The translations under genes were made by a program, and so were the position numbers. A DNA stretch of 64,000 nt, taken from Macrostomum lignano. Its lineage: Eukaryota. Shown here piece after piece: positions 1-64,000 of the stretch; the first letter of the stretch is position 1, and each line of letters begins with the position of its first letter. The notes beneath the pieces were generated by a model. The model saw only the letters and a program-made list of their open reading frames with translations, was not told the origin of the DNA and made no database searches. The stretch is from the NCBI GenBank assembly GCA_002269645.1, contig NIVC01001526.1, forward strand, positions 1 to 64,000, written 5' to 3'.

Positions 1-407
1 TGGTCTTTGGATCAGCCTGTGGATCTCCATAGGTGAACACTTTAATGTTCTGCCATTTTTCATTTGTCTTTGAGGTGCTTTGCATATTCGGCAGCTACAA
101 TTTCAGGGTTACTGGAAGGCTCATTTGGTTATTAAAACATGCAATAATGTCCTCTTTGTTCAGCTTGTTTTGAAGCCCTGCAATCAGCATTCTATACTCA
201 TCTTGATACAGTGTGGGAGAGTAGATGTGGGCAGAGTGTCATAGTCGATAAAGCCAGGTCTAAGAAGCATGTTAAAGACTCTGAATGTTTTACCTGAACC
301 TGATGAACAACAACAATGCATCTGAAGTGACTCGGGATTGACTCATGATGAGAAAACTTAATCTGATTACGTGTCCAGTGAGGATTGAAGTCGTTTGAAA
401 AGTCCAT
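1..407 (-). CDS. Polinton packaging ATPase (FtsK/A32-like), N-terminal part, 2 frameshifts
   Basis: Joining frames gives MDFSNDFNPHW...FRCIVV(G)SSGSGKTFRVFNMLLRPGFIDYDTL.HIYSPTLYQDEYRMLIAGLQNKLNKEDI. This has a Walker A motif GxxGxGKT followed by the LLRPGxxDY motif typical of Polinton ATPases. Confidence 0.85.
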
Positions 408-444
408 TTTTTCTATGATGAAAAAAATTTAAATAATAAATAAT

Positions 445-612
445 GTAGATGTGTCATTTCGGGACTTAGATGTGTCATTTGGGACTTAGATGTGTCATTT
501 TGGGACTTGGATATGTGTTATTTTGGGACTTAGATGTGTCATTTTGGGACTTAGATGTGTCATTTTGGGACTTAAATGTGTCATTTTGGTACTTAATTGT
601 GTCATTTTGGGA
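445..612. repeat. 20-bp tandem repeat (TAGATGTGTCATTTTGGGAC-like), ~8 copies, inside the Polinton
   Basis: Directly visible, between the ATPase start and the stop of the upstream gene. Confidence 0.9.
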
Positions 613-656
613 CTAGTCTTGTACCTTTACATTTCTTGTACCCTCGGAAAGTACCT

Positions 657-1055
657 TTAGTCAAATTTGAAACCACTTCCTTTTTTAATGCTAGCTCTCA
701 TCTTCTCATAGACTGCAGGGTCCACACTGTCTGGATTTGGGGCCAGCGGGGCCAGCGGGCCAGCGGGGCCAGTGGAGGTTGAATCTCTTGTTTAGGTGTT
801 ACAGTATCCTTTTATCTTTTTGGCTGCTGTGGCTACACTGCCAGCAGCGCTTCGGCAACGTTCTTGATGTTCTCTTGTTCTCTCCAATGACCTTAAAAAT
901 CTTAGCCCCCTGAGCGATCAAATCAGCAAGGCCATTCCAGAGCGTTCTTTTCTTGGATAGTGGCCTGCAGGGAAAAGTCCAGATCCGCGTTTAATGAGAT
1001 TAAGTTCCTCTTTGTCATAGTATTTGTCAATGTCTTTTTCGAAAATAATTGGCAT
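657..1055 (-). CDS. Small Polinton structural protein (amphipathic, membrane-lytic/core-protein-like), ~4 frameshifts
   Basis: Reconstructed MPIIFEKDIDKYYDKEELNLIKRGSGLF...G(N)GLADLIAQGAKIFKVIGENKENIKNVAE.AGSVATAAKKIKD...PLAPLAPLAPNPDSVDPAVYEKMRASIKKGSGFKFD*. GxGL motifs and a C-terminal KGSGF resemble small Polinton/adintovirus proteins. Confidence 0.55.
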
Positions 1056-1071
1056 CTTTTTAAATAGAAAT

Positions 1072-2267
1072 TTATTTTTTGTTAAACCGTGAAAGCAAAA
1101 GTTCTCTTGCTCTTTTATCGATATATTTTCTCTCAAGCATTTTGTCCAGGATGTTGACAAATTCTTTTCTATTCTCGTCTTTCATTCCGGTCTTTGCCGC
1201 TCCTAGAAGAACAGCTAACCGCTTGTAGAGATTCAGGCATGCCTTTTCCAGTTGAGGGCGGTTGGTCTTGAGGTTGTGGAGTTGGTTGGGCTTGTGGCTG
1301 CTGGGGAGGTGATGCAAAAGACTGCTCACTTTCAGAGACGGACTGTCATGTGGTGCCTGTCTTTGTTGAGGTGTGAAAACTCTTTGCTTGATTCTGTTCA
1401 TTCGATCTGGAGAGTGTTGTTCTAAGTGTTGCCAATCTGTTGGGTTTTGTTTCTTATATTCAGCTACTTGAGTCGGATCTGCATTTTCCAGTTGCCTGAG
1501 TACTTCTGTGAAATGTTGCTGCTGCTGTGGTTGTGGTTGTTGTTGCTGTTGTTGTTGTTGTTCTAGATATTTTATGACTTCCGCCTGATCTGGCAAATCG
1601 AACCATTGTTTAAAGTGATTGTACTTTTTGAATCTAGTCAGGTTGACACCGTTATCATACATAAGTCTCAGGACTTCTGGGGCCTTTAGTATTGCTATAT
1701 CTCTAGCAAGAGCAAAAGTCACTAGATCTCTATAGTTCTTTAGCTGTTTGTCCGAGATTCTCTCTTGGTTCTTGGTCATAAAAGTCAGTAAGGTTTCTGT
1801 GAAAGGAATGCTCTTAGTTTCCGAGCCTTTGACAACAGAAATATGTTTCTTATTTATGTCGATATAATATTCCACTGGTTCATTATAAATGTTTCTTCTC
1901 ACACATACTTATTCCAAATACATATTTCCCATCATGTTCGACACGCTCTACTGGTCCAAAAATGTTATCTGTCACTTTTAGTTGTGATTGATGTGGTTGT
2001 GGTTGTTGTGGTTGCGGCTGTATCTGTGGTGCTTCTGGAATTTTGCCCAAAACCTTTTGCACTTGGGTTTCCTGTATGTCGTCGATAGTTTCTTTGACCT
2101 GATCAATATTTTTCTTAGCTTCTCCATACCCGGGTTTATGAAACTCTGTGGCTGCTTGGACAAACTCATTGTAGGATTGTTGCTCCTTATTTATTAGCCG
2201 GTAACTCGTTTCTCTGCTTGTGCTAGCTTCTCCAATTCAGATATCTGCTGTGTACTTTTCGCTTCAT
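1072..2267 (-). CDS. Polinton PZ-like protein, frameshifted near the 5' end
   Basis: Upstream frame reads TDNIFGPVERVEHDGKYVFG. The 276-aa ORF ends RLAVLLGAAKTGMKDENRKEFVNILDKMLERKYI. Both resemble conserved PZ motifs. Start at 2267 is tentative. Confidence 0.65.
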
Positions 2268-2297
2268 TTCTTATTTTATTTTATTTTTAGTTAAAAA

Positions 2298-3582
2298 ATG
2301 AACGACCCACTGACACCAGTTTTCTACAAAATTAACAAGCCTATTTTGAGTGATGATAGCACAATCAAAGCGACACAAGTTAGAGTTCCGAGTCACGAGA
2401 ACCAGAATGAAACTAATTTGGTCCAGGTCAAACACTGACATTTACATACAATGGATGTTCGTCTCTGGTTAGTGTGCACAGTCTTAAGAGCGGCTTCCAT
2501 ATGACATTTCAATTCAAGACAAAGGTGGTGCGGATGCGGCTCGTGCTAACGTTGACAAGCATGATGCGGATGTGGCTCTGATCAGTAACTTTTGGGCGTA
2601 CATGTTCAAGGAGTTTAGTGTATCGAATGGGAGCACTGAGTTGGAGCGAATCGCCAACTTTGGAATTGTCTATGACGCTCATTGTTTGATCGAGAATCCT
2701 GATTTTATTCAGTTGGGAAGTGGTGCAGGTTTTATTGCAGACGAAAAAGAAGGAGATATCAATGACAGTGGCTATAAAAATAGGAAGAAGAGATACAACT
2801 ATGCTTTGCAAGGTGCTGATGATGCTGCTAAAAACCCGCTGTATCGGTCTGTTGATGTATTTGTACCATTGAGATTCATGAGTGGATTCTGTAATACATT
2901 TAATCGACTGACTAGTAACTTTAGCTACACATTTAGGATGACTAGAGATGATCGCAGTAGAGTGTTGTGGACTGGGGCGGACCACACAAGGATGGAGGTG
3001 AAGCTAACCGGAATCGAGCTGTATTTGGAAGTCATTGAGCCAAAGACTGCACTAAAAGCAGACTATCTTAAGGCAATAGAGAAGGACATTGATGTTGCAT
3101 ACACAGCCTACATGTGTCGAGATGAGCGAAACGAAACTAGAACAAACATCTGCATTAAAGAGGGATCATGCAGCAATCCAAGGTATATTATTATTAACAT
3201 GAGAAACCCAAATAGCATTATACGCTACATGCATGGTGACGTGCGGTCCATTCAGCATGAAATCAGTGATAATCTTTACCCTGCACTGCCACAAAATGGA
3301 GATTTCAGTCAGAACAAGATTAGCAAATTTTATAGCGAGTTGGTCGACTTGGCTGTGAAAGAGAACAATGGAATTGCTATCACTGCTCTTCAATATGGAA
3401 CTCTATATCCAATGTTTGGCGCTGATGTGTCTGCCAGACAAATGCCTACTGATAACAGCCCTGTGAATATCGTGACCAACATTGAGAGGACTGTCGCAAC
3501 ACCCGTGGACTTGTACATTATCTATGCATTTGAGAGGAAGGTGAAGCTTAACATGATCAACAATTCATCCAGTAAAGTTTAA
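2298..3582 (+). CDS. Polinton major capsid protein (PY, double jelly-roll/hexon-like), ~428 aa after repairing 2 single-base losses
   Basis: MNDPLTPVFYKINKPILSDDSTIK...NETN / FGPGQTLTFTYNGCSSLV...FQFKTK / GGADAA...VALISNFWAYMFKEFSVSNGSTELERI matches the Polinton MCP N-terminus. Frame changes fall at aatttg (~2417) and acaaagg (~2521). Confidence 0.82.
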
Positions 3583-3606
3583 ATATTTTTTTTGTGGGTG
3601 AAAAAA

Positions 3607-4469
3607 ATGGAAGCTATAGCCGAAAGACTAAACAATATTATTTCGCACTCCAAGGAGAGCATTCCTATTACAATAACTGGGCGGATTAATGACTCAAACG
3701 GGATATTTGTTCAAAAATTAGAGCAGGCGATTAGCCTGGATCCAGGTGCTAATTACCATGTCTATCTTAACGACTTCACTGGTTGGTCAAACGTTCCCAA
3801 TGTGACGGCAGCAAATAATAAGTTTTATTACAAATGGAAAGGTGCAGCAGCAGAACCTGTGGTATTCCCTGTGAGCACGCAAAGTGTGGATACCTACAAT
3901 TACTTTCTAGAAAACGTCTTTACTAAAAGAGGCCATTTTGAGACACCTGATATGAGTAAGCCAGAGAAGAAACTGTTCCCTGTTAAACTAACCTATGATC
4001 TCACTGTAATGAGAGTGGTCATGCAAGTTTACAAAGATGCGGAGGTTGAGTTTAAAGATGACACTTGGTATAGGGAATTGGGATTCGTGAAGAAAGTTTA
4101 TAAGGCAGAATCCACAGCGCGGACTGTCACTCAAGCATCGGGGGCCGTTAGCATGGCCGGGAAAGTGTACGCGGTTTGTTCTTAGCACCCAATATAGCAG
4201 ACATTGTAAAGGGTTTGAATATTCTAATCAGAACTAATCTCAGTCTTGATTGGGTATTTAAGGGAAAGCGAACTAATATTTTGTACAACATCTCCAACTC
4301 TGTAGCTGGAGGACAGATGGTGGTAGAGAAACCAAATCCAGTGAAAAGAGTTGTATTGAGTAATAAGGAGATTCACGAGATTGTGCTTCAGTTTGAGACT
4401 GAAGATGGGATGGGCGTTGATTTTAATGGGGAAGAGTTTGTATTGACGTTAATCATTGAGAGAATGTGA
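3607..4469 (+). CDS. Polinton minor capsid protein (penton, PX), one frameshift at ~4175
   Basis: C-terminal ORF NILYNISNSVAGGQMVVEKPNPVKRVVLSNKEIHEIVLQFETEDGMGVDFNGEEFVLTLIIE is the characteristic penton C-terminus. The N-terminal ORF ends LGFVKKVY. Gene lies directly downstream of the MCP. Confidence 0.85.
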
Positions 4470-4473
4470 GAAA

Positions 4474-4713
4474 TCACAATTGCCTAATGATTTCTGCAAA
4501 GTTATAGTAGCTGTCATAATCTTTTACATAGGTTACTCCATACTTATGAAACCAATGTCTTTGGAGAGCTTGATTAATATTAGGGACATTGATTTGAACG
4601 TCGGGCCAATATTTTCTCATGTATTCGCTGCATTCAAGTTTGCATCGGTACTTACTCTTGTAATTAGGCTCGTGCGTTTTGTAATAAGAACCTGGAGAGA
4701 CAACTGGAAACAT
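4474..4713 (-). CDS. Small Tyr/Lys-rich orphan ORF (79 aa) of the Polinton
   Basis: ATG at 4713 preceded by AAAAA like the other viral genes. Convergent and abutting the penton stop. No recognisable domain. Confidence 0.45.
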   Translation of the reverse strand: MFPVVSPGSYYKTHEPNYKSKYRCKLECSEYMRKYWPDVQINVPNINQALQRHWFHKYGVTYVKDYDSYYNFAEIIRQL

Positions 4714-4911
4714 TTTTATTGAAAATTTAATTTTTTTCAAAGGGTAAGGACCCTGCGCTGATGATTTAAAGTCTTAGGGATCTGGTTTCACGTTGCGGAT
4801 TGAATGTGGGGAGAAGAATGCAGATTATTTTCTGATTGTTTCGAAGATGCTATGGGTGGATGTCAGTGGATTATGTCAGTGTCAGTGAGCATAACAGGTG
4901 TCCTACTGTTA

Positions 4912-5885
4912 TGCTCTGATTCTGTCAGGGATAATGCTCTGATTCTGTCAGGGATAATATGGATGGATTTAATGGAATTATGGAGGACGTTTTGTGAGCG
5001 AGTGCGACCCCCTTTTTTTCTGATTCTGTCAGGGATAATATGGATGGATTTAATGGGATTATGGAGGACGTTTTTGGAGCAGGTGCGACCCCCTTTTTTT
5101 CTGATTCTGTCAGGGATAATATGGATGGATTTAATGGGATTATGGAGGACGTTTTTGGAGCAGGTGCGACCCCCCTTTTTTTCTGATTCTGTCAGGGATA
5201 ATATGGATGGATTTAATGGGATTATGGAGGAGGTTTTTGGAGCAGGTGCGACCCCCCTTTTTTTCTGATTCTGTCAGGGATAATATGGATGGATTTAATG
5301 GGATTATGGAGGACGTTTTTGGAGCAGGTGCGACCCCCCTTTTTTTCTGATTCTGTCAGGGATAATATGGATGGATTTAATGGGATTATGGAGGAGGTTT
5401 TTGGAGCAGGTGCGACCCCCCTTTTTTCTGATTCTGTCAGGGATAATATGGATGGATTTAATGGGATTATGGAGGAGGTTTTTGGAGCAGGTGCGACCCC
5501 CCTTTTTTTCTGATTCTGTCAGGGATAATATGGATGGATTTAATGGGATTATGGAGGACGTTTTTGGAGCAGGTGCGACCCCCCTTTTTTCTGATTCTGT
5601 CAGGGATAATATGGATGGATTTAATGGGATTATGGAGGAGGTTTTTGGAGCAGGTGCGACCCCCCTTTTTTTCTGATTCTGTCAGGGATAATATGGATGG
5701 ATTTAATGGGATTATGGAGGACGTTTTTGGAGCAGGTGCGACCCCCCTTTTTTTCTGATTCTGTCAGGGATAATATGGATGGATTTAATGGGATTATGGA
5801 GGACGTTTTTGGAGCAGGTGCGACCCCCTTTTTTTCTGATTCTGTCAGGGATAATATGGATGGATTTAATGGGATTATGGAGGAG
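4912..5885. repeat. ~82-bp tandem array, ~12 copies (probable Polinton subterminal/TIR repeats)
   Basis: Unit TCTGATTCTGTCAGGGATAATATGGATGGATTTAATGGGATTATGGAGGACGTTTTTGGAGCAGGTGCGACCCCCCTTTTTT; varies mainly in homopolymer length. Confidence 0.92.
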
Positions 5886-6513
5886 GTGAAAAATTTTGTC
5901 CCAGAAGCCCGCCATGCCTTCTACTATTGAGTCGTTTTTCGGGAAGATCGTTGCAACTCGTCCAGGTTCTAAGCCCAATGTCTCCTTGTCTCGAATACGG
6001 CAACTACTTACACCAAGACAAGGCCTCGATGATGCTTAATCTGATCAATCAGTCAGGCTCAAGCTCTTCCAAAGCCACCCCCGTGCTCATCTGACTCGCA
6101 CTAGCCGCTCTCTCCCACTCCCACTCTAGCTCATATTAGGCTATTTCTATATCCACTCTTTTTTCCCGGGCGCGCTTTAAATCTCTGAACGTGGAATTCT
6201 GCTGCGTAATAGCCACAATGTTCCCCCATACAGTATGTTCAAGCGGGCAGTGTGTATGTAAATAGGCTCTATTGGATGTGGCTCTACTAAGGCTTTAAAA
6301 CATCGCGCTTCTATACTGCATAGAGAGACAGTTATATAGTTGCCATCAATCTTAAAATAAATCTACTGCTGCATATCATATGGTAAAGAACTGGGTAGTT
6401 TTAATTGCAGATTGCAAACTGGAACTGTCTTGTGAGATACTGGCTGCCTTCTACTCGTAGTTGGATTCGGGCGACTTTTTCAAACTACCAATGCACGTAG
6501 CTTCGGCGTTGTG

Positions 6514-7069
6514 CTGGCCCTATCTGACACCACATCTTGCGTCCATCTGGCCCTATCTGACACCACATCTTGCGTCCATCTGGCCCTATCTGACACCACA
6601 TCTTGCGTCCATCTGGCCCTATCTGACACCACATCTTGCGTCCATCTGGCCCTATCTGACACCACATCTTGCGTCCATCTGGCCCTATCTGACACCACAT
6701 CTTGCGTCCATCTGGCCCTATCTGACACCACATCTTGCGTCCATCTGGCCCTATCTGACACCACATCTTGCGTCCATCTGGCCCTATCTGACACCACATC
6801 TTGCGTCCATCTGGCCCTATCTGACACCACATCTTGCGTCCATCTGGCCCTATCTGACACCACATCTTGCGTCCATCTGGCCCTATCTGACACCACATCT
6901 TGCGTAAATCTGGCCCTATCTGACACCACATCTTGCGTCCATCTGGCCCTATCTGACACCACATCTTGCGTCCATCTGGCCCTATCTGACACCACATCTT
7001 GCGTAAATCTGGCCCTATCTGACACCACATCTTGCGTCCATCTGGCCCTATCTGACAACACATCTTGCG
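6514..7069. repeat. 33-bp minisatellite, ~17 copies
   Basis: Unit CTGGCCCTATCTGACACCACATCTTGCGTCCAT, nearly identical copies. Confidence 0.95.
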
Positions 7070-7691
7070 CCTTTTTAGCACCCAATTCAACTGAAGCTTA
7101 TTTTGACGCTTCTAACGGTCGTTAATAAAAATAGATTGTCAAGAAAAAACTAGAACCAGCAATACGTCAAATGAATACCAAGATGTCAAATGAATATCAA
7201 GTTCCTTTAAACCAATGAAACATCTAACAAATGGAGTAGATATAAATTTTAGCTACCAATTTGAAGATCGTTATATTTAAATTGGGGACGTCAAATTCTT
7301 ATGATACTACTTGAAACTACTGAAGTTGCTGCATTATGGGCGATTCTGCATTTCCCATTTTCCTTTGAAACGGAATGAAGCTCTTTGGTTTGAGACAAAT
7401 CTTGATACTTTCAGCGATTTAATTAAAGAAGGCAAAGTTTGGTTTGGAGAGGCACACAAAATGGTCAATTATTAGTTTCATAAGTGCTATACATGTGGCT
7501 AATTTATTACCTGTACTTTTACTAGTTTATCTACTTCGAGAATAAAATCGCTTGGATGCTGTAGGCAGGCACGCACTCACACAGGTGTACAGCAACCATT
7601 TTGTGACTTTCAAATTGTCAGACATGTACACTCCCTGTGCCTTGGGGTCTGGGTCTCATGGCTGTGAGTCGCTCGATAACCCACTCCACTG

Positions 7692-8431
7692 CTACTTGAT
7701 GCAGCAGAACCAAATCCAACCGATGGTGCTGATGAACAGCAGCAGCAGCACCATCAGCCAGGTGAACATGCCCGGCCCACCGCCCACGCCGGCCTCTGCT
7801 AGCCGAACTCGATTTTGCTCGACTGAGATTTGCTCAGTCTCTGAGTCATCGCCGGTGCCGACTTTCGCTGGCGGCGACTGCGGTGGCTGCACTGCGGAAG
7901 GCTGCCGAGCTTGAGAGCTTCGAGGCTTGGCTGGCTGTCGAGGTGCAACTTCTTTAACAATTTCTTCCGTTGTTGTTGTTGTTGCTTCTGCCGCTTTTGC
8001 TGTTGTTGCAGACTCTGTTGTTGCTACCGTGGCTTTCGCCGACGAAGACGCCTGAGGACTTGAAGCTGAAGGACTTACCTCATTGAGCGATGGCTTAGAT
8101 GTTGACTTTGTGGAAGCTTTTGGTGAAGCAGTCGAGACTGCAACTTCTGGCTCTTTGCTGGCTGCTCCAGCAATTGTCGATAGCACTGATGAAGCTGAGT
8201 TGGTGATTTGTTTTTCAGCTGCCGAAGAAGCCTCGAAAACTGATGTAGTTTGAGCAGCCTGAGTTCCTGCCGCTGCTGTGCTTTGCGCCACTGCAGCTCC
8301 TGCTGATGCTGAGGCTTCGGAGGTCGCAGACCCTGACGGCATGAGCAGGTCGTCAAAACCGGCCCAGTCACCGCCACCACCGCCGCCTCCTCCTCCTTCT
8401 GCATCGCCTGAGGCCGCCTGAAGAGCGGATG
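7692..8431 (-). CDS. Exon 2 of a mucin/proteoglycan-like type I membrane protein (270 aa total)
   Basis: Acceptor tttcacttcag| at 8432, phase 1 matching the exon-1 donor. S/T/A-rich stalk, SGD/acidic patch, TM helix MFTWLMVLLLLFISTIGWIWF, tail CCIK*. Confidence 0.78.
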
Positions 8432-8465
8432 CTGAAGTGAAATCAGGGGTGACACACTTGGGTTA

Positions 8466-9790
8466 ATCTGCTCCAGAATCTGCTATTAGATCTGCTCCAG
8501 AATCTGCTATTAGATCTGCTCCAAAATCTGCTATTAGATCTTCTTTAGAATCTGCTATTAGATCTGCTCCCGAATCTGCTATTAGATCTGCTCCCGAATC
8601 TGCTATTAGATCTGCTCCTGAATCTGCTATTAGATCTGCTCCTGAATCTGCTATTAGATCTGCTCCTGAATCTGCTATTAGATCTGCTCCAGAATCTGCT
8701 ATTAGATCTGCTCCAGAATCTGCTATTAGATCTGCTCCCGAATCTGATGATACATCTGCTCCTGAATCTGATGGTACATCTGCTCCTGAATCTGATGGTA
8801 CATCTGCTCCTGAATCTGATGATACATCTGCTCCTGAATCTGATGGTACATCTGCTCCTGAATCTGATGGTACATCTGCTCCTGAATCTGATGGTACATC
8901 TGCTCCTGAATCTGATGGTACATCTGCTCCTGAGTCTGATGGTACATCTGCTCCTGAGTCTGATGGTACATCTGCTCCCGAATCTGATGGTACATCTGCT
9001 CCCGAATCTGATGGTACATCTGCTCCTGAGTCTGATGGTACATCTGCTCCTGAATCTGATGGTACATCTGCTCCTGAATCTGATGGTACATCTGCTCCTG
9101 AATCTGATTGTACATCTGCTCCTGAATCTGATGGTACATCTGCTCCTGAATCTGATGGTACATCTGCTCCTGAATCTGATGGTACATCTGCTCCTGAATC
9201 TGATGGTACATCTGCTCCTGAATCTGATGGTACATCTGCTCCTGAATCTGATGGTACATCTGCTCCTGAATCTGATGGTACATCTGCTCCTGAATCTGAT
9301 GGTACATCTGCTCCCGAATCTGGAATTAGATCTGCTCCTGAATCTGATGGTACATCTGCTCCTGAATCTGATAGTACAGTACATCTGCTCCTGAATCTGA
9401 TTGTACATCTGCTCCTGAATCTGATGGTACATCTGTTCCCGAATCTGCTATTATATCTGCTCCCGAATCTGGAACTAGATCTGCTCCTGAATCTGATGGT
9501 GCATCTGCTCCTGAATCTGATGGTACATCTGCTCTCGAATCTGGAATTAGATCCGCTCCTGAATCTAATGGTGCATCTGCTCCTGAATCTGATGGTACAT
9601 CTGCTCCAGAATCTGATGGTACATCTGCTCCTGAATCTGATGGTACTGTACATCTGCTCCTGAATCTGATGGTACATCTGCTCCAGAATCTGATGGTACA
9701 TCTGCTCCTGAATCTGATGGTACTGTACATCTGCTCCTGAATCTGATTGTACATCTGCTCCAGAATCTGATGGTGCATCTGCTCCTGAAT
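8466..9790. repeat. 24-bp intronic minisatellite
   Basis: Unit TCTGCTCCTGAATCTGATGGTACA with a left-end variant ...CTGCTATTAGA. Fills the intron 8432-9836. Confidence 0.95.
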
Positions 9791-9836
9791 CATCTTTAAC
9801 CAATGAAAGCCATAGACAGCAGCAAATAGAACTCAC

Positions 9837-9909
9837 CAGTGTTGACAAGTAGCAGAGAAGTCAGCGCAATCGACAGCAGATGCGATTTTCCTTGCCAGAT
9901 CAGCATCAT
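9837..9909 (-). CDS. Exon 1 (signal peptide) of the mucin-like membrane protein
   Basis: MMLIWQGKSHLLSIALTSLLLVNT followed by G|GTGAGT donor; 73 nt, phase 1. Confidence 0.75.
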
Positions 9910-10548
9910 GCAAGGCCTAAGAAATGCCACTGTAGATTACAAATCCACTAGGTTGTCAAACTAAAGACTTGTTCTTTTGAAGGTTTCTGCTTTACAATAG
10001 AAGTTTTCTATCTAACAGTCTCTCATAAGAGCGGATAGATGGAGAGAGTTTGGTTACAATGACAGACCGGCAGCAACTGCTCTTTCGTTGCTCTACAGTA
10101 CAAATTTTAAGCATCTAACTGCTGCGAGCTTGCTGCATTTAACAATATTGTGCTTTCTTGCACAGCCGAGCATGCTGTCTGTCTGTCTGTCTGTCTTTCT
10201 TTGCAGCATTTCTTCATTGCACTCGAGCGGGTGTACAGTCTCCGAGTCACACCATGTCAGAGCGGAGCATAATGCTTGAGCAGAGTACGGTGCGCTGGCC
10301 AAACAAAATAGAGAAGAAAGGAAAAGAAGAAAAAAATTCAAAACAGAATATGAACAAATCTGATTCTTTGTATAACTATGCAGACGTTATTCTTTTTAAT
10401 TTGCTATTTTTTCGTTCCTTCAGTCCATGCATCATTGCGCCTCGGGGGGTTTTCAGTATCTCGGTATGATAGACGACTCATCGACCCTGAATTGAATTGT
10501 CAGTCTTGCTGGAGTTTTCTAGAGTTCAGAAAGTCTAGTAGTAGACAG

Positions 10549-10631
10549 GGTAGGTAGGTAGGTAGGTAGGTAGGTAGGTAGGTAGGTAGGTAGGTAGGTA
10601 GGTAGGTAGGTAGGTAGATAGGTAGGTAGGT
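10549..10631. repeat. (GGTA)n microsatellite
   Basis: Directly visible. Confidence 0.95.
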
Positions 10632-10677
10632 TTTGCAGGGTTTGACGACCAGAGGGCGGCGCTGTTCCATGCGGTGG

Positions 10678-10948
10678 TCAAAGACTGTTTTGCTCTGTAA
10701 CGATGAAGCGTCTCAAGGTCGGCGACGACGAATGAGTCATCAAAGCGGCGAGGAGATGCGCACTCGGTGTTTCAAAGGACTGCCTGCTGACTGACTCCGG
10801 CGCCCCGAACTTTGTAGTTGTTGGTAGCTTGGGTGGTTCGGTAGGTTCGGTAGATTTGGTAGGTCTGATAGGCTCGGTAGGTTCAGTAGGTTTGGCAGGT
10901 GCGGTAGGTTTGGTAGGTTCAATATTTTTTAATACAAACTCGGTGGTA
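10678..10948 (-). CDS. Probable terminal exon (PT/EP-rich) of the orphan gene starting at 12673
   Basis: Acceptor ctctatgcag| at 10949. Open frame TTEFVLKNIEPTKPTAPAKPTEPTEP...EQNSL*. Phase-2 donors exist near the end of the upstream exon, but they are weak. Confidence 0.4.
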
Positions 10949-11202
10949 CTGCATAGAGCCAGTGAGAATATACTTGAAATCAATCAAAAAAATCGATTGA
11001 TAATAATCAATCCATGTTGATTTCAGGTTTTTCACAAGGACTACTTAAGTTGTCCTTGGTTTTTCAATCAAAACATGGTGAACAGTTGTTAGATAGAAAA
11101 CAGTGCCACAATGCAAAGCAGAACTGGATAGGAAGTTTTTAGCATCTTACTCAAAGTAGTTTCTAAGTGAATAGTGTTTGGCAGTAGAATCAGTTCAACG
11201 AT

Positions 11203-12673
11203 CTACGAGAGCCTCCACTGGTCTGCCCGGCTGAAGAAGAAGGGCCTGCAAGGCCAATACGGCCAGCCGTGTGGCCGGTCGATTGACGGGTTGAGTTGAA
11301 TTGGACAACGCGAAGATTTTCTGTAAGTTGTTTTTTTAAGGAGGGACGGAACCAGGGGTTTTTTGGTACTCGTACAAGAGGCAGACGCGTTTACCGACGA
11401 GTTGTATCTTTTGTCCTTTTCTGTCATCTTGATTTCACCAGATCCAAACTGATTCTGATCTCCACGTTTGACCTGTGCAGAATCTTTAATCTTCATCTCT
11501 GTCTCCTCATCTTCGCTGGAGGAAACACAAATATCCAACGATAAAAATCGGGGGGAGAACAGGTAGCAACGAAGACGGTCAACTGCCGCTTTGTGACGTC
11601 TGCGAGCGTCCGTCAGCTGCCGATGAAGCTGCGGCTTTCGGTTGGGACTGAGGGCAGCCGTCAGTTCGTCTGGGGGGGTTCAGGGGGTTGTAGCCTGCAG
11701 AGGACACCCGATTGATAATATGGGAGGTTGCAGCCTGCAGACGACACCCGATTGATAATATGGGGGTTGCAGCCTGCAGAGGACACCCGATTGATAATAT
11801 GGGAGGTTGCAGCCTGCAGAGGACACCCGATTGATAATATGGGAGGTTGCAGCCTGCAGAGGACACCCGATTGATAATATGGGGGGTTGCAGCCTGCAGA
11901 GGACACCCAATCGATAATATGGGGTTGCAGCCTGCAGAGGACACCCGATCGATAATATGGGAGGTTGCAGCCTGCAGAAGACACCCGATTGATAATATGG
12001 GGGGTTGCAGCCTGCAGAGGACACCCAATCGATAATATGGGGTTGCAGCCTGCAGAGGACACCCGATCGATAATATGGGAGGTTGCAGCCTGCAGAAGAC
12101 ACCCGATTGATAATATGGGGGGTTGCAGCCTGCAGAGGACACCCAATCGATAATATGGGGTTGCAGCCTGCAGAGGACACCCGATTGATAATATGGGGGG
12201 TTGCAGCCTGCAGAGGACACCCGATTGATAATATGGGGGGTTGCAGCCTGCAGAGGACACCCAATCGATAATATGGGGTTGCAGCCTGCAGAGGACACCC
12301 GATTGATAAAATATGGGGGTTGCAGCCTGCAGAGGACACCCGATTGATAACATGGGGGGGGGTTGCACTCTGTGGAGGACACCCAATCGATAATATGGAG
12401 GGTTGCAGCCTGCAGAGGACACCCGATTGATAATATGGGGGGTTGCAGCCTGCAGAGGACACCCGATTGATAATATGGGGGGTTGCAGCCTGCAGAGGAC
12501 ACCCGATCGACAATATGGGTTTAAGTTTACTTTTAGATTGAAAAAAATGTTGTGGTATTTGATCATTTCTTTTAACTGACAGGCTTCTGAACTTCCGAGA
12601 AGCATATGAAACTAGTAAGGGCATGCGAAGACTTACCACAGCTATAGACGACAACTGTATAATATTCTTCCAT
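11203..12673 (-). CDS. Orphan spliced gene: exon 12637-12673 (MEEYYTVVVYSC) plus exon starting at 11669
   Basis: G|GTAAGT donor at 12636 and ccccccag| acceptor at 11670 are both phase 1, giving an open frame ...DELTAALSPNRKPQLHRQLTDARRRHKAAVDRLRCYLFSPRF...SSSEDEE. No known domain. Confidence 0.6.
11683..12519. repeat. ~39-40-bp intronic minisatellite with a 118-bp higher-order repeat
   Basis: Unit GTTGCAGCCTGCAGAGGACACCCGATTGATAATATGGGGG. Near-identical ORF-track entries at 11847, 11965 and 12083 show a 118-bp period. Confidence 0.95.
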
Positions 12674-13127
12674 TCTTACTAAAAAATCGACGTTTTCAGC
12701 GAATATTTAATTACTCGTAGTGCAAGTTTTTCAGAAGCCAGAGAGATGTCTTGTCTCTCTTTCGGAGCTCTGGGTTTTGTTGCTTTTGTACTCAGATTCG
12801 GGTTTGCAATTAATTTGCAAAACTATAGAAAGTGACAAGGAATTGCCTACAGTCTGCAGGCTTCGTGTCTGTTTCGAGGGCTCTTCAAACTCGCACTGCA
12901 TGTACAGATCTTTGTCAAATCTTCACAACTTCATATTTTACAACAGATTATAGACTCACTGTGTCTTTGCTTGGCTTTGTATCAAACTGCAGACATGAAT
13001 TAGGTAATTCAGGTCGCAGTAATCAAGATTGGGCCTGACAGCAATTCGCTCAAAACTAGCTACTGGAGGTAAAAAGTAACGCCTTTTTATGAAAGGCAAA
13101 AAATAACTAGCTAGCTAACTACGAGCG

Positions 13128-14117
<990 letters not shown>

Positions 14118-14744
14118 CAATGCACCCTGCTAACTGCATGGTATTACTGTGGCCTCATTTGTTGATAACGAGGATGAGAATGAAGACGCGGTGAACTCAA
14201 AAAGACAGCCCGACGCCAGCCAAACGAACCGCTGGGATGACGGCCTGCCAGCCTTTGAATGGGGAGAAGGGAGAGACAGACGGTTGTGGGGTGGCTGCTG
14301 GCGGAACAGCGTTGAGGCTTTTTGACAGCCGCGGCATCCATTGATGGCGAGGGCGGCGTCGGTCCCAGCCGATGCAGCCAGTCAGTCAGGCGGCTCCATC
14401 ATAGGGGAGCAGGCTGCGGTGTGACACGGGGAGAATTCAGTACCGGAACTGCCGACTTCTATAAGCGAGGAGGCTGATATGCAGCTCATAATTCATTACC
14501 CTGTCACGTGAATCCTAAATCCCCGCGCGCAGAATGGGCTTTGTAGTAAACATTATCGGCAATGAAAAAAATCATCAATACATTGATATCATGGCGCTTA
14601 GTCGGAGCATATCTGACAGCGCTTTTTTATGCCACTCAGCTGACCATTCTAATAATAGGTTTGCCATGAGAAAAACATTTATTCGGCCGTGTGTGCTTGG
14701 GCTGAAAAAGTATTCAAGTTAGATTTGGACTACTTCTTGGGATT

Positions 14745-15500
14745 AGATTCTTGGGGTATCTGGAGATTCTGGGGATATCTGGAGATTCTGGGGATATCTA
14801 GAGATTCTTGGGGTATCAGGAGATTCTGGGGATATCTAGAGATTCTTGGGGTATCTGGAGAATCTTGGGATATCTGAAGATTCTTGGGTTATCTGAAGAT
14901 TCTTGGGATTTCTGGATAATCTTGGGATATCTGAAGATTCTTGGGGTATCTAGAGAATCTTGGGGTATCTGGAGATTCTGGGGATATCTGGAGATTCTGG
15001 GGATATCTGAAGATTCTTGGGATTTCTGGAGATTCTTGGGGTATCTGGAGATTCTTGGGGTATCTGGAGATTCTTGGGGTATCTGGAGATTCTTGGGGTA
15101 TCTGGAGATTCTGGGATATCTGGAGATTTTGGGGATATCTGGAGATCTGGGGATATCTGGAGATTCTGGGGACTTCTGGAGATTTCGGGGATATCTGAAG
15201 ATTCTTGGGATTTCTGGAGATTCTTGGGATATCTGAAGATTCTTGGGATTTCTGGAGATTCTTGGGATATCTAAAGATTCTTGGGATATCTGGAGATTCT
15301 TGGGATATCTGGAGATTCTTGGTATATCTGACTATTCTTGTGATTTCTAGATATTCCTGTGATTTCTAGATATTCCTGTGATTTCTAGATATTTCTGTGA
15401 TTTCTAGATATTCCTGTGATTTCTAGATATTCCTGTGATTTCTAGATATTCCTGTGATTTCTAGATATTCCTGTGATTTCTAGATATTTCTGGGATTTCT
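14745..15500. repeat. ~19-20-bp minisatellite
   Basis: GGAGATTCTTGGGGTATCT-type units drifting to GATTTCTAGATATTCCTGT at the right end. Confidence 0.92.
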
Positions 15501-15942
15501 GGGTATTCTTGGTCTTGGCACTAGCTTTATTAGGATTTAGACTTTGAAACTAAATTGTTGGAACTTGAATTGGGATTCAAGTTTGGGACTCCAGGGTTCT
15601 TGACACTACGTCAAGGTCTATGAAGACCTGCCAAGAGGTTGGAAATCCTTCCACCCTACCAGGGGGAAAAGCTGGGATCATGGAAGGAACCTGCTTGTTA
15701 CTGATTCAACTAAGATCCATCCCCAAACCCACCATCATCCCCTTGTTCCCGAATTCCCATTGGTTGTGCCTTTGCGAACCCACCCTCGGCGCCGGTAAAG
15801 CGACCCAATCCTGCGACTTCTCTCAGTGGTAAGAAAAACCGATCTTATTACTTTTAGCTAAACACCGGTGTCAAGTAAGCCACTTGAGATAAATAAAACT
15901 TCGAAGCAGATAATTAAAAAACAAACTGCATTAATAACTAAT

Positions 15943-16288
15943 ATGTCGCGTCATTATCAGCACCAGCAGATTTATGATCCCCAAATTGCCTGCCCAGAGC
16001 AATACCTGACTCAACAGCCGTATCACCATCAAGGTCACGTGCTCTATCAACAAGCCTCAGAAGCTGCCACCAATATACTTCAGTCGCCTCAATGTGCATT
16101 CGCTAGCGAAAATGCGTCAACGGTTGGCATGGCAACAACTCTTCATCAGCATGGCAGCGGGTCAGCAGTCAGGCCGGATTCAACCAGCCCGTGCTGCAGC
16201 AACGACAGCGGCGGACAGGCTGGCGGATTCAGTGCGGCGCCGTTCAAATGGATGGAGATCAAACGGCATCAGGCTAGGATGGCGAAAG
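15943..16288 (+). CDS. lab: Hox1/labial exon 1 (hexapeptide exon)
   Basis: MSRHYQHQQIY...SAAPFKWMEIKRHQARMAK carries the FKWM hexapeptide. Donor G|GTGAGC, phase 1. Confidence 0.88.
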
Positions 16289-16389
16289 GTGAGCCTTTGC
16301 TGTGTTTCTGCTTCTGATTTAATGAATGGTAAACCGAATAGTTAGCAAACTGAGTGTCAGGTGGTGTCAAACTGAGTCTAGAAGTGTCT

Positions 16390-17000
16390 TGACAAGGCGC
16401 CAAATTGGGTGTAGAAGTGGTGCCAAACTGGATGTAGAAGTGGCGCCAAACTGGGTGTAGAAGTGGCGCCAAACTGGGTGTAGAAGTGGCACCAAACTGG
16501 GCTTTGAGGTGGCGCCAAACTGGGTGTTGTTGAGGTGGCGCCAAACTGGGTGTTGAGGTGGCGCCAAACTGGGTGTTGTTGAGGTGGCGCCAAACTGGGT
16601 GTTGAGGTGGCGCCAAACTGGGTGTTGTTGAGGTGGCGCCAAACTTGGTGTTGAGGTGGCGCCAAACTGGGTGTTGTTGAGGAGGCGCCAAACTGGGTGT
16701 TGTTGAGGTGGCGCCAAACTGGGTGTAGAAGTGGCGCCAAACTGGGTGTAGAAGTGGCACCAAACTGGGCTTTGAGGTAGCGCCAAACTGGGTGTTGTTG
16801 AGGTGGCGCCAAACTGGGTGTTGAGGTGGCGCCAAACTGGGTGTTGAGGTGGCGCCAAACTGGGTGTTGTTGAGGTGGCGCAAAACTGCGTGTTGAGGTG
16901 GCGCCAAACTGGGTGTTGAGGTGGCGCCAAAATGGGTGTTGAGGTGGCGCCAAACTGGGTGTTGTTGAGGTGGCGCAGAACTGCGTGTTGAGGTGGCGCC
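16390..17000. repeat. 21/24-bp minisatellite in the Hox1 intron
   Basis: GGCGCCAAACTGGGTGTT(GTT)GAGGT units. Confidence 0.93.
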
Positions 17001-17534
17001 AATCCCAAATTCAACAGCCAAGGCATCCATAGTTTATCAATATTCATTCAATACTCAGCTATATAACTAGTAATATTCAGCACTGCAAACGGCCGGGTTA
17101 TCAGCCAAATGTTTACAAAATATCAGCAGCAAAAATACTATTTAAGTGGCTTAGCTTGTATCAGTTGTAGCCAATGTTAAATTTTGACAATATCTAGCTT
17201 CCATAGCAACAGGCTCCATAAACAGGGCGATAAAAGTGGCTTTAAAGGAACGATTCCGTTGCGAAGAATTATGGACCCTTCTTTGCGCAATGGCAAGTCA
17301 AGACGGAATCAGTTGGTGAAGGCTTGCGCGATCGGCTCATCAACTGCAGTTCTTCCGTTTGTTAAAAGCATTATACAGTATACTTACTATAGATAGTTTA
17401 TACATACTAAACTAGGCGCAGAAATATAAATTATAAAGTTAAACTGTGTGACAGATTGCCTAATTTGTTATATAAAAGTTTAATTAATGCTAATTTAATT
17501 AGGGCGCAAAATTTGGTCTTTGCGACGAACTCTG

Positions 17535-17865
17535 GCAGTTGGAGGGGGCGCCATGTTGTAGCAGTGGGGGGGGGGGCACCAAGTTGTAGCAGTTGGAGGG
17601 GCGCCAAGTTGTAGCAGTTGGAGGGCACCAAGTTGTAGCAGTTGGAGGGGCGCCAAGTTGTAGCAGTTGGAGGGGCGCCAAGTTGTAGCAGTTGGAGGGG
17701 CGCCAAGTTGTAGCAGTTGGAGGGGCGCCAAGTTGTAGCAGTTGGAGGGGCGCCAAGTTGTAGCAGTTGGAGGGGCGCCAAGTTGTAGTAGTTGGGGGCG
17801 CCAAGTTGTAGTAGTTGGGGGCGCCAAGTTGTAGCAGTGGGGGCGCCAAGTTGTAGCAGTTGGGG
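17535..17865. repeat. 26-bp minisatellite in the Hox1 intron
   Basis: GCGCCAAGTTGTAGCAGTTGGAGGGG units. Confidence 0.93.
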
Positions 17866-18394
17866 ACGCCAAACTGGTCAATTGAAGCCCCTATAAAACA
17901 GCCTTTCGCTCCCTTGTAACACGGCTTCAGTCTTTTTGTTTTTGAGTTTATTTTCGAAAATCTTTTTTTCGACAACAAGAAACTTCTTGGAATTTATTTC
18001 TAACCAATGGCTGACATTATATAAAATATGGCCCTGCAGACACCAAGCAGAGAGGGAGACCGATTTCGAGGATCATAAATCATGTCGGCCTTGTCAACTG
18101 GATCTGGTATCCGGGCAAGGATATTAGGCAATATACCCTAACCTTTTGTTGGCAATAAATCTTCCTATTCGCTACTGAAACTTCGACGGTCAACTAAGAA
18201 AGGAATTCCACTCGCAGTCAAAGAGATGGCGTGACCGCTTGAATTGTATCAAAAAAATGTTTTTTTATACTTCGGTCTTCGTGGTCTACTGTTTCGTTTT
18301 AACTAATAACATTTTCAACTTTACGAGTAGCAAGCATTACTTTATGAAAACGGCAAATATATACAACATTCTTATTATACCTTCCATGCGGTCT

Positions 18395-18530
18395 TAGTGC
18401 CCCTCATTTCCCGATTCAGGCGACCTTTCAGTGCCCCTCATTTCCCTATTCAGGAGCTCCTCATTTCCCAATTCAGGCGCCCCTCATTTCCCTATTCAGG
18501 CGGTCCCTCAGTGCCCCTCATTTCCCCATG
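18395..18530. repeat. Short degenerate ~24-bp tandem repeat
   Basis: CCCCTCATTTCCC(T)ATTCAGGCG, ~5 copies. Confidence 0.75.
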
Positions 18531-19192
18531 TGAGGCCGAACTTCAGCGAGAAAGTTAAACGCAACAGTACCGCCATAAAAAGTTACGTAGTCGGGGAACC
18601 TCAAACCCATTGGGGAAGAGAGCAGGCCACAGAGCTAAGACCTACAAACCGGGTTTTTCTGTTTGCTGAACTTTCTCCCTTACTCTCTTAGAGCTGAGAG
18701 ATCACTCATGTATGTGGAGTCTAATGCGCGCTTGCCAATAATGCTAAGAGCCAGGGCAAGGAAGTATAGGAGAAAGACAAACTTTGCTGTCCAGAAGTTT
18801 GTATAGAATTTAGACAGGGGCAGCCAGAGCTCTCAACTTCTATAGGGGAGGGAGGGCTCTGTATTTCCACAAAATGATGCAAAGTGGCCGCCAAGACGTG
18901 ACTTGGGAAAAGTTTTTAATAAATATATATCGCAAAACCGAACTCTAATATGCAATATGCGTATGAACCACAGTGCCAAGTCATGCGCGAAACCTGTCTT
19001 GCATTAATTTCTTTCAAGAGGGATTTCTGCGCTGATCAAGTTATGAGATCTGCATATGAGCGTCTACTCGTATTCTGGTTTGACAGAGTTCAGAGACGCG
19101 AGCCTTGAAAGCTTGGAATTTCATAATTGCGTCACTTTTGAGAAGTTCTCAATACTGAGTTTTAATTCTTTGATCCATGGGCGATTTAACAC

Positions 19193-19650
19193 TCCTGACT
19201 AGCTCCCATGACCGACGACTTACCACACCCCTGACTAGCTCCCATGACCGACGACTTACCACACCCCTGACTAGCTCCCATGACCGACGACTTACCACAC
19301 CCCTGACTAGCTCCCATGACCGACGACTTACCACACCCCCGACTAGCTCCCATGACCGACAACTTACCACACCCCTGACTAGCTCCCATGACCGACGACT
19401 TACCACACCCCTGACTAGCTCCCATGACCGACGACTTACCACACCCCTGACTAGCTCCCATGACCGACGACTTACCACACCCCTGACTAGTTCCCATGAC
19501 CGACGACTTACCACACCCCTGACTAGCTCCCATGACCGACGACTTACCACACCCCTGACTAGCTCCCATGACCGACGACTTACCACACCCCTGACTAGCT
19601 CCCATGACCGACGACTTACCACACCCCTGACTAGCTCCCATGACCGACGG
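19193..19650. repeat. 36-bp minisatellite, ~12.5 copies
   Basis: CCTGACTAGCTCCCATGACCGACGACTTACCACACC. Confidence 0.95.
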
Positions 19651-19694
19651 TTTACCACTGACTATATTTCACAATTTACCATCTTAATTTATCA

Positions 19695-20460
19695 TTCCTG
19701 ATGATTCACCATCTCTGATGATTTACCATCCCTGATGATTTGCCATCCTAGATGATTTACCATCCTTGATGATTTACCATCCCTGATGATTTACCATCCC
19801 TGATGATTTACCATCCCTGATGATTTACCATCCCTGATGATTTACTATCCCTGATGATTTACCATCCCTGATGATTTACCATCCTAGATGATTTACCATC
19901 CCTGATGATTTACCATCCCTGATGATTTACCATTTTTGATGATTTAATATGCCTGGTGATTTACCATCCCTGATGATTTACCATCCCTGATGATTTACCA
20001 TCCCTGATGATTTACTATCCCTGATGATTTACCATCCCTGATGATTTACCATCCCTGATGATTTACCATCCTAGATGATTTACCATCCCTGATGATTTAC
20101 CATCCCTGATGATTTACCATCCCTGATGATTTACCATCCTGTATGATTTACCATCCTTGATGATTTACCATCCTGTATGATTTACCATCCTGTATGATTT
20201 ACCATCCTTGATGATTTACCATCCTGTATGATTTACCATCCTGTATGATTTACCATCCTGTATGATTTACCATCCTTGATGATTTACCATCCTGTATGAT
20301 TTACCATCCTGTATGATTTACCATCCTGTATGATTTACCATCCTGTAAGATTTACCATCCTGTATGATTTACCATCCTGTATGATTTACCATCCTGTATG
20401 ATTTACCATCCTGTATGATTTACCATCCTGTATGATTTACCATCCCTGATGATTTACCAT
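19695..20460. repeat. 17-bp minisatellite, ~45 copies
   Basis: ATGATTTACCATCCCTG / ATGATTTACCATCCTGT. Confidence 0.95.
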
Positions 20461-20984
20461 CGATAGAGCAGAAATCATGCCAAATCATACCCTTAAGTCC
20501 GTATTCAACAATAATTTGTACTCAAACTACCCCTTTTGCTCAGCGAGCATTTGCGCAAAGAGTCCCGCAAAGCCACGAGTCAGTAATGATCCATCAATAG
20601 GGATCAAGATCCCAATTCCCTCAGACTAATTTTCGATCGAATAATCCCATGCTTGCCAAACTTTTGTGCATTGATCGCGGGAGATTTCTAGTAGAATTCT
20701 AGGAAAAGCCACGCCTCTGATCTGAGGATTTACTCGGTTAGCGAGAAGACGGCTTGGCAGAACTTCATCGTCTGCCAATATCGAGTGTATAGAATATAGT
20801 GTATACGCTCGTGTGGGAAGCATAAGCCAGAGTAAGACATATAGTAATCATTTCGACTCTCAGCTCAAATCCAACTGCAAAGATAGAATGCGGCTTCGAA
20901 TTGGGAACCTTTTTAAAATAGCTTCTCGTCATCGCATGACACTGGTGAAAATTAGTATATAGAAGTAGCCTTATTACTGTTAGG

Positions 20985-22140
20985 TAGGTCACTGCTTACC
21001 CTCTCTACAGTTTCTCAGTAGGTCACTGATATCCTCTCTACAGTCTCTCAGTAGGTCACTGATATCCTCTCTACAGTCTCTCAGTAGATCACTGATACCT
21101 TCTTTACAGTCTCTCAGTAGGTCACTGCTTACCCTCTCTACAGTCTCTCAGTAGGTCACTGATACCCTCTCTCTACAGTCTCTCAGTAGGGCACTGATAC
21201 CCTCTCTACACAGTCTCTCAGTAGGGCACTGATACCCTCTCTACACAGTCTCTCAGTAGGGCACTGATACCCTCTCTACACAGTCTCTCAGTAGGGCACT
21301 GATACCCTCTCTACACAGTCTCTCAGTAGGTCACTGATACCCTCTCTCTACAGTCTCTCAGTAGGGCACTGATACCCTCTCTCTACAGTCTCTCAGTAGG
21401 TCACTGATACCCTCTCTACAGTCTCTCAGTAGGTTACTGATACCCTCTCTACACAGTCTCTCAGTAGGGCACTGATACCCTCTCTACAGTCTCTCAGTAG
21501 GTCACTGATATCCTCTCTACAGTCTCTCAGTAGGTCACTGATATCCTCTCTACAGTCTCTCAGTAGGTCACTGATACCCTCTCTACAGTCTCTCAGTAGG
21601 TCACTGATACCCTCTCTACAGTCTCTCAGTAGGTCACTGATGCCTTCTTTACAGTCTCTCAGTAGGGCACTGATACCCTCTCTACACAGTCTCTCAGTAG
21701 GGCACTGATACCCTCTCTACACAGTCTCTCAGTAGGTCACTGATACCCTCTCTACACAGTCTCTCAGTAGGTCACTGATATCCTCTCTACAGTCTCTCAG
21801 TAGGTCACTGATATCCTCTCTACAGTCTCTCAGTAGGTCACTGATACCCTCTCTACAGTCTCTCAGTAGGTCACTGATACCCTCTCTACAGTCTCTCAGT
21901 AGGTCACTGATGCCTTCTTTACAGTCTCTCAGTAGGGCACTGATACCCTCTCTACACAGTCTCTCAGTAGGGCACTGATACCCTCTCTACACAGTCTCTC
22001 AGTAGGGCACTGATACCCTCTCTACACAGTCTCTCAGTAGGTCACTGATATCCTCTACAGTCTCTCAGTAGGTCACTGATATCCTCTCTACAGTCTCTCA
22101 GTAGGGCACTGATACCCTCTCTACAAAATCTCAGTAGGTC
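20985..22140. repeat. ~32-34-bp minisatellite
   Basis: GTAGGTCACTGATACCCTCTCTAC(AC)AGTCTCTCA. Confidence 0.95.
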
Positions 22141-22869
22141 ACCGATACCTACTATAGCATCTCCGATTTTTCACTCTTTTCAATGTAAATAGTTGCATTA
22201 AACTCTGCTTGCAGAAGCAATGCATTAACCTTTGTCGCTGGCGCCGGACGTTATCAGATGGGTTGCCATCATTATTCACAACGTGCCTCACGCCCCCCAC
22301 CCCACCACCACCTGCTAATGAGGCGCAAAGAGGCCTGCCCAACTCCTCAAATCTTCGGAAAAAACTAAGGGCCGACGCTGCTTCCGCGGCATGACAGACT
22401 ACAGCGAAAAAAAGCAAATAAGCAATTAAGCCGACCTGCACCCTCTAGGGCGTTCCAGCCGCCCATATATGCAGGCGTGTTCGGGTCGGCAGACAACAAA
22501 GGAAAAACAAAATCGCGCGAATACGGGCGAGAGAATAAGGAGAGAGATGAAAGGCGGCTCGGCTCGCACACTGCTGTTGCGTGTGCCCAGATTTCACTGC
22601 CACGCCGAAAACACGTTTGGGGAGGTGTGGGGTTGTGGGGTTGGGATCAGAAATTGGCTTCCGAAATTCTGGCGAAACGTTTCTGTAGGCTCGCTAAACT
22701 GGATTGGTGTAGCGGTGATAGCTTTAACCAAAATATAACCATTGATAAGCATAACAGTTCACCACAGGTGCAGTCAGCTTAGGTCAGAAAAATTAAATTC
22801 TGGTCATGTAGAACTTTGAAAAATTACAGAATTACTCGATTCTTTAAATGAGAGAATTAATATTGAAGC

Positions 22870-23745
22870 ATTAGGCGACTCTTAATGGGTGAATTGCAGA
22901 ATTAGGCGACTCCTAATGGGCTAAATGCAGAATTAGGTGATTCTTAATGGGTTGAGTTGCAGAATTAGGCGACTCCTTATGGGTGAATTGCAGAATTAGG
23001 CGACTCCTTATGGGTGAATTGCAGAATTAGGCGACTCCTAATGGGTGAATTGCAGAATTAGGTGATTCTTAATGGGTTGAGTTGTAGAATTAGGCGACTC
23101 CTAATGGGTGAATTGCAAAATTAGGCGACTCCTTATGGGTGAATTGCAGAATTAGGCGACTCCTAATGGGCTAAATGCAGAATTAGTTGATTCTTAATGG
23201 GTTGAGTTGTAGAATTAGGCGACTCCTAATGGGTGAATTGCAGCATTAGGCGACTCTTAAATTGGTGAATTGCAGCATTAGGCGATTTTTAAAATGGGTC
23301 AATTGCAGCATTAGGTGACTCTTAAAATGGGTGAATTGCAGCATTAGGCGACTCTTAAAATGGGTGAATTGCAGCATTAGGCGACTCTTAAAATGGGTGA
23401 ATTGCAGCATTAGGTGATTTTTAAAATGGGTGAATTGCAGCATTAGGTGATTTTTAAAATGGGTGAATTGCAGCATTAGGCGATTCTTAAAATGTGAGTT
23501 GCACAATTAGGCGATTCTTAAAATAAGTGAATTGCAAAATTAGGCGATTCTTAATGGGTGATTTGCAGCATTAGGCGACTTTTAAAATGGGTGAATTGCA
23601 GCATTAGGCGACTCTTAAAATGGGTGAATTGCAGCATTAGGCGACTCTTAAAATGGGTGAATTGCAGCATTAGGCGACTCTTAAAATGGGTGAATTGCAG
23701 CATTAGGCGACTCTTAAAATGGGTGAATTGCAGCATTAGGCGAGC
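22870..23745. repeat. 33-bp minisatellite
   Basis: GAATTGCAGCATTAGGCGACTCTTAAAATGGGT and variants. Confidence 0.95.
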
Positions 23746-23832
23746 AGGGCAAAGCAGCTCAGAGGTGAACGCGTCTGACCCTCGCGCCACGTGACGTGAC
23801 CCCTTTAACTTTCGTTAAATTTATATTTTCAG

Positions 23833-24272
23833 GCTGCAGACGAGCTTCTCAACAAACACAGCAACAGGAGGAACTGAGCTCGCCGCAGGCGGTTAAGCAG
23901 ACCCAGCAGCCGCAGTCAAGCACGTCAGTCGACTGCCCAGCAACATCATTCGTTGACTCGGCGAATTCCAGCTGCCCAATGCTCGCGGCAAACCCGACGG
24001 GACGAACCAATTTTACAAACAAGCAGCTGACTGAGCTGGAGAAGGAGTTCCACTTCAACAAGTACCTGACCAGGGCCCGGCGGATTGAGATCGCCACCAG
24101 CTTGAAGCTTAACGAGACCCAGGTGAAAATCTGGTTTCAGAACAGGCGGATGAAGCAGAAGAAGCGGCAGAAAGAGTCCAGCTTCCTGATGAAGCACCGG
24201 TCAGTCAAGGAGTGTGGCAGCGAGGATGAGGCAGCTGCCAAGTCAGTAATACGTTTGGTGCAATCGTTGTGA
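23833..24272 (+). CDS. lab: Hox1/labial exon 2 (homeodomain); joined CDS 261 aa
   Basis: Acceptor ttatattttcag|, phase 1. Homeodomain [60 protein letters not shown] has the paralogue-group-1 diagnostic [17 protein letters not shown] and RARRIEIA. Confidence 0.96.
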
Positions 24273-24435
24273 AGGCTGCTGGGAGTATTTGCTGCCCATG
24301 GGGACTTAAATAATTAACACATCCGGCATGTTAAAACTAAAGTTGACAGATGCTAAAATATGAAATAATTAGGTGCGCTTTGTTCAAGGTTAATTCACTA
24401 GTTTCATAAACCAAAGTTTAAAACAAGGACAATTA

Positions 24436-24535
24436 CCATCCGTGATGATTTACCATCCCTGATGATTTACCATCCCTGATGATTTACCATCCCTGATGAT
24501 TTACCATCCCTGATGATTTACCGTCCCCAGTGATT
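24436..24535. repeat. Second short copy of the 17-bp ATGATTTACCATCCCTG array
   Basis: Same unit as 19695-20460, ~6 copies, 3' of Hox1. Confidence 0.9.
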
Positions 24536-25140
24536 TAGAAGAAATAGAAAAACAAGCTACATATGCAAACAAACAGTTTCAAAGAAAGCATTTCTCATCT
24601 ACTGAAATGTGGAAGGTCAGTGAGTGCAAGCGATTTTAATCTAGTCAGAAAAATGATTGAACATGATTCCGTTAATTAAAACAAATTTGTCAGTCAATAA
24701 TTCTATAAAAATGGTTGCTTTATGGCTAGCGAGTCGGGAAGACAATTTGAACAGTAATTTATTTTTAAATCGATTGTACTATAGCTAACTGACTTTGTTA
24801 TACGTTCTGCTTAATTGAGTTCATACACTGTTGAGTATTTTTACGGTAGTTGTTTGTTGAATGCATGTACCGCTTACTGACATGGATTATCATTTTAAAA
24901 CGATACCTGATTGTAAATAAGCCATTTTCCCTAAGCACCTGAACTTTATGTACCTGCCTTCAGACCTTGCTTGGCCATATAGAAGAATTGTCATTCATAA
25001 TAATCTGACTAACAGGCGCATTGCTTTAGCGACCAAATACTCATTTACCAATGCTCATGTTATTTTATAATTTTGCTGTTAAACAAATTGATCACTTGGA
25101 TAAAAGAATCTATATTGAATGTGATTCAAGAATGTGATTT

Positions 25141-25306
25141 CGGCTGTTCAGTCCAAGGACTGGTGGGTCGCCACACACATCCCCAAATACCTCAGCACCC
25201 CATTTTACAGCTCTGGGTGAACTGAAGCAATGCAGAATTTAAATGTCTTGCTCAAGGACACAAATTGTGTCCGAGTGGGTCAAGAATCGAACCCCTGACC
25301 TTCCAG
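25141..25306 (-). mobile_element. tRNA-derived SINE, truncated copy
   Basis: Shares CGGCTGTTCAGTCCAAGGACT...CCCATTTTACAGCT...TCTTGCTCAAGGACACAAATT...GAATCGAACC with the other copies. Confidence 0.8.
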
Positions 25307-26039
25307 TTAACCCCCGCCCCCTATTATGACTGTTGCCTCATCTACAATGGAGTCGGAAAAAGAAACAAGATCGAATTTCTTCTTTTCTTACGGTCTCCAC
25401 TTCTACTTCATGCGCGGAATGACGAACGACCCGTTAAAAATCTGCGCAGATGGCGGAACAGCAGCGGCATTCCGCTACGGTCTCGCAAAGGATTTATCAC
25501 CGCGGCATTTCTTTGCCTCTCTTCTCCCCCTTTCTGACCTTGGCGCTGCAGCCTACAGATCCTGTACCACACTACACGAAGGAAGCGATGAAAAAACCTT
25601 ACTACAGGCAAAAGCAGACTTTGTTCGCAGCAACCTGGTGTCCCTCATCAGTCACTTGGCCGGGTCATTTATCAGATAGTATCTGGGGCTCCCCAGAACC
25701 ATTCCGAATTCATTCATTTGGGTTAGCTATATGCATGCATACATTGCTTTCATTGATTGCATACAAGAGGACGGCTCTTGCAAATTTAATCATGTAGAAA
25801 GCTGAGAGACAAGTGATACAGAAAATCATAAGGCAAGGAGGTCACTTTTTGAGATGGAAGTTTTCTAGAAATTGTTACAAATTTTAAATTTTCAGTTGTC
25901 ATAACAACCAAAACCTGTTGTCAGGTAAACAATCTTTATAAGGAATCGCTAGATCTAAGAATTTCACAGCTTTTAGCGAAAACCGATCGGGCCTCCAACC
26001 CTCCTGCTCTTATTAATATTTCCTAAAATAATAATAATT

Positions 26040-26326
26040 AATTACTCCTGCCCCAATGGCCAGATGTGCAACCGACAGCTCAGCCGCAGCTATTGTGCGG
26101 CGCATCTGAAGGCTGCGTACGGCTGTTCAGTCCAAGGACTGGGGGGTCGCCACACACACACCCTCAATTACCCCAGCTAATGCTGGCACCCATTTTACAG
26201 CTGGGTGAACTGAAGCAATGCAGAGTTAGGTGTCTTGCTCAAGGACACAAATTGTTCCGAGTAGGTGGGGAATCGAACCCCGGACGTTCCAGTTGCGAGG
26301 CCGACGCTCTAATCACAGGGCTACAA
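26040..26326 (-). mobile_element. tRNA-derived SINE with CORE-like central domain, near full length
   Basis: Reverse complement has a B box GGTTCGATTC, a CORE-like GTGTCCTTGAGCAAGACAC...CAGCTGTAAAATGGG segment and a (TAA)n tail. Confidence 0.87.
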
Positions 26327-26914
26327 TCCCCCTAACTAAAAAACGGACTGCTGTTAATCAACAGTCTAATGTTGCTACTTACTTGTGCAGTAGCATAGTC
26401 AGTATAGAACCTACTCTCCACAATGGTAAAGGATTAAACATTTTGACTGCGATAGCTATAGGGTATAGTTATTAATTTTTTCTACTTACTAGCCCCCTGC
26501 TGAGAATTTATTTTTAGAATTTGGCCAAAACTGCATGGGGCGGGGCCCCCCGGGTGTACTCTGCCAAAGTCCGCTTAGCTGTATGCAACACGGTTTAAGT
26601 CTTGTCAATAAGACACGCCCATGTTGAAGTCGCATGATGACTCTTTACCTAACCGTTATTTCAGTGTGTTAGTTGTAGTGTGCGAAAAAATATAGGCAGC
26701 AAAAGCAAGTTCATAATTTGATATATATGGCCACCTAGGCTCCTGGTGGGGTGCATTTTTTAAATTGTGGCATTTTATTTGTTACAACTCTACAAACAGA
26801 GATGAAACCTCATTTCTTATGGCTTCGGTATACATGGCAAATTAGGGTTAGAGCGAATTTGGCTACATATGTAGTGTATCTAGGTTCACCTAAAGCTATA
26901 AAAAATTTTGTCTT

Positions 26915-27950
26915 CAGACCCTTCAGAAACCGCTCCTTACCTCAGGGTCAAGACCCTTCAGAATCCGCTCCCACCTCAGGGTCAAGATCCTTCAGAATCC
27001 GCTCCCACCTCAGGGTCAAGACCCTTCAGAATCCGCTTACACCTCAGGGGTCAAGATCCTTCAGAATCCGCTCCCACCTCAGGGGTCAAGACCCTTCAGA
27101 ATCCGCTCCCACCTCAGGGTCAAGACCCTTCAGTATCCGCTTACACCTCAGGGTCAAGACCCTTCAGTATCCGCTCCCACCTCAGGGGTCAAGACCCTTC
27201 AGAATCCGCTCCCACCTCAGGGTCAAGATCCTTCAGAATCCGCTCCCACCTCAGGGGTCAGGACCCTTCAGAATCCGCTCCCACCTCAGGGGTCAAGACC
27301 CTTCAGAATCCGCTCCCACCTCAGGGTCAAGATCCTTCAGAATCCGCTCCTTACCTCAGGGTCAAGACCCTTCAGAATCCGCTCCCACCTCAGGGTCAAG
27401 ACCCTTCAGAATCCGCTCCCACCTCAGGGTCAAGATCCTTCAGAATCCGCTCCCACCTCAGGGGTCAGGACCCTTCAGAATCCGCTCCCACCTCAGGGTC
27501 AAGACCCTTCAGAATCCGCTCCCACCTCAGGGGTCAGGACCCTTCAGAATCCGCTCCCACCTCAGGGTCAAGACCCTTCAGAATCCGCTCCCACCTCAGG
27601 GTCAAGACCCTTCAGAATCCGCTCCCACCTCAGGGTCAAGACCCTTCAGAATCCGCTCCCACCTCAGATGTCAGGACCCTTCAGAATCCGCTTACACCTC
27701 AGGGTCAGGACCCTTCAGAATCCGCTCCCACCTCAGGGTCAGGACCCTTTAGAATCCGCTCCCACCTCAGTGTCAAGACCCTTCAGAATCCGCTTACACC
27801 TCAGGGTCAAGACCCTTCAGAATCCGCTCCCACCTCAGGGTCAAGACCCTTCAGAATCCGCTCCCACCTCAGGGTCAAGACCCTTCAGAATCCGCTTCCA
27901 CCTCAGGGTCAAGACCCTTCAGAATCCGCTCCCACCTCAGGGTCAAGATT
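26915..27950. repeat. ~34-35-bp minisatellite
   Basis: CAGGG(G)TCAAGACCCTTCAGAATCCGCTCCCACCT units. Confidence 0.95.
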
Positions 27951-28766
27951 CAAATGAGGTATCTAAAACAGTAAGTTGATCGATGCAGTCATTAACATCA
28001 AATACAGAAATAAAGATACACGCGCGTAGGACAGAACAAATATTAAGCCTCAGAATAATCATTAAAATCAATGAGAAATGCACAACAAATGAATTTCGTG
28101 CAGTGTTTAGAGACATCCCCTATATTTATTACATCCCTACTAATTACTCAACGCATGACAAATATATCAACCAAATTTCTAAGTCAAAATGCGAAAAAAA
28201 TGATGGTTTAACTGCTTATACAAGGTTCGCGAACTGTCAACGAATCGATATCAGAACCCCCCCTCAGACGCACAGAGAGAGTACATGCCTGACGATTAGA
28301 AGGTCAAAAAGGATGGAGAGTTGCAGTACACCCTGTGTGAGCGTGTCTTTGAGTGCATTTGTACGCGGTATGTGCTCAATGAGTTTGCGGAAAGGGCAGA
28401 ATTGCCTTAGGGATACTTGTGGAATGTATCGCCAGACGCATTGCGCCAGGGTGCCCAAAGACCTCTTGCAATTATTACATTATTCTGTTCCATTGAATAT
28501 GACTCGAAGCAAGTCTTAGAAGGAGGGTCCCAACAAATTCGAAGCCAGAGGCTTTTTATCTAGAGAGTACCTAAGAGATATGTAAAAATGACAATGCACA
28601 CAGTAACTTTTTCTGATTTGAACTTGAAAACTTGTAAATTTGTACGCGTATAAAGCTGTACTTTTAATCAAACACAAGCGACCCGAAATGGTCCTTGGCT
28701 GCGTCTAGTAACAAATAGAGGTCATTGCTACTCTCGAACAGCCCATGCAATGTTCTGCTTTCGTCT

Positions 28767-29168
28767 TCAACCCTCGGCACCCTCGCCGCCCTCCTGAATG
28801 GCGTCAAGATTCTGCAAGGCTGAGAAGTCGAACGAACGACGGCGCAGCTGCTTGCTGAGGTCGGTTGGCAGCGGCATGGTGTCCATGGCCAGCTTGGCCG
28901 CCTGGCCTTGCGCCGGCAGATCCGGGCTGCGTTGCAGGGCCAGCTGCCGCAGCCGATGCCGCAGCTCGCCGGTGTCCGCCTCGTCGCTGTGTACCGAGGG
29001 CAGCGATCTGGATCGCCGGGAGCGTTGCGCTGGCTGCGCGGGCAGAGAGAGATTCAGCCGCCGCTTATCGACAACCGCGTCGCTCGTGGCATTCGACTCG
29101 GGCTTGACGCTGCTGCCGGCGGGCTCTTCCTGAGCATCAGCAAAGTCTATGCGAATCTGGGGCTCCAT
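28767..29168 (-). CDS. Orphan single-exon protein, 133 aa
   Basis: GC-rich ORF in AT-richer flanks with plausible composition (RRSRSLP, RRRSF kinase-site-like motifs). ATG is directly preceded by ctgttag. No domain recognised. Confidence 0.6.
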   Translation of the reverse strand: MEPQIRIDFADAQEEPAGSSVKPESNATSDAVVDKRRLNLSLPAQPAQRSRRSRSLPSVHSDEADTGELRHRLRQLALQRSPDLPAQGQAAKLAMDTMPLPTDLSKQLRRRSFDFSALQNLDAIQEGGEGAEG

Positions 29169-31274
29169 CTAACAGTTTGAATCTTTGTTTAATAGACAGA
29201 CAGGCAGGCAGACTTGCATTATGCATGTAGCTTCTCTGTGGCCCTTTTATAACGTTAATCACGTGATCTATTCCAGGGATTTAACTCAGCCAGTAGGATT
29301 TGAGCGGGATCTTGGGCTCGAGGAAAAACGGAAAAGACTTCTAATCTTCCAGGGTTGACGAGAAATTCGTTCTAGCAAAAAACTATTTCCGCAAAGAAGA
29401 AAAACGGATGACTTTGACTGCGGTTTTACCGGTGGTCAGGTACAGGCTTATTATTGTACGCATGCAGACCTGCTACAGATTTCAGTTATTTTGTTCGAAA
29501 AATGTAAAATCATTAATAATTCCTATAATACTGATAAAGGCACGCTTGTACAATTAGTTTGATTTAATTAAGCTTGATGCGACCTTTCGCAGGACATCGC
29601 ATGGGCTTTTAGCCCCGATGCATGGAGCCTATCGCTTCGAGCAATATCAGAGGCAAAAAAGCTATTTTTACAAAATCCCGACAAACGGAGGTTAAAGTAC
29701 AACTTGGACTCAACTTAAACTTGGAAATCAACAAGAATCCATAAATTAATAATCTTGAAGACTATGCTGTATACCTGTGGCAAAGGACCCAATCTGTTGG
29801 ACTGTAAAGAGGGTCAATTATAAGTTGTAGGTGATGTGTCCGCATGCCAGGTTGATAAGGCAGCCTGTACTGAAGCCAGATTTGTCCATGTTGGACCAAT
29901 TCGGGGACGTCACAAGTTATAGAAGTCTGGCCACTGGGCGAATGGGACCAGTTTACCATATATTCTCCGCTAAGAACTCAATGGGCTATAATTTTCCAGT
30001 GCACAGCAAGCGAACAGGTGCCCGCACTCCCATACAGGTATTGTAGATGGCTGATCTAGAAGCTTCTTGTCTCGGGGCAAACATAACGATAAAGGCTTAT
30101 AGGTTTGGTAAATTCAGACTTGCTGATTACTTTTAAGCCACTAAAGTACATTAAGTTGTAGCAAAATTGTAACTAGTTAGTGGGAGTAGAAAACTATACT
30201 GAAAACTAAACTATACTATAGTTCAAAGTTACCCTTGGTTGCAATTGAGGAAGCTTTTGAAGTGATAGCACCCGACATTTTTGTAGGCTTCCCAACTTGA
30301 GCCCTATTAATATTGCTTAGATCTTTGTTGCACGCTTAGTAACAGATTCATAATTACGATGTGGAAATTCGAAGAATATCATGACAAGCTAATTCCTTTT
30401 CGAATGGTGAAAATTGAATTTGTCAAATAAAAGAAGAAAATAAGAGGAATCGAGAGACTCCCGGAAATGAGTCTCGAGGGCATACTGGGATTCTGGAATC
30501 GGCATGAGTTTCGAGGGCCGCCCACTGCAGACAGTTTTGCTTAGACATCTGGATGTCCTAGCCAGAACCAAATCTGATGCAAGACGTAGTAACTTCGTTA
30601 TTGTCTACTATAGGATTAACGAATCAATATTCATTACATATTCGTAATCTTTATCACTGTAGAATCTTGTCTTAATTCTACAAGTCCAGATCTCAAGATT
30701 AAAAAATTATCTCGTAAGATTTTTTCCATAGTCTTTAGGCCTGAAAAAGTTTAAAACTTCGAAGCTGCTGCTGCACTTCATTGCTGGGCTGCTCTTTCTG
30801 CTGTTTTAGGGAGAAAAGTTGTCTAGGATTTTGTTTTTTTTAAGCTGCATAATATTAAGCTGCATATCATGTTAAAGTAGCAAATTCTTGACTTATCAAA
30901 AAGTTATGACGAAATACTCGTTAATTTTGAAAAAGGTTTCGTTATAAAAAGATAAAGAGTACATATTGTTGGACAGGCTTTAAGTTAGACCTCTCTTTAG
31001 GTCAAATGAGATCTTAACATGGAGGCGCAGTAATTTGCTGCTTTCACTTTCAGCAATAGCTTTTTATTTTCCTTATAGTCGGCTGGCTCTCTTTTAGCCG
31101 CAGTCAGATTCTGTACTGTAGCATTTTTATGCCATAGACGGAAACGAAAATATAAATAACTTGCGAGCCAGGGACAACTAAAACCTGTTGTTTTAGTTGT
31201 CCCTGTTGCGAGCACTTTCAAGCTAGCACACAAAGCTACACGCTCCTACACATATCAACAAAAATTGAGATGTT

Positions 31275-31467
31275 GGGCCGTATGCAGAAAGCCTAGTCCA
31301 GACTAGCTAGTCCGGACTTGGGTAGTTCAGTCTATAGTCTATGGTCTAGCTAGCCTAGTTCTGCTATAGTAGACTGGTCTAACTTTGTGTTTCTGCATAC
31401 CAAATCCAAGTCTAGACTAGCCTTTCAAGACCGGACTACCCTAGACAGAGCTTTCTGCATACGGCCC
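31275..31467. mobile_element. PIF/Harbinger-like MITE
   Basis: Perfect TIR GGGCCGTATGCAGAAAGC...GCTTTCTGCATACGGCCC with internal CTAG/AGTC palindromic repeats. 3-bp TSD imperfect (GTT/ATT). Confidence 0.72.
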
Positions 31468-31579
31468 ATTGAACCGAACTGATTAGTCAGATAAATATGT
31501 TCTTCTTTAGGACGAAGTCACGAGACTCTTCTTATAGTGCAGGCTGTAATGTATTTTATCTCGATTTAAAATGATCAAT

Positions 31580-33868
31580 TCAGAGCACTTGGTTCCATCG
31601 AATGCATTTCTTTGCGGGATTCAACGGTTCACCCACGGCACAATGGAACACGGATGAGAACTGATTCGTGTTCATAACGGCTCCGTTAACCGTGGCCTTG
31701 GCCCAGTCAACTTGGCGCGAGTTGTCAGGCCCGGTGGTCGAAGAGCACCAGTTTTGAGCAATCCGCAGAAAGAACAGTTTACTAGGAGTCAAGTTCAGAG
31801 CCGCCGACTCTGCACTGGCATTCGTGCGTCACTGAACAACCGAGGAACCAACTCTAAACCATAGGCAATGTGCTGTACAGCCAGCACGTCGAGCACGTAC
31901 TCGTGGAGTCTCTGCCGTAGTTGATTATCCAATGACAGCAGAGTACGCTGACTATCAGTGAAATTCCACCAGGCATTGTTGCTGTGCATTTTCATGTACT
32001 GATCCGTCAAGCAGACGGACAACTGTGTGGACATGTGTTTCGAATATAGCAAATTTCTTACGACCTCTTCGTCGAAGGCAATACCACCGAATGACTTAGC
32101 CAAAGCCAACCCAAAGCCAGCCAAGTTCATATAAGTCGGGTAGGAGTGGTGAAGTGCTGGAGGAGACAACATTCCAAGCGGTAGGACTGTCTGATGATAT
32201 AAAAAGGTACTGACAAACTTCACTGCTTTGTCAGACAAAGGATTCACAAGGTCAAATGCGCGCACGTTTCGCTCTTTAGTAAGTAATGCTAGAAAACCGT
32301 TGCGCCAATTCGCTCGAAGAGATGTCGATAGCAGACTACCAAAGACACTGGCAGATGAATTTAAGTCACTAAAGTTGTTTAAATTACTCGGCTTATAAAA
32401 GAAATTAAGCCTCGACTCTGTCAGGTAATCAAAACCGATGCTGTGAACGAGGGCGTCCCATCTGTGTTTGGCTAGGAAACGGTGGGACTGATTGGAAAAA
32501 TTACCTGTCTTAATCAACTTTGCCCCGATGACGAGTTCTATTTCCAGGATTTGATTGGCAATCAGCGTATTATTCGGTGAAACTTTGGCAAACCGCTTGT
32601 CCAGCATTTCAGCAACTATGTCCTGCAGTCGCCACTTTGTAAATTTCAAGCATCTCAGTTGGCCCTCGTTTCTACGCAGCTGTGCAGTATAATTTTTTGT
32701 AATCGTCATTCGGGAAGAACTTTTCAAATGCAGCCAGCCATGTTAGCAGCAGAAATGACGACTGCTTGCTTCGAAGAAATTCATTCTCATTTGTTGGCTC
32801 GTACTGTTTGAAGTAGTTGGCAAAGTTAATTACCGACAAAAGATTGACAACTTTGAAGTTGTTCGACAAAACGAAAGTGTTATTCGGTCCAACGACTCGC
32901 TGGAAAAATTCAGTCCAAATAAAGTGTTTCGCATTAGTCGAGCACCTGCTGAGCTGATCCAGTTGGTATAGCGACATATTCTCGCTCATCTTGGTCAAGT
33001 CCGACACATTCAGGGCCCCGACGCATTGCGGAATCCATGATTCGTTTTTTTAATGAGCTGTTTAGGGCGTCGAATACTTCTAGGCCATCGTCTAGGCTAC
33101 TTCGGTTGAAATAGGTAGCCGTTAGATAAACTTTCTGAATTGTTCCTGAAAAATCCTCCTTCGCAAGACTTTCTTTAATGTCCAAGGCATTCGAATTTAA
33201 GCTCAATTCAGTCACAAGATGTTCATAACCAGAAACCCATGTGTCCGACAGATAGTGATTCGAAACTACCGCGCTTCCGCGCAGCATTTCGTCAGGAATA
33301 GACACTTTCAACGCGTCGCTACTACCGCTTCTGACTAGCGCAGCCAAGAACGCTTCCGCCTGGAATTTCTGTCCAGCTCGAACTTCAGCCAGCAGTGGAT
33401 GGAGAATGCCGAGTAGGAAGTCGGTTGAAATTTTGCTTCCATTGCTTTCAGAACCAGAAATCATCCACTCGGAGCAGCTATTGAAGAACGCCCTAGCAAA
33501 GCTATAAACTTCATTGTTGCTAACGTTTGTGTCATTAAACAGATCGTCGCGATTAAGAACGTCGTGCACCTGTCGATTCAGTACGTCAGAGTACATAACT
33601 TTGGCGTCCAACTGCCTGCCAGATGGCCAATCGGTGTGATCAAACAAAGCGGTATAGTTGACGGTGGCGCGGTCAAAGCCTCCGCAGGCGTATTCGTAGA
33701 AGTCAGCGCAAGGATTTGCGTCCCGATTCATCCAGCTGAGCAGCCGGTTGGTTAGGCTGGCGCATTCTCTGGCGTGCGACACGTCGAACTGGCGGCAGGA
33801 GAGCGATTGGCAGTTGAGCGCAGGGCGAAACAGCCCAGTAGACAGAGAATTAACGCAAGATGTCGCAT
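31580..33868 (-). pseudogene. Intronless neprilysin-like (peptidase M13) gene, catalytically degenerate, 4 frameshifts
   Basis: Signal peptide MRHLALILCLLGCFA; C.TPEC...NPCADFYEYACGG; YPTYMNLAGFGLALAKSF where HExxH is expected; C-terminal LTPSKLFFLRIAQNWC...VNGAVMN...FHCAVGEPLNPAKKCIRW. Frame breaks at ~33770, ~33048 (A7), ~32697 (A6) and ~31810. Confidence 0.8.
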
Positions 33869-34087
33869 GAAGCCGTTTCAGATTTGGAACTCATTTGACT
33901 ATACCATAGGCGAATAAAATTGTTATGCTTAATATCTGCGCATTGCCAGATATCAAAAGAATATTTATTAGTTAGCCTAGGCGTGTTGAAACGGGTGAAG
34001 CGCACAGCAACCCGCCCGCTGCAATTATCTATGGCCGGCTTCAATAAATAAAAAACTCGTATACGTATGCATATACATGTAATAATG

Positions 34088-34446
34088 GTATTTAAACCAC
34101 TTTAAAGCTCACTTTCAGGGAGGTTATTGACATAGATTTTATTTCGCGGGATTTAATCGATCACTTTCCCGGACATATTGCAAGGATTATTGTATGTACC
34201 TAAATAAGCGAGCTTCTCTCTTCTCTTCCTTCGTGATTCGAGAAATTTCTTTATGAAATTTTGTCTATGGTAAGAATGTGGGGGCTTCGCCCCCACACCC
34301 CCATCCCCAACTTCAACCATAGACATACAAGTATGGCTGCGGGATTTATCTGAATACATCCCGCAAATTTAAAGTAGTTTAAATACGATATTCTATGGGG
34401 TTTTCAGTCGGTATTTCACATACCGACCTCAAACCCATAGAATATC
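34088..34446. repeat. Inverted-repeat-bounded segment (34088-34386) plus adjacent ~60-nt hairpin (34387-34446); MITE-like
   Basis: GTATTTAAACCACTTTAAA versus TTTAAAGTAGTTTAAATAC (18/19 complementary). GATATTCTATGGG...GTCGGTAT/ATACCGAC...CCCATAGAATATC folds back. Confidence 0.55.
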
Positions 34447-34549
34447 TTATCATAACCGAACAGAATACTGAAATCTTGCTGTCTAATATTTCACTCCAAT
34501 TACATTACAAGAAGGACGTACATGTAGCTACAAAAACGTAGCAATTTTT

Positions 34550-34800
34550 ATTACACCTGCCCCCATTGGACTAGATGTGCAACCGACAGCTCAGCCGCAG
34601 CTATTTTGAAGGCTGCGTACGGCTGTTCAGTCCAAGGACTGGGGGGGGGGTCCCACACACACCATCAATTACCCCAGATAATGTTGGCACCCATTTTACA
34701 GCTGGGTGAACTGAAGCAATGCACAGTTTAAATGTCTTGTTAAGGACACAAATTATTCCGAGTGGGTCGAGGGAATCGAACCTCCGACCTCAGACGCTTT
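34550..34800 (-). mobile_element. tRNA-derived SINE copy (same family)
   Basis: Same body as 26040-26326 with small deletions. Confidence 0.85.
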
Positions 34801-35351
34801 AAGCCACTAGGCTTAAGAGGTAGCAAATGAATTGCCGCTAAAAACAATTGATTAAAAACTACGGCTCTTAAAGATTGTTTAGATTTTTTCACATATTACT
34901 GCTGTCTAAAAACGAAAAAGAAATTACTAAAATTCATCCACGTATCGGATAAAACTATTTTTACCTAACTGAGAAAACGAAATCGCAAAATTTATGTTGC
35001 AACTGGGCCAGAGCGCGTTATTATTTTTGTTTGTCGTGTGTAGCTTTTTTTCTAACCGACAGTTGAATTCGCTATTGCAAGTAGTTCATTTGAAATAAAA
35101 AATACTAACTAGGTGTTAAGAGTTTGTTGCTAAGTCTGCAGTTTTCAAGATTGCAAAGATTGCAGCATTGCTAATAGGGAAACTACTACAATAAAATCTG
35201 TGGGTTGCGAGAGGGCTAGGGGTTCAATCAAATAACAAGAGCTATAGCCGAACTGTAACAGCATATGCGCATATTATAAACTATTCTAAATTGTCCACCA
35301 ATTACTAGCTCGTGTTTATATGAGTCTTATCATTATTTTTCCAGAATAAAA

Positions 35352-35606
35352 TCACTGGTGCTCCCAGTACAGCTTAGCGTGCATCTCGTCAAGGGCATCG
35401 TTAACGTAGAGAATGGCGTACGGCCGATTGTTGGCCTCTGTGATTTGCTCTTCCTTTGGCAGAATCTCGTGTCTAGCGCTCAGGTAAGCGGCCTGCACAT
35501 GGCGGAACACGCGGCCCTCCTGTTCTTCGCGTGGCAAACGTTGGATCGCTTCGTGCACGTGATCGCGATACGTGTCGTACAGCTGGTCATCGTCCACTAG
35601 GCCCAC
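35352..35606 (-). CDS. UQCRB: Cytochrome b-c1 complex subunit 7 (QCR7/UQCRB), exon 2
   Basis: GLVDDDQLYD...HEAIQRLPREEQEGRVFRHVQAAYLSARHEILPKEEQ...RPY matches the UCR_14kD pattern GLxxDD...EAxxRLP...R..R...A..LS..H.ILPKE. Acceptor ccaacaaag|, phase 0. Confidence 0.88.
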   Translation of the reverse strand: MGLVDDDQLYDTYRDHVHEAIQRLPREEQEGRVFRHVQAAYLSARHEILPKEEQITEANNRPYAILYVNDALDEMHAKLYWEHQ

Positions 35607-35629
35607 CTTTGTTGGGAAGAGTGGGCAGG

Positions 35630-37030
35630 TGACTATTGAGAGTAAAATTCGACTATTGTAAGAGTGAGTCTACCACTGAGAGTGACAGTTGTGACTATTG
35701 AGAGAGTGACAGTTGTGAATACTGAGAGAGTGACAGTTGTGACTATTGAGAGAGTGACAGTTGAGGCTATTGAGAGAGTGACAGTTAAGACTACTGAGAG
35801 AGTGACAGTTGAGACTATTGAGAGAGTGACAGTTGTGACTATTGAGAGAGTGACAGTTGAGACTATTGAGAGAGTGACAGTTGAGACTATTGAGAGAGTG
35901 ACAGTTGAGACTATTGAGAGAGTGACAGTTGAGACTATTGAGAGAGTGACAGTTGAGACTACTGAGAGAGTGACAGTTGAGACTACTGAGAGAGTGACAG
36001 TTGAGACTACTGAGAGAGTGACAGTTGAGACTACTGAGAGAGTGACAGTTGAGACTATTGAGAGAGTGACAGTTGTGACTATTGAGAGAGTGACAGTTGA
36101 ACTATTGAGAGAGTGACAGTTGAGACTACTGAGAGAGTGACAGTTGAGACTACTGAGAGAGTGACAGTTGAGACTACTGAGAGAGTGACAGTTGAGACTA
36201 CTGAGAGAGTGACAGTTGAGACTACTGAGAGAGTGACAGTTGAACTATTGAGAGAGAGCCAGTTGTGACTATTGAGACAGTGACAATTGCGAATATTGAG
36301 AGTGAAAATTGCGAATATTGAGAGTGAAAATTGCAAATATTGAGCGAGTGAAAATTGCGAATATTGAGAGTGAAATTGCGAATATTGAGTGACAATTGCG
36401 AATATTGAGAGTGAAATTGCGAATATTGAGAGTGAAAATTGCAAATATTGAGCGAGTGAAAATTGCGAATATTGAGAGTGAAATTGCGAATATTGAGTGA
36501 CAATTGCGAATATTGAGAGAGTGAAAATTGCGAATATTGAGCGAGTGAAAATTGCGAATACTGAGAGTGAAATTGCGAATATTGAGCGAGTGAAAATTGC
36601 GAATATTGAGAGTGAAATTGCGAATATTGAGTGAAAATTGCGAATATTGAGTGAAAGTGCGAATATTGAGTGACAATTGCGAATATTGAGAGTGAAATTG
36701 CGAATATTGAGTGACAATTGCGAATATTGAGAGAGTGAAATTGCGAATATTGAGTGACAATTGCGAATATTGAGAGAGTGACAATTGCGAATATTGAGAG
36801 AGTGAAAATTGCGAATATTGAGAGAGTGACAATTGCGAATATTGAGAGAGTGACAATTGCGAATATTGAGAGAGTGAAAATTGCGAATATTGAGAGAGTG
36901 ACAATTGCGAATATTGAGAGAGTGAAAATTGCGAATATTGAGAGAGTGACAATTGCGAATATTGAGAGAGTGACAATTGCGAATATTGCGAGAGTGAAAA
37001 TTGCGAATATTGAGAGAGTGACAGTTGCGA
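35630..37030. repeat. 24-bp minisatellite filling the QCR7 intron, two graded subtypes
   Basis: GAGAGAGTGACAGTTGAGACTATT grading into GAGAGAGTGAAAATTGCGAATATT. Confidence 0.95.
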
Positions 37031-37091
37031 CTATCGATAGAGAAAATACCTACGAGTAGATAGATATTCAGCAAACAGCAAATTGGCATAC

Positions 37092-37250
37092 CTTCCTATG
37101 TTGGGCGGAAGTCATCATGAGCTTGTCAGCTCTGATCTTGACACTTTCGTCCTGCAGTCGGCGCTGCATCAGCTCCTCGTGGCGCTGCACCATGGCGCGA
37201 GCGTAGGAGCCAACGTACTTGGCGACAGACTTGGCAGTCTTGCTAGCCAT
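37092..37250 (-). CDS. UQCRB: QCR7/UQCRB exon 1 (53 codons; joined protein 137 aa)
   Basis: MASKTAKSVAKYVGSYARAM...SAQHRK then |GTATGC donor, phase 0; same high-GC3 codon style as exon 2. Confidence 0.8.
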
Positions 37251-37429
37251 TCGAGATTTCGGCTATCGTGCAGCAATAGTTAAAACAGTTAGTTACTATG
37301 CTCGAATGATGCTCGAACAAGAAACTCTGTTGGCTGAAGGGGAAAGTAAGAAACAAGCTAATTAAAGCGAACTTCAAGGTAAATTATTAATAAAGTAGCC
37401 AACATTAAAATATTGCTGCTGGAGCCAGT

Positions 37430-39035
37430 CAGGGGTGAAGGGCGACTCTTGAAGGGGGTGGAGGCCGACTCTTGAAGGGGGTGAATGGCGAGTCTTGAAG
37501 GGGTGAAGGGCGACTCTTGAAGGGGGTGAATGGCGAGTCTTGAAGGGGTGAAGGGCGACTCTTGAAGGGGGTGAATGGCGAGTCTTGAAGGGGTGAAGGG
37601 CGACTCTTGAAGGGGGTGGATGGCGAGTCTTGAAGGGGTGAAGGGCGACTCTTGAAGGGGGTGAATGGCGAGTCTTGAAGGGGTGAAGGGCGACTCTTGA
37701 AGGGGGTGGAGGCCGAATCTTGAAGGGGGTGAATGGCGAGTCTTGAAGGGGTGAAGGGCGACTCTTGAAGGGGTGAAGGGCGACTCTTGAAGGGGGTGGA
37801 GGCCGAATCTTGAAGGGGGTGAATGGCGAGTCTTGAAGGGGTGAAGGGCGACTCTTGAAGGGGGTGGAGGCCGAATCTTGAAGGGGGTGAATGGCGAGTC
37901 TTGAAGGGGTGAAGGGCGACTCTTGAAGGGGTGAAGGGCGACTCTTGAAGGGGGTGGAGGCCGAATCTTGAAGGGGGTGAATGGCGAGTCTTGAAGGGGT
38001 GAAGGGCGACTCTTGAAGGGGTGGAGGGCGACTCTTTAAGGGGTGGAGGGCGATTCTTGAAGGGGTGAAGGGCGACTCTTGAAGGGGTGAAGGGCGACTC
38101 TCTAAGGGGTGAAGACCGACTCTTTAAGGGGTGAAGGACGACTCTTGAAGGGGTGAAGACCGACTCTTTAAGGGGTGAAGGACGACTCTTGAAGGGGGTG
38201 AATGGCGAGTCTTGAAGGGGTGAAGGGCGACTCTTGAAGGGGGTGGATGGCGAGTCTTGAAGGGGTGAAGGGCGACTCTTGAAGGGGGTGAATGGCGAGT
38301 CTTGAAGGGGTGAAGGGCGACTCTTGAAGGGGGTGGAGGCCGAATCTTGAAGGGGGTGAATGGCGAGTCTTGAAGGGGTGAAGGGCGACTCTTGAAGGGG
38401 TGAAGGGCGACTCTTGAAGGGGGTGGAGGCCGAATCTTGAAGGGGGTGAATGGCGAGTCTTGAAGGGGTGAAGGGCGACTCTTGAAGGGGTGGAGGGCGA
38501 CTCTTTAAGGGGTGGAGGGCGATTCTTTAAGGGGTGAAGGGCGACTCTTGAAGGGGTGAAGGGCGACTCTCTAAGGGGTGAAGGGTGACTCTTTAAGGGG
38601 TGAAGGGCGACTCTTGAAGGGGTGAAGACCGACTCTTTAAGGGGTGAAGGACGACTCTTGAAGGGGGTGAAGGGCGACTCTTTAAGGGGTGAAGGGCGAC
38701 TCTTGAAGGGGGTGAAGGGCGACTCTTTAAGGGGTGAAGGGCGACTCTTGAAAGGGGTGGAGGGCGACTCTTGAAGGGGTGAAGGGTGACTCTTGAAGGG
38801 GTGAGGGTGACTGTTGAAGGGGGTGAAGGGTGACTCTTGAAGGGGTGAAGGGTGACTCTTGAAGGGGTGAAGGGTGACTCTTGAAGGGGTGAAGGGTGAC
38901 TGTTAAAGGGGGTCAAGGGTGACTCTTGAAGGGGTGAAGGGCGACTCTTGAAGGGGTGAAGGGCGACTGTTGAGGGGGTGAAGGGTGACTCTCTAAGGGG
39001 TGAAGGGCGACTCTTGAAGGGAGTGAAGGGCGACT
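37430..39035. repeat. 21-22-bp G-rich minisatellite with higher-order blocks
   Basis: GAAGGGGTGAAGGGCGACTCTT alternating with GAAGGGGGTGAATGGCGAGTCTT and GGAGGCCGAATCTT variants. Confidence 0.95.
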
Positions 39036-39974
39036 TTTGCGGTAGTTCAGTAAACTGGATGAAAAATGAGACAAAAATATGAATAAAAATGAGCAGAAAA
39101 TTACTCAATTTGAATCAATCAGTTTCATATATTTGATGAAGCATAAAATCCGTGTACTCGTACTCTCAGATGCGCCGCTGATAGAATTTACGCTTATTTT
39201 AAAATGAGCAGCTACTTACTAACAGTAGTAAGGAGGCATAGAAAAGATCACCATTGTTGAGTAAATGAAGCAAAAGCCGAAGCAAGGCGTCCAAGGAGGA
39301 GGGAATGATTTTGTTGATGCTTACTTAAATTGTAAAGTTGAACAACAGGGTACTGGAATGTAAGGCGATAGCGTTGGTCAGTAGTAATAAAGCACGTAAA
39401 CACCTTAATTTTGCAAGTAGGAAAATCAATACACAATACGATAACCAATCTATACGTAGTATAATAAGTAAAAATTGAGCCATATAATTGAATATATAGA
39501 AGCGATTTTAACAAGAATTTACATACGAGAAGCGAAATAATTTTGCAAAACAAATCATTTAGAATCGAAGCCAGCACAGCTGGTGAATGAAAGCGGTGTG
39601 TCCGATACGGAGAGCAAGCCCTGATATCTCGGGAGAGAAAGTACTCGCTCTACTTTAAAAAAAACGGAACGCGCACACGACGTGAAACAAATCAAAAACG
39701 AAATTAATAAAACAGACAATCCGGCGACCATGTGACAAAAAAAGTTGCTCTATATACATTCGGTTAAATGGCAGCAGTGCCTACAGAGTAGTTATTGGAA
39801 TGAACGTTAAATAGCGATAAAATCATCACAGACTACTTACAGTTTCTGGTGGGAATGTGTTAACAAAAATTTACGAAAAAACGAAATAAATCACAGAAGG
39901 TAATAATACAGTCAGTGCCAAGTTGCCGCAGCTAGACTGCTAAGTTTTATTGTCCAGGGGGTGACGGCTGGCCC

Positions 39975-40370
39975 CGCAACTGAGGATCTGGGAGGCTGGC
40001 CAAGAAACTGATGATCTGAGAGGCTGGTCCAGCAACCAAGGATCTGGGAGGCTGGCTGGCCCAGCAACTGAGGATCTGGGAGGCTGGCCCAGCGACTGAG
40101 GATCTGAGAGGCTGGCCCAGCAACTGAGGATCTGAGAGGCTGGCCCAGCAACTGAGGATCTGGGAGGCTGGCCCAGCAACTGAGGATCTGGGAGGCTGGC
40201 CCAGCAACTGAGGATCTGGGAGGCTGGCCCAGCAACTGAGGATCTGAGAGGCTGGCCCAGCAACTGAGGATCTGGGAGGCTGGCCCAGCAACTAAGGATC
40301 TGGGAGGCTGGCCCAGCAACTGAGGATCTGGGAGGCTGGCCCAGAAACTGAGGATCTGGAAGGCTGGCCG
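39975..40370. repeat. 29-bp minisatellite
   Basis: GGCTGGCCCAGCAACTGAGGATCTGGGA-type units. Confidence 0.93.
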
Positions 40371-40761
40371 AGCCTGAAAATTCTAAAATCAGAAACCTAA
40401 CTAGCTGGCGACAGAGGCCTGAGCTTGCATGGAAGTTCTTCAATACAGATTTAGGCTAAAAAACAAAAGAAACTTACCATCAGAACGTTTTCGCAATACT
40501 AAAAAAAGTGCTGATTAAAAAGTGATTGACACAGAGTTGGAAAATTGGAATTACTAACGATAAAAAACTTGTCAAACTGGATAAGCACAGAAAAGTCAAG
40601 GACTCAGTTACATAAAAGGACAAAGGCTGCCAGCATACTCATGAAGCAAATATACAGCATTGCAATCCATAAATCAGTAGCCCACAAGCTACATTATAAC
40701 ACAGAATTAATTCAATCAGAAATAAATCAATCTTCGAGGCTGTTTTTAGGAAGTGCTCAAC

Positions 40762-41221
40762 CTACACGCTGGTCTCGTAGATGAAATTCGATCCAGCCGG
40801 TGGCAACCGTCGCCTACGACGCTTCCGACCTCGACGCGTCGCTTGATCGACTTGCACGGCCAGCTCGTTATAATCGGCCGATGTCGGTATGGGCATCGAG
40901 CGGGAGCGCAGCCGCGGATCGACTCCGACGGCGCCAGTTTTGTCGTTGCCGGCGCCAACAAAATCGGCGTTGCTAGCGAACCAGGTCCATTCGCGTCGCC
41001 GGGTGTCGAACGTCGCCGAGCGCAGTTGATCTTCGTCGAAGTTGTCCAAATACTCTTCTGGATCTTCGTATTCGCCGGCCTCTTCGCCGTCGGATTTGGC
41101 GCCGCCGCGCCCACTCAGCACGTCGGCCGAAGCGGCGCCGCCGATTCCAGTAAAACTTTTTGAACGACCGCCAGCTGTTTCGGGAGATCTGGATGGCGAG
41201 TGGGGGAGTCCGTTCGAGAGC
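40762..41221 (-). CDS. Probable last exon of the large disordered-protein gene; ends in ETSV*
   Basis: Frame open from 41226 to 40762 (LSNGLPHSPSRSPET...GEEAGEYEDPEEYLDNFDEDQLRS...NFIYETSV). A phase-compatible but weak acceptor lies at 41222. Confidence 0.6.
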
Positions 41222-41256
41222 CTCGTTCAAACTGGTACTGCTGGAGTCAGGCCGCG

Positions 41257-41795
41257 GAATATGCTACTTCTGTGGGGAATATACTACTTCTGTGGGGAAT
41301 ATACTACTTCTGTGGGGAATATACTACTTCAGTGGGGAATATACTACTTCTGTGGGGAATATACTACTTCTGTGGGGAATATACTACTTCTGTGGGGAAT
41401 ATACTACTTCTGTGGGGAATATGCTACTTCTGTGGGGAATATACTACTTCTGTGGGGAATATACTACTTCAGTGGGGAATATACTACTTCAGTGGGGAAT
41501 ATACTACTTCTGTGGGGAATATACTACTTCAGTGGGGAATATACTACTTCTGTGGGGAATATACTACTTCTGTGGGGAATATACTACTTCTGTGGGGAAT
41601 ATGCTACTTCTGTGGGGAATATACTACTTCTGTGGGGAATATACTACTTCTGTGGGGAATATGCTACTTCTGTGGGGAATATACTACTTCTGTGGGGAAT
41701 ATACTACTTCTGTGGGGAATATACTACTTCTGTGGGGAATATACTAATTCTGTGGGGAATATACTACTTCAGTGGGGAATATACTACCAGTGGGG
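41257..41795. repeat. 20-bp intronic minisatellite
   Basis: GGGGAATATACTACTTCTGT, ~27 copies. Confidence 0.95.
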
Positions 41796-41988
41796 AATGT
41801 ACTTCTTTTTTGGATCTACCAATCGAACAACACTACAAACTGTACTGCTACTTTCTGTGGACTCTGTGGATTATGAAGTCGTCATCAGATGAATCCCACG
41901 AGGGACTCTGTTACAGACCCCGAGATTTCTTCAAAAATTCAATTCAACACTTTTCAAACCAATTGAAAAATACCGAAGCAATAGTTAC

Positions 41989-42832
41989 CTAGATCTCGAC
42001 CTTCTTCTACTCTGCCTACGCATCACCGCAGGCGATAGAGCCGTGAACGACAATTCGCGACCGGAGAGCGCTGACGAGCTTCGATAATAGGAGGCCGACC
42101 GACTGGCATCGCCGCCGCCTCCACCGCTGACACCGACGGTGCCTGCTTTACCAGCTGAGCCCAGCCGGTTGCTTCGCCTACGACTATTATTAGCCTTAAT
42201 CGAATCGCGCTTCCTTTGAAATCGCCTACGCTCGTCAGCGTCTAATGGCAACGGATCGGCCACTAGAGGCGGCTGCGGCATCCGGGCCTGGGAGAGCGCC
42301 TGGCGAAGATACGGATTCAATAGTTGCCGAGTCGGAGCCACGTCCGACGAATCTGAGTCTACTGGCGTTTGGATTGGCCGATTAGACAGACAGTTGAGCA
42401 GGAAGTCGATAGCGCCTTGTTTAAGAGAGTCGCCGCTATTAGTAGCAGCACTGGGGTTGCCTGCTGCAATTGCTGATGGCTTCTTCTGAGGCGGCTGGGT
42501 CTGCGACTTCTGCGCTGGCTCTGGCGGCTGCTGCTGTCCCGGTTGCGGCATGCTAGCCGAAGCGCCGAGACCTGTGGCAGGATGCGCGATGCTGATTGGC
42601 TCCCAGCTGAGCGGCCGCATGATTGGCAGATCGTCATCCTGCTCCTCAGCCTCATCAGCTGACTCGTCTGACTCATCATCCGAGTCAGAGCTGTCGTCCA
42701 GCTGCGCTTTAGAAGCCGGACCGATCGAGTTGTTCTGAGCAGCCGCCGACACGGGCGCCTGATCGTCGATCTCGCTGAGATCCGAGGCGACCACAAGCGA
42801 TTCCTGATCGAATGAGCCGCCGCTGAGGCGAT
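41989..42832 (-). CDS. Internal exon of the large disordered-protein gene
   Basis: Acceptor tattttttttag| at 42833 (phase 1, matches the donor at 43704); donor AG|GTAACT at 41988. Confidence 0.78.
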
Positions 42833-42930
42833 CTAAAAAAATAGAAATTTTTTGGTCATTTTCTGCATATAGATTTTGGTATATAGTTATAGTTCTATAC
42901 TGGCTGTTTTGCGTCATAGCGTGTGTCATA

Positions 42931-43235
42931 GGCTTGTAGCCTAGTGGTTAGACTTAGAGCGTCGGACTCACGACGCAGAGGTCGGGGGTTCGATTCTCTC
43001 AACCCACTCGGACACAATTTGTGTCCTTGAGCAAGACACTTCACTCTGCATTGCTTCAGTTCACCCAGCTGTAAAATGGGTGCCAGCATTAGCTGATGTA
43101 ATTGAGGGTGTGTGTGGCGACCCCCCAGTCCTTGGACTGAACAGCCGTACGCAGCCTTCAGATGCGCCGCACAATAGCTGCGGCTGAGCTGTCGGTTGCA
43201 CATCTGCCCATTAGGGCAGGTGTAATCAATTATTA
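42931..43235 (+). mobile_element. tRNA-derived CORE-like SINE, full-length intronic copy
   Basis: A box TAGCCTAGTGGTTA, B box GGTTCGATTC, CORE-like domain, 3' AT-rich tail. Confidence 0.9.
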
Positions 43236-43704
43236 TCAAGTATTGTGTCATAACGTATATCAACTTCAATTTTCACCTCCTGGGTATAAATCAGGATGAT
43301 AGGAAAAGTTACTTACCCTCTCTGAAGGCGGCAACTAATCGTAGCATTGCTGGTTTAAGATTATGCTAATAAATTTAAATTTAATGCTCAAATCTAACTG
43401 TTTGATGAGCATTCCCACACACTAGCGCATTGAATGTCCGTGTATAAATGGGCTGGTCGAACCTCCCACATGGGGGGGGGACAGACGGACTAAGATATGA
43501 CGGCTCACTAAAGGCGCCAGGTAGAATACATATTACCGCTACAGCCAACACAAGTTGTAATTGCAGGTATTACAAAACAAGCATTAAGCGACGAAGTGCT
43601 ATCAATATCTAAACACAGGACTAAATTCCAACAGTGCGTAACAAAGTGCAAAAATTTGATTACTAATGTCCAGACAGCACGCCAAGAATGAGATAAGCCC
43701 TCAC

Positions 43705-46700
43705 CATTAGTTGGCTCGTTCACAACCACAGTGGGGTTAGCATCCGAGGAAACCGTAAAGCCGCCAGTTTCCTGTCGTTGATACTCCGGTTTTCGAGGCG
43801 TTTTACGCGGTGCCGCAACTGGCGCATCCTTGCCGGTTGTTTGTCCAACGGTTAAACCGGTAATTGTAGGCCGCCCAGCATCACCAACTAGATGTTTGTT
43901 GGTGTTTTCAACCCATCGATTAATGCGAGTATCAGCTGGTGCGTCTTCCAACTGGCCCTCCTCATTATCAGAATCGGCTTGTATTTCTTCATCTTCAGCT
44001 TTCGTTGGCTCTGGCGATATGCGCCTATTACTAAAGTGAAGAACCTTTGGTTTCTCTTTCTTAGAACGTTTAGTCTTTTTCGGCTTCTCTGTATCTGTTG
44101 ACTGCTTCTCTTCTTCAACTGGTTTCGTTGTTGCATAAACTGTTGGAGGCGGCGTTGAAGTTCGCGAAGGTGACACGGATGAGCCAGATAGATGATGAGG
44201 CCGTGTCTGCATAGATGCGACATCAACGCACGGCAGGTCTTGCATTTGTGATTGCTGCTGCTGAACTGAGACTGGAGAAACGGCTCGCTTTGACGAATAA
44301 GATGGGGCTGCATAAGCTACCAGCTCTGGTACCGCTATTTTCTCCTGTTGATTTTGCTGATGGTTGTCAGTTGAGCGCCAGAGCTGCGGCTGCGATACAA
44401 TGTCTTTGCCTTCGGGACGCGAAGAAATGGGCCGAGCTGTTTTATATTCAGTACTATGCGAACTTTTAGCATATATATCTAGGCGTTCAATATTGTCTTC
44501 GATATGCACGGGTTCAGGTTCAACTGGGACCTCATCCGCTTGTCGATTGACCCCAAAAAGTTTGCGGCCTTTTTTCATCTTCTGACTGCGATGGTCCGTT
44601 TTGGCATGACTTTCAGAAACTGGTTCTGCTTCAGCGCCAACTGAGTCACCGTTAGAGTCGGTGGGCGCTCTAGGTTTAGAGATTTTTAAACTAGCTCTGT
44701 TGGCGTTGCTAGCAGTTTTAACTAGCTGATCAACATTTGCATCTTCTGGACTGCTCTTGGGTCGCTTTTTTGTTTCATCTGCAGCAGCTGTTTTTGATTT
44801 TCTTCCAGAAGAAGATCGAAACGATGATCGTAGGAGCCTTGTTTGTGGCGGCGGCTCACTCTGTTTGCTTGCTTCAGATTCTGCATCAGATGGCATAGCA
44901 GCCTCTGGTCGCGGATCCTTTTCGAAATGTTTACTTTTGCGTTTTTTACTGTCTTCACTCAGCTGCGAAGACAGTAACTCACTGAATTCACTCTGCTCCA
45001 CCGGTTGTTTAGGAGACGGTACACTCTCAGTGTCGTAAATTCGACTTTGCTCTTTCTTGCTGGTACTTTTGCTCTTGTTGTCAGACTGAGCAGGTTCGGC
45101 TGATTTGGGTGTAACCTCGGAAACTTTTGAACTCAAAGGTGGCTTCGACAGAGGTAAATCCGACTTGCCTTCAGTCTTCTCAACCGGCGATGGCATGCCC
45201 TCGGTCTTCTCAACCGGCGATGGCAAAGTTGAGGACCTACTTTTTTGACCATCTTCTGTTGCTCTTATCTTTGCTTTGTGCTGCTGCGATTGTATGGACG
45301 TCTTTTCGAAAGATTCTTCTTCAAATTCAACATTTGATCGCTCGGTTGAAGTTTCAAGTATTGAAGACTTTGAACGATGACGCTCTTTTGGCTTACGGTG
45401 ATCCTTTTTCTTTTTGCCCTTTTTCTTGTTATCACTATCCGCACTTGCAACAGTCGGTGGTTCTGCTGGATCAGCTGAAGAGGCTTTAGACTTGCTTTGT
45501 GTTAACACTTTACTTTTAAGATTAGATTCTTGTTCAGTCGTAGAGTCTTCACTAACAGTAACAAAGTTGTCAGTTGAAAGCAGCTGGACTGTTTTGGCGT
45601 GAGTGTCCTGACCACGAATTAACTGGGAATCGGTCTGAGCAACCTTTTCCACTTGAGTAACAGCTGGGAGTTTAACGGCAGATCTGTATTGACTGGATGA
45701 AGTGATCTTCGGAACAGCAATATCCTCTTTGGCTTCATGGGAAAATCTGGATTTTGGCTTAATAGTCTTATCGTTATCAGAAGCTCCACTGCCACTCAGA
45801 TCGTCTTCTTCTGCAACAATAGGTGCTTCGGAGATAGATTTCTTAGGCGATGGAGGTCGGACTAGGATTGTATCTTGGTTCGAGAGATCTGATTGACGAC
45901 TTGGAACAGTAACCTCAACGTCAGTCGATTGTGAATTAATTGATGTGGAAGCCTGGGATACTGTCTCTTCGTCGATAGTTGCCAAAATATGACGCCTTGG
46001 TAGATACATATCTTCTACGGGATGAGATTGGTACCACTCAGCAGCAGCTCGAACTGTCTCACTGTAATCCTCATCTTCATCATCATCATCAGATTCTGAA
46101 GAAGCAGACTCTGAGGTGCCTTCTTGGACAAGCAAAGAAGATATGGAATTCTCATCGGCAATCAAAATGCTGATAGGTGGCTGCTGATCGATATGACCAG
46201 TCGAAAAAAAGAGTTGCTGATCACTTAGCGAACCTTCGTCCACTACAACGCTAGGGCTTCCTTCGCTGCTACTATTTTCTTCGCTTTCCCTTTCATCCTC
46301 CGCTTCTTTTAAGCTAGCAAGACTGGTCGGCAGTACTTCGTGCGGTGGCGGTTTCTGTGGTGTTTTCTGTTCCTTTGGTGGCTTTGACTTTACTTTTTTC
46401 AAAACTTCTTGCAATTCATACTGCTTCTCATAACCAGTATCGTAGTCTCCGCTACCATCGGACTCGGCACTGGATTGGGATGAATCCTCTGAAGTGGCAC
46501 TAACAATACTACCAGTTACCGCGGCTGGTAATCGCTTTGACTCGTATCGCTCCGACAGAGTTGAAATTTTTAACTCTGCGTCCTCATGCAGGTCATTTCC
46601 TTTAAGTCGCTCTACTTGCTCTTTTTCGCCTGAGGCAGTTGATGGCAACAAATTCTCTTGTGCTCGATCATACCGCAAAGTCTCAGATTTACCAACAGCA

Positions 46701-49635
46701 TCGGGATACAACCACTTGCCTTGTTCTTCGCTTGTTTGGGTTTTTAGAAGCCTTTCTTCTTCTGTGCGCCTACCTAATTCAGAGTCCGAAATAAAGTAAG
46801 AACGATTTTCTTGCGACCTGTCATAATGCAACATTGCCTCATTTTTAACCAAGCGAGGACTAAATGGTTGCGGTTCATCTGCATCGACAGCAGTTTCTGT
46901 AGATGGCTTTTCAATAGGCAGTACAGGCGATCGATTGTCCTGGGCGGGATATCGTTCTCCTTGTTCGGTTTGCACAGGCGTAACTTGTTCAGATGTACTT
47001 TTAGCCTTGGAAGAATCAGAAGCTGGGGTCTTTACAGTTGTCGGATCTGAGACCTTTTTGGTCGGTCGACCTTTTTGATTTGAGCTACTTTTGGCAGGCT
47101 GAAACTCAAAAACAGCTTCTTTTTCCATTTGGCGAATAATGGGTGCAACTACAGATGCCTCTTTTGGCGAAGGAGCAGAAGGGTGGGTTGATGATGCAGT
47201 TGAGGATTGCTCTTTTTGATAGACTACTCGCTCAAGCTGATCAGGCTCCACTTCAAAACGGAAGTCACTAGGACTAGGTGGCAAAGCATCCTTTTCGATC
47301 AAATCTTCGTGCTCCTTGCGCTTTACCTTGACAATACCAGAATTGACCAATTCCTGATATGACTTTCGCTCTTCTGCTGTTTGCTTCCGCATGGCGCGTC
47401 GTACTTCGTATTGTTCAGCGCGTCGCTTTACAATTCCTGGAGAAAACTTTTCATCAGCAGTGCCGCTATCTTCATTTGTACTGGTATTAGTAGTTACTAC
47501 TGTCAGTTGAGCAACTTTTTGACTAGTTGGCGTTGTTTTTATAGTTGCAGGCGTTGAATCCGTTGCTGTTGTCGTCTGCGAAGTTCTCATATCTACTTGA
47601 TCAGATCCTGATTGCTGAGGAGTTGGCAAAATAGGAGACAATGGGTTGTCCAGATATTGGCTGGCTGTGTTCCTCAAAGGCTCTACAGTAGTTGCAGCTG
47701 ACTCATCAATGCTACCGTTGTCTGATGATGCCTCAGAAGGTGCTTTGGAACCTCGGGGAGAAACATCATCGTAAATTGGCTCATGGATTTTAACATAAGA
47801 ATTCGCAGCTGGATCGCGAACGTAAACTGTGTGATAACGTGAATTACTGTGGCTTTTCTCACCACGCTCTGTGTTAAGACTAACGTTAGATACGTTTTCA
47901 CTGTCGGCAACGTCAGCAGAAAATTCTACTGTGAGGATTTCGCCTTGAGTTAAGCGCCTATCAGTCGTAACGGTTCGCTGAAAGACTTTAATAAGAATCT
48001 CGTCTTCCTCCATCCTATTCTTTGGTCCGTCGTACAAATAGCTGTAAAATCCCTGTGGGCGCGTCGATTTTTCGTCATTTGAGTCTGATTCATCCGAATA
48101 ATAGGGCTCGGCTAGAACCTCCATGCACATTTTTTCAGAAACAGACAGACGAGCCGACTGCTTTGGGGGACAGAAAACTGATAACGAGTCAGTAGTTGCA
48201 ACGCTAACTTCTTCCAACATAGTAGCATTAGATTCAAGCTGTGTACTTTGTGGTTCCTGGACGTTCCGAGGCTTTTCGCTTTTCGTCCTCTTGCTGTCTA
48301 AGAAGGCCTCCATTCTTTTTTGCGAATCCGTATCAATGGCCACAGCTGCTCCTCCAGAGACTGTTTCATTGCTTTCTGAATGGACAGAGGAAGCTTCATT
48401 TTTGTCTAATATACGATTCAGTCGTCGGCGACTTCGCTTTTGATCAACAGATTTTTTTGATTGGTGCGACTCCTTTGGTGACTCATGTGGTTTGACAAGC
48501 TTCTTGGGAGCCTTAGATTCCTTCGGCTCAGCTTTAGCATCAAGATTTTCACGTTGCACTCGGTCGCTTATATATTTACTGACAGAAGATTCTATTGACT
48601 TTGAGTGCTCATCAGAGACATAATTTTCAGCTTCAGGTGAAATTTTCTGAGTAAACTCAGCCTGACTCTGAAATTCGCCAAATGTCGCGCCTATCGATGA
48701 TTCGCTTTTCGAGGCAGGATAAGTAGGCGCAAGCTTTGAGGGCTGACTGGCTTTATTTTTAGCCTCAGCTGAAGTGACATTTTCCACTACTGATTCAGCT
48801 GAGTCGGAAGCCACGCTCTCGTCTTCACCGTACAATGCAACGTAAGCAGTAGGCAATGGAAGTGTGATTTCAGAAGACAGAGAGAGATCAACAACCGGAG
48901 GCGATGGATCAGCAGCCGCTGTTGCAGAAACAACAGCAGCAACAGATGAAGCTACAGCGGCAGCTTCAGCAGCAGCTTCAGCGCCATGCTCGCCATCTTT
49001 TTTCAGGAGCATAGAACAGAGTTGATCGTCTCTGAATCCATCGCACGAAAGTATGAGGCTGGCCCATTTGTTGCTCTCGGCAAGATCCGCGACGTTAGCA
49101 CGGCCTGGCCGGCAGTCTGCTGATGGCAGCGCTTGTGCTAAGCAAACTGTCACCTCAACATTCGGGTCAGTAGTGTGGTACGCCTCTTCGTGGGTGACAG
49201 CAACACTTGAACCGTCCGGCATACGGAAAGTTGATTTGTAGACGTGCTCAACACGCTTGCGCCAAATGTCAACCGAAGATACTTCTTCGTGATGCCGAAC
49301 ATGGGCACTGCGAGAGTCTCTGTGCTGCTGCACGGACTCTAGAAGCGATTTTCCACTGCTCAATGAATATTCCTCCAATCCGAGTGTTGTCTCAAATTCC
49401 GTGTTTTCAGAGAGCACAGTCTCAGTCACTCGTCTATCTTCGTTGCGGATAGATAAAAATTCTTGAAAAGTTTTGCGCTGGTTCGGCTTCTGACCAAGAC
49501 GCTCGGAGTTGGTGCGATTTAACTGTGCCGTCGATCCTGTCGCCGATGCCTGCGCTGTTGCGGAAGTCGATGAGGCCGCTGAATTGGGCGTAGCCGCAGC
49601 TGCCATTGCTGCGCTTGGTGACGCTTCAGCTGCGT
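43705..49635 (-). CDS. 5.9-kb giant exon of a ~2,460-aa S/E/K-rich intrinsically disordered protein
   Basis: Uninterrupted frame of about 2,000 codons. Acceptor gtctttttttag| at 49636 and donor G|GTGAGG at 43704 are both phase 1. No globular domain recognised. Confidence 0.88.
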
Positions 49636-49776
49636 CTAAAAAAAGACAAAATAAGAAACATGCTTTGGAATATTAATATTTGGCTACAAGGCAGTTATTT
49701 ATTGTACAGTACAGCCATTTATTACTCAGTTAGCAGAAAAAGCAAGAAAAAATGAAAGAAATGCCGCAATACTTAC

Positions 49777-49945
49777 CCGAGCCAGACCGGGTAGCGCACA
49801 AGTTGCTGACCCCTTGGCTGTTGCCGATATTAATTGACCCTGAGGCAGCCTGCGAACCAGCCGCCTCAACTGCCTCAGCCTCTATTTCTCTTCTCTCTCC
49901 GCCGTCACTTTGCTGCATTTCTTCAATTGGACGACGAGACCTAAT
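49777..49945 (-). CDS. Upstream exon of the large disordered-protein gene (ATG at 49918 possible)
   Basis: Acceptor cacttttag| at 49946; donor G|GTAAGT at 49776, phase 1. Confidence 0.72.
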
Positions 49946-50462
49946 CTAAAAGTGGATGAAAATGAACAATAAGAAAAGAGAGTACAGTCAGTCATACAAA
50001 AATGAACACACACATTTTTCTTTGGCTTTGTTTGCTCATTTGAAAAAGCGACTGAAGCGAACTTTGAAGAACGAATGAGAATGGGATTGATAGTGAGGTG
50101 GAAAATGAATATAAATTGTTTGCCTGTACAAAGTTAACATTAGTATTCTGCCATACGCGCGTAATTACCAGCACTGTTATTATCAATTAAACCTTAAAAC
50201 TTAATAGAAACATCGGCATAAGTGATAATTTAATTATGCGACTTAAAAAGCCAAATAAAACTAAAAAATACAGACTTTGGGTAAAACTGAAATTGTGAAG
50301 TAGAAGCATTTCAAAGCCAATCACCTTAAAGCTAAATGCTACTGTTGAATAAAAATCGACCAAAGCTTCAGCACTATATTCACTAGGATTATTTTAGGAA
50401 TTCCTCAACAGTTAAAAGACCGAAGCTTAGTATAAAAACTGCTTACTACTCGTACTTACAAA

Positions 50463-50547
50463 GGGCCGTAGCCCAGTGGTCTTCTTATGCGGCAGCTCTG
50501 ATGACACTCTGGTGTGTCAGCAACCAAGGCTCGATTCCAAGTGGTCA
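50463..50547 (+). other. tRNA-like/SINE-head fragment
   Basis: A-box-like TAGCCCAGTGG and B-box-like GGCTCGATTCC; no convincing cloverleaf. Confidence 0.3.
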
Positions 50548-52421
50548 CATAAATTTGGGGCTAAATTGGAATCTTGGCTTGGCTATGCTCATGCAATTAA
50601 CAGCCTTGGGACGCAACCAACTAGGCGCAGTGAATTGTACATGCCTTAACGATAAATAAAGTTCGGGCCACTGTACACTCCTGTGTGTGTTGCTCAGAGG
50701 AGTTGGTGGGATGGACAGAAATGCCTCTTGCCAATTGTGACAAAGTTGCTTAAACCGCACCAGGGTGCACACGACCTCCCTGTCTCTTATAAAATAAAAC
50801 CAAGTTAAAAAACGTCATGAGTTGCCACAAGGAAATTCTCTTGTTAGGAAGTTTATGTAACACAAAAATGGTCTTTAGACTGTTGAAAGTAAATCGTTAA
50901 AAAACTTCAAGTGGTTTCAAAGCCTTTGATTATCACTTAAAAAGTGAAAAGAAAAGCACAGTAGGGAATTTTAGGCTGGCTTTAAGGTAAAAGTGAAATT
51001 CAACTTGATTAAAAGGCTACTTTTTCTATGCAACGCAAAACATGAAAATTGATGTTAAAAAGAGCAAATCTGCAATGTTAGAAATCATATAATTGATTAT
51101 AGATAATTAAAACTACATTGCACACAGAAAAGCTAAATACCTTTTCATATTTTATGCTATTTAAGGATGACACTTACCAAGAGTAAGGGGCATGCACTAG
51201 ATAATCTTGAGTAGAAAACAGGTGTATTTTATATTGTTTAAATTGCATCAAATACATATGGTGAAAGTTACAATATAACTAGAAAACTATATTAGATGTG
51301 TTATTAATTTATTATGATAGTTGCATATATGTTACCAAATAATGAGTACATTAAGTGAAATAAATATTTTATATTTACCAAAATGTAGAATGCTCTACCA
51401 GCAGAAGGAACAATGACTCTCTTGATGTGAAAAGAATGATCAAAACAATTTAAAGTAGATAAAATTTTGATGATATAATATTAATTGCATACCTATGCTA
51501 TACTGATTAAATATAATGATATGAAAAAATTAGGAATTTCTTTAATATTTTCAATAGTGCTAAGTAATGCATTCACTCAAACTCAATCTATTTATCTACT
51601 GTGCTATACAAAAATTTTGTTACAATAATACCCAGAAGAAGAGAAAACACTAAAACAAATTATAAAAAATCCTAGCTAGCATGGATTACATTCAATGCTA
51701 GTTTAATAAATTAGACAGAAGTGCATAATAAGTGTGATATATCAATTAGTGCATAAATTAGGAAAAAATCCAGTTTAAAGTCCAGTCTTTAAAATCTAAG
51801 TTATTAGCAACAAATAACTAGACATTCAAATAGCCATTTTTAATTTAAATAAATCCAGCAACAGAATTTCATACTAAATTTATGAAAACTGGAATACACA
51901 TAGTAACAGCTTTGATTAGTCTTTACTATATAAGGGTTTTATAATTTAAAACCATGGAATCAATATTTAAGCAAAACTAATTAAGATGTGATTAAGATTT
52001 GCACGTCAACATGCTGCAGTAAAAATTTGTTAATTAGAAACAATTTGATGAATAATAAAAAATTAGTCATAATTTCCTGCTGCATTTATTTTATTAATAT
52101 TCTTCTTTTGATAAATTGACAAAGATGCTTTAGCTAAAACTTACAGATTTTAAAAGCAGAAAAGTTATGAATCCAAGTCCAAAAATTGCCTAAAAAGCAT
52201 TTAACAAACTGTATATACAAGCTATTATATGCAGTTTCATAACAATAAGAAACACTTGTGTAACACTAGGAAAAGTAATAATATAAGATAGAATGAATGA
52301 ATAAAAAATGGTAAAAAATGAACCTAGTTTAAACTAATCAACAACAATTACTTTGCTTTTTCATAATTAAAAAAGAAAATAGGTAAAAGGTTAAGGTCTA
52401 AAACAGAAACAATTGACTTAC

Positions 52422-52505
52422 AATTATATATGCTGCAACTTCAGGAATTGGTCCTTCGTCCATTTCATGTTCATTCCAGAAAACATGAAAAAAATTAAAG
52501 GCCAG
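52422..52505 (-). CDS. Candidate 84-nt exon of an unidentified AT-rich multi-exon gene
   Basis: gatttag| LAFNFFHVFWNEHEMDEGPIPEVAAYII |gtaagt, phase 0-0, open frame. Similar candidates near 51379-51420 and 51180-51210. Confidence 0.4.
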
Positions 52506-53659
52506 CTAAATCAGTTAAGGTGTAGTATCCATGGGTTCTTAATTCTATTTCAACAAGACTACCAACTAATAGCAAAAGCTCTTAAAATAGCCTAAAAATA
52601 CTTTATAAAAAGTAGTCAGCTAGGAGCCAAAATAGATAACCTTTTCTTGTTTGTTGGTCTTGTACCATTGTTTCGAACATTGATCAAGCTTCAAATCAGC
52701 CTTGGGCTTGTGATCACTCGTTTTACTTATTTTGAGTAGTAGATAGTGACATAGGAGTTGCCCCAAGATTGTGAGTTCAGTCCATTCTCAAAGAACAAGA
52801 CATCCAGATCTAGGAACTGAGAAATTGCCTTTAAAGGCAAGAATCCTACCACAGGGTAGAGTAGTCTAGACTCAGTCTGAGAAACCCGCCTCAAGGCAGA
52901 ATACCCAGCAAGTAAGCTGTGACCCTCTGATCCTGGGAACGCCCAGGACTGAGAGAATAATATCTTTAGAAGGGTATAGGAATAGGATAGGCAGTGCCTA
53001 AAGACCCCTCAGGCCAGAAAGTACAATAAAAATATACACACTACCAATAGAAGTACATATGCTACCAATAGAAGTATATGCGCTACCAGTGGAAAGGCAA
53101 TTAATAACCAATAAGATCATTAGGAAGAAATAACCACTTTGGTGACAGGATAATCAACAATAGGAAATTGAAAAGTATCCCTGTGACAACTTTGGTGGCT
53201 AACCAGTGGGATTATTTATAAGGACAGAAGTAACCCCTACATCAATTTACTGAACTTTTTTAGGAATATGCTCTTCAACTAAATAGCATTATTACCAAAT
53301 GAAAAACTATGGCTTTTTATTACTGAAAGTATTAGCATCTAATGAAATTAATATATATTTTTATATATATTTATAATTTTATATTATAATCATATTTGTA
53401 TTATATAATACAATGAAAAATCAAATTATTAAGTATAATCAAATAGCCAAGGTATTAAGGTAAGTTTCAAAAATTCCAACCCTAAAAATATAAATATAGA
53501 ACTTTAGCCAGTTGTGTGTGTGCCAATAGGAAAGAAGTGGCTATCTCTACTCTGCATTTGTGATCCTAACAAGTGAATCCCCTCCTTTGGAGGGGAAAAG
53601 GGAAGAACTCCCATCACTGGAATTTCATTCCCTGAAATTCATCAGCTAAATCCTATGAT

Positions 53660-54135
53660 CTTAATCCTCTCCAAATCTATTAAAATCCTCTCTGTGAAAC
53701 AATACTCCATCAAAATCCTCTTTTATGAATAGAAATTCATCAAAATCCTTTCCTTGAAAGTCCTTTCCTTGAAATGCAACTCTACCAAAATCCTTTCCAT
53801 GAAACTTAAATCCATCAAAAGCCCCCTAAGTCCTAGTGTAATGGGAGTCCATCAAAATCTTTGTTGTCAAACAGACAGTCATCAAAATCATCTCTGTAAG
53901 ACAGAAATCTATCAAAATCTTTTCCATGATAGTGAAAACAATCAAAATCCTCTCCATCAAATAGAAATCCATCAAGATTCTATCCATAAAACAGAACTCC
54001 ATTGAAATCCTCTCTGTGAAACTGAAAACATTGAAATCCTCTCTCTAAAAGTGAAAACCATCAAAATGCTCTTCATAAAAAATAAATCCATCAAAATTCT
54101 CTCTGTAAAACAGAACTCTATCAAAATCCTTAGTG
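53660..54135. repeat. Old degenerate ~30-40-bp tandem repeat
   Basis: Recurring CCATCAAAATCCTCTC...GAAA cores. Confidence 0.7.
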
Positions 54136-55095
54136 AAACTGAAGGGCTGAGAGGCTTGCAAGTTTGTTCATTGAATTTTATTGCTGAACTAATACATAGG
54201 GACAATAATAAAACCAATTGAATCTTGACACAGTCTTATCTTAGAGGTTGGGGTGGATTTTTATACAAACAGACCACCAAACTTTTTACCTTAAAAGGGC
54301 TAAAGAAGGTTAAAAGCAGTTTTCTACTTTTTAGGGATCTTAATAAAATGTGAAAATGAAAGATTAAAATAGCCTAAAGCCGATTCCAGAAAATTTTCAA
54401 TTTTCCTAAATAAGTTTTAACATTGACTTGCTAGTATTTTAGGAGGAGTTATCTAACACATATATATATACAAACAATATATCAGTTTTAGTAGAAGTAG
54501 ATAGGTTAGAAATTGAATGCAAATGAGTGACAATTGTTTGATAGACTAGGACTTGCACCACATGGTTTATTGAGGGGTCATCTTAATGAATCATCATCAT
54601 TTATCTTTAGAATATCTTAAATAAAGCAAATCTTCATAGCTAAAATCTTCTTGAAAAAACTAAACAAACTAATCTTATATAGTGCATTCAAATAAGGTAC
54701 TAACACAAAATGCACTGTTGATGTGACAGCTTGATTTGGCTACTTTGATATGAAATTTGAAATTGTAGGCCTAAAGAAATAGGCCACAAATATAAGGTCA
54801 AAAAGATCCATATAATTGATATAGCTTTGATAGTAACAGCTATAAAAAGTAGTCTATCAAGATTACACATACCTACTTTCAATATATACCTGACATATTA
54901 AGCTTTTAGAATGTTTCATAAAGTTCTAGGATAATTTTTTAGAAACTATAAGAATATTTTTGTTTACTGAGATACAATAGTTCCTTTAAATATATTATAC
55001 ATATATAATATATATACTATATAAATATATACTAGAGTAGCTATTAAATAGGTTACAAATTAATAGCAAAGTCCAAACTTATATCTTAACATGCG

Positions 55096-55642
55096 CCATA
55101 GTCTATATCATGTCATTTACGCCGGAGATTTCTGGCGTAAATCTGGTTTGGGATTGGAGGCTAGCGTAAGTGCTTGGCGTAAGTATAGGCCAAAATGTGC
55201 CTTGGCGTAAGTGCTTGGCATAAGTACATAGCATAAATCAAGTGGCGTAAATGTTGGCACAAATGAGATCATTCACAATCAAATATATCACTATAGAACA
55301 TTACACATATGCGTTAATTATGATGTTAAAGAGCAGCATTAAAACAAAGTTCACTAAAATATTGCAGTTTATATAAATGAGATAGCAGAATATCTATTGT
55401 AGGATAGCAAAAGTTTTTTTAGCTTCAAGATGCTTACTTTGATTCTTGATTCAGAATTTGCAACTTGTGAGATTTTTAAACAGTTGCAACTTCTGAATTT
55501 AATTAATCACCGAATTGTGAGGGACCTTTTTTGGGTGGCGTAAGTCAGAGTAACCTTTTTTTGGTTGGCGTAAGTCTGGCATAAGTGCCAAAAAATGTTG
55601 GATTTTTCCTCCGGCATAAGTCCAGCATGATCCGGACTATAG
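55096..55642. mobile_element. Non-autonomous DNA transposon (MITE), CCATAG-type TIR, 8-bp TSD AACATGCG
   Basis: TIRs CCATAGTCTATATCATG.../...CATGATCCGGACTATAG, flanked by identical AACATGCG; internal GGCGTAA repeats. Confidence 0.85.
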
Positions 55643-55855
55643 AACATGCGTAACCTAATTTATATTGGCCATACGACTTAATTTTTTACTAATGAATTTA
55701 ACAATGTCCAATGATAAATTTATATATAAAAGAATCCCTAAAGCAAAAAGTAATACAATTTTAGATTCTTGGGTAAATATTTAGAGTAGGTCTAACTCTA
55801 TGACTTTTATTAATTTAAACAAAGCTAAATACCTTGTCATCTAATTAATTAGTTA

Positions 55856-56552
55856 CCATACTCAGGAAGGTGGCCTGCACGCGGGAATTTTCCCGCATGC
55901 ACAAGCCACGCTAAAATTTTGGCGTGCAAAGTTGGCGTGCAAATAGGGGTCTCAAGCCACGCCTAAATTTTCAGTGTACAAGTTTTTTACTTGGCGTGTA
56001 ACCTTGGCGTGCAATTACAAACTGACAGTATATCAACAAGTCAGATATAGATGTATACACTATATATATACAATATATAAAGTTAAACGTGAACAATTGA
56101 AATTGAATATTGATTAAACCAACTAGTTGAGGCTATAGCCTAGCCTACAGGGCCAGGCCTACACTCTACAGCCTACATTAAAATTAAAATATCCAATGAC
56201 TTTTAAACACTCTTATTTTGTGATAGTGACTCTTGTAGACTTTTAGTTTATTTGTTTCTTGAAATGTGAAGAAAAAGTTTTTGATACTCACTATGTTCTT
56301 TGTAGCGAATTTCCTTTTTTTATATAAACTTTGTTTACTGTAAGTAGAAAATTTATTTAAAAATTGTATCTAATACGGTTAATATTCAAATCACACATAC
56401 ATGAGGCGTACATGATTTTTGGTATTCAAGATTTTTGGCGTGCAACAGAAACGTCATGTTAAGGGTTTTAAAAAATTGGCATACATTGGCGTGCACCAAG
56501 GATTTTTCCATAAATTGATTCCCGCGTGCACTTGCCACCTTCCTGACTATGG
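55856..56552. mobile_element. Non-autonomous DNA transposon (MITE), CCATA-type TIR, 8-bp TSD ATTAGTTA
   Basis: TIRs CCATACTCAGGAAGGTGGCCTGCACGCGGGAAT / ATTCCCGCGTGCACTTGCCACCTTCCTGACTATGG, flanked by identical ATTAGTTA; internal GGCGTGCA repeats. Confidence 0.9.
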
Positions 56553-57794
56553 ATTAGTTACTTACTAATCTATAGGCCTATTCTTTTGGATAATAATTTT
56601 TGAAATTTAACCTTGGTCTACTATAATTTATAGAGACCAGATTGGCTAAATCATAGGGATTCCAAAATCCCAACAATTTACAATCCCAGGTTTGAGAAAT
56701 CCTGAAGGTTTAAAATCTTGGGATCACTAATCCTAGAAAATCCCGACTGAGAGTAATCCCGGGATCCCACTTTGAAGTTCAAAAAAATCCTGGGATCCCG
56801 TCCTGATATCAAATGTATTGAAACATCTGCATCCAGCTTCCACCACGACCACAAAGTAAGTAAAATAGTTAAAATTATTATTAATGATGATATTTATAAT
56901 GATAGCTAATGGTTCAAACTGGTATATTTACGCAATAAACTTCTCTTTGCTTAGTTATTGTACAAATAGAAATAGAAAATTGTTTGATAATAATAAATAA
57001 TATGTATCCATAAAAGATCATAAATTATAATTGATTACAACAATAATAACTTGTTTTAATATAGGTTATATTTTATATAGGGGCCTAGCTAGCTATGCAA
57101 TATCAATGTAAATTATCAAAGTAATGTCATGTTTAATGCCTCGTTACAGTGTTAGACATCACGCAACTGACGAACATGTGACATTAAATTAGGGCCTAGT
57201 AGTACTAGTAGCAATTGGTTAGGCCCTATTGTAAATTCATTACTATTTTTGCTATTGCCTATTCGCTTTAATTGTCATAATATTGTCATTAGTAACACTT
57301 TTTTGCTGGGTATTGCTTTTTATGGCTGCAAAATTCCATATCTGTTCTGATATTCCAAATAAACAGCTAAAGGTTACGCAACTACTATCGATGAACTTAA
57401 ACTACGTCCGATTTATGATGACTTATGCATGTTGCGTATAAAAAACTTTTCTTAAGGAAAAGAACTTAGATTTAAATTATTACGTTAGTTTTAGCAAATT
57501 TAAAAAAATTGCAATGAAAATGTTAAAAAACAACACAAAACACAAAAAATTCAAGGCATTACAACAGTTAAAAGCTTGATTTGACATACTGTGCCGCCAG
57601 ATAAAATCACACGACTGACTTACAAAGGAATGAAAGTTGATGACAATTAGTCTAGTGAGTCGTGATGAGTGATGAGTGATGATTACACGAAATTTAGTTC
57701 TATTTAATAGCAGTGTCAACAAACTTTTAAAAGGACTTGCAAGATGCGGTGTGAAGGCTTCGAAGCTCAAGACGCATGTGCGGTAGCCATGTAC

Positions 57795-58090
57795 CATGGC
57801 TCCCAATGTCAAGGATCTAGTGGTGGATCTAGTGGCTCACAGCGTCAAGGAAAGGTCTGATCTCGTGTGGCTCCCAGCGTCAAGAAAACGGCTGATCTGG
57901 TGTGGCTTCCACGGCCCTGCGTCAAGGGAACAGCTGATCTGGTGGCTCAAGACGTCAAGGAAACGGCTGATCTGGTGGCTCAAGACGTCAAGGAAACGGC
58001 TGATCTGGTGGCTCAAGACGTCAAGGAAACGGCTGATCTGCAGGTGGCTCAAGACGTCAAGGAAACGGCTGATCTGGTGACTCGCTGCTT
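57795..58090. repeat. Degenerate ~33-bp tandem repeat
   Basis: GATCTGGTGGCTCAAGACGTCAAGGAAACGGCT units; one frame reads ADLVAQDVKET. Confidence 0.85.
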
Positions 58091-58533
58091 CAAAACGTCT
58101 CTGTGGCGATCCAGACGTCAAGGAAACGGCACTGCGTGTTAGCGCCAGACCCTTCAAAGAAACGGCTTTGGCTGGCTCCCAGTGTCGAGAAATCGATTCT
58201 GCATGCATGCATGGTGGTTCCCGACGTCAACGATGCGACAGCTCATGGTTGCTGTCCATGCACGCCTAGGCCGGACGGTTTAACCTTAAGAAGTCGGGAA
58301 GGTACGTAGTTTTCGACCACTTACATGTACAACCCAGCGCAGTCGGTTCAAAATATCTATGGCCAGCGCACAAATTCTCTACCCACCGTTGCAGTCGGCT
58401 ATGGGTCGAACTCGACCAATAATAGAAGTAAAGCAAACAAGCTTTGCAAAGATGGCTCGTATTAACAGTAACAACCACAGCAGTAACAAACTACAAACAT
58501 AGCGGGAAAGTTTCATTCAAATTTCAAAAGCAT

Positions 58534-58815
58534 TTAAGCTTTCTCGGAGTCCGAGTCAGCGCTGTCGTTGATTTCAGACTCGTCGGTGTTGGAATCAAGA
58601 CCGAGTCTGCGTTTTTTAGCCAGTAAAGCCTGCGGTTGGAGGTCTTCTCGAAGCCATGCCTTTTGAAACACTTTGGGAATGTTGCGGATTAATATAAAGC
58701 CCCATAGGGCCATGGCTAAGCGCAAGCTTCTGCCCCTATAGGCACGTTTATGACAGATTTCTCCAAAAATGACGACAAGATGTGTCATGAAGTCATTTTT
58801 TGTTACTGATGTCAT
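58534..58815 (-). CDS. Possible small ORF (93 aa) with basic-then-acidic tail
   Basis: Ends KKRRLGLDSNTDESEINDSADSDSEKA*; higher GC than the flanks; no homology recognised. Confidence 0.3.
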   Translation of the reverse strand: MTSVTKNDFMTHLVVIFGEICHKRAYRGRSLRLAMALWGFILIRNIPKVFQKAWLREDLQPQALLAKKRRLGLDSNTDESEINDSADSDSEKA

Positions 58816-60166
58816 TTTTTATGTGTCATGAAAAATGACAAACGTCCTTTTTACAAGTTAATCTGAAAAAATGAAGCGCCTTTTCACCCGCTAAGTATTA
58901 CTGAAGTTTCAAAACTAGTAGTATGATATTAAAGGAGTTATTAGGGCATAAAAATATGACGGGAACAAACAAAAAATACGGGTGATTGCACATACGTAAA
59001 AATGACAAATATGACACACCTTCCGGCTTGAAAATAGTGTACTATAGTATACTAAATTTTTACAATCTTTTTGTTTTTAAAACATTGTAGATGCAAAGTG
59101 CATAGTAGTTATGCAGATAATTGAATAAAAAGTGTTTTGTAGATGAAAAATAATATGTTTTTTCTTGCACCAAAAAATTGCATGTGTTTGAAATATAGTA
59201 TGCTTTGACATTAGTTGGAACTATAAAGAACAGTACGATAGACGACAAAAAGTGCACCTGCTGTAAATTTATTGTATTGAAGATGCGCATCTGCATTCTT
59301 TTAATTTGTACTTCATTTATTCTCATTATATACTAAAAAAGATAGCCTTAATACGCAATATTTTTATCCTTTTTGTTATCTTATTTATTTTAACTCGTCC
59401 ATAAAATATAAATATAATTAATGCCATGAAGCAACACTCAATAGTGGCCTATAATTATAATAACTTGAAATCTTTCTATCACTTTATCACTCATTGTGGT
59501 TATGTTCTAAAAATTATCTGTGCATTTATGCATGTGTAGTCATATAATATTGCATTGAAGTGAAGTTGAATAGTCAAATATTTTATTTATTTTGTTTAGT
59601 TCAGTATAATACTTATATATAAATTTGATTTTGTTAAATCTTAACTTAGTTCAAAGGTAATAAGTGTGTTACCTATAACCTTTAAACAGACAGAATTGTC
59701 TAATGATAACTAAATAATGAAATGAATAATTGGATAATAAATGGTTTTTGTATCTGTACCATTATATTCTCATAACATATCCTATTATTGAATTACTTAT
59801 TTCTATGAACTTCTTGTGGCAGGCTTATTATATATTAGATATTTCTGTTTTAGTGAATAATAAATTAATATGTATAAGCCTATATATAAAGCAAGTTGAT
59901 ATTCAAAGTGCCTATAGTAAATATGTAATAACTATTTATTAATACTCTAATAGCAATGACATATGGAATATAGAAAAGTAAATTAAGAAACTTAAGAAAA
60001 TAAATCTACCTTAGTTGTCTAGCTAGCAAAGAAAAAGTTGATTAATAACTTTCTTTAGGCCTATTATAAATAATTTATTCATTATCCCTATTGGAATAAA
60101 TGTTTAAAACCCGCAAACATGCGCTTTAGAAAAGAGTCAAACTATTTTACCACGCTTTAGGATTAT

Positions 60167-60478
60167 TAGAGATGTTCCGAAAGATCTGCAGTTTCATCGA
60201 AATCAAAATTCGCTAACTTTCCAAAATCAAAATTGAAATTTCCCAAAATCATAATTTAGAAAAATAAAGTTTAGTATGATCAACACTCACTTTTTCACTT
60301 TCAATTTACTGCTTAAGCAAAAAGTAATACATTTATATGTAGTAGAAATTAGTTTATTTTTAGCAACTTTTTAGACACTACCAAAATTTTCACTTTTAAA
60401 TTTTTTTCAAAATTGAAATTTGCTATAAAAAAATTTCAAATTTTGGAAAATTGAAATTGAATTTTTGGAACATCTCTA
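60167..60478. mobile_element. hAT-like MITE
   Basis: TIR TAGAGATGTTCC...GGAACATCTCTA; 8-bp flanks partly similar (AGGATTAT/AGCTTAAT); subterminal AAATTGAAATT repeats. Confidence 0.7.
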
Positions 60479-60692
60479 AGCTTAATAAATTATGAGTGTA
60501 TAAGCCCTTTCCACAGAGGTATTATATCCATTTCCATATATATGTATTTGCTAAAGCAGCAGCCAGTAAGAAAGGGCAGCGCGCGCACAGGCGCTGCACC
60601 TGTGCACGCGCTGCGCTTTAGAAAAATTCCAAAAGTGCGCCGGACATTGTCTGTGGTTTTACAACTTTTTCCTATAGGGTTCATTATTTATT

Positions 60693-60830
<138 letters not shown>

Positions 60831-61543
60831 TTTATTATTTATTTATTAACTTATTTCAATAATGATTAATGATCAGATTAGAAAAGTTGACTTTTAGTAG
60901 GACCTAGGAGGCCAAGATAGTCTAAGTATAAAAAGCCTAAAGATTTAATAAAATTTAATAGTAGTAGATCTAGAATTTCTTTTTGGGAGGTAGTCCAAGT
61001 TTGGGATGCAAATACGAGTATGAGAAATACCAATTTTTAAGCTAAGGGATAGATTTAAAGATAACAAATCAAGCTTAAAGGCATAAAAATTTGTATTAGG
61101 GGCAAAATCAAGTTTAAAAGGTGTAAACTTAGGTTTATAGGGGGTGAAATATGTTTTATCAAGCCATTTTAAGGGAGATCCCCCATGGGCCATCCCCTAC
61201 CCTCTAATTCACCCCTAGAATATAAAAGGTATATTTAAATATAGGCTAATGAATAAAAGTTATATGAGTACTTATCTATAAAATCATATAACAATAAAAA
61301 CAAAAACAATATTATAAACAATTATTATGCTTCAAGCAAAGCCAAGTCCTAGATACAATATAATTATATTTATAGATATAGAAAAAAAGACTTTTTATTT
61401 AAGTAAATAGTAAATATCTTAGTAAATATGGCATTGTAAAATAATGTAAAATAACTATATCAAACAATATAAAAACTACTGCAATATTTTGGGTTTTGTC
61501 ATTATTAAATTTGAGATTTGCATTGAAAAACACTTGCAATTTC

Positions 61544-64000
61544 ATGGTGCAATGGCTAAAGGCTAAAAACTTCTGCAGAGCCACTAGCAGGTTTGACTTA
61601 TCCAAGTTCCTGCAGCAAATGGAGCTGCCTTCAGAGCCTCCAGAAAATGGAGCCTCTAGTTGTAGTCTCTTACAACTACTCACTGATACTCCTATAACAA
61701 TGCATGAAATGGAAGAATTATTTCTGCAAGGTGAATTAATTAATCCAGCTCAGTCGTCTAGCCATCTGGTGGATAAATCTAACAGCCAGGACCTGCATGT
61801 TGAAGGAACAGAAGGAGTGCATGTTGAAGGAACAGAAGGAGTGCATGTTGAAGGAACAGGAGTGCATGTTGAAGGAACAGAAGGAGTGCATGTTGAAGGA
61901 ACAGAAGGATTGCATGTTGAAGGAACAGAAGGATTGCACGTTGAAGGAACAGAAGGAGTGCATGTTGAAGGAACAGAAGGATTGCACGTTGAAGGAACAG
62001 AAGGAGTGCATGTTGAAGGAACAGAAGGATTGCACGTTGAAGGAACAGAAGGAGTGCATGTTGAAGGAGCAGAAGGATTGCACGTTGAAGGAACAGAAGG
62101 AGTGCATGTTGAAGGAACAGTAGTGCTAGAAGTCCCAGATAATCCAGCTCAGTCTGGCCAGCAACCACAGGATTTCGGCCATCAAGGCCTTAAGACCATC
62201 AGAAGTTGGCCTCAATGTCATGCGCGCAATGTAGACTTAGACGCTGATACACCTGACAACATCTGGCCACGGGTAGAGTGTCCTGTTAAGAGTGATAAAG
62301 TTGTCCTGCAACCAAGGCTGTCGGAAGAATCCAACGAAATAATTCAGATTGTTATTGACGACGAAGACGACGATGATTTGGAAAAGTCTACTAAAAGTGA
62401 AAAGACTCCTTTTCGTGCACTGGAGAATCTTGGCGTTAGCATTTCCAGTAACAAACCTCGAAAAGGTATTCAATATGTTTGCCATCTTGATAGCAGTCAT
62501 TTGATTACGGAGTCAAGGATTAAGCAGCACTTTGATCGAAATCATCAGAACTACGAGTTATACGGCTCCTTTGACGAAATCAAAAAAGAATTAATCAAAT
62601 TCAACAATGAACGTTTCGGTTTACCGTCTAAAGAGTCAACGACCAAAAAGTCCACCTCGGCAGAAAGAGCAGGCAATGACTATTGGTGCCATCTAGACCC
62701 AACTCATCTAATTAAACAGTCGAGGTTTGCCGACCACTTTAAACATTTTCATAAAGACAAACTTCAGTCCGAAGGACGCAAGAGCTTGATAATGGCGACC
62801 AAAAAATTTACCAAAGATCGTCTCAATGCTGAAAGAAAGAAAGAGACAAGCAAAATGCATCTGACGAAAGGTGTAGAGAATCCAAAAGATGACGCTGATG
62901 CAGCCGAAGAAAACTGCAGTTCTGATATAATTTGTCCGAAGTGTGACCTTCCTCAAAAAAGCAGTCTTTTCAGCCATTTAACCCACTGGCACGAAATGAG
63001 CGTAGAAGAGGCAAAGGAATCCATTAAAGACATCAAGACGGCGAATGTATCCAACTATGTCCTTCAAAGTTGGAAGTCAAAATCTAGCACCTCTCATTGC
63101 TCTCAATATACGCCAGATGACGAAAAAGACAATTTAGTTCCATCGTTAGAAGATTTCGAAGATTTCCTGAAAAATTTTCCCGGAGGAAGGCTTGCCCAAT
63201 CGACGCGGGCACAAGCACGCAGAGCTATTTCAAAAATTATGTCTATTACCGGAGTTTCTAGTCTGGTCGATATTATTCGCGAGAAGCACCGTTCTAGGAT
63301 TAACGAGTTTTTAACTAGCAAGTCTCAATCTTGCTCCGATGGAACGAAGACATATGTTGAAGGTCTAAAACGTTTTGGAGTGTACCTGAAGAGCTCGTTT
63401 TCTAAATTCGTTTCAACGGCTCAGTTGACCAAAGATCTCGAATCTTTCCTTTTCATCTGTAAGGGTTATGGAAAGTCCCGATTACAGGACAAGAAACTTG
63501 CCGAGTCACGTCGTCGATATGCGCTGGACAAAAGTAGACTGACCGTAAGCGAGCTCAAAACTGTCCTTGATGTTGTCGATTTCTTCTTCGCAGCCGCCGA
63601 ATCTAAGCCTACAGGATCTCGCGAACAAATGATATTTATTGGTCTGTATTTTCTTTTTGGCAAAGGAAACTTTCACCGCGCCGATGCAGTCTCGAATGCC
63701 AAAATGGAACAATTTTTCGAATGGAAAGGCCAACTGGATATTGATCCGCAAGCAATGTTTGAAATCCTAAATCATAAGACGGACAAATTAGGTGTTATTC
63801 AAGTTTCAGTCATCGATATTAAGGAAATTTTATTGGAGTATGGAAATAATCGTGTTGCAAACGGAGCGGTCGCAGCTGATTACTTTTTTGATTATGGTCA
63901 GCTTCAGAACATTGGACTGCATTCTTTTTCAACCTATTTGCGCAAATCTCGAGAAACGTTTCCGATCCTAAATGATTTGAAAACAGTCAACGTCCGTACT
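61544..64000 (+). CDS. Large tyrosine-recombinase (phage-integrase-fold) protein with N-terminal repeats and zinc-finger-like motifs; 3'-partial, >818 aa
   Basis: Frame open from 61445 to the window end by manual translation; first ATG at 61544. Contains the C2H2 [20 protein letters not shown], a core-binding-like helical region ([13 protein letters not shown]...[15 protein letters not shown]), box [22 protein letters not shown], and TVNVR at the window edge. Confidence 0.8.
61793..62120 (+). repeat. 24-bp coding minisatellite (HVEGTEG[V/L])n in the recombinase ORF
   Basis: ~13 units; the one shortened unit loses exactly 3 nt, keeping the frame. Confidence 0.9.

Follow-up and report, generated by a model that had tools for sequence, protein, structure and literature searches.

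A Polinton/Maverick end near a Hox1 gene of Macrostomum lignano, probably the capsid-side part of a complete and recent element of a high-copy family

The window analysed here, 64,000 nucleotides of the Macrostomum lignano assembly from the first base of contig NIVC01001526.1 (C1526), begins with 5925 bases that almost certainly belong to a Polinton/Maverick. They are probably the capsid-side end of a complete, recent element whose high-copy family likely spreads as an endogenous virus, most of the frame breaks likely being assembly errors. This reading is supported by the gene set, the termini, the target site duplication (TSD), filled and empty sites, copy number, the fold of the major capsid protein (MCP) and selection, all taken from assembled contigs. 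The features by which Polintons are recognised were found together, namely pPolB, an RVE integrase, terminal inverted repeats (TIRs), a 6-bp TSD, a double jelly-roll (DJR) MCP (PY), an ATPase and a protease.

The 18.6-kb element ends exactly at position 5925 with the tip CTACT. Its left part is missing, as the contig starts at position 1, and the window holds the right-hand third of the complete element. The assembly searched (764 Mb, 5269 contigs) is redundant, and the Hox1-side insertion is present three times, in C3826 and C5003 besides C1526. The right flank was found in four contigs: C5003 shows a junction identical to that of the window, i.e. the same insertion, and C1374 and C463 carry an empty site with a single ATTGAG. 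Identity of the unique flanks between filled and empty chromosomes is 98–99.7% for C1374 and 93–98% for C463. The left flank was traced to C3826. There AGTAGAAGG comes after ATTGAG, and the whole element, bordered on each side by ATTGAG, extends from 56322 to about 74918; this contig ends 25 bases past the right tip. In the window the duplicated ATTGAG occupies 5926–5931 on the plus strand. The left TIR and 6-bp TSD that the first-pass annotation had proposed to look for upstream are hence both present. The element tips read AGTAG...CTACT, so that the terminal inverted repeats have AG-rich tips. The right TIR covers 4476–5925, of which the left end of the same insertion repeats only 4920–5925, and it includes an 82-bp tandem array (4938–5884). 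This array has 12 units at the right end of the insertion and 40 at its left end, while 1–4 were counted in other copies.

Read from left to right, the window contains the 5' half of the ATPase gene, a 21-bp tandem array and ORFs of 132 and 398 amino acids, all three genes on the minus strand, then the MCP and penton candidates on the plus strand and the terminal repeat. The four genes named at first pass (ATPase, PZ-like, MCP and penton) were thus recovered in their place and in the divergent layout described. The A32/FtsK-like packaging ATPase (1–407, minus) was located by tblastn with the 266-aa ORF of C5003; residues 1–135 of 266 are present, cut by the contig start and with several frame breaks. 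Its ATG lies at 407 and its Walker A motif, GSSGSGKT, within the window, broken near 307, with Walker B to the left of the window. An unbroken copy matched Pox_A32 with 27.1 bits (cut-off 22.8), in agreement with the A32 fold family expected for it. The intergenic 21-bp array (446–614) has 8 copies, and one arm of both fold-back derivatives described below starts in or next to it. The conserved 132-aa ORF (657–1055, minus) and the Gln/Pro-rich 398-aa ORF (1072–2267, minus; open in C5003) occupy the positions, and only the positions, of the Maverick genes ‘pm’ and ‘pz’ in the gene order given in the part of PMC8097293 available to us. The 398-aa ORF matched no Pfam or NCBIfam family; of the designation ‘PZ-like’ the gene position stood, and the name is positional.

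The MCP gene (2298–3582, plus), which encodes a predicted double jelly-roll protein of 428 aa in most scored copies, is broken near 2419 and 2520 in the window. It is followed by a gene for a 287-aa putative penton or minor capsid protein (3607–4469, plus), open in C5003 and broken near 4156 here. This protein has 13 homologues at 39–65% identity, and a homologue resembles viral clusters of the Atlas in structure (TM 0.78–0.79); comparison with Pfam, and with the PDB by sequence and profile, gave only chance-level or uninformative matches. Its position beside the MCP, its size and the viral Atlas neighbours fit a penton, and we regard it as a putative one. Rfam searches at the gathering threshold over 5 loci from 3 copies returned no match.

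The first-pass annotation had placed the pPolB and integrase half of the element to the left of the window, and this was borne out by C3826 and C5003, which carry the rve integrase, pPolB, C5 protease, PLA2-like and pX genes; the polymerase, integrase and adenain-type protease that it expected upstream were all found in the same insertion on these other contigs. The gene order in C3826 is PLA2-like, rve integrase, pX-like, pPolB, C5 protease, two further ORFs and ATPase, followed by the genes of the window. Matches above the cut-off were obtained for rve, DNA_pol_B_2, Peptidase_C5, Pox_A32, Phospholip_A2_4 and Adeno_PX. The integrase is a 345-aa ORF in C3826 (34.7 bits, cut-off 32.6) and the protease scored 22.4 bits (cut-off 21.3). 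The pPolB gene is in pieces in the Hox1-side insertion; in a 1127-aa frame of another copy DNA_pol_B_2 scored 62 bits (cut-off 25.8) with Exo and Pol motifs present, and the match to PF03175 was weak (E=5e-17). Inside pPolB lies a nuclease-like domain (Endonuclease_7, E=8e-4, below the cut-off). OTU-like Cys and His motifs, read by eye, occur at residues 92–98 and 201–205, and the vOTU reading of the N-terminus follows what is described in the accessible part of PMC11161782. There is no fused PLA2X gene: the integrase is flanked by distinct ORFs for PLA2 (PF08398) and pX (PF05829), which lie on opposite strands.

The frame breaks reported at first pass in the window genes are present, but most of them likely do not reflect decay. 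Since positions 1–7241 differ from the duplicate assembly C5003 by 26 indel bases and yet by no substitution, most frameshifts are very probably assembly errors; the next 8.8 kb differ by 4 indel bases. Within 1–4937 the window departs from both other assemblies at 19 of 23 indel positions, with 14 window indels concentrated in the first kb, and C3826 has 15 private indels in the same comparison. Such a distribution suggests consensus errors due to low coverage at the ends of contigs. No homopolymer enrichment was seen among the window-private indels (37% versus a background of 35%). Open frames for the ATPase, the 132-aa and 398-aa proteins and the penton are present in C5003, whose MCP gene is broken at a site other than that of the window. 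The window shares its breaks near 2197, 2419 and 2520 with C3826, but C5003 lacks them; these three may be real, or may be systematic or derive from shared erroneous reads. The statement that most of the module is invisible among the ORFs was too strong, as the uncorrected sequence already has stop-to-stop frames of 364, 278 and 200 aa, and the 364-aa MCP frame recurs in two other insertions. Where this assembly has frameshifts in repeat copies close to a contig end, caution is needed, and they should not be taken as decay.

By sequence search the MCP of the window matched DJR-like_dom at E=3e-5, below the cut-off. A 106-row alignment served to model a 428-aa copy whose frame is naturally open and which shares about 97% identity with that of the window; the model reached a pLDDT of 94.5. 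The model superimposed with the PBCV-1 capsid protein (Z 25.0, rmsd 3.5, 344 aligned), with those of Sputnik (Z 21.5) and mavirus (Z 20.3) and with the faustovirus capsid protein. The top 16 rows were all capsid or scaffold proteins of the double jelly-roll lineage, and unrelated folds appeared from Z 7.7. The predicted structure of the family MCP is that of a double jelly roll, the fold named for it at first pass. Its closest relatives are nine unnamed proteins (43–77% identity) on short contigs, and the next clusters lie at about 25–27%. In BFVD no named adintovirus hexon stood out, the best named rows having a TM of about 0.6 at 7–13% identity, and cluster look-ups for 20 MCP homologues gave no informative name. 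No locus was recovered when the MCP alignment was run against viral and metagenome contigs, so these relatives come without genomic context. For pPolB, 5559 of the 7990 scored matches were at E≤1e-30, the best 120 being 42–47% identical, and the closest named proteins among the best 120 listed are those of Sycon, Elysia, Oculina and Dendronephthya (sponge, sea slug, corals). As judged from these identities, pPolB appears to be of a common invertebrate type and only the capsid module divergent; the ‘divergent lineage’ of the first-pass annotation therefore applies to the capsid module but not to the polymerase. A swap of capsid and polymerase modules is possible.

The family is large and young. 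A terminal 29-mer has 440 exact occurrences in the assembly (control 0), i.e. about 220 elements in a redundant assembly, and we estimate roughly 200 or more near-identical assembled copies. MCP candidates, of which 112 of 625 were scored, were all 97–100% identical; an open frame of at least 428 aa without a stop was seen in 101 of these 112, a best-scoring subset biased to intact copies. Among pPolB candidates (150 of 917 scored), 5 of 150 lie in open frames over 1100 aa, and the short frames could be due to error or to real decay. An exact 6-bp TSD was seen at 15 of the 20 end pairs examined, two of the 15 being repeats of a counted site; one further pair had a 5/6 match and four had no TSD. 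From the insertion near Hox1, a 99.8%-identical sister copy located elsewhere (C3609) is separated by 5 substitutions over 7.3 kb; many copies are deleted, nested or interrupted. In simple pairwise counts over 2–20 copies per gene, which are related and not independent, pN/pS was 0.05–0.29 across all 11 genes tested: MCP 0.076 (20 copies), penton 0.19 (19), ATPase 0.09 (11), protease 0.14 (12), integrase 0.106 (8), the 132-aa ORF 0.05 (9) and the 398-aa ORF 0.19 (18). For fish Mavericks, the part of PMC8097293 at hand treats such selection as evidence that particles are formed; among the copies here, purifying selection may date from an ancestral virus population and not reflect present activity.

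The element resembles the animal Polintons/Mavericks described in the accessible parts of PMC4028283 and PMC8097293 in its size class (15–20 kb), pPolB, RVE integrase, FtsK/A32 ATPase, protease, DJR MCP, penton candidate (by position) beside the MCP, TIRs and 6-bp TSD, and it shares with animal Mavericks, as far as PMC8097293 could be consulted, a pz-pm-atp-like gene order and core genes under purifying selection. It differs, according to the same partial descriptions, from vertebrate elements in its tip (AGTAGA instead of (AGT)2 or (AG)3) and from animal Polintons in that the MCP and penton genes point outward and an 82-bp array lies inside the TIR. The about 220 end pairs of this redundant assembly stand against a vertebrate median of 8, with at most 38 intact, in the portion of the literature available. 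With the adintoviruses, as portrayed in the available part of PMC8502044, it shares integrase, adenain, FtsK, hexon and, putatively, penton. The weak PF03175 match fits the divergent PolB of adintovirus Beta (OTU-PolB, under 30% identical to the pfam03175 type), compared with Beta by description, although a PLA2-like gene, described there as typical of Alpha virion modules, is present; where Alpha adintoviruses have a PLA2X fusion, this element has distinct PLA2 and pX genes with the integrase between them. The nuclease-like domain within pPolB, below the cut-off here, recalls the HNH insertion of nematode pPolB2 Polintons (10.1101/2023.08.22.554363, available in part), for which strain-specific insertion sites are, as in the present case of filled and empty sites, a sign of recent activity. 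Unlike in the nematode set, the closest named polymerases among the best 120 listed are the sponge, sea slug and coral ones given above.

The family would follow the cycle of excision, replication, packaging, maturation, entry and integration proposed for Polintons in the parts of PMC4028283 and PMC8502044 open to us. By extension from Polintons and adenoviruses, an excised linear copy would be replicated from its AGTAG ends by a protein-primed pPolB. MCP trimers and penton would assemble into an icosahedral capsid, the A32-like ATPase would package the DNA, the C5 protease would mature the particle, the PLA2-like and pX proteins would aid entry, and the rve integrase would insert the copy, duplicating 6 bp of the target. 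Deleted and fold-back derivatives would arise from faulty replication and be integrated by the integrase in trans. From the combined analyses we lean slightly towards the view that the family makes particles today. Infectious particles of animal Polintons have so far been shown mostly indirectly, through selection (PMC8097293) and co-purified DNA called unpublished (PMC8502044), as far as the available parts of these papers go. The search for particles or new insertions could well begin here: the family is young, its near-identical copies number in the hundreds, insertion sites are polymorphic and the capsid genes are under constraint, and the many public sequencing runs of the host allow such a search by observation alone. 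Three such runs, guessed to be RNA, cover 30 of 30 bins including intergenic ones, as DNA of a 200-copy family would too.

A family that entered as a virus or was amplified recently, and now decays in a burst already extinct without making particles, would account for the 145 of 150 scored pPolB matches that lie in frames under 1100 aa, some with stops, for the three breaks common to two assemblies of the Hox1-side insertion, and for the numerous deleted, nested and interrupted copies. We consider this improbable, as the three assemblies of one insertion break mostly at different places, a 99.8%-identical sister copy exists, and full-length pPolB and MCP frames are found. Still less probable is an active self-synthesizing transposon that remains intracellular, its capsid module being a passenger or having an intracellular role and no infectious particle leaving the cell. 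That derivatives lacking pPolB and integrase were integrated with perfect TSDs would agree with it, as a complete genome in cis is then not needed for spread; against it, pN/pS of the MCP is as low as that of the integrase (0.076 versus 0.106), all four morphogenesis genes are constrained, and homologues at 70–77% identity occur on other, short contigs.

The first-pass annotation had noted a Hox1 gene about 10 kb away, and this was confirmed: outside the element, a host Hox1/labial homeobox at 24000–24182 (plus) has HOXB1 as its best match (E=5e-29), and the ORF 15862–16317, about 10 kb from the element, probably contains the first exon, the homeobox being 18 kb off. That the element is a domesticated or regulatory insertion affecting this gene is very improbable. 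It is suggested by these distances only. Against it, the site is empty in two contigs that carry Hox1, the family has hundreds of insertions of which this one bears no mark of specialisation, and another long ORF (7692–8462, minus) lies between. No link of the element to Hox1 regulation was found, and a chance insertion is the most likely explanation of the site.

Among the 112 MCP matches, three inverted pairs were observed on one contig each, and two loci are involved (C276/C3945/C1652 and C633). At both loci two capsid-side (right) arms stand head to head, nearly identical to each other; the loci have distinct flanks, each with a perfect target duplication, and contain no integrase and little or no pPolB. 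Such elements look like copy-back products of strand-displacement replication, an interpretation by analogy with adenovirus. A literature search outside most subscription papers and RepBase found no paper on this Polinton family nor, among the matches listed, on fold-back Polintons. Misassembly across the 4.7-kb inverted arms may be the source, above all of the flipped spacer, and at locus A none of 32 short reads, among the matches listed of about 1000, bridges the fold-back junction. We hold as a tentative and rather unlikely joint reading that the family is an active, particle-forming germ-line DNA virus of a new capsid lineage on a common pPolB, whose copy-back genomes are integrated in trans and flip the spacer; under this same reading these would be integrated defective-interfering genomes of a Polinton. 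One fold-back junction is present in three contigs, and the asymmetric centres of the loci argue against adapter-hairpin artefacts.

An 11.2-kb derivative of the Polinton family consists of two capsid-side arms (the right arm with the MCP and penton genes) joined head to head, and both integrase and pPolB are absent from it. Its arms are 99.7–99.9% identical, ordinary family copies being about 90–95% identical to each other, and they overlap by 10 bp at the junction. It has a 6-bp target site duplication (TSD). This single locus is represented in three contigs, C276 (289398–300645; extracted loci L014–L016), C3945 (57496–68440; L083–L084) and C1652 (about 28602–39935; L045–L046), and in the last of these the spacer is inverted relative to the flanks. 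A second head-to-head derivative, of 13.1 kb, was located at C633:134497–147606 (L011–L013) with the TSD CCACTG. Its junction carries a 208-bp piece from the 5' region of MCP and, among the 40 scored, was found in C633 alone.

Shorter non-autonomous derivatives are present in the same assembly. Those of 640–716 bp (C124:22982–23697; C289:58541–59180) are composed of the terminal inverted repeat (TIR) only and share one common site, with a TSD. Forms of 3.6–3.8 kb (C544:473028–476600; C105:570682–574517) retain the penton gene together with all or part of MCP, and an 8.7-kb form (C33:768924–777592) is without pPolB. Copy counts are to be read as inflated, since the Hox1 homeodomain returned three matches at 98–100% and four further ones at 97%, indicating that the assembly is redundant.

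In the window insertion the 82-bp array of the TIR comprises 12 units at the right end (window 4938–5884) and 40 at the left end (C3826:56322–59612), where the TIR is also without its inner 445 bp; 1–4 units were counted in other copies, with three in the near-identical sister copy in C3609. The left accessory region differs among copies. In the C110 copy (L020:3564–4385 and 8049–9259), which interrupts a gag-pol-like ORF, this region holds a 273-aa ORF with no match in Pfam, and the copy contains an insertion bearing a tyrosine-recombinase ORF. At C2829:83151 and C4149:28278 the end of one copy lies inside another of the same family, in a nested or tandem arrangement.

Adintoviruses have been described with a fused PLA2X, whereas this Polinton encodes its PLA2-like domain and its adenovirus pX-like domain in two distinct genes, one on each side of the integrase (C3826, L059:701–2690). 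MCP and the 398-aa ORF are arranged head to head, with only 30 bp separating their start codons (window 2268–2297). An A-rich run precedes the start in all seven genes inspected, and an AT-rich/T-run motif lies upstream of both ATPase and penton (window 408–432 and 3583–3606). These elements may have a promoter or trans-splice role.

The host DNA around Hox1 is densely filled with minisatellites of period 4–40 bp (window 6514–41807). Two ORFs on the minus strand (window 31795–33890) gave weak, below-cut-off matches to M13 peptidase.

What the first reader, a model, noticed from the sequence alone, without database searches (positions are those of the whole stretch)
61544..64000. Hidden intact tyrosine-recombinase gene in an animal genome, with zinc-finger-like N-terminus
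Seen: an unbroken, intronless frame of >818 codons absent from the ORF track, with box I Arg (63677), HK(T) Lys (63776) and a TxNxR variant of HxxR (63995). The nucleophile Tyr would lie beyond the window. No gag/RT is visible upstream, arguing against a DIRS/Ngaro retroelement. Known: animal YR DNA elements (Cryptons and relatives) are poorly characterised. Inference: the integrase of an undescribed Crypton-like or large cargo-carrying element, or of an integrated DNA virus. This is the best candidate for a new system in the window.
Basis: partly seen in the sequence, partly recalled or inferred. Interest (0 to 1): 0.8.

Follow-up and report, generated by a model that had tools for sequence, protein, structure and literature searches.

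The report
Mobile tyrosine-recombinase transposon in a flatworm
The open frame is the intact gene of a tyrosine recombinase carried by a 10.5-kb DNA transposon of the flatworm Macrostomum lignano; the element inserted so recently that sister loci still show the empty target, and its recombinase matches no named protein family.

Summary
Frame +1 from ATG 61544 is open to the window end (819 codons), and the full gene encodes 1,110 aa. The window is Macrostomum lignano contig NIVC01001526.1.

The protein has two CHHC-like zinc knuckles, one C2H2-like finger, a helical core-binding domain and a catalytic domain. Predicted alone, the catalytic domain matches only tyrosine recombinases and type IB topoisomerases (XerA, XerH, integron integrase, variola topoisomerase). 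R712, D714 and K745 lie in the window. R821, H846 and Y855 lie just beyond it.

The gene belongs to a sharply bounded element starting at window 58733:
- It has 14-bp inverted arms and CCCC at both ends.
- It has arrays of a 9-mer motif, and the recombinase gene is its only long ORF.
- A second copy elsewhere has a coding sequence identical apart from one in-frame 27-nt repeat indel.
- Two sister loci show the exact empty site with a single CCCC (one has CCC).
- A 25%-identical paralogous family (three copies) has the same end architecture.

No RT lies inside the element. The RNase H downstream belongs to a LINE fragment that the element interrupted.

Verdict: a recently mobile, Crypton-type element of an unnamed recombinase lineage, and a new variant of a known kind.

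The parts
58640..58700 (.). Neighbour, not part of the element: left copy of a 61-bp perfect direct repeat, the target-site duplication of a 5'-truncated LINE copy.
   Evidence: Identical 61 bp recur at L004 18846-18906 (record 70392-70452), directly after the LINE tail.
58701..58732 (+). Neighbour: 32-bp 5' stub of the LINE fragment that the element interrupts.
   Evidence: It lies between the 61-bp repeat and the element's left end. The rest of the LINE (1,154 bp, with RNase H PF00075 at E=2.2e-9 and a weak zf-RVT match) follows the element's right end outside the window.
58733..64000 (+). The mobile element (family A), from its left end to the window end. It continues to record position 69237, for 10,505 bp in all.
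   Evidence: 99.2-99.6% identity to a second copy (L001 7203-16586) starts and stops abruptly here, and the flanks are unrelated. The empty site for the second copy is in L013 and L015.
58733..58736 (+). Terminal CCCC. The same 4-mer ends the element on the right, forming a direct repeat.
   Evidence: Both copies begin and end with CCCC. The empty site in L013 has a single CCCC and L015 has CCC.
58737..58740 (+). TATA between the CCCC and the left arm. It has no counterpart at the right end, so the ends are asymmetric. It is the putative spacer of the core site.
   Evidence: Ends read directly. Family B has ATA in the same place.
58741..58754 (+). Left 14-bp inverted arm, GGCACGTTTATGAC.
   Evidence: It has exactly two matches in each copy, one at each end in opposite orientation. 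It is the only match in the 64-kb window even with 2 mismatches allowed (expected 0.11).
58765..59006 (.). Left subterminal cluster of five AAAAATGAC motifs in both orientations. The first lies 10 nt from the arm, the same spacing as at the right end.
   Evidence: 41 of 42 matches in the 23-kb locus lie inside the element (expected 0.63).
60691..60853 (.). (TTAC)n microsatellite in the 2.8-kb AT-rich 5' non-coding part of the element.
   Evidence: No ORF in this stretch has a credible Pfam match.
61544..64000 (+). Recombinase gene, codons 1-819 of 1,110. It is intact, has a single exon, and its stop codon lies at record position 64876.
61794..62120 (+). In-frame 24-nt tandem repeat (13.8 copies) coding for HVEGTEG(V/L) units.
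62480..62545 (+). CHHC-like zinc knuckle 1 (C-x5-H-x9-H-x4-H), aa 313-334.
   Evidence: Weak Pfam zf-U11-48K match (E=0.011 here, 6.7e-5 in a relative).
62687..62752 (+). CHHC-like zinc knuckle 2, aa 382-403. This is the copy conserved across the family.
   Evidence: Its two distal His are invariant columns. The model gives a beta-beta-alpha fold with block-mean pLDDT 72-92.
62933..62992 (+). C2H2-like zinc finger (C-x2-C-x10-H-x4-H), aa 464-483.
   Evidence: C, C, H and H are invariant in all 10 sequences. The profile hits C2H2 fingers in PDB weakly.
63143..63472 (+). All-helical core-binding (SAM-like) domain, about aa 534-643.
   Evidence: Helices with block-mean pLDDT of about 77-93 in model m7e7ff3800191. 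The two-domain model matches phage integrases in BFVD.
63536..64000 (+). Catalytic domain, first ~155 of ~205 residues. It holds R712 (63677-63679), D714 (63683-63685), K745 in HKT (63776-63778) and R818 (63995-63997). R821, H846 and Y855 lie beyond the window end.
   Evidence: Conservation. In the fold search, the top 7 PDB hits are all tyrosine recombinases or type IB topoisomerases.

Best explanation
The frame is the single gene of an autonomous, recently mobile DNA transposon of Macrostomum lignano that uses a tyrosine recombinase, so it works like a Crypton.

Shown:
(1) The 1,110-aa protein ends in a domain with the tyrosine-recombinase fold. It carries Arg, Asp, Lys, Arg, His and Tyr at canonical spacing. 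A core-binding domain and three zinc fingers precede it.
(2) The gene lies in a discrete 10.5-kb unit. Each end has CCCC, a 14-bp inverted arm, and a 9-mer motif 10 nt further in.
(3) The unit occurs at unrelated loci as near-identical copies with intact ORFs.
(4) Sister loci of one copy are exactly empty, with one CCCC (or CCC) where the occupied locus has CCCC-element-CCCC.
(5) A paralogous family whose protein is 25% identical has different arms and motifs but the same end layout.

Inferred:
- The recombinase binds the two arms.
- The element leaves as a circle in which the arms face each other across a 6-bp spacer (CC+TATA), which is a lox/dif-like core site.
- The circle recombines with a chromosomal CCCC by strand exchange within that microhomology, so the 4-mer ends up on both sides.
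- The zinc fingers and/or the core-binding domain read the AAAAATGAC motifs at the ends and in the internal arrays as accessory sites.
For: Fold:
- The catalytic-domain model (pLDDT 79.6, pTM 0.77) gives a top seven in PDB of XerA (E=4.6e-3, prob 1.00, TMq 0.53), two XerH chains (prob 0.99), a S. aureus integrase, two chains of the integron integrase and variola topoisomerase IB. The next hit has prob 0.02.
- The two-domain model hits phage integrases in BFVD (best E=1.2e-4, prob 1.00). In PDB it gives Cre at rank 1 and vaccinia topoisomerase IB at the highest probability, both non-significant.

Residues:
- R712, D714, K745, R821, H846 and Y855 are conserved in every member that covers them, apart from one partial relative (P0007) in which the Arg and Asp are substituted.
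- K745 sits in a predicted beta-hairpin. R821 starts a helix. H846 to Y855 is 9 residues.

Element:
- Boundaries are sharp and flanks unrelated for 2 copies of family A and 3 copies of family B.
- The 14-mer arm is found only at the two ends, in inverted orientation.
- The motif is strongly enriched: 41 of 42 matches lie inside the element, and 12 of 12 for family B.
- Each element has one ORF of 150 aa or more, intact in all five copies.
- The two family-A coding sequences show 0 substitutions.

Empty site:
- L013 and L015 share the DUF1242, Tctex-1 and RING-finger gene order and 98-99.9% identical flanks. They lack the 9.4-kb insert, and the flanks join at a single CCCC or CCC.
- In the window copy, the LINE frames on the two sides are in phase only with 1, 4 or 7 nt between them.

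Literature: the proposed model for Cryptons is a circular intermediate and recombination at 4-6 bp microhomologies (PMC3212892, PMC13465315).
Against: - No sequence method recognises the domain. Pfam, NCBIfam, PDB phmmer, a PDB profile search, and hhalign against Cre and lambda Int are all negative.
- No Foldseek hit in PDB reaches E<=0.001.
- The models rest on only 9-10 sequences. The Tyr-bearing segment has pLDDT below 50.
- The histidine of the classic R-H-R-Y tetrad is missing. It is Arg here and Thr in the relatives.
- Nothing here shows that this protein acts on these ends. No circular junction has been seen.
- A constant 4-bp duplication could also be a target-specific duplication made by another type of transposase.
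- One family-B copy has ATGG instead of CCAT on its right flank.
Confidence: 0.8

Rival explanations
1. The unit is mobile but is moved in trans by an unlinked DDE-type transposase that recognises the inverted repeats. On this reading the CCCC is a true 4-bp target-site duplication and the recombinase-like gene is a passenger or has another role.
For: The ends carry inverted repeats and subterminal motif clusters, as many cut-and-paste transposons do. Occupied and empty sites differ by exactly one extra 4-mer. The HxxR histidine is absent.
Against: - The inverted repeats are not at the tips, and the ends are asymmetric: CCCC+TATA+arm on one side and arm overlapping CCCC on the other. Family B shows the same asymmetry.
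- The flanking 4-mer is constant within a family and differs between families along with the protein and the arms. It is CCCC for A and CCAT for B.
- The recombinase ORF is the only long ORF and is intact in 5 of 5 copies.
- No DDE domain was found anywhere in the elements.
Confidence: 0.1
2. This is a host gene, such as a domesticated recombinase, that was copied by segmental or whole-genome duplication and is not a transposon.
For: Copy number is low: 2 and 3 copies were seen. M. lignano carries many recent gene duplicates; for example, the DUF1242 protein is on 3 contigs. Domesticated Crypton recombinases are well known in animals (PMC3212892).
Against: - The duplicated flanks (L013, L015) lack the unit precisely, at a 4-bp junction.
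- Copies lie in unrelated contexts: inside a LINE fragment, between genes, and inside introns of two different genes.
- All copies end at identical nucleotides with an inverted-repeat architecture.
- Domesticated DUF3504 proteins have lost the catalytic Tyr and Arg (PMC3212892), whereas both are kept here.
Confidence: 0.04
3. It is part of a DIRS/Ngaro-type tyrosine-recombinase retrotransposon, whose RT/RNase H lies downstream.
For: An RNase H domain (PF00075, E=2.2e-9) and a weak zf-RVT match lie 4.4-5.4 kb downstream of the stop codon on the same strand.
Against: - That RNase H lies outside the unit shared by the two copies, and the second copy has different flanks.
- It belongs to a 5'-truncated LINE-like copy bounded by its own 61-bp duplication, and the element splits that copy.
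- The element has no RT ORF, no split direct repeats and no long inverted terminal repeats.
Confidence: 0.01
4. It is the integrase of an integrated DNA virus or of a large cargo-carrying element.
For: The best BFVD fold hits are phage integrases. A sub-threshold double-jelly-roll-like ORF exists elsewhere in the window, at 2572-3582.
Against: - The unit is only 7.5-10.5 kb. It has one long ORF, and the rest is AT-rich spacer and tandem arrays.
- The family has no relative in the viral contig collection.
- The jelly-roll-like ORF is 55 kb away, outside the element's ends.
Confidence: 0.02

Closest known systems
Crypton DNA transposons (animal groups CryptonA/CryptonI; CryptonF and CryptonS in fungi and stramenopiles)
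   Same: - A tyrosine recombinase is the only enzyme encoded.
- There is no RT.
- Copy number is low.
- A short (4-bp) direct repeat at both termini matches a single copy in the empty target. This is the signature behind the Goodwin circular-intermediate model (PMC3212892, PMC13465315).
   Different: - Animal Cryptons were reported with no terminal repeats of either kind, and no Crypton group with inverted repeats. This element has perfect 14-bp inverted arms plus symmetric subterminal motifs.
- CryptonA recombinases match Pfam DUF3504 (E<=8e-12 in PMC3212892). This family matches neither DUF3504 nor any other integrase model.
- It adds N-terminal CHHC-like and C2H2-like zinc fingers and coding tandem repeats.
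- The tetrad histidine is replaced.
- Platyhelminthes are not among the phyla listed for Cryptons in PMC3212892.
Prokaryotic site-specific tyrosine recombinases (XerA, XerH, Cre, integron integrase, phage integrases)
   Same: - They are the best structural matches to the catalytic domain.
- They share the core-binding plus catalytic two-domain layout.
- They share the active-site residues and their spacing.
- The joined ends of the element would resemble their core sites, described as two inverted 11-13 bp repeats around a 6-8 bp spacer (PMC3212892).
   Different: - No significant sequence similarity.
- This is a eukaryotic nuclear element.
- It has zinc-finger N-terminal modules.
- Integration appears to need only a 3-4 nt match rather than a full partner site.
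Starship 'captain' (DUF3435) elements of fungi
   Same: They are tyrosine-recombinase-mobilised DNA elements flanked by short direct repeats, and some have inverted terminal repeats (PMC13465315).
   Different: There is no DUF3435 match. The element is 10 kb with no cargo genes, whereas Starships can reach hundreds of kb. The host is an animal.
DIRS/Ngaro/VIPER tyrosine-recombinase retrotransposons
   Same: They encode a tyrosine recombinase and occur in animals.
   Different: Those elements carry RT/RNase H and have split direct repeats or long inverted repeats, and their recombinases match PF00589. None of this is found here.

Membership tests
Tyrosine recombinase / type IB topoisomerase superfamily | Catalytic-domain fold | tested here: met
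   AlphaFold2 model of the domain (pLDDT 79.6, pTM 0.77). The top 7 Foldseek PDB hits are all from the superfamily, with prob up to 1.00 and TMq 0.44-0.54, and the next hit has prob 0.02. E-values are modest (best 4.6e-3). The BFVD best hit has E=1.2e-4.
Tyrosine recombinase / type IB topoisomerase superfamily | Nucleophile Tyr with a His/Trp 9 residues before it, two Arg, and the beta-hairpin Lys | tested here: met
   R712, K745, R821, H846 and Y855 are conserved in all members that cover them, except that the Arg is replaced in one partial relative, P0007. An acidic residue, D714, follows the first Arg.
Tyrosine recombinase / type IB topoisomerase superfamily | His of the R-H-R-Y tetrad (HxxR) | tested here: not met
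   The position three residues before R821 is Arg818 in this protein and Thr in the five relatives that cover it. The local alignment has a 3-residue indel, so the register is slightly uncertain. From my own knowledge, type IB topoisomerases have Lys at this position.
Tyrosine recombinase / type IB topoisomerase superfamily | Significant match to a curated sequence model (PF00589, PF12012, PF11917 and others) | tested here: not met
   No integrase-type Pfam or NCBIfam hit for the window protein at E<=10, or for the 10 family members at E<=1. The only such hit is Phage_int_SAM_1 at E=0.65 in one member.
Crypton | The element encodes a tyrosine recombinase and no reverse transcriptase | tested here: met
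   There is one ORF of 150 aa or more per element in all five copies. The small ORFs have no credible domain.
Crypton | Short (4-6 bp) direct repeats at both termini that correspond to one copy in the target | tested here: met
   CCCC is at both ends of both family-A copies, and CCAT at both ends of 2 of 3 family-B copies. The empty sites carry a single CCCC or CCC.
Crypton | Absence of terminal inverted repeats | tested here: not met
   Perfect 14-bp inverted arms lie 8 and 2 nt from the ends, and a 9-mer motif lies 10 nt further in on both sides. Family B has imperfect arms.
Crypton | The recombinase groups with a described Crypton clade (CryptonA/I = DUF3504-like; F, S) | tested here: inconclusive
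   There is no DUF3504 match. None of the 9 relatives found among 1.84 billion representatives is a named Crypton protein. No phylogeny with Crypton sequences could be made because no comparators were on hand.
DIRS/Ngaro retrotransposons | RT and RNase H inside the element, with split direct repeats or long inverted repeats plus an internal complementary region | tested here: not met
   Neither is present inside the mapped ends. The nearby RNase H belongs to an interrupted LINE with its own 61-bp duplication.
Starship | DUF3435 captain gene at one end, followed by cargo genes | tested here: not met
   No DUF3435 hit and no cargo ORFs.
Integrated DNA virus | Capsid, polymerase or packaging genes within the integrated unit, or relatives in viral genomes | tested here: not met
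   The recombinase gene is the only long ORF in the unit. None of 58 pattern matches in 2.9 million viral contigs encodes a relative.

The most novel reading that the evidence does not exclude
These elements would be a separate superfamily of eukaryotic tyrosine-recombinase DNA transposons, unrelated to the described Crypton clades and still active in a laboratory flatworm. On this reading the joined ends form a lox/dif-like core site, and the internal arrays of the same 9-mer found at the ends serve as accessory ('arm-type') binding sites read by the zinc fingers. That would give them an integrase-style site architecture not described for any eukaryotic transposon.
Probability: 0.3. Interest if true: 0.75.

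Novelty: new variant of a known kind. Interest (0 to 1): 0.6.

Why it matters
Animal Cryptons are rare and mostly old, and they were described without any terminal repeats. The circular-intermediate, microhomology model for them therefore rests largely on fungal elements.

This locus offers several things in an animal that is a laboratory model:
- a recombinase-only element with nucleotide-exact ends;
- an exact empty site;
- five intact, near-identical copies;
- a second divergent family in which protein, arms, motif and flanking 4-mer all change together while the layout stays the same.

That makes the question of which DNA the recombinase reads, and where strands are exchanged, answerable from sequence and structure. 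It also adds a recombinase lineage that no curated model detects, which means automated transposon annotation misses it. Only ten representatives turned up among 1.84 billion.

Tried and rejected
- Word-seeded homology searches with the protein and with the family alignment returned nothing, not even the protein itself. The exhaustive HMMER search was needed.
- Pfam, NCBIfam, PDB phmmer and a PDB profile search found only zinc-finger and low-complexity hits.
- hhalign of the catalytic-domain alignment against Cre and lambda Int (fetched by accession) was not significant. The lambda alignment does place HKT on the integrase's SKT segment, but at probability 0.15.
- The full multi-domain model against PDB gave Cre at rank 1 but with no significance. 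Cutting out the catalytic domain was needed.
- I first took L001 to be the window's locus. One search showed the window is L004 and L001 is a second copy.
A narrower alignment found no viral relative and one metagenomic relative.
- The search for another copy of the interrupted LINE among the loci held found none, so the window copy's own empty site could not be shown directly. Only the frame-phase argument is available.
- Rejected explanations: DIRS-type element, virus, cargo element, and host gene duplicated segmentally (see the rival explanations).
Full report
1. THE OBSERVATION

Frame +1 from the ATG at 61544 runs to the last base of the window without a stop: 819 codons. The other five frames have 31-76 stops. 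From the local base composition, the chance of this is about 4e-24. An in-frame stop lies just upstream of the ATG. The ORF is missing from ORF lists only because ORFs that run off the window are not listed.

Codons 84-193 are an in-frame 24-nt tandem repeat.

The exhaustive HMMER search returned a 100% identical full-length protein. Look-ups by that protein and its cluster-mate placed the window in Macrostomum lignano assembly GCA_002269645.1. One search shows the window is identical to NIVC01001526.1:1-64000. The ORF continues uninterrupted to record position 64876 and encodes 1,110 aa.

2. THE PROTEIN

No sequence library recognises an integrase here. This holds for Pfam, NCBIfam, PDB phmmer and a PDB profile search.

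Among 1.84 billion representative proteins there are only ten family members:
- this protein;
- a 25%-identical paralogue in M. lignano, annotated as a hypothetical protein;
- eight sequences from one environmental metagenome and from run assemblies.

One more relative was found in JGI metagenomes, and none in viral contigs.

The family alignment shows a conserved architecture:
- a CHHC-like zinc knuckle, duplicated in this protein (62480-62545 and 62687-62752);
- a C2H2-like finger (62933-62992);
- a helical domain;
- a C-terminal domain with invariant Arg712 and Asp714, His-Lys745-Thr, Arg821, His846 and Tyr855.

The spacings are 33, 76, 25 and 9 residues. From my own knowledge, these are typical of tyrosine recombinases.

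R818 occupies the slot of the HxxR histidine, which is Thr in the relatives.

3. FOLD

A model of the zinc-finger-to-Tyr core has mean pLDDT 77. In that model:
- the Lys lies in a beta-hairpin;
- the second Arg lies at the start of a helix;
- the Tyr lies in a low-confidence terminal segment.

Against BFVD, this model's best hit has E=1.2e-4 (prob 1.00), and named phage integrases follow. Against PDB it gives Cre at rank 1 and vaccinia topoisomerase IB at the highest probability, but without significance.

The catalytic domain modelled alone has pLDDT 79.6 and pTM 0.77. Its top seven PDB matches are:
- XerA (E=4.6e-3, prob 1.00, TMq 0.53);
- two XerH chains;
- a Staphylococcus integrase;
- two chains of the integron integrase;
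- variola topoisomerase IB.

Every hit after these has probability 0.10 or less, and most have 0.01-0.04. I take the fold as supported at moderate statistical strength, from shallow alignments. hhalign against Cre and lambda Int was not significant.

4. THE ELEMENT

A second locus, L001 on another contig, is 99.2-99.6% identical to the window's locus over a block that begins at window 58733 and ends at record position 69237. Similarity stops within a nucleotide on both sides, and the flanks are unrelated. The block is 10,505 bp here and 9,384 bp in the other copy. The difference lies in tandem-array copy number.

The left end reads CCCC, TATA, then GGCACGTTTATGAC. The right end is the inverted 14-mer, whose last two C's overlap a terminal CCCC. 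The 14-mer occurs only at those two places.

A 9-mer, AAAAATGAC, lies 10 nt inside each arm. Its distribution is as follows:
- 41 of its 42 occurrences in the 23-kb locus fall inside the element (expected 0.63);
- five are at the left end and three at the right;
- the remaining 33 lie in or next to two internal tandem arrays, with periods of 80 bp and 190 bp.

The recombinase gene is the only ORF of 150 aa or more, and the small ORFs have no credible domain. The two coding sequences differ by no substitution, only by a 27-nt in-frame repeat indel.

5. A SECOND FAMILY WITH THE SAME LAYOUT

The paralogue occurs in three copies (L003, L005, L006) that are 99.2-99.4% identical. They end at identical nucleotides and lie in unrelated contexts. 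Two of them sit inside introns of host genes.

Their ends read CC, ATA, then an imperfect inverted arm on the left, and an arm then CC on the right. Two of the three copies are flanked by CCAT on both sides. A different subterminal motif, RTTACAGG, is found 12 times out of 12 inside the element: at both ends and once per unit of an internal 451-bp array. So the protein, arms, motif and flanking 4-mer all differ between the families, while the architecture is the same.

6. EMPTY SITE

A 74-aa DUF1242 protein encoded 3.2 kb from the L001 copy is present on three contigs. All three loci share the DUF1242, Tctex-1 and RING-finger gene order. The Tctex-to-RING interval is 7.6-7.7 kb in L013 and L015, against about 17 kb in the occupied locus.

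The flanks align at 98-99.9% identity, and the two alignments abut. The occupied locus reads flank-CCCC-element-CCCC-flank. L013 reads flank-CCCC-flank, and L015 has CCC at that point. This is an exact presence/absence difference.

7. THE RNASE H DOWNSTREAM

In the window's copy, the right flank encodes an RNase H (PF00075, E=2.2e-9) followed by a weak RT-associated zinc motif.
- it lies outside the shared block;
- it is absent from the other copy's flank;
- it is the 3' part of a 5'-truncated LINE-like copy with one internal stop, bounded by a perfect 61-bp duplication (window 58640-58700 and 1,155 bp beyond the element's right end).

The element sits 32 bp into that LINE. The LINE frames on the two sides are in phase only if 1, 4 or 7 nt separate them, which fits one CCCC in the original target.

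8. MECHANISM

Shown:
- a recombinase-fold protein with the catalytic residues;
- defined ends;
- recent copies;
- an exact empty site with one copy of the flanking 4-mer.

Inferred, by analogy with the model proposed for Cryptons and with prokaryotic recombinases (PMC3212892, PMC13465315):
- The element is excised as a circle.
- The joined ends bring the two 14-bp arms face to face across a 6-bp spacer, giving a core site of the usual dimensions.
- Strand exchange with a chromosomal CCCC leaves the 4-mer on both sides.
- The 9-mer arrays are candidate accessory binding sites, perhaps for the zinc fingers.

The main rival is movement in trans by a DDE transposase, with CCCC as a true duplication. 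Three observations count against it: the asymmetric ends whose repeats are not at the tips, the family-specific constant 4-mer, and the intact recombinase gene in every copy.

9. COMPARISON AND NOVELTY

The element works like a Crypton. It meets two of the operational criteria: a recombinase as the only enzyme, and short terminal direct repeats that match the target.

It fails or leaves open the others:
- Cryptons are described as lacking inverted repeats, and animal Cryptons as lacking any terminal repeats.
- Animal Crypton recombinases match DUF3504. This family matches no curated model.
- Flatworms are not among the phyla listed for Cryptons (PMC3212892).

A literature search found no paper that links Macrostomum with Cryptons, or CHHC fingers with tyrosine recombinases. 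I rate this a new variant of a known kind. Whether it deserves its own group depends on a phylogeny I could not make.

Noticed in passing
window 43508-49606 (-): A 2,032-aa uninterrupted ORF rich in Ser, Glu and Lys, probably disordered, with no Pfam match. It is part of a 2,473-aa gene model whose 5' end lies 6.3 kb from the element.
   Followed up: partly
window 2572-3582 (+): A 336-aa ORF with a sub-threshold match to the double-jelly-roll-like domain PF21738 (E=3.1e-5, 23.8 bits against a cut-off of 27). It is 55 kb from the element and outside its ends.
   Followed up: no
window 4900-41800: More than twenty minisatellite arrays (periods 17-82 nt, up to about 72 copies) that create spurious ORFs of 200-460 aa in several frames.
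   Followed up: no
window 50001-62000: G+C falls from about 46% to about 32% at 50 kb and stays low through the 5' non-coding part of the element.
   Followed up: no
window 58640-58732, continuing at L004 17692-18906: A 5'-truncated LINE-like copy (RNase H plus an RT-associated zinc motif, with one internal stop) that has an unusually long, perfect 61-bp target-site duplication. It is split by the recombinase element.
   Followed up: yes
L004 13425-14709 and 15428-17089 (beyond the window end): Two internal tandem arrays of the element (80 bp x 16 and 190 bp x 8.8). Each unit carries the same 9-mer found next to the terminal arms. Family B has an analogous 451-bp x 7 array.
   Followed up: partly
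L005 7692-15640 and L006 4399-11902: Two copies of the paralogous element lie inside introns of host genes (a UQ_con gene and a TRAM_LAG1_CLN8 gene), on the opposite strand.
   Followed up: no
L015 near 4219-4221; L003 16904-16907: Two irregular junctions. One empty site has CCC instead of CCCC. One family-B copy has ATGG (the reverse complement of CCAT) on its right flank, followed by a sequence that resembles the element's own end.
   Followed up: no
window 61794-62120; L004 12635-13205: The recombinase carries coding tandem repeats at both ends: HVEGTEG units at the N-terminus and basic Gln/Ala/Lys-rich units with KKRGPGG at the C-terminus. The paralogue also has a basic repeat tail. The only coding difference between the two copies is repeat number.
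   Followed up: partly
Negative results from that tool for repeat-rich proteins should not be trusted.
   Followed up: yes
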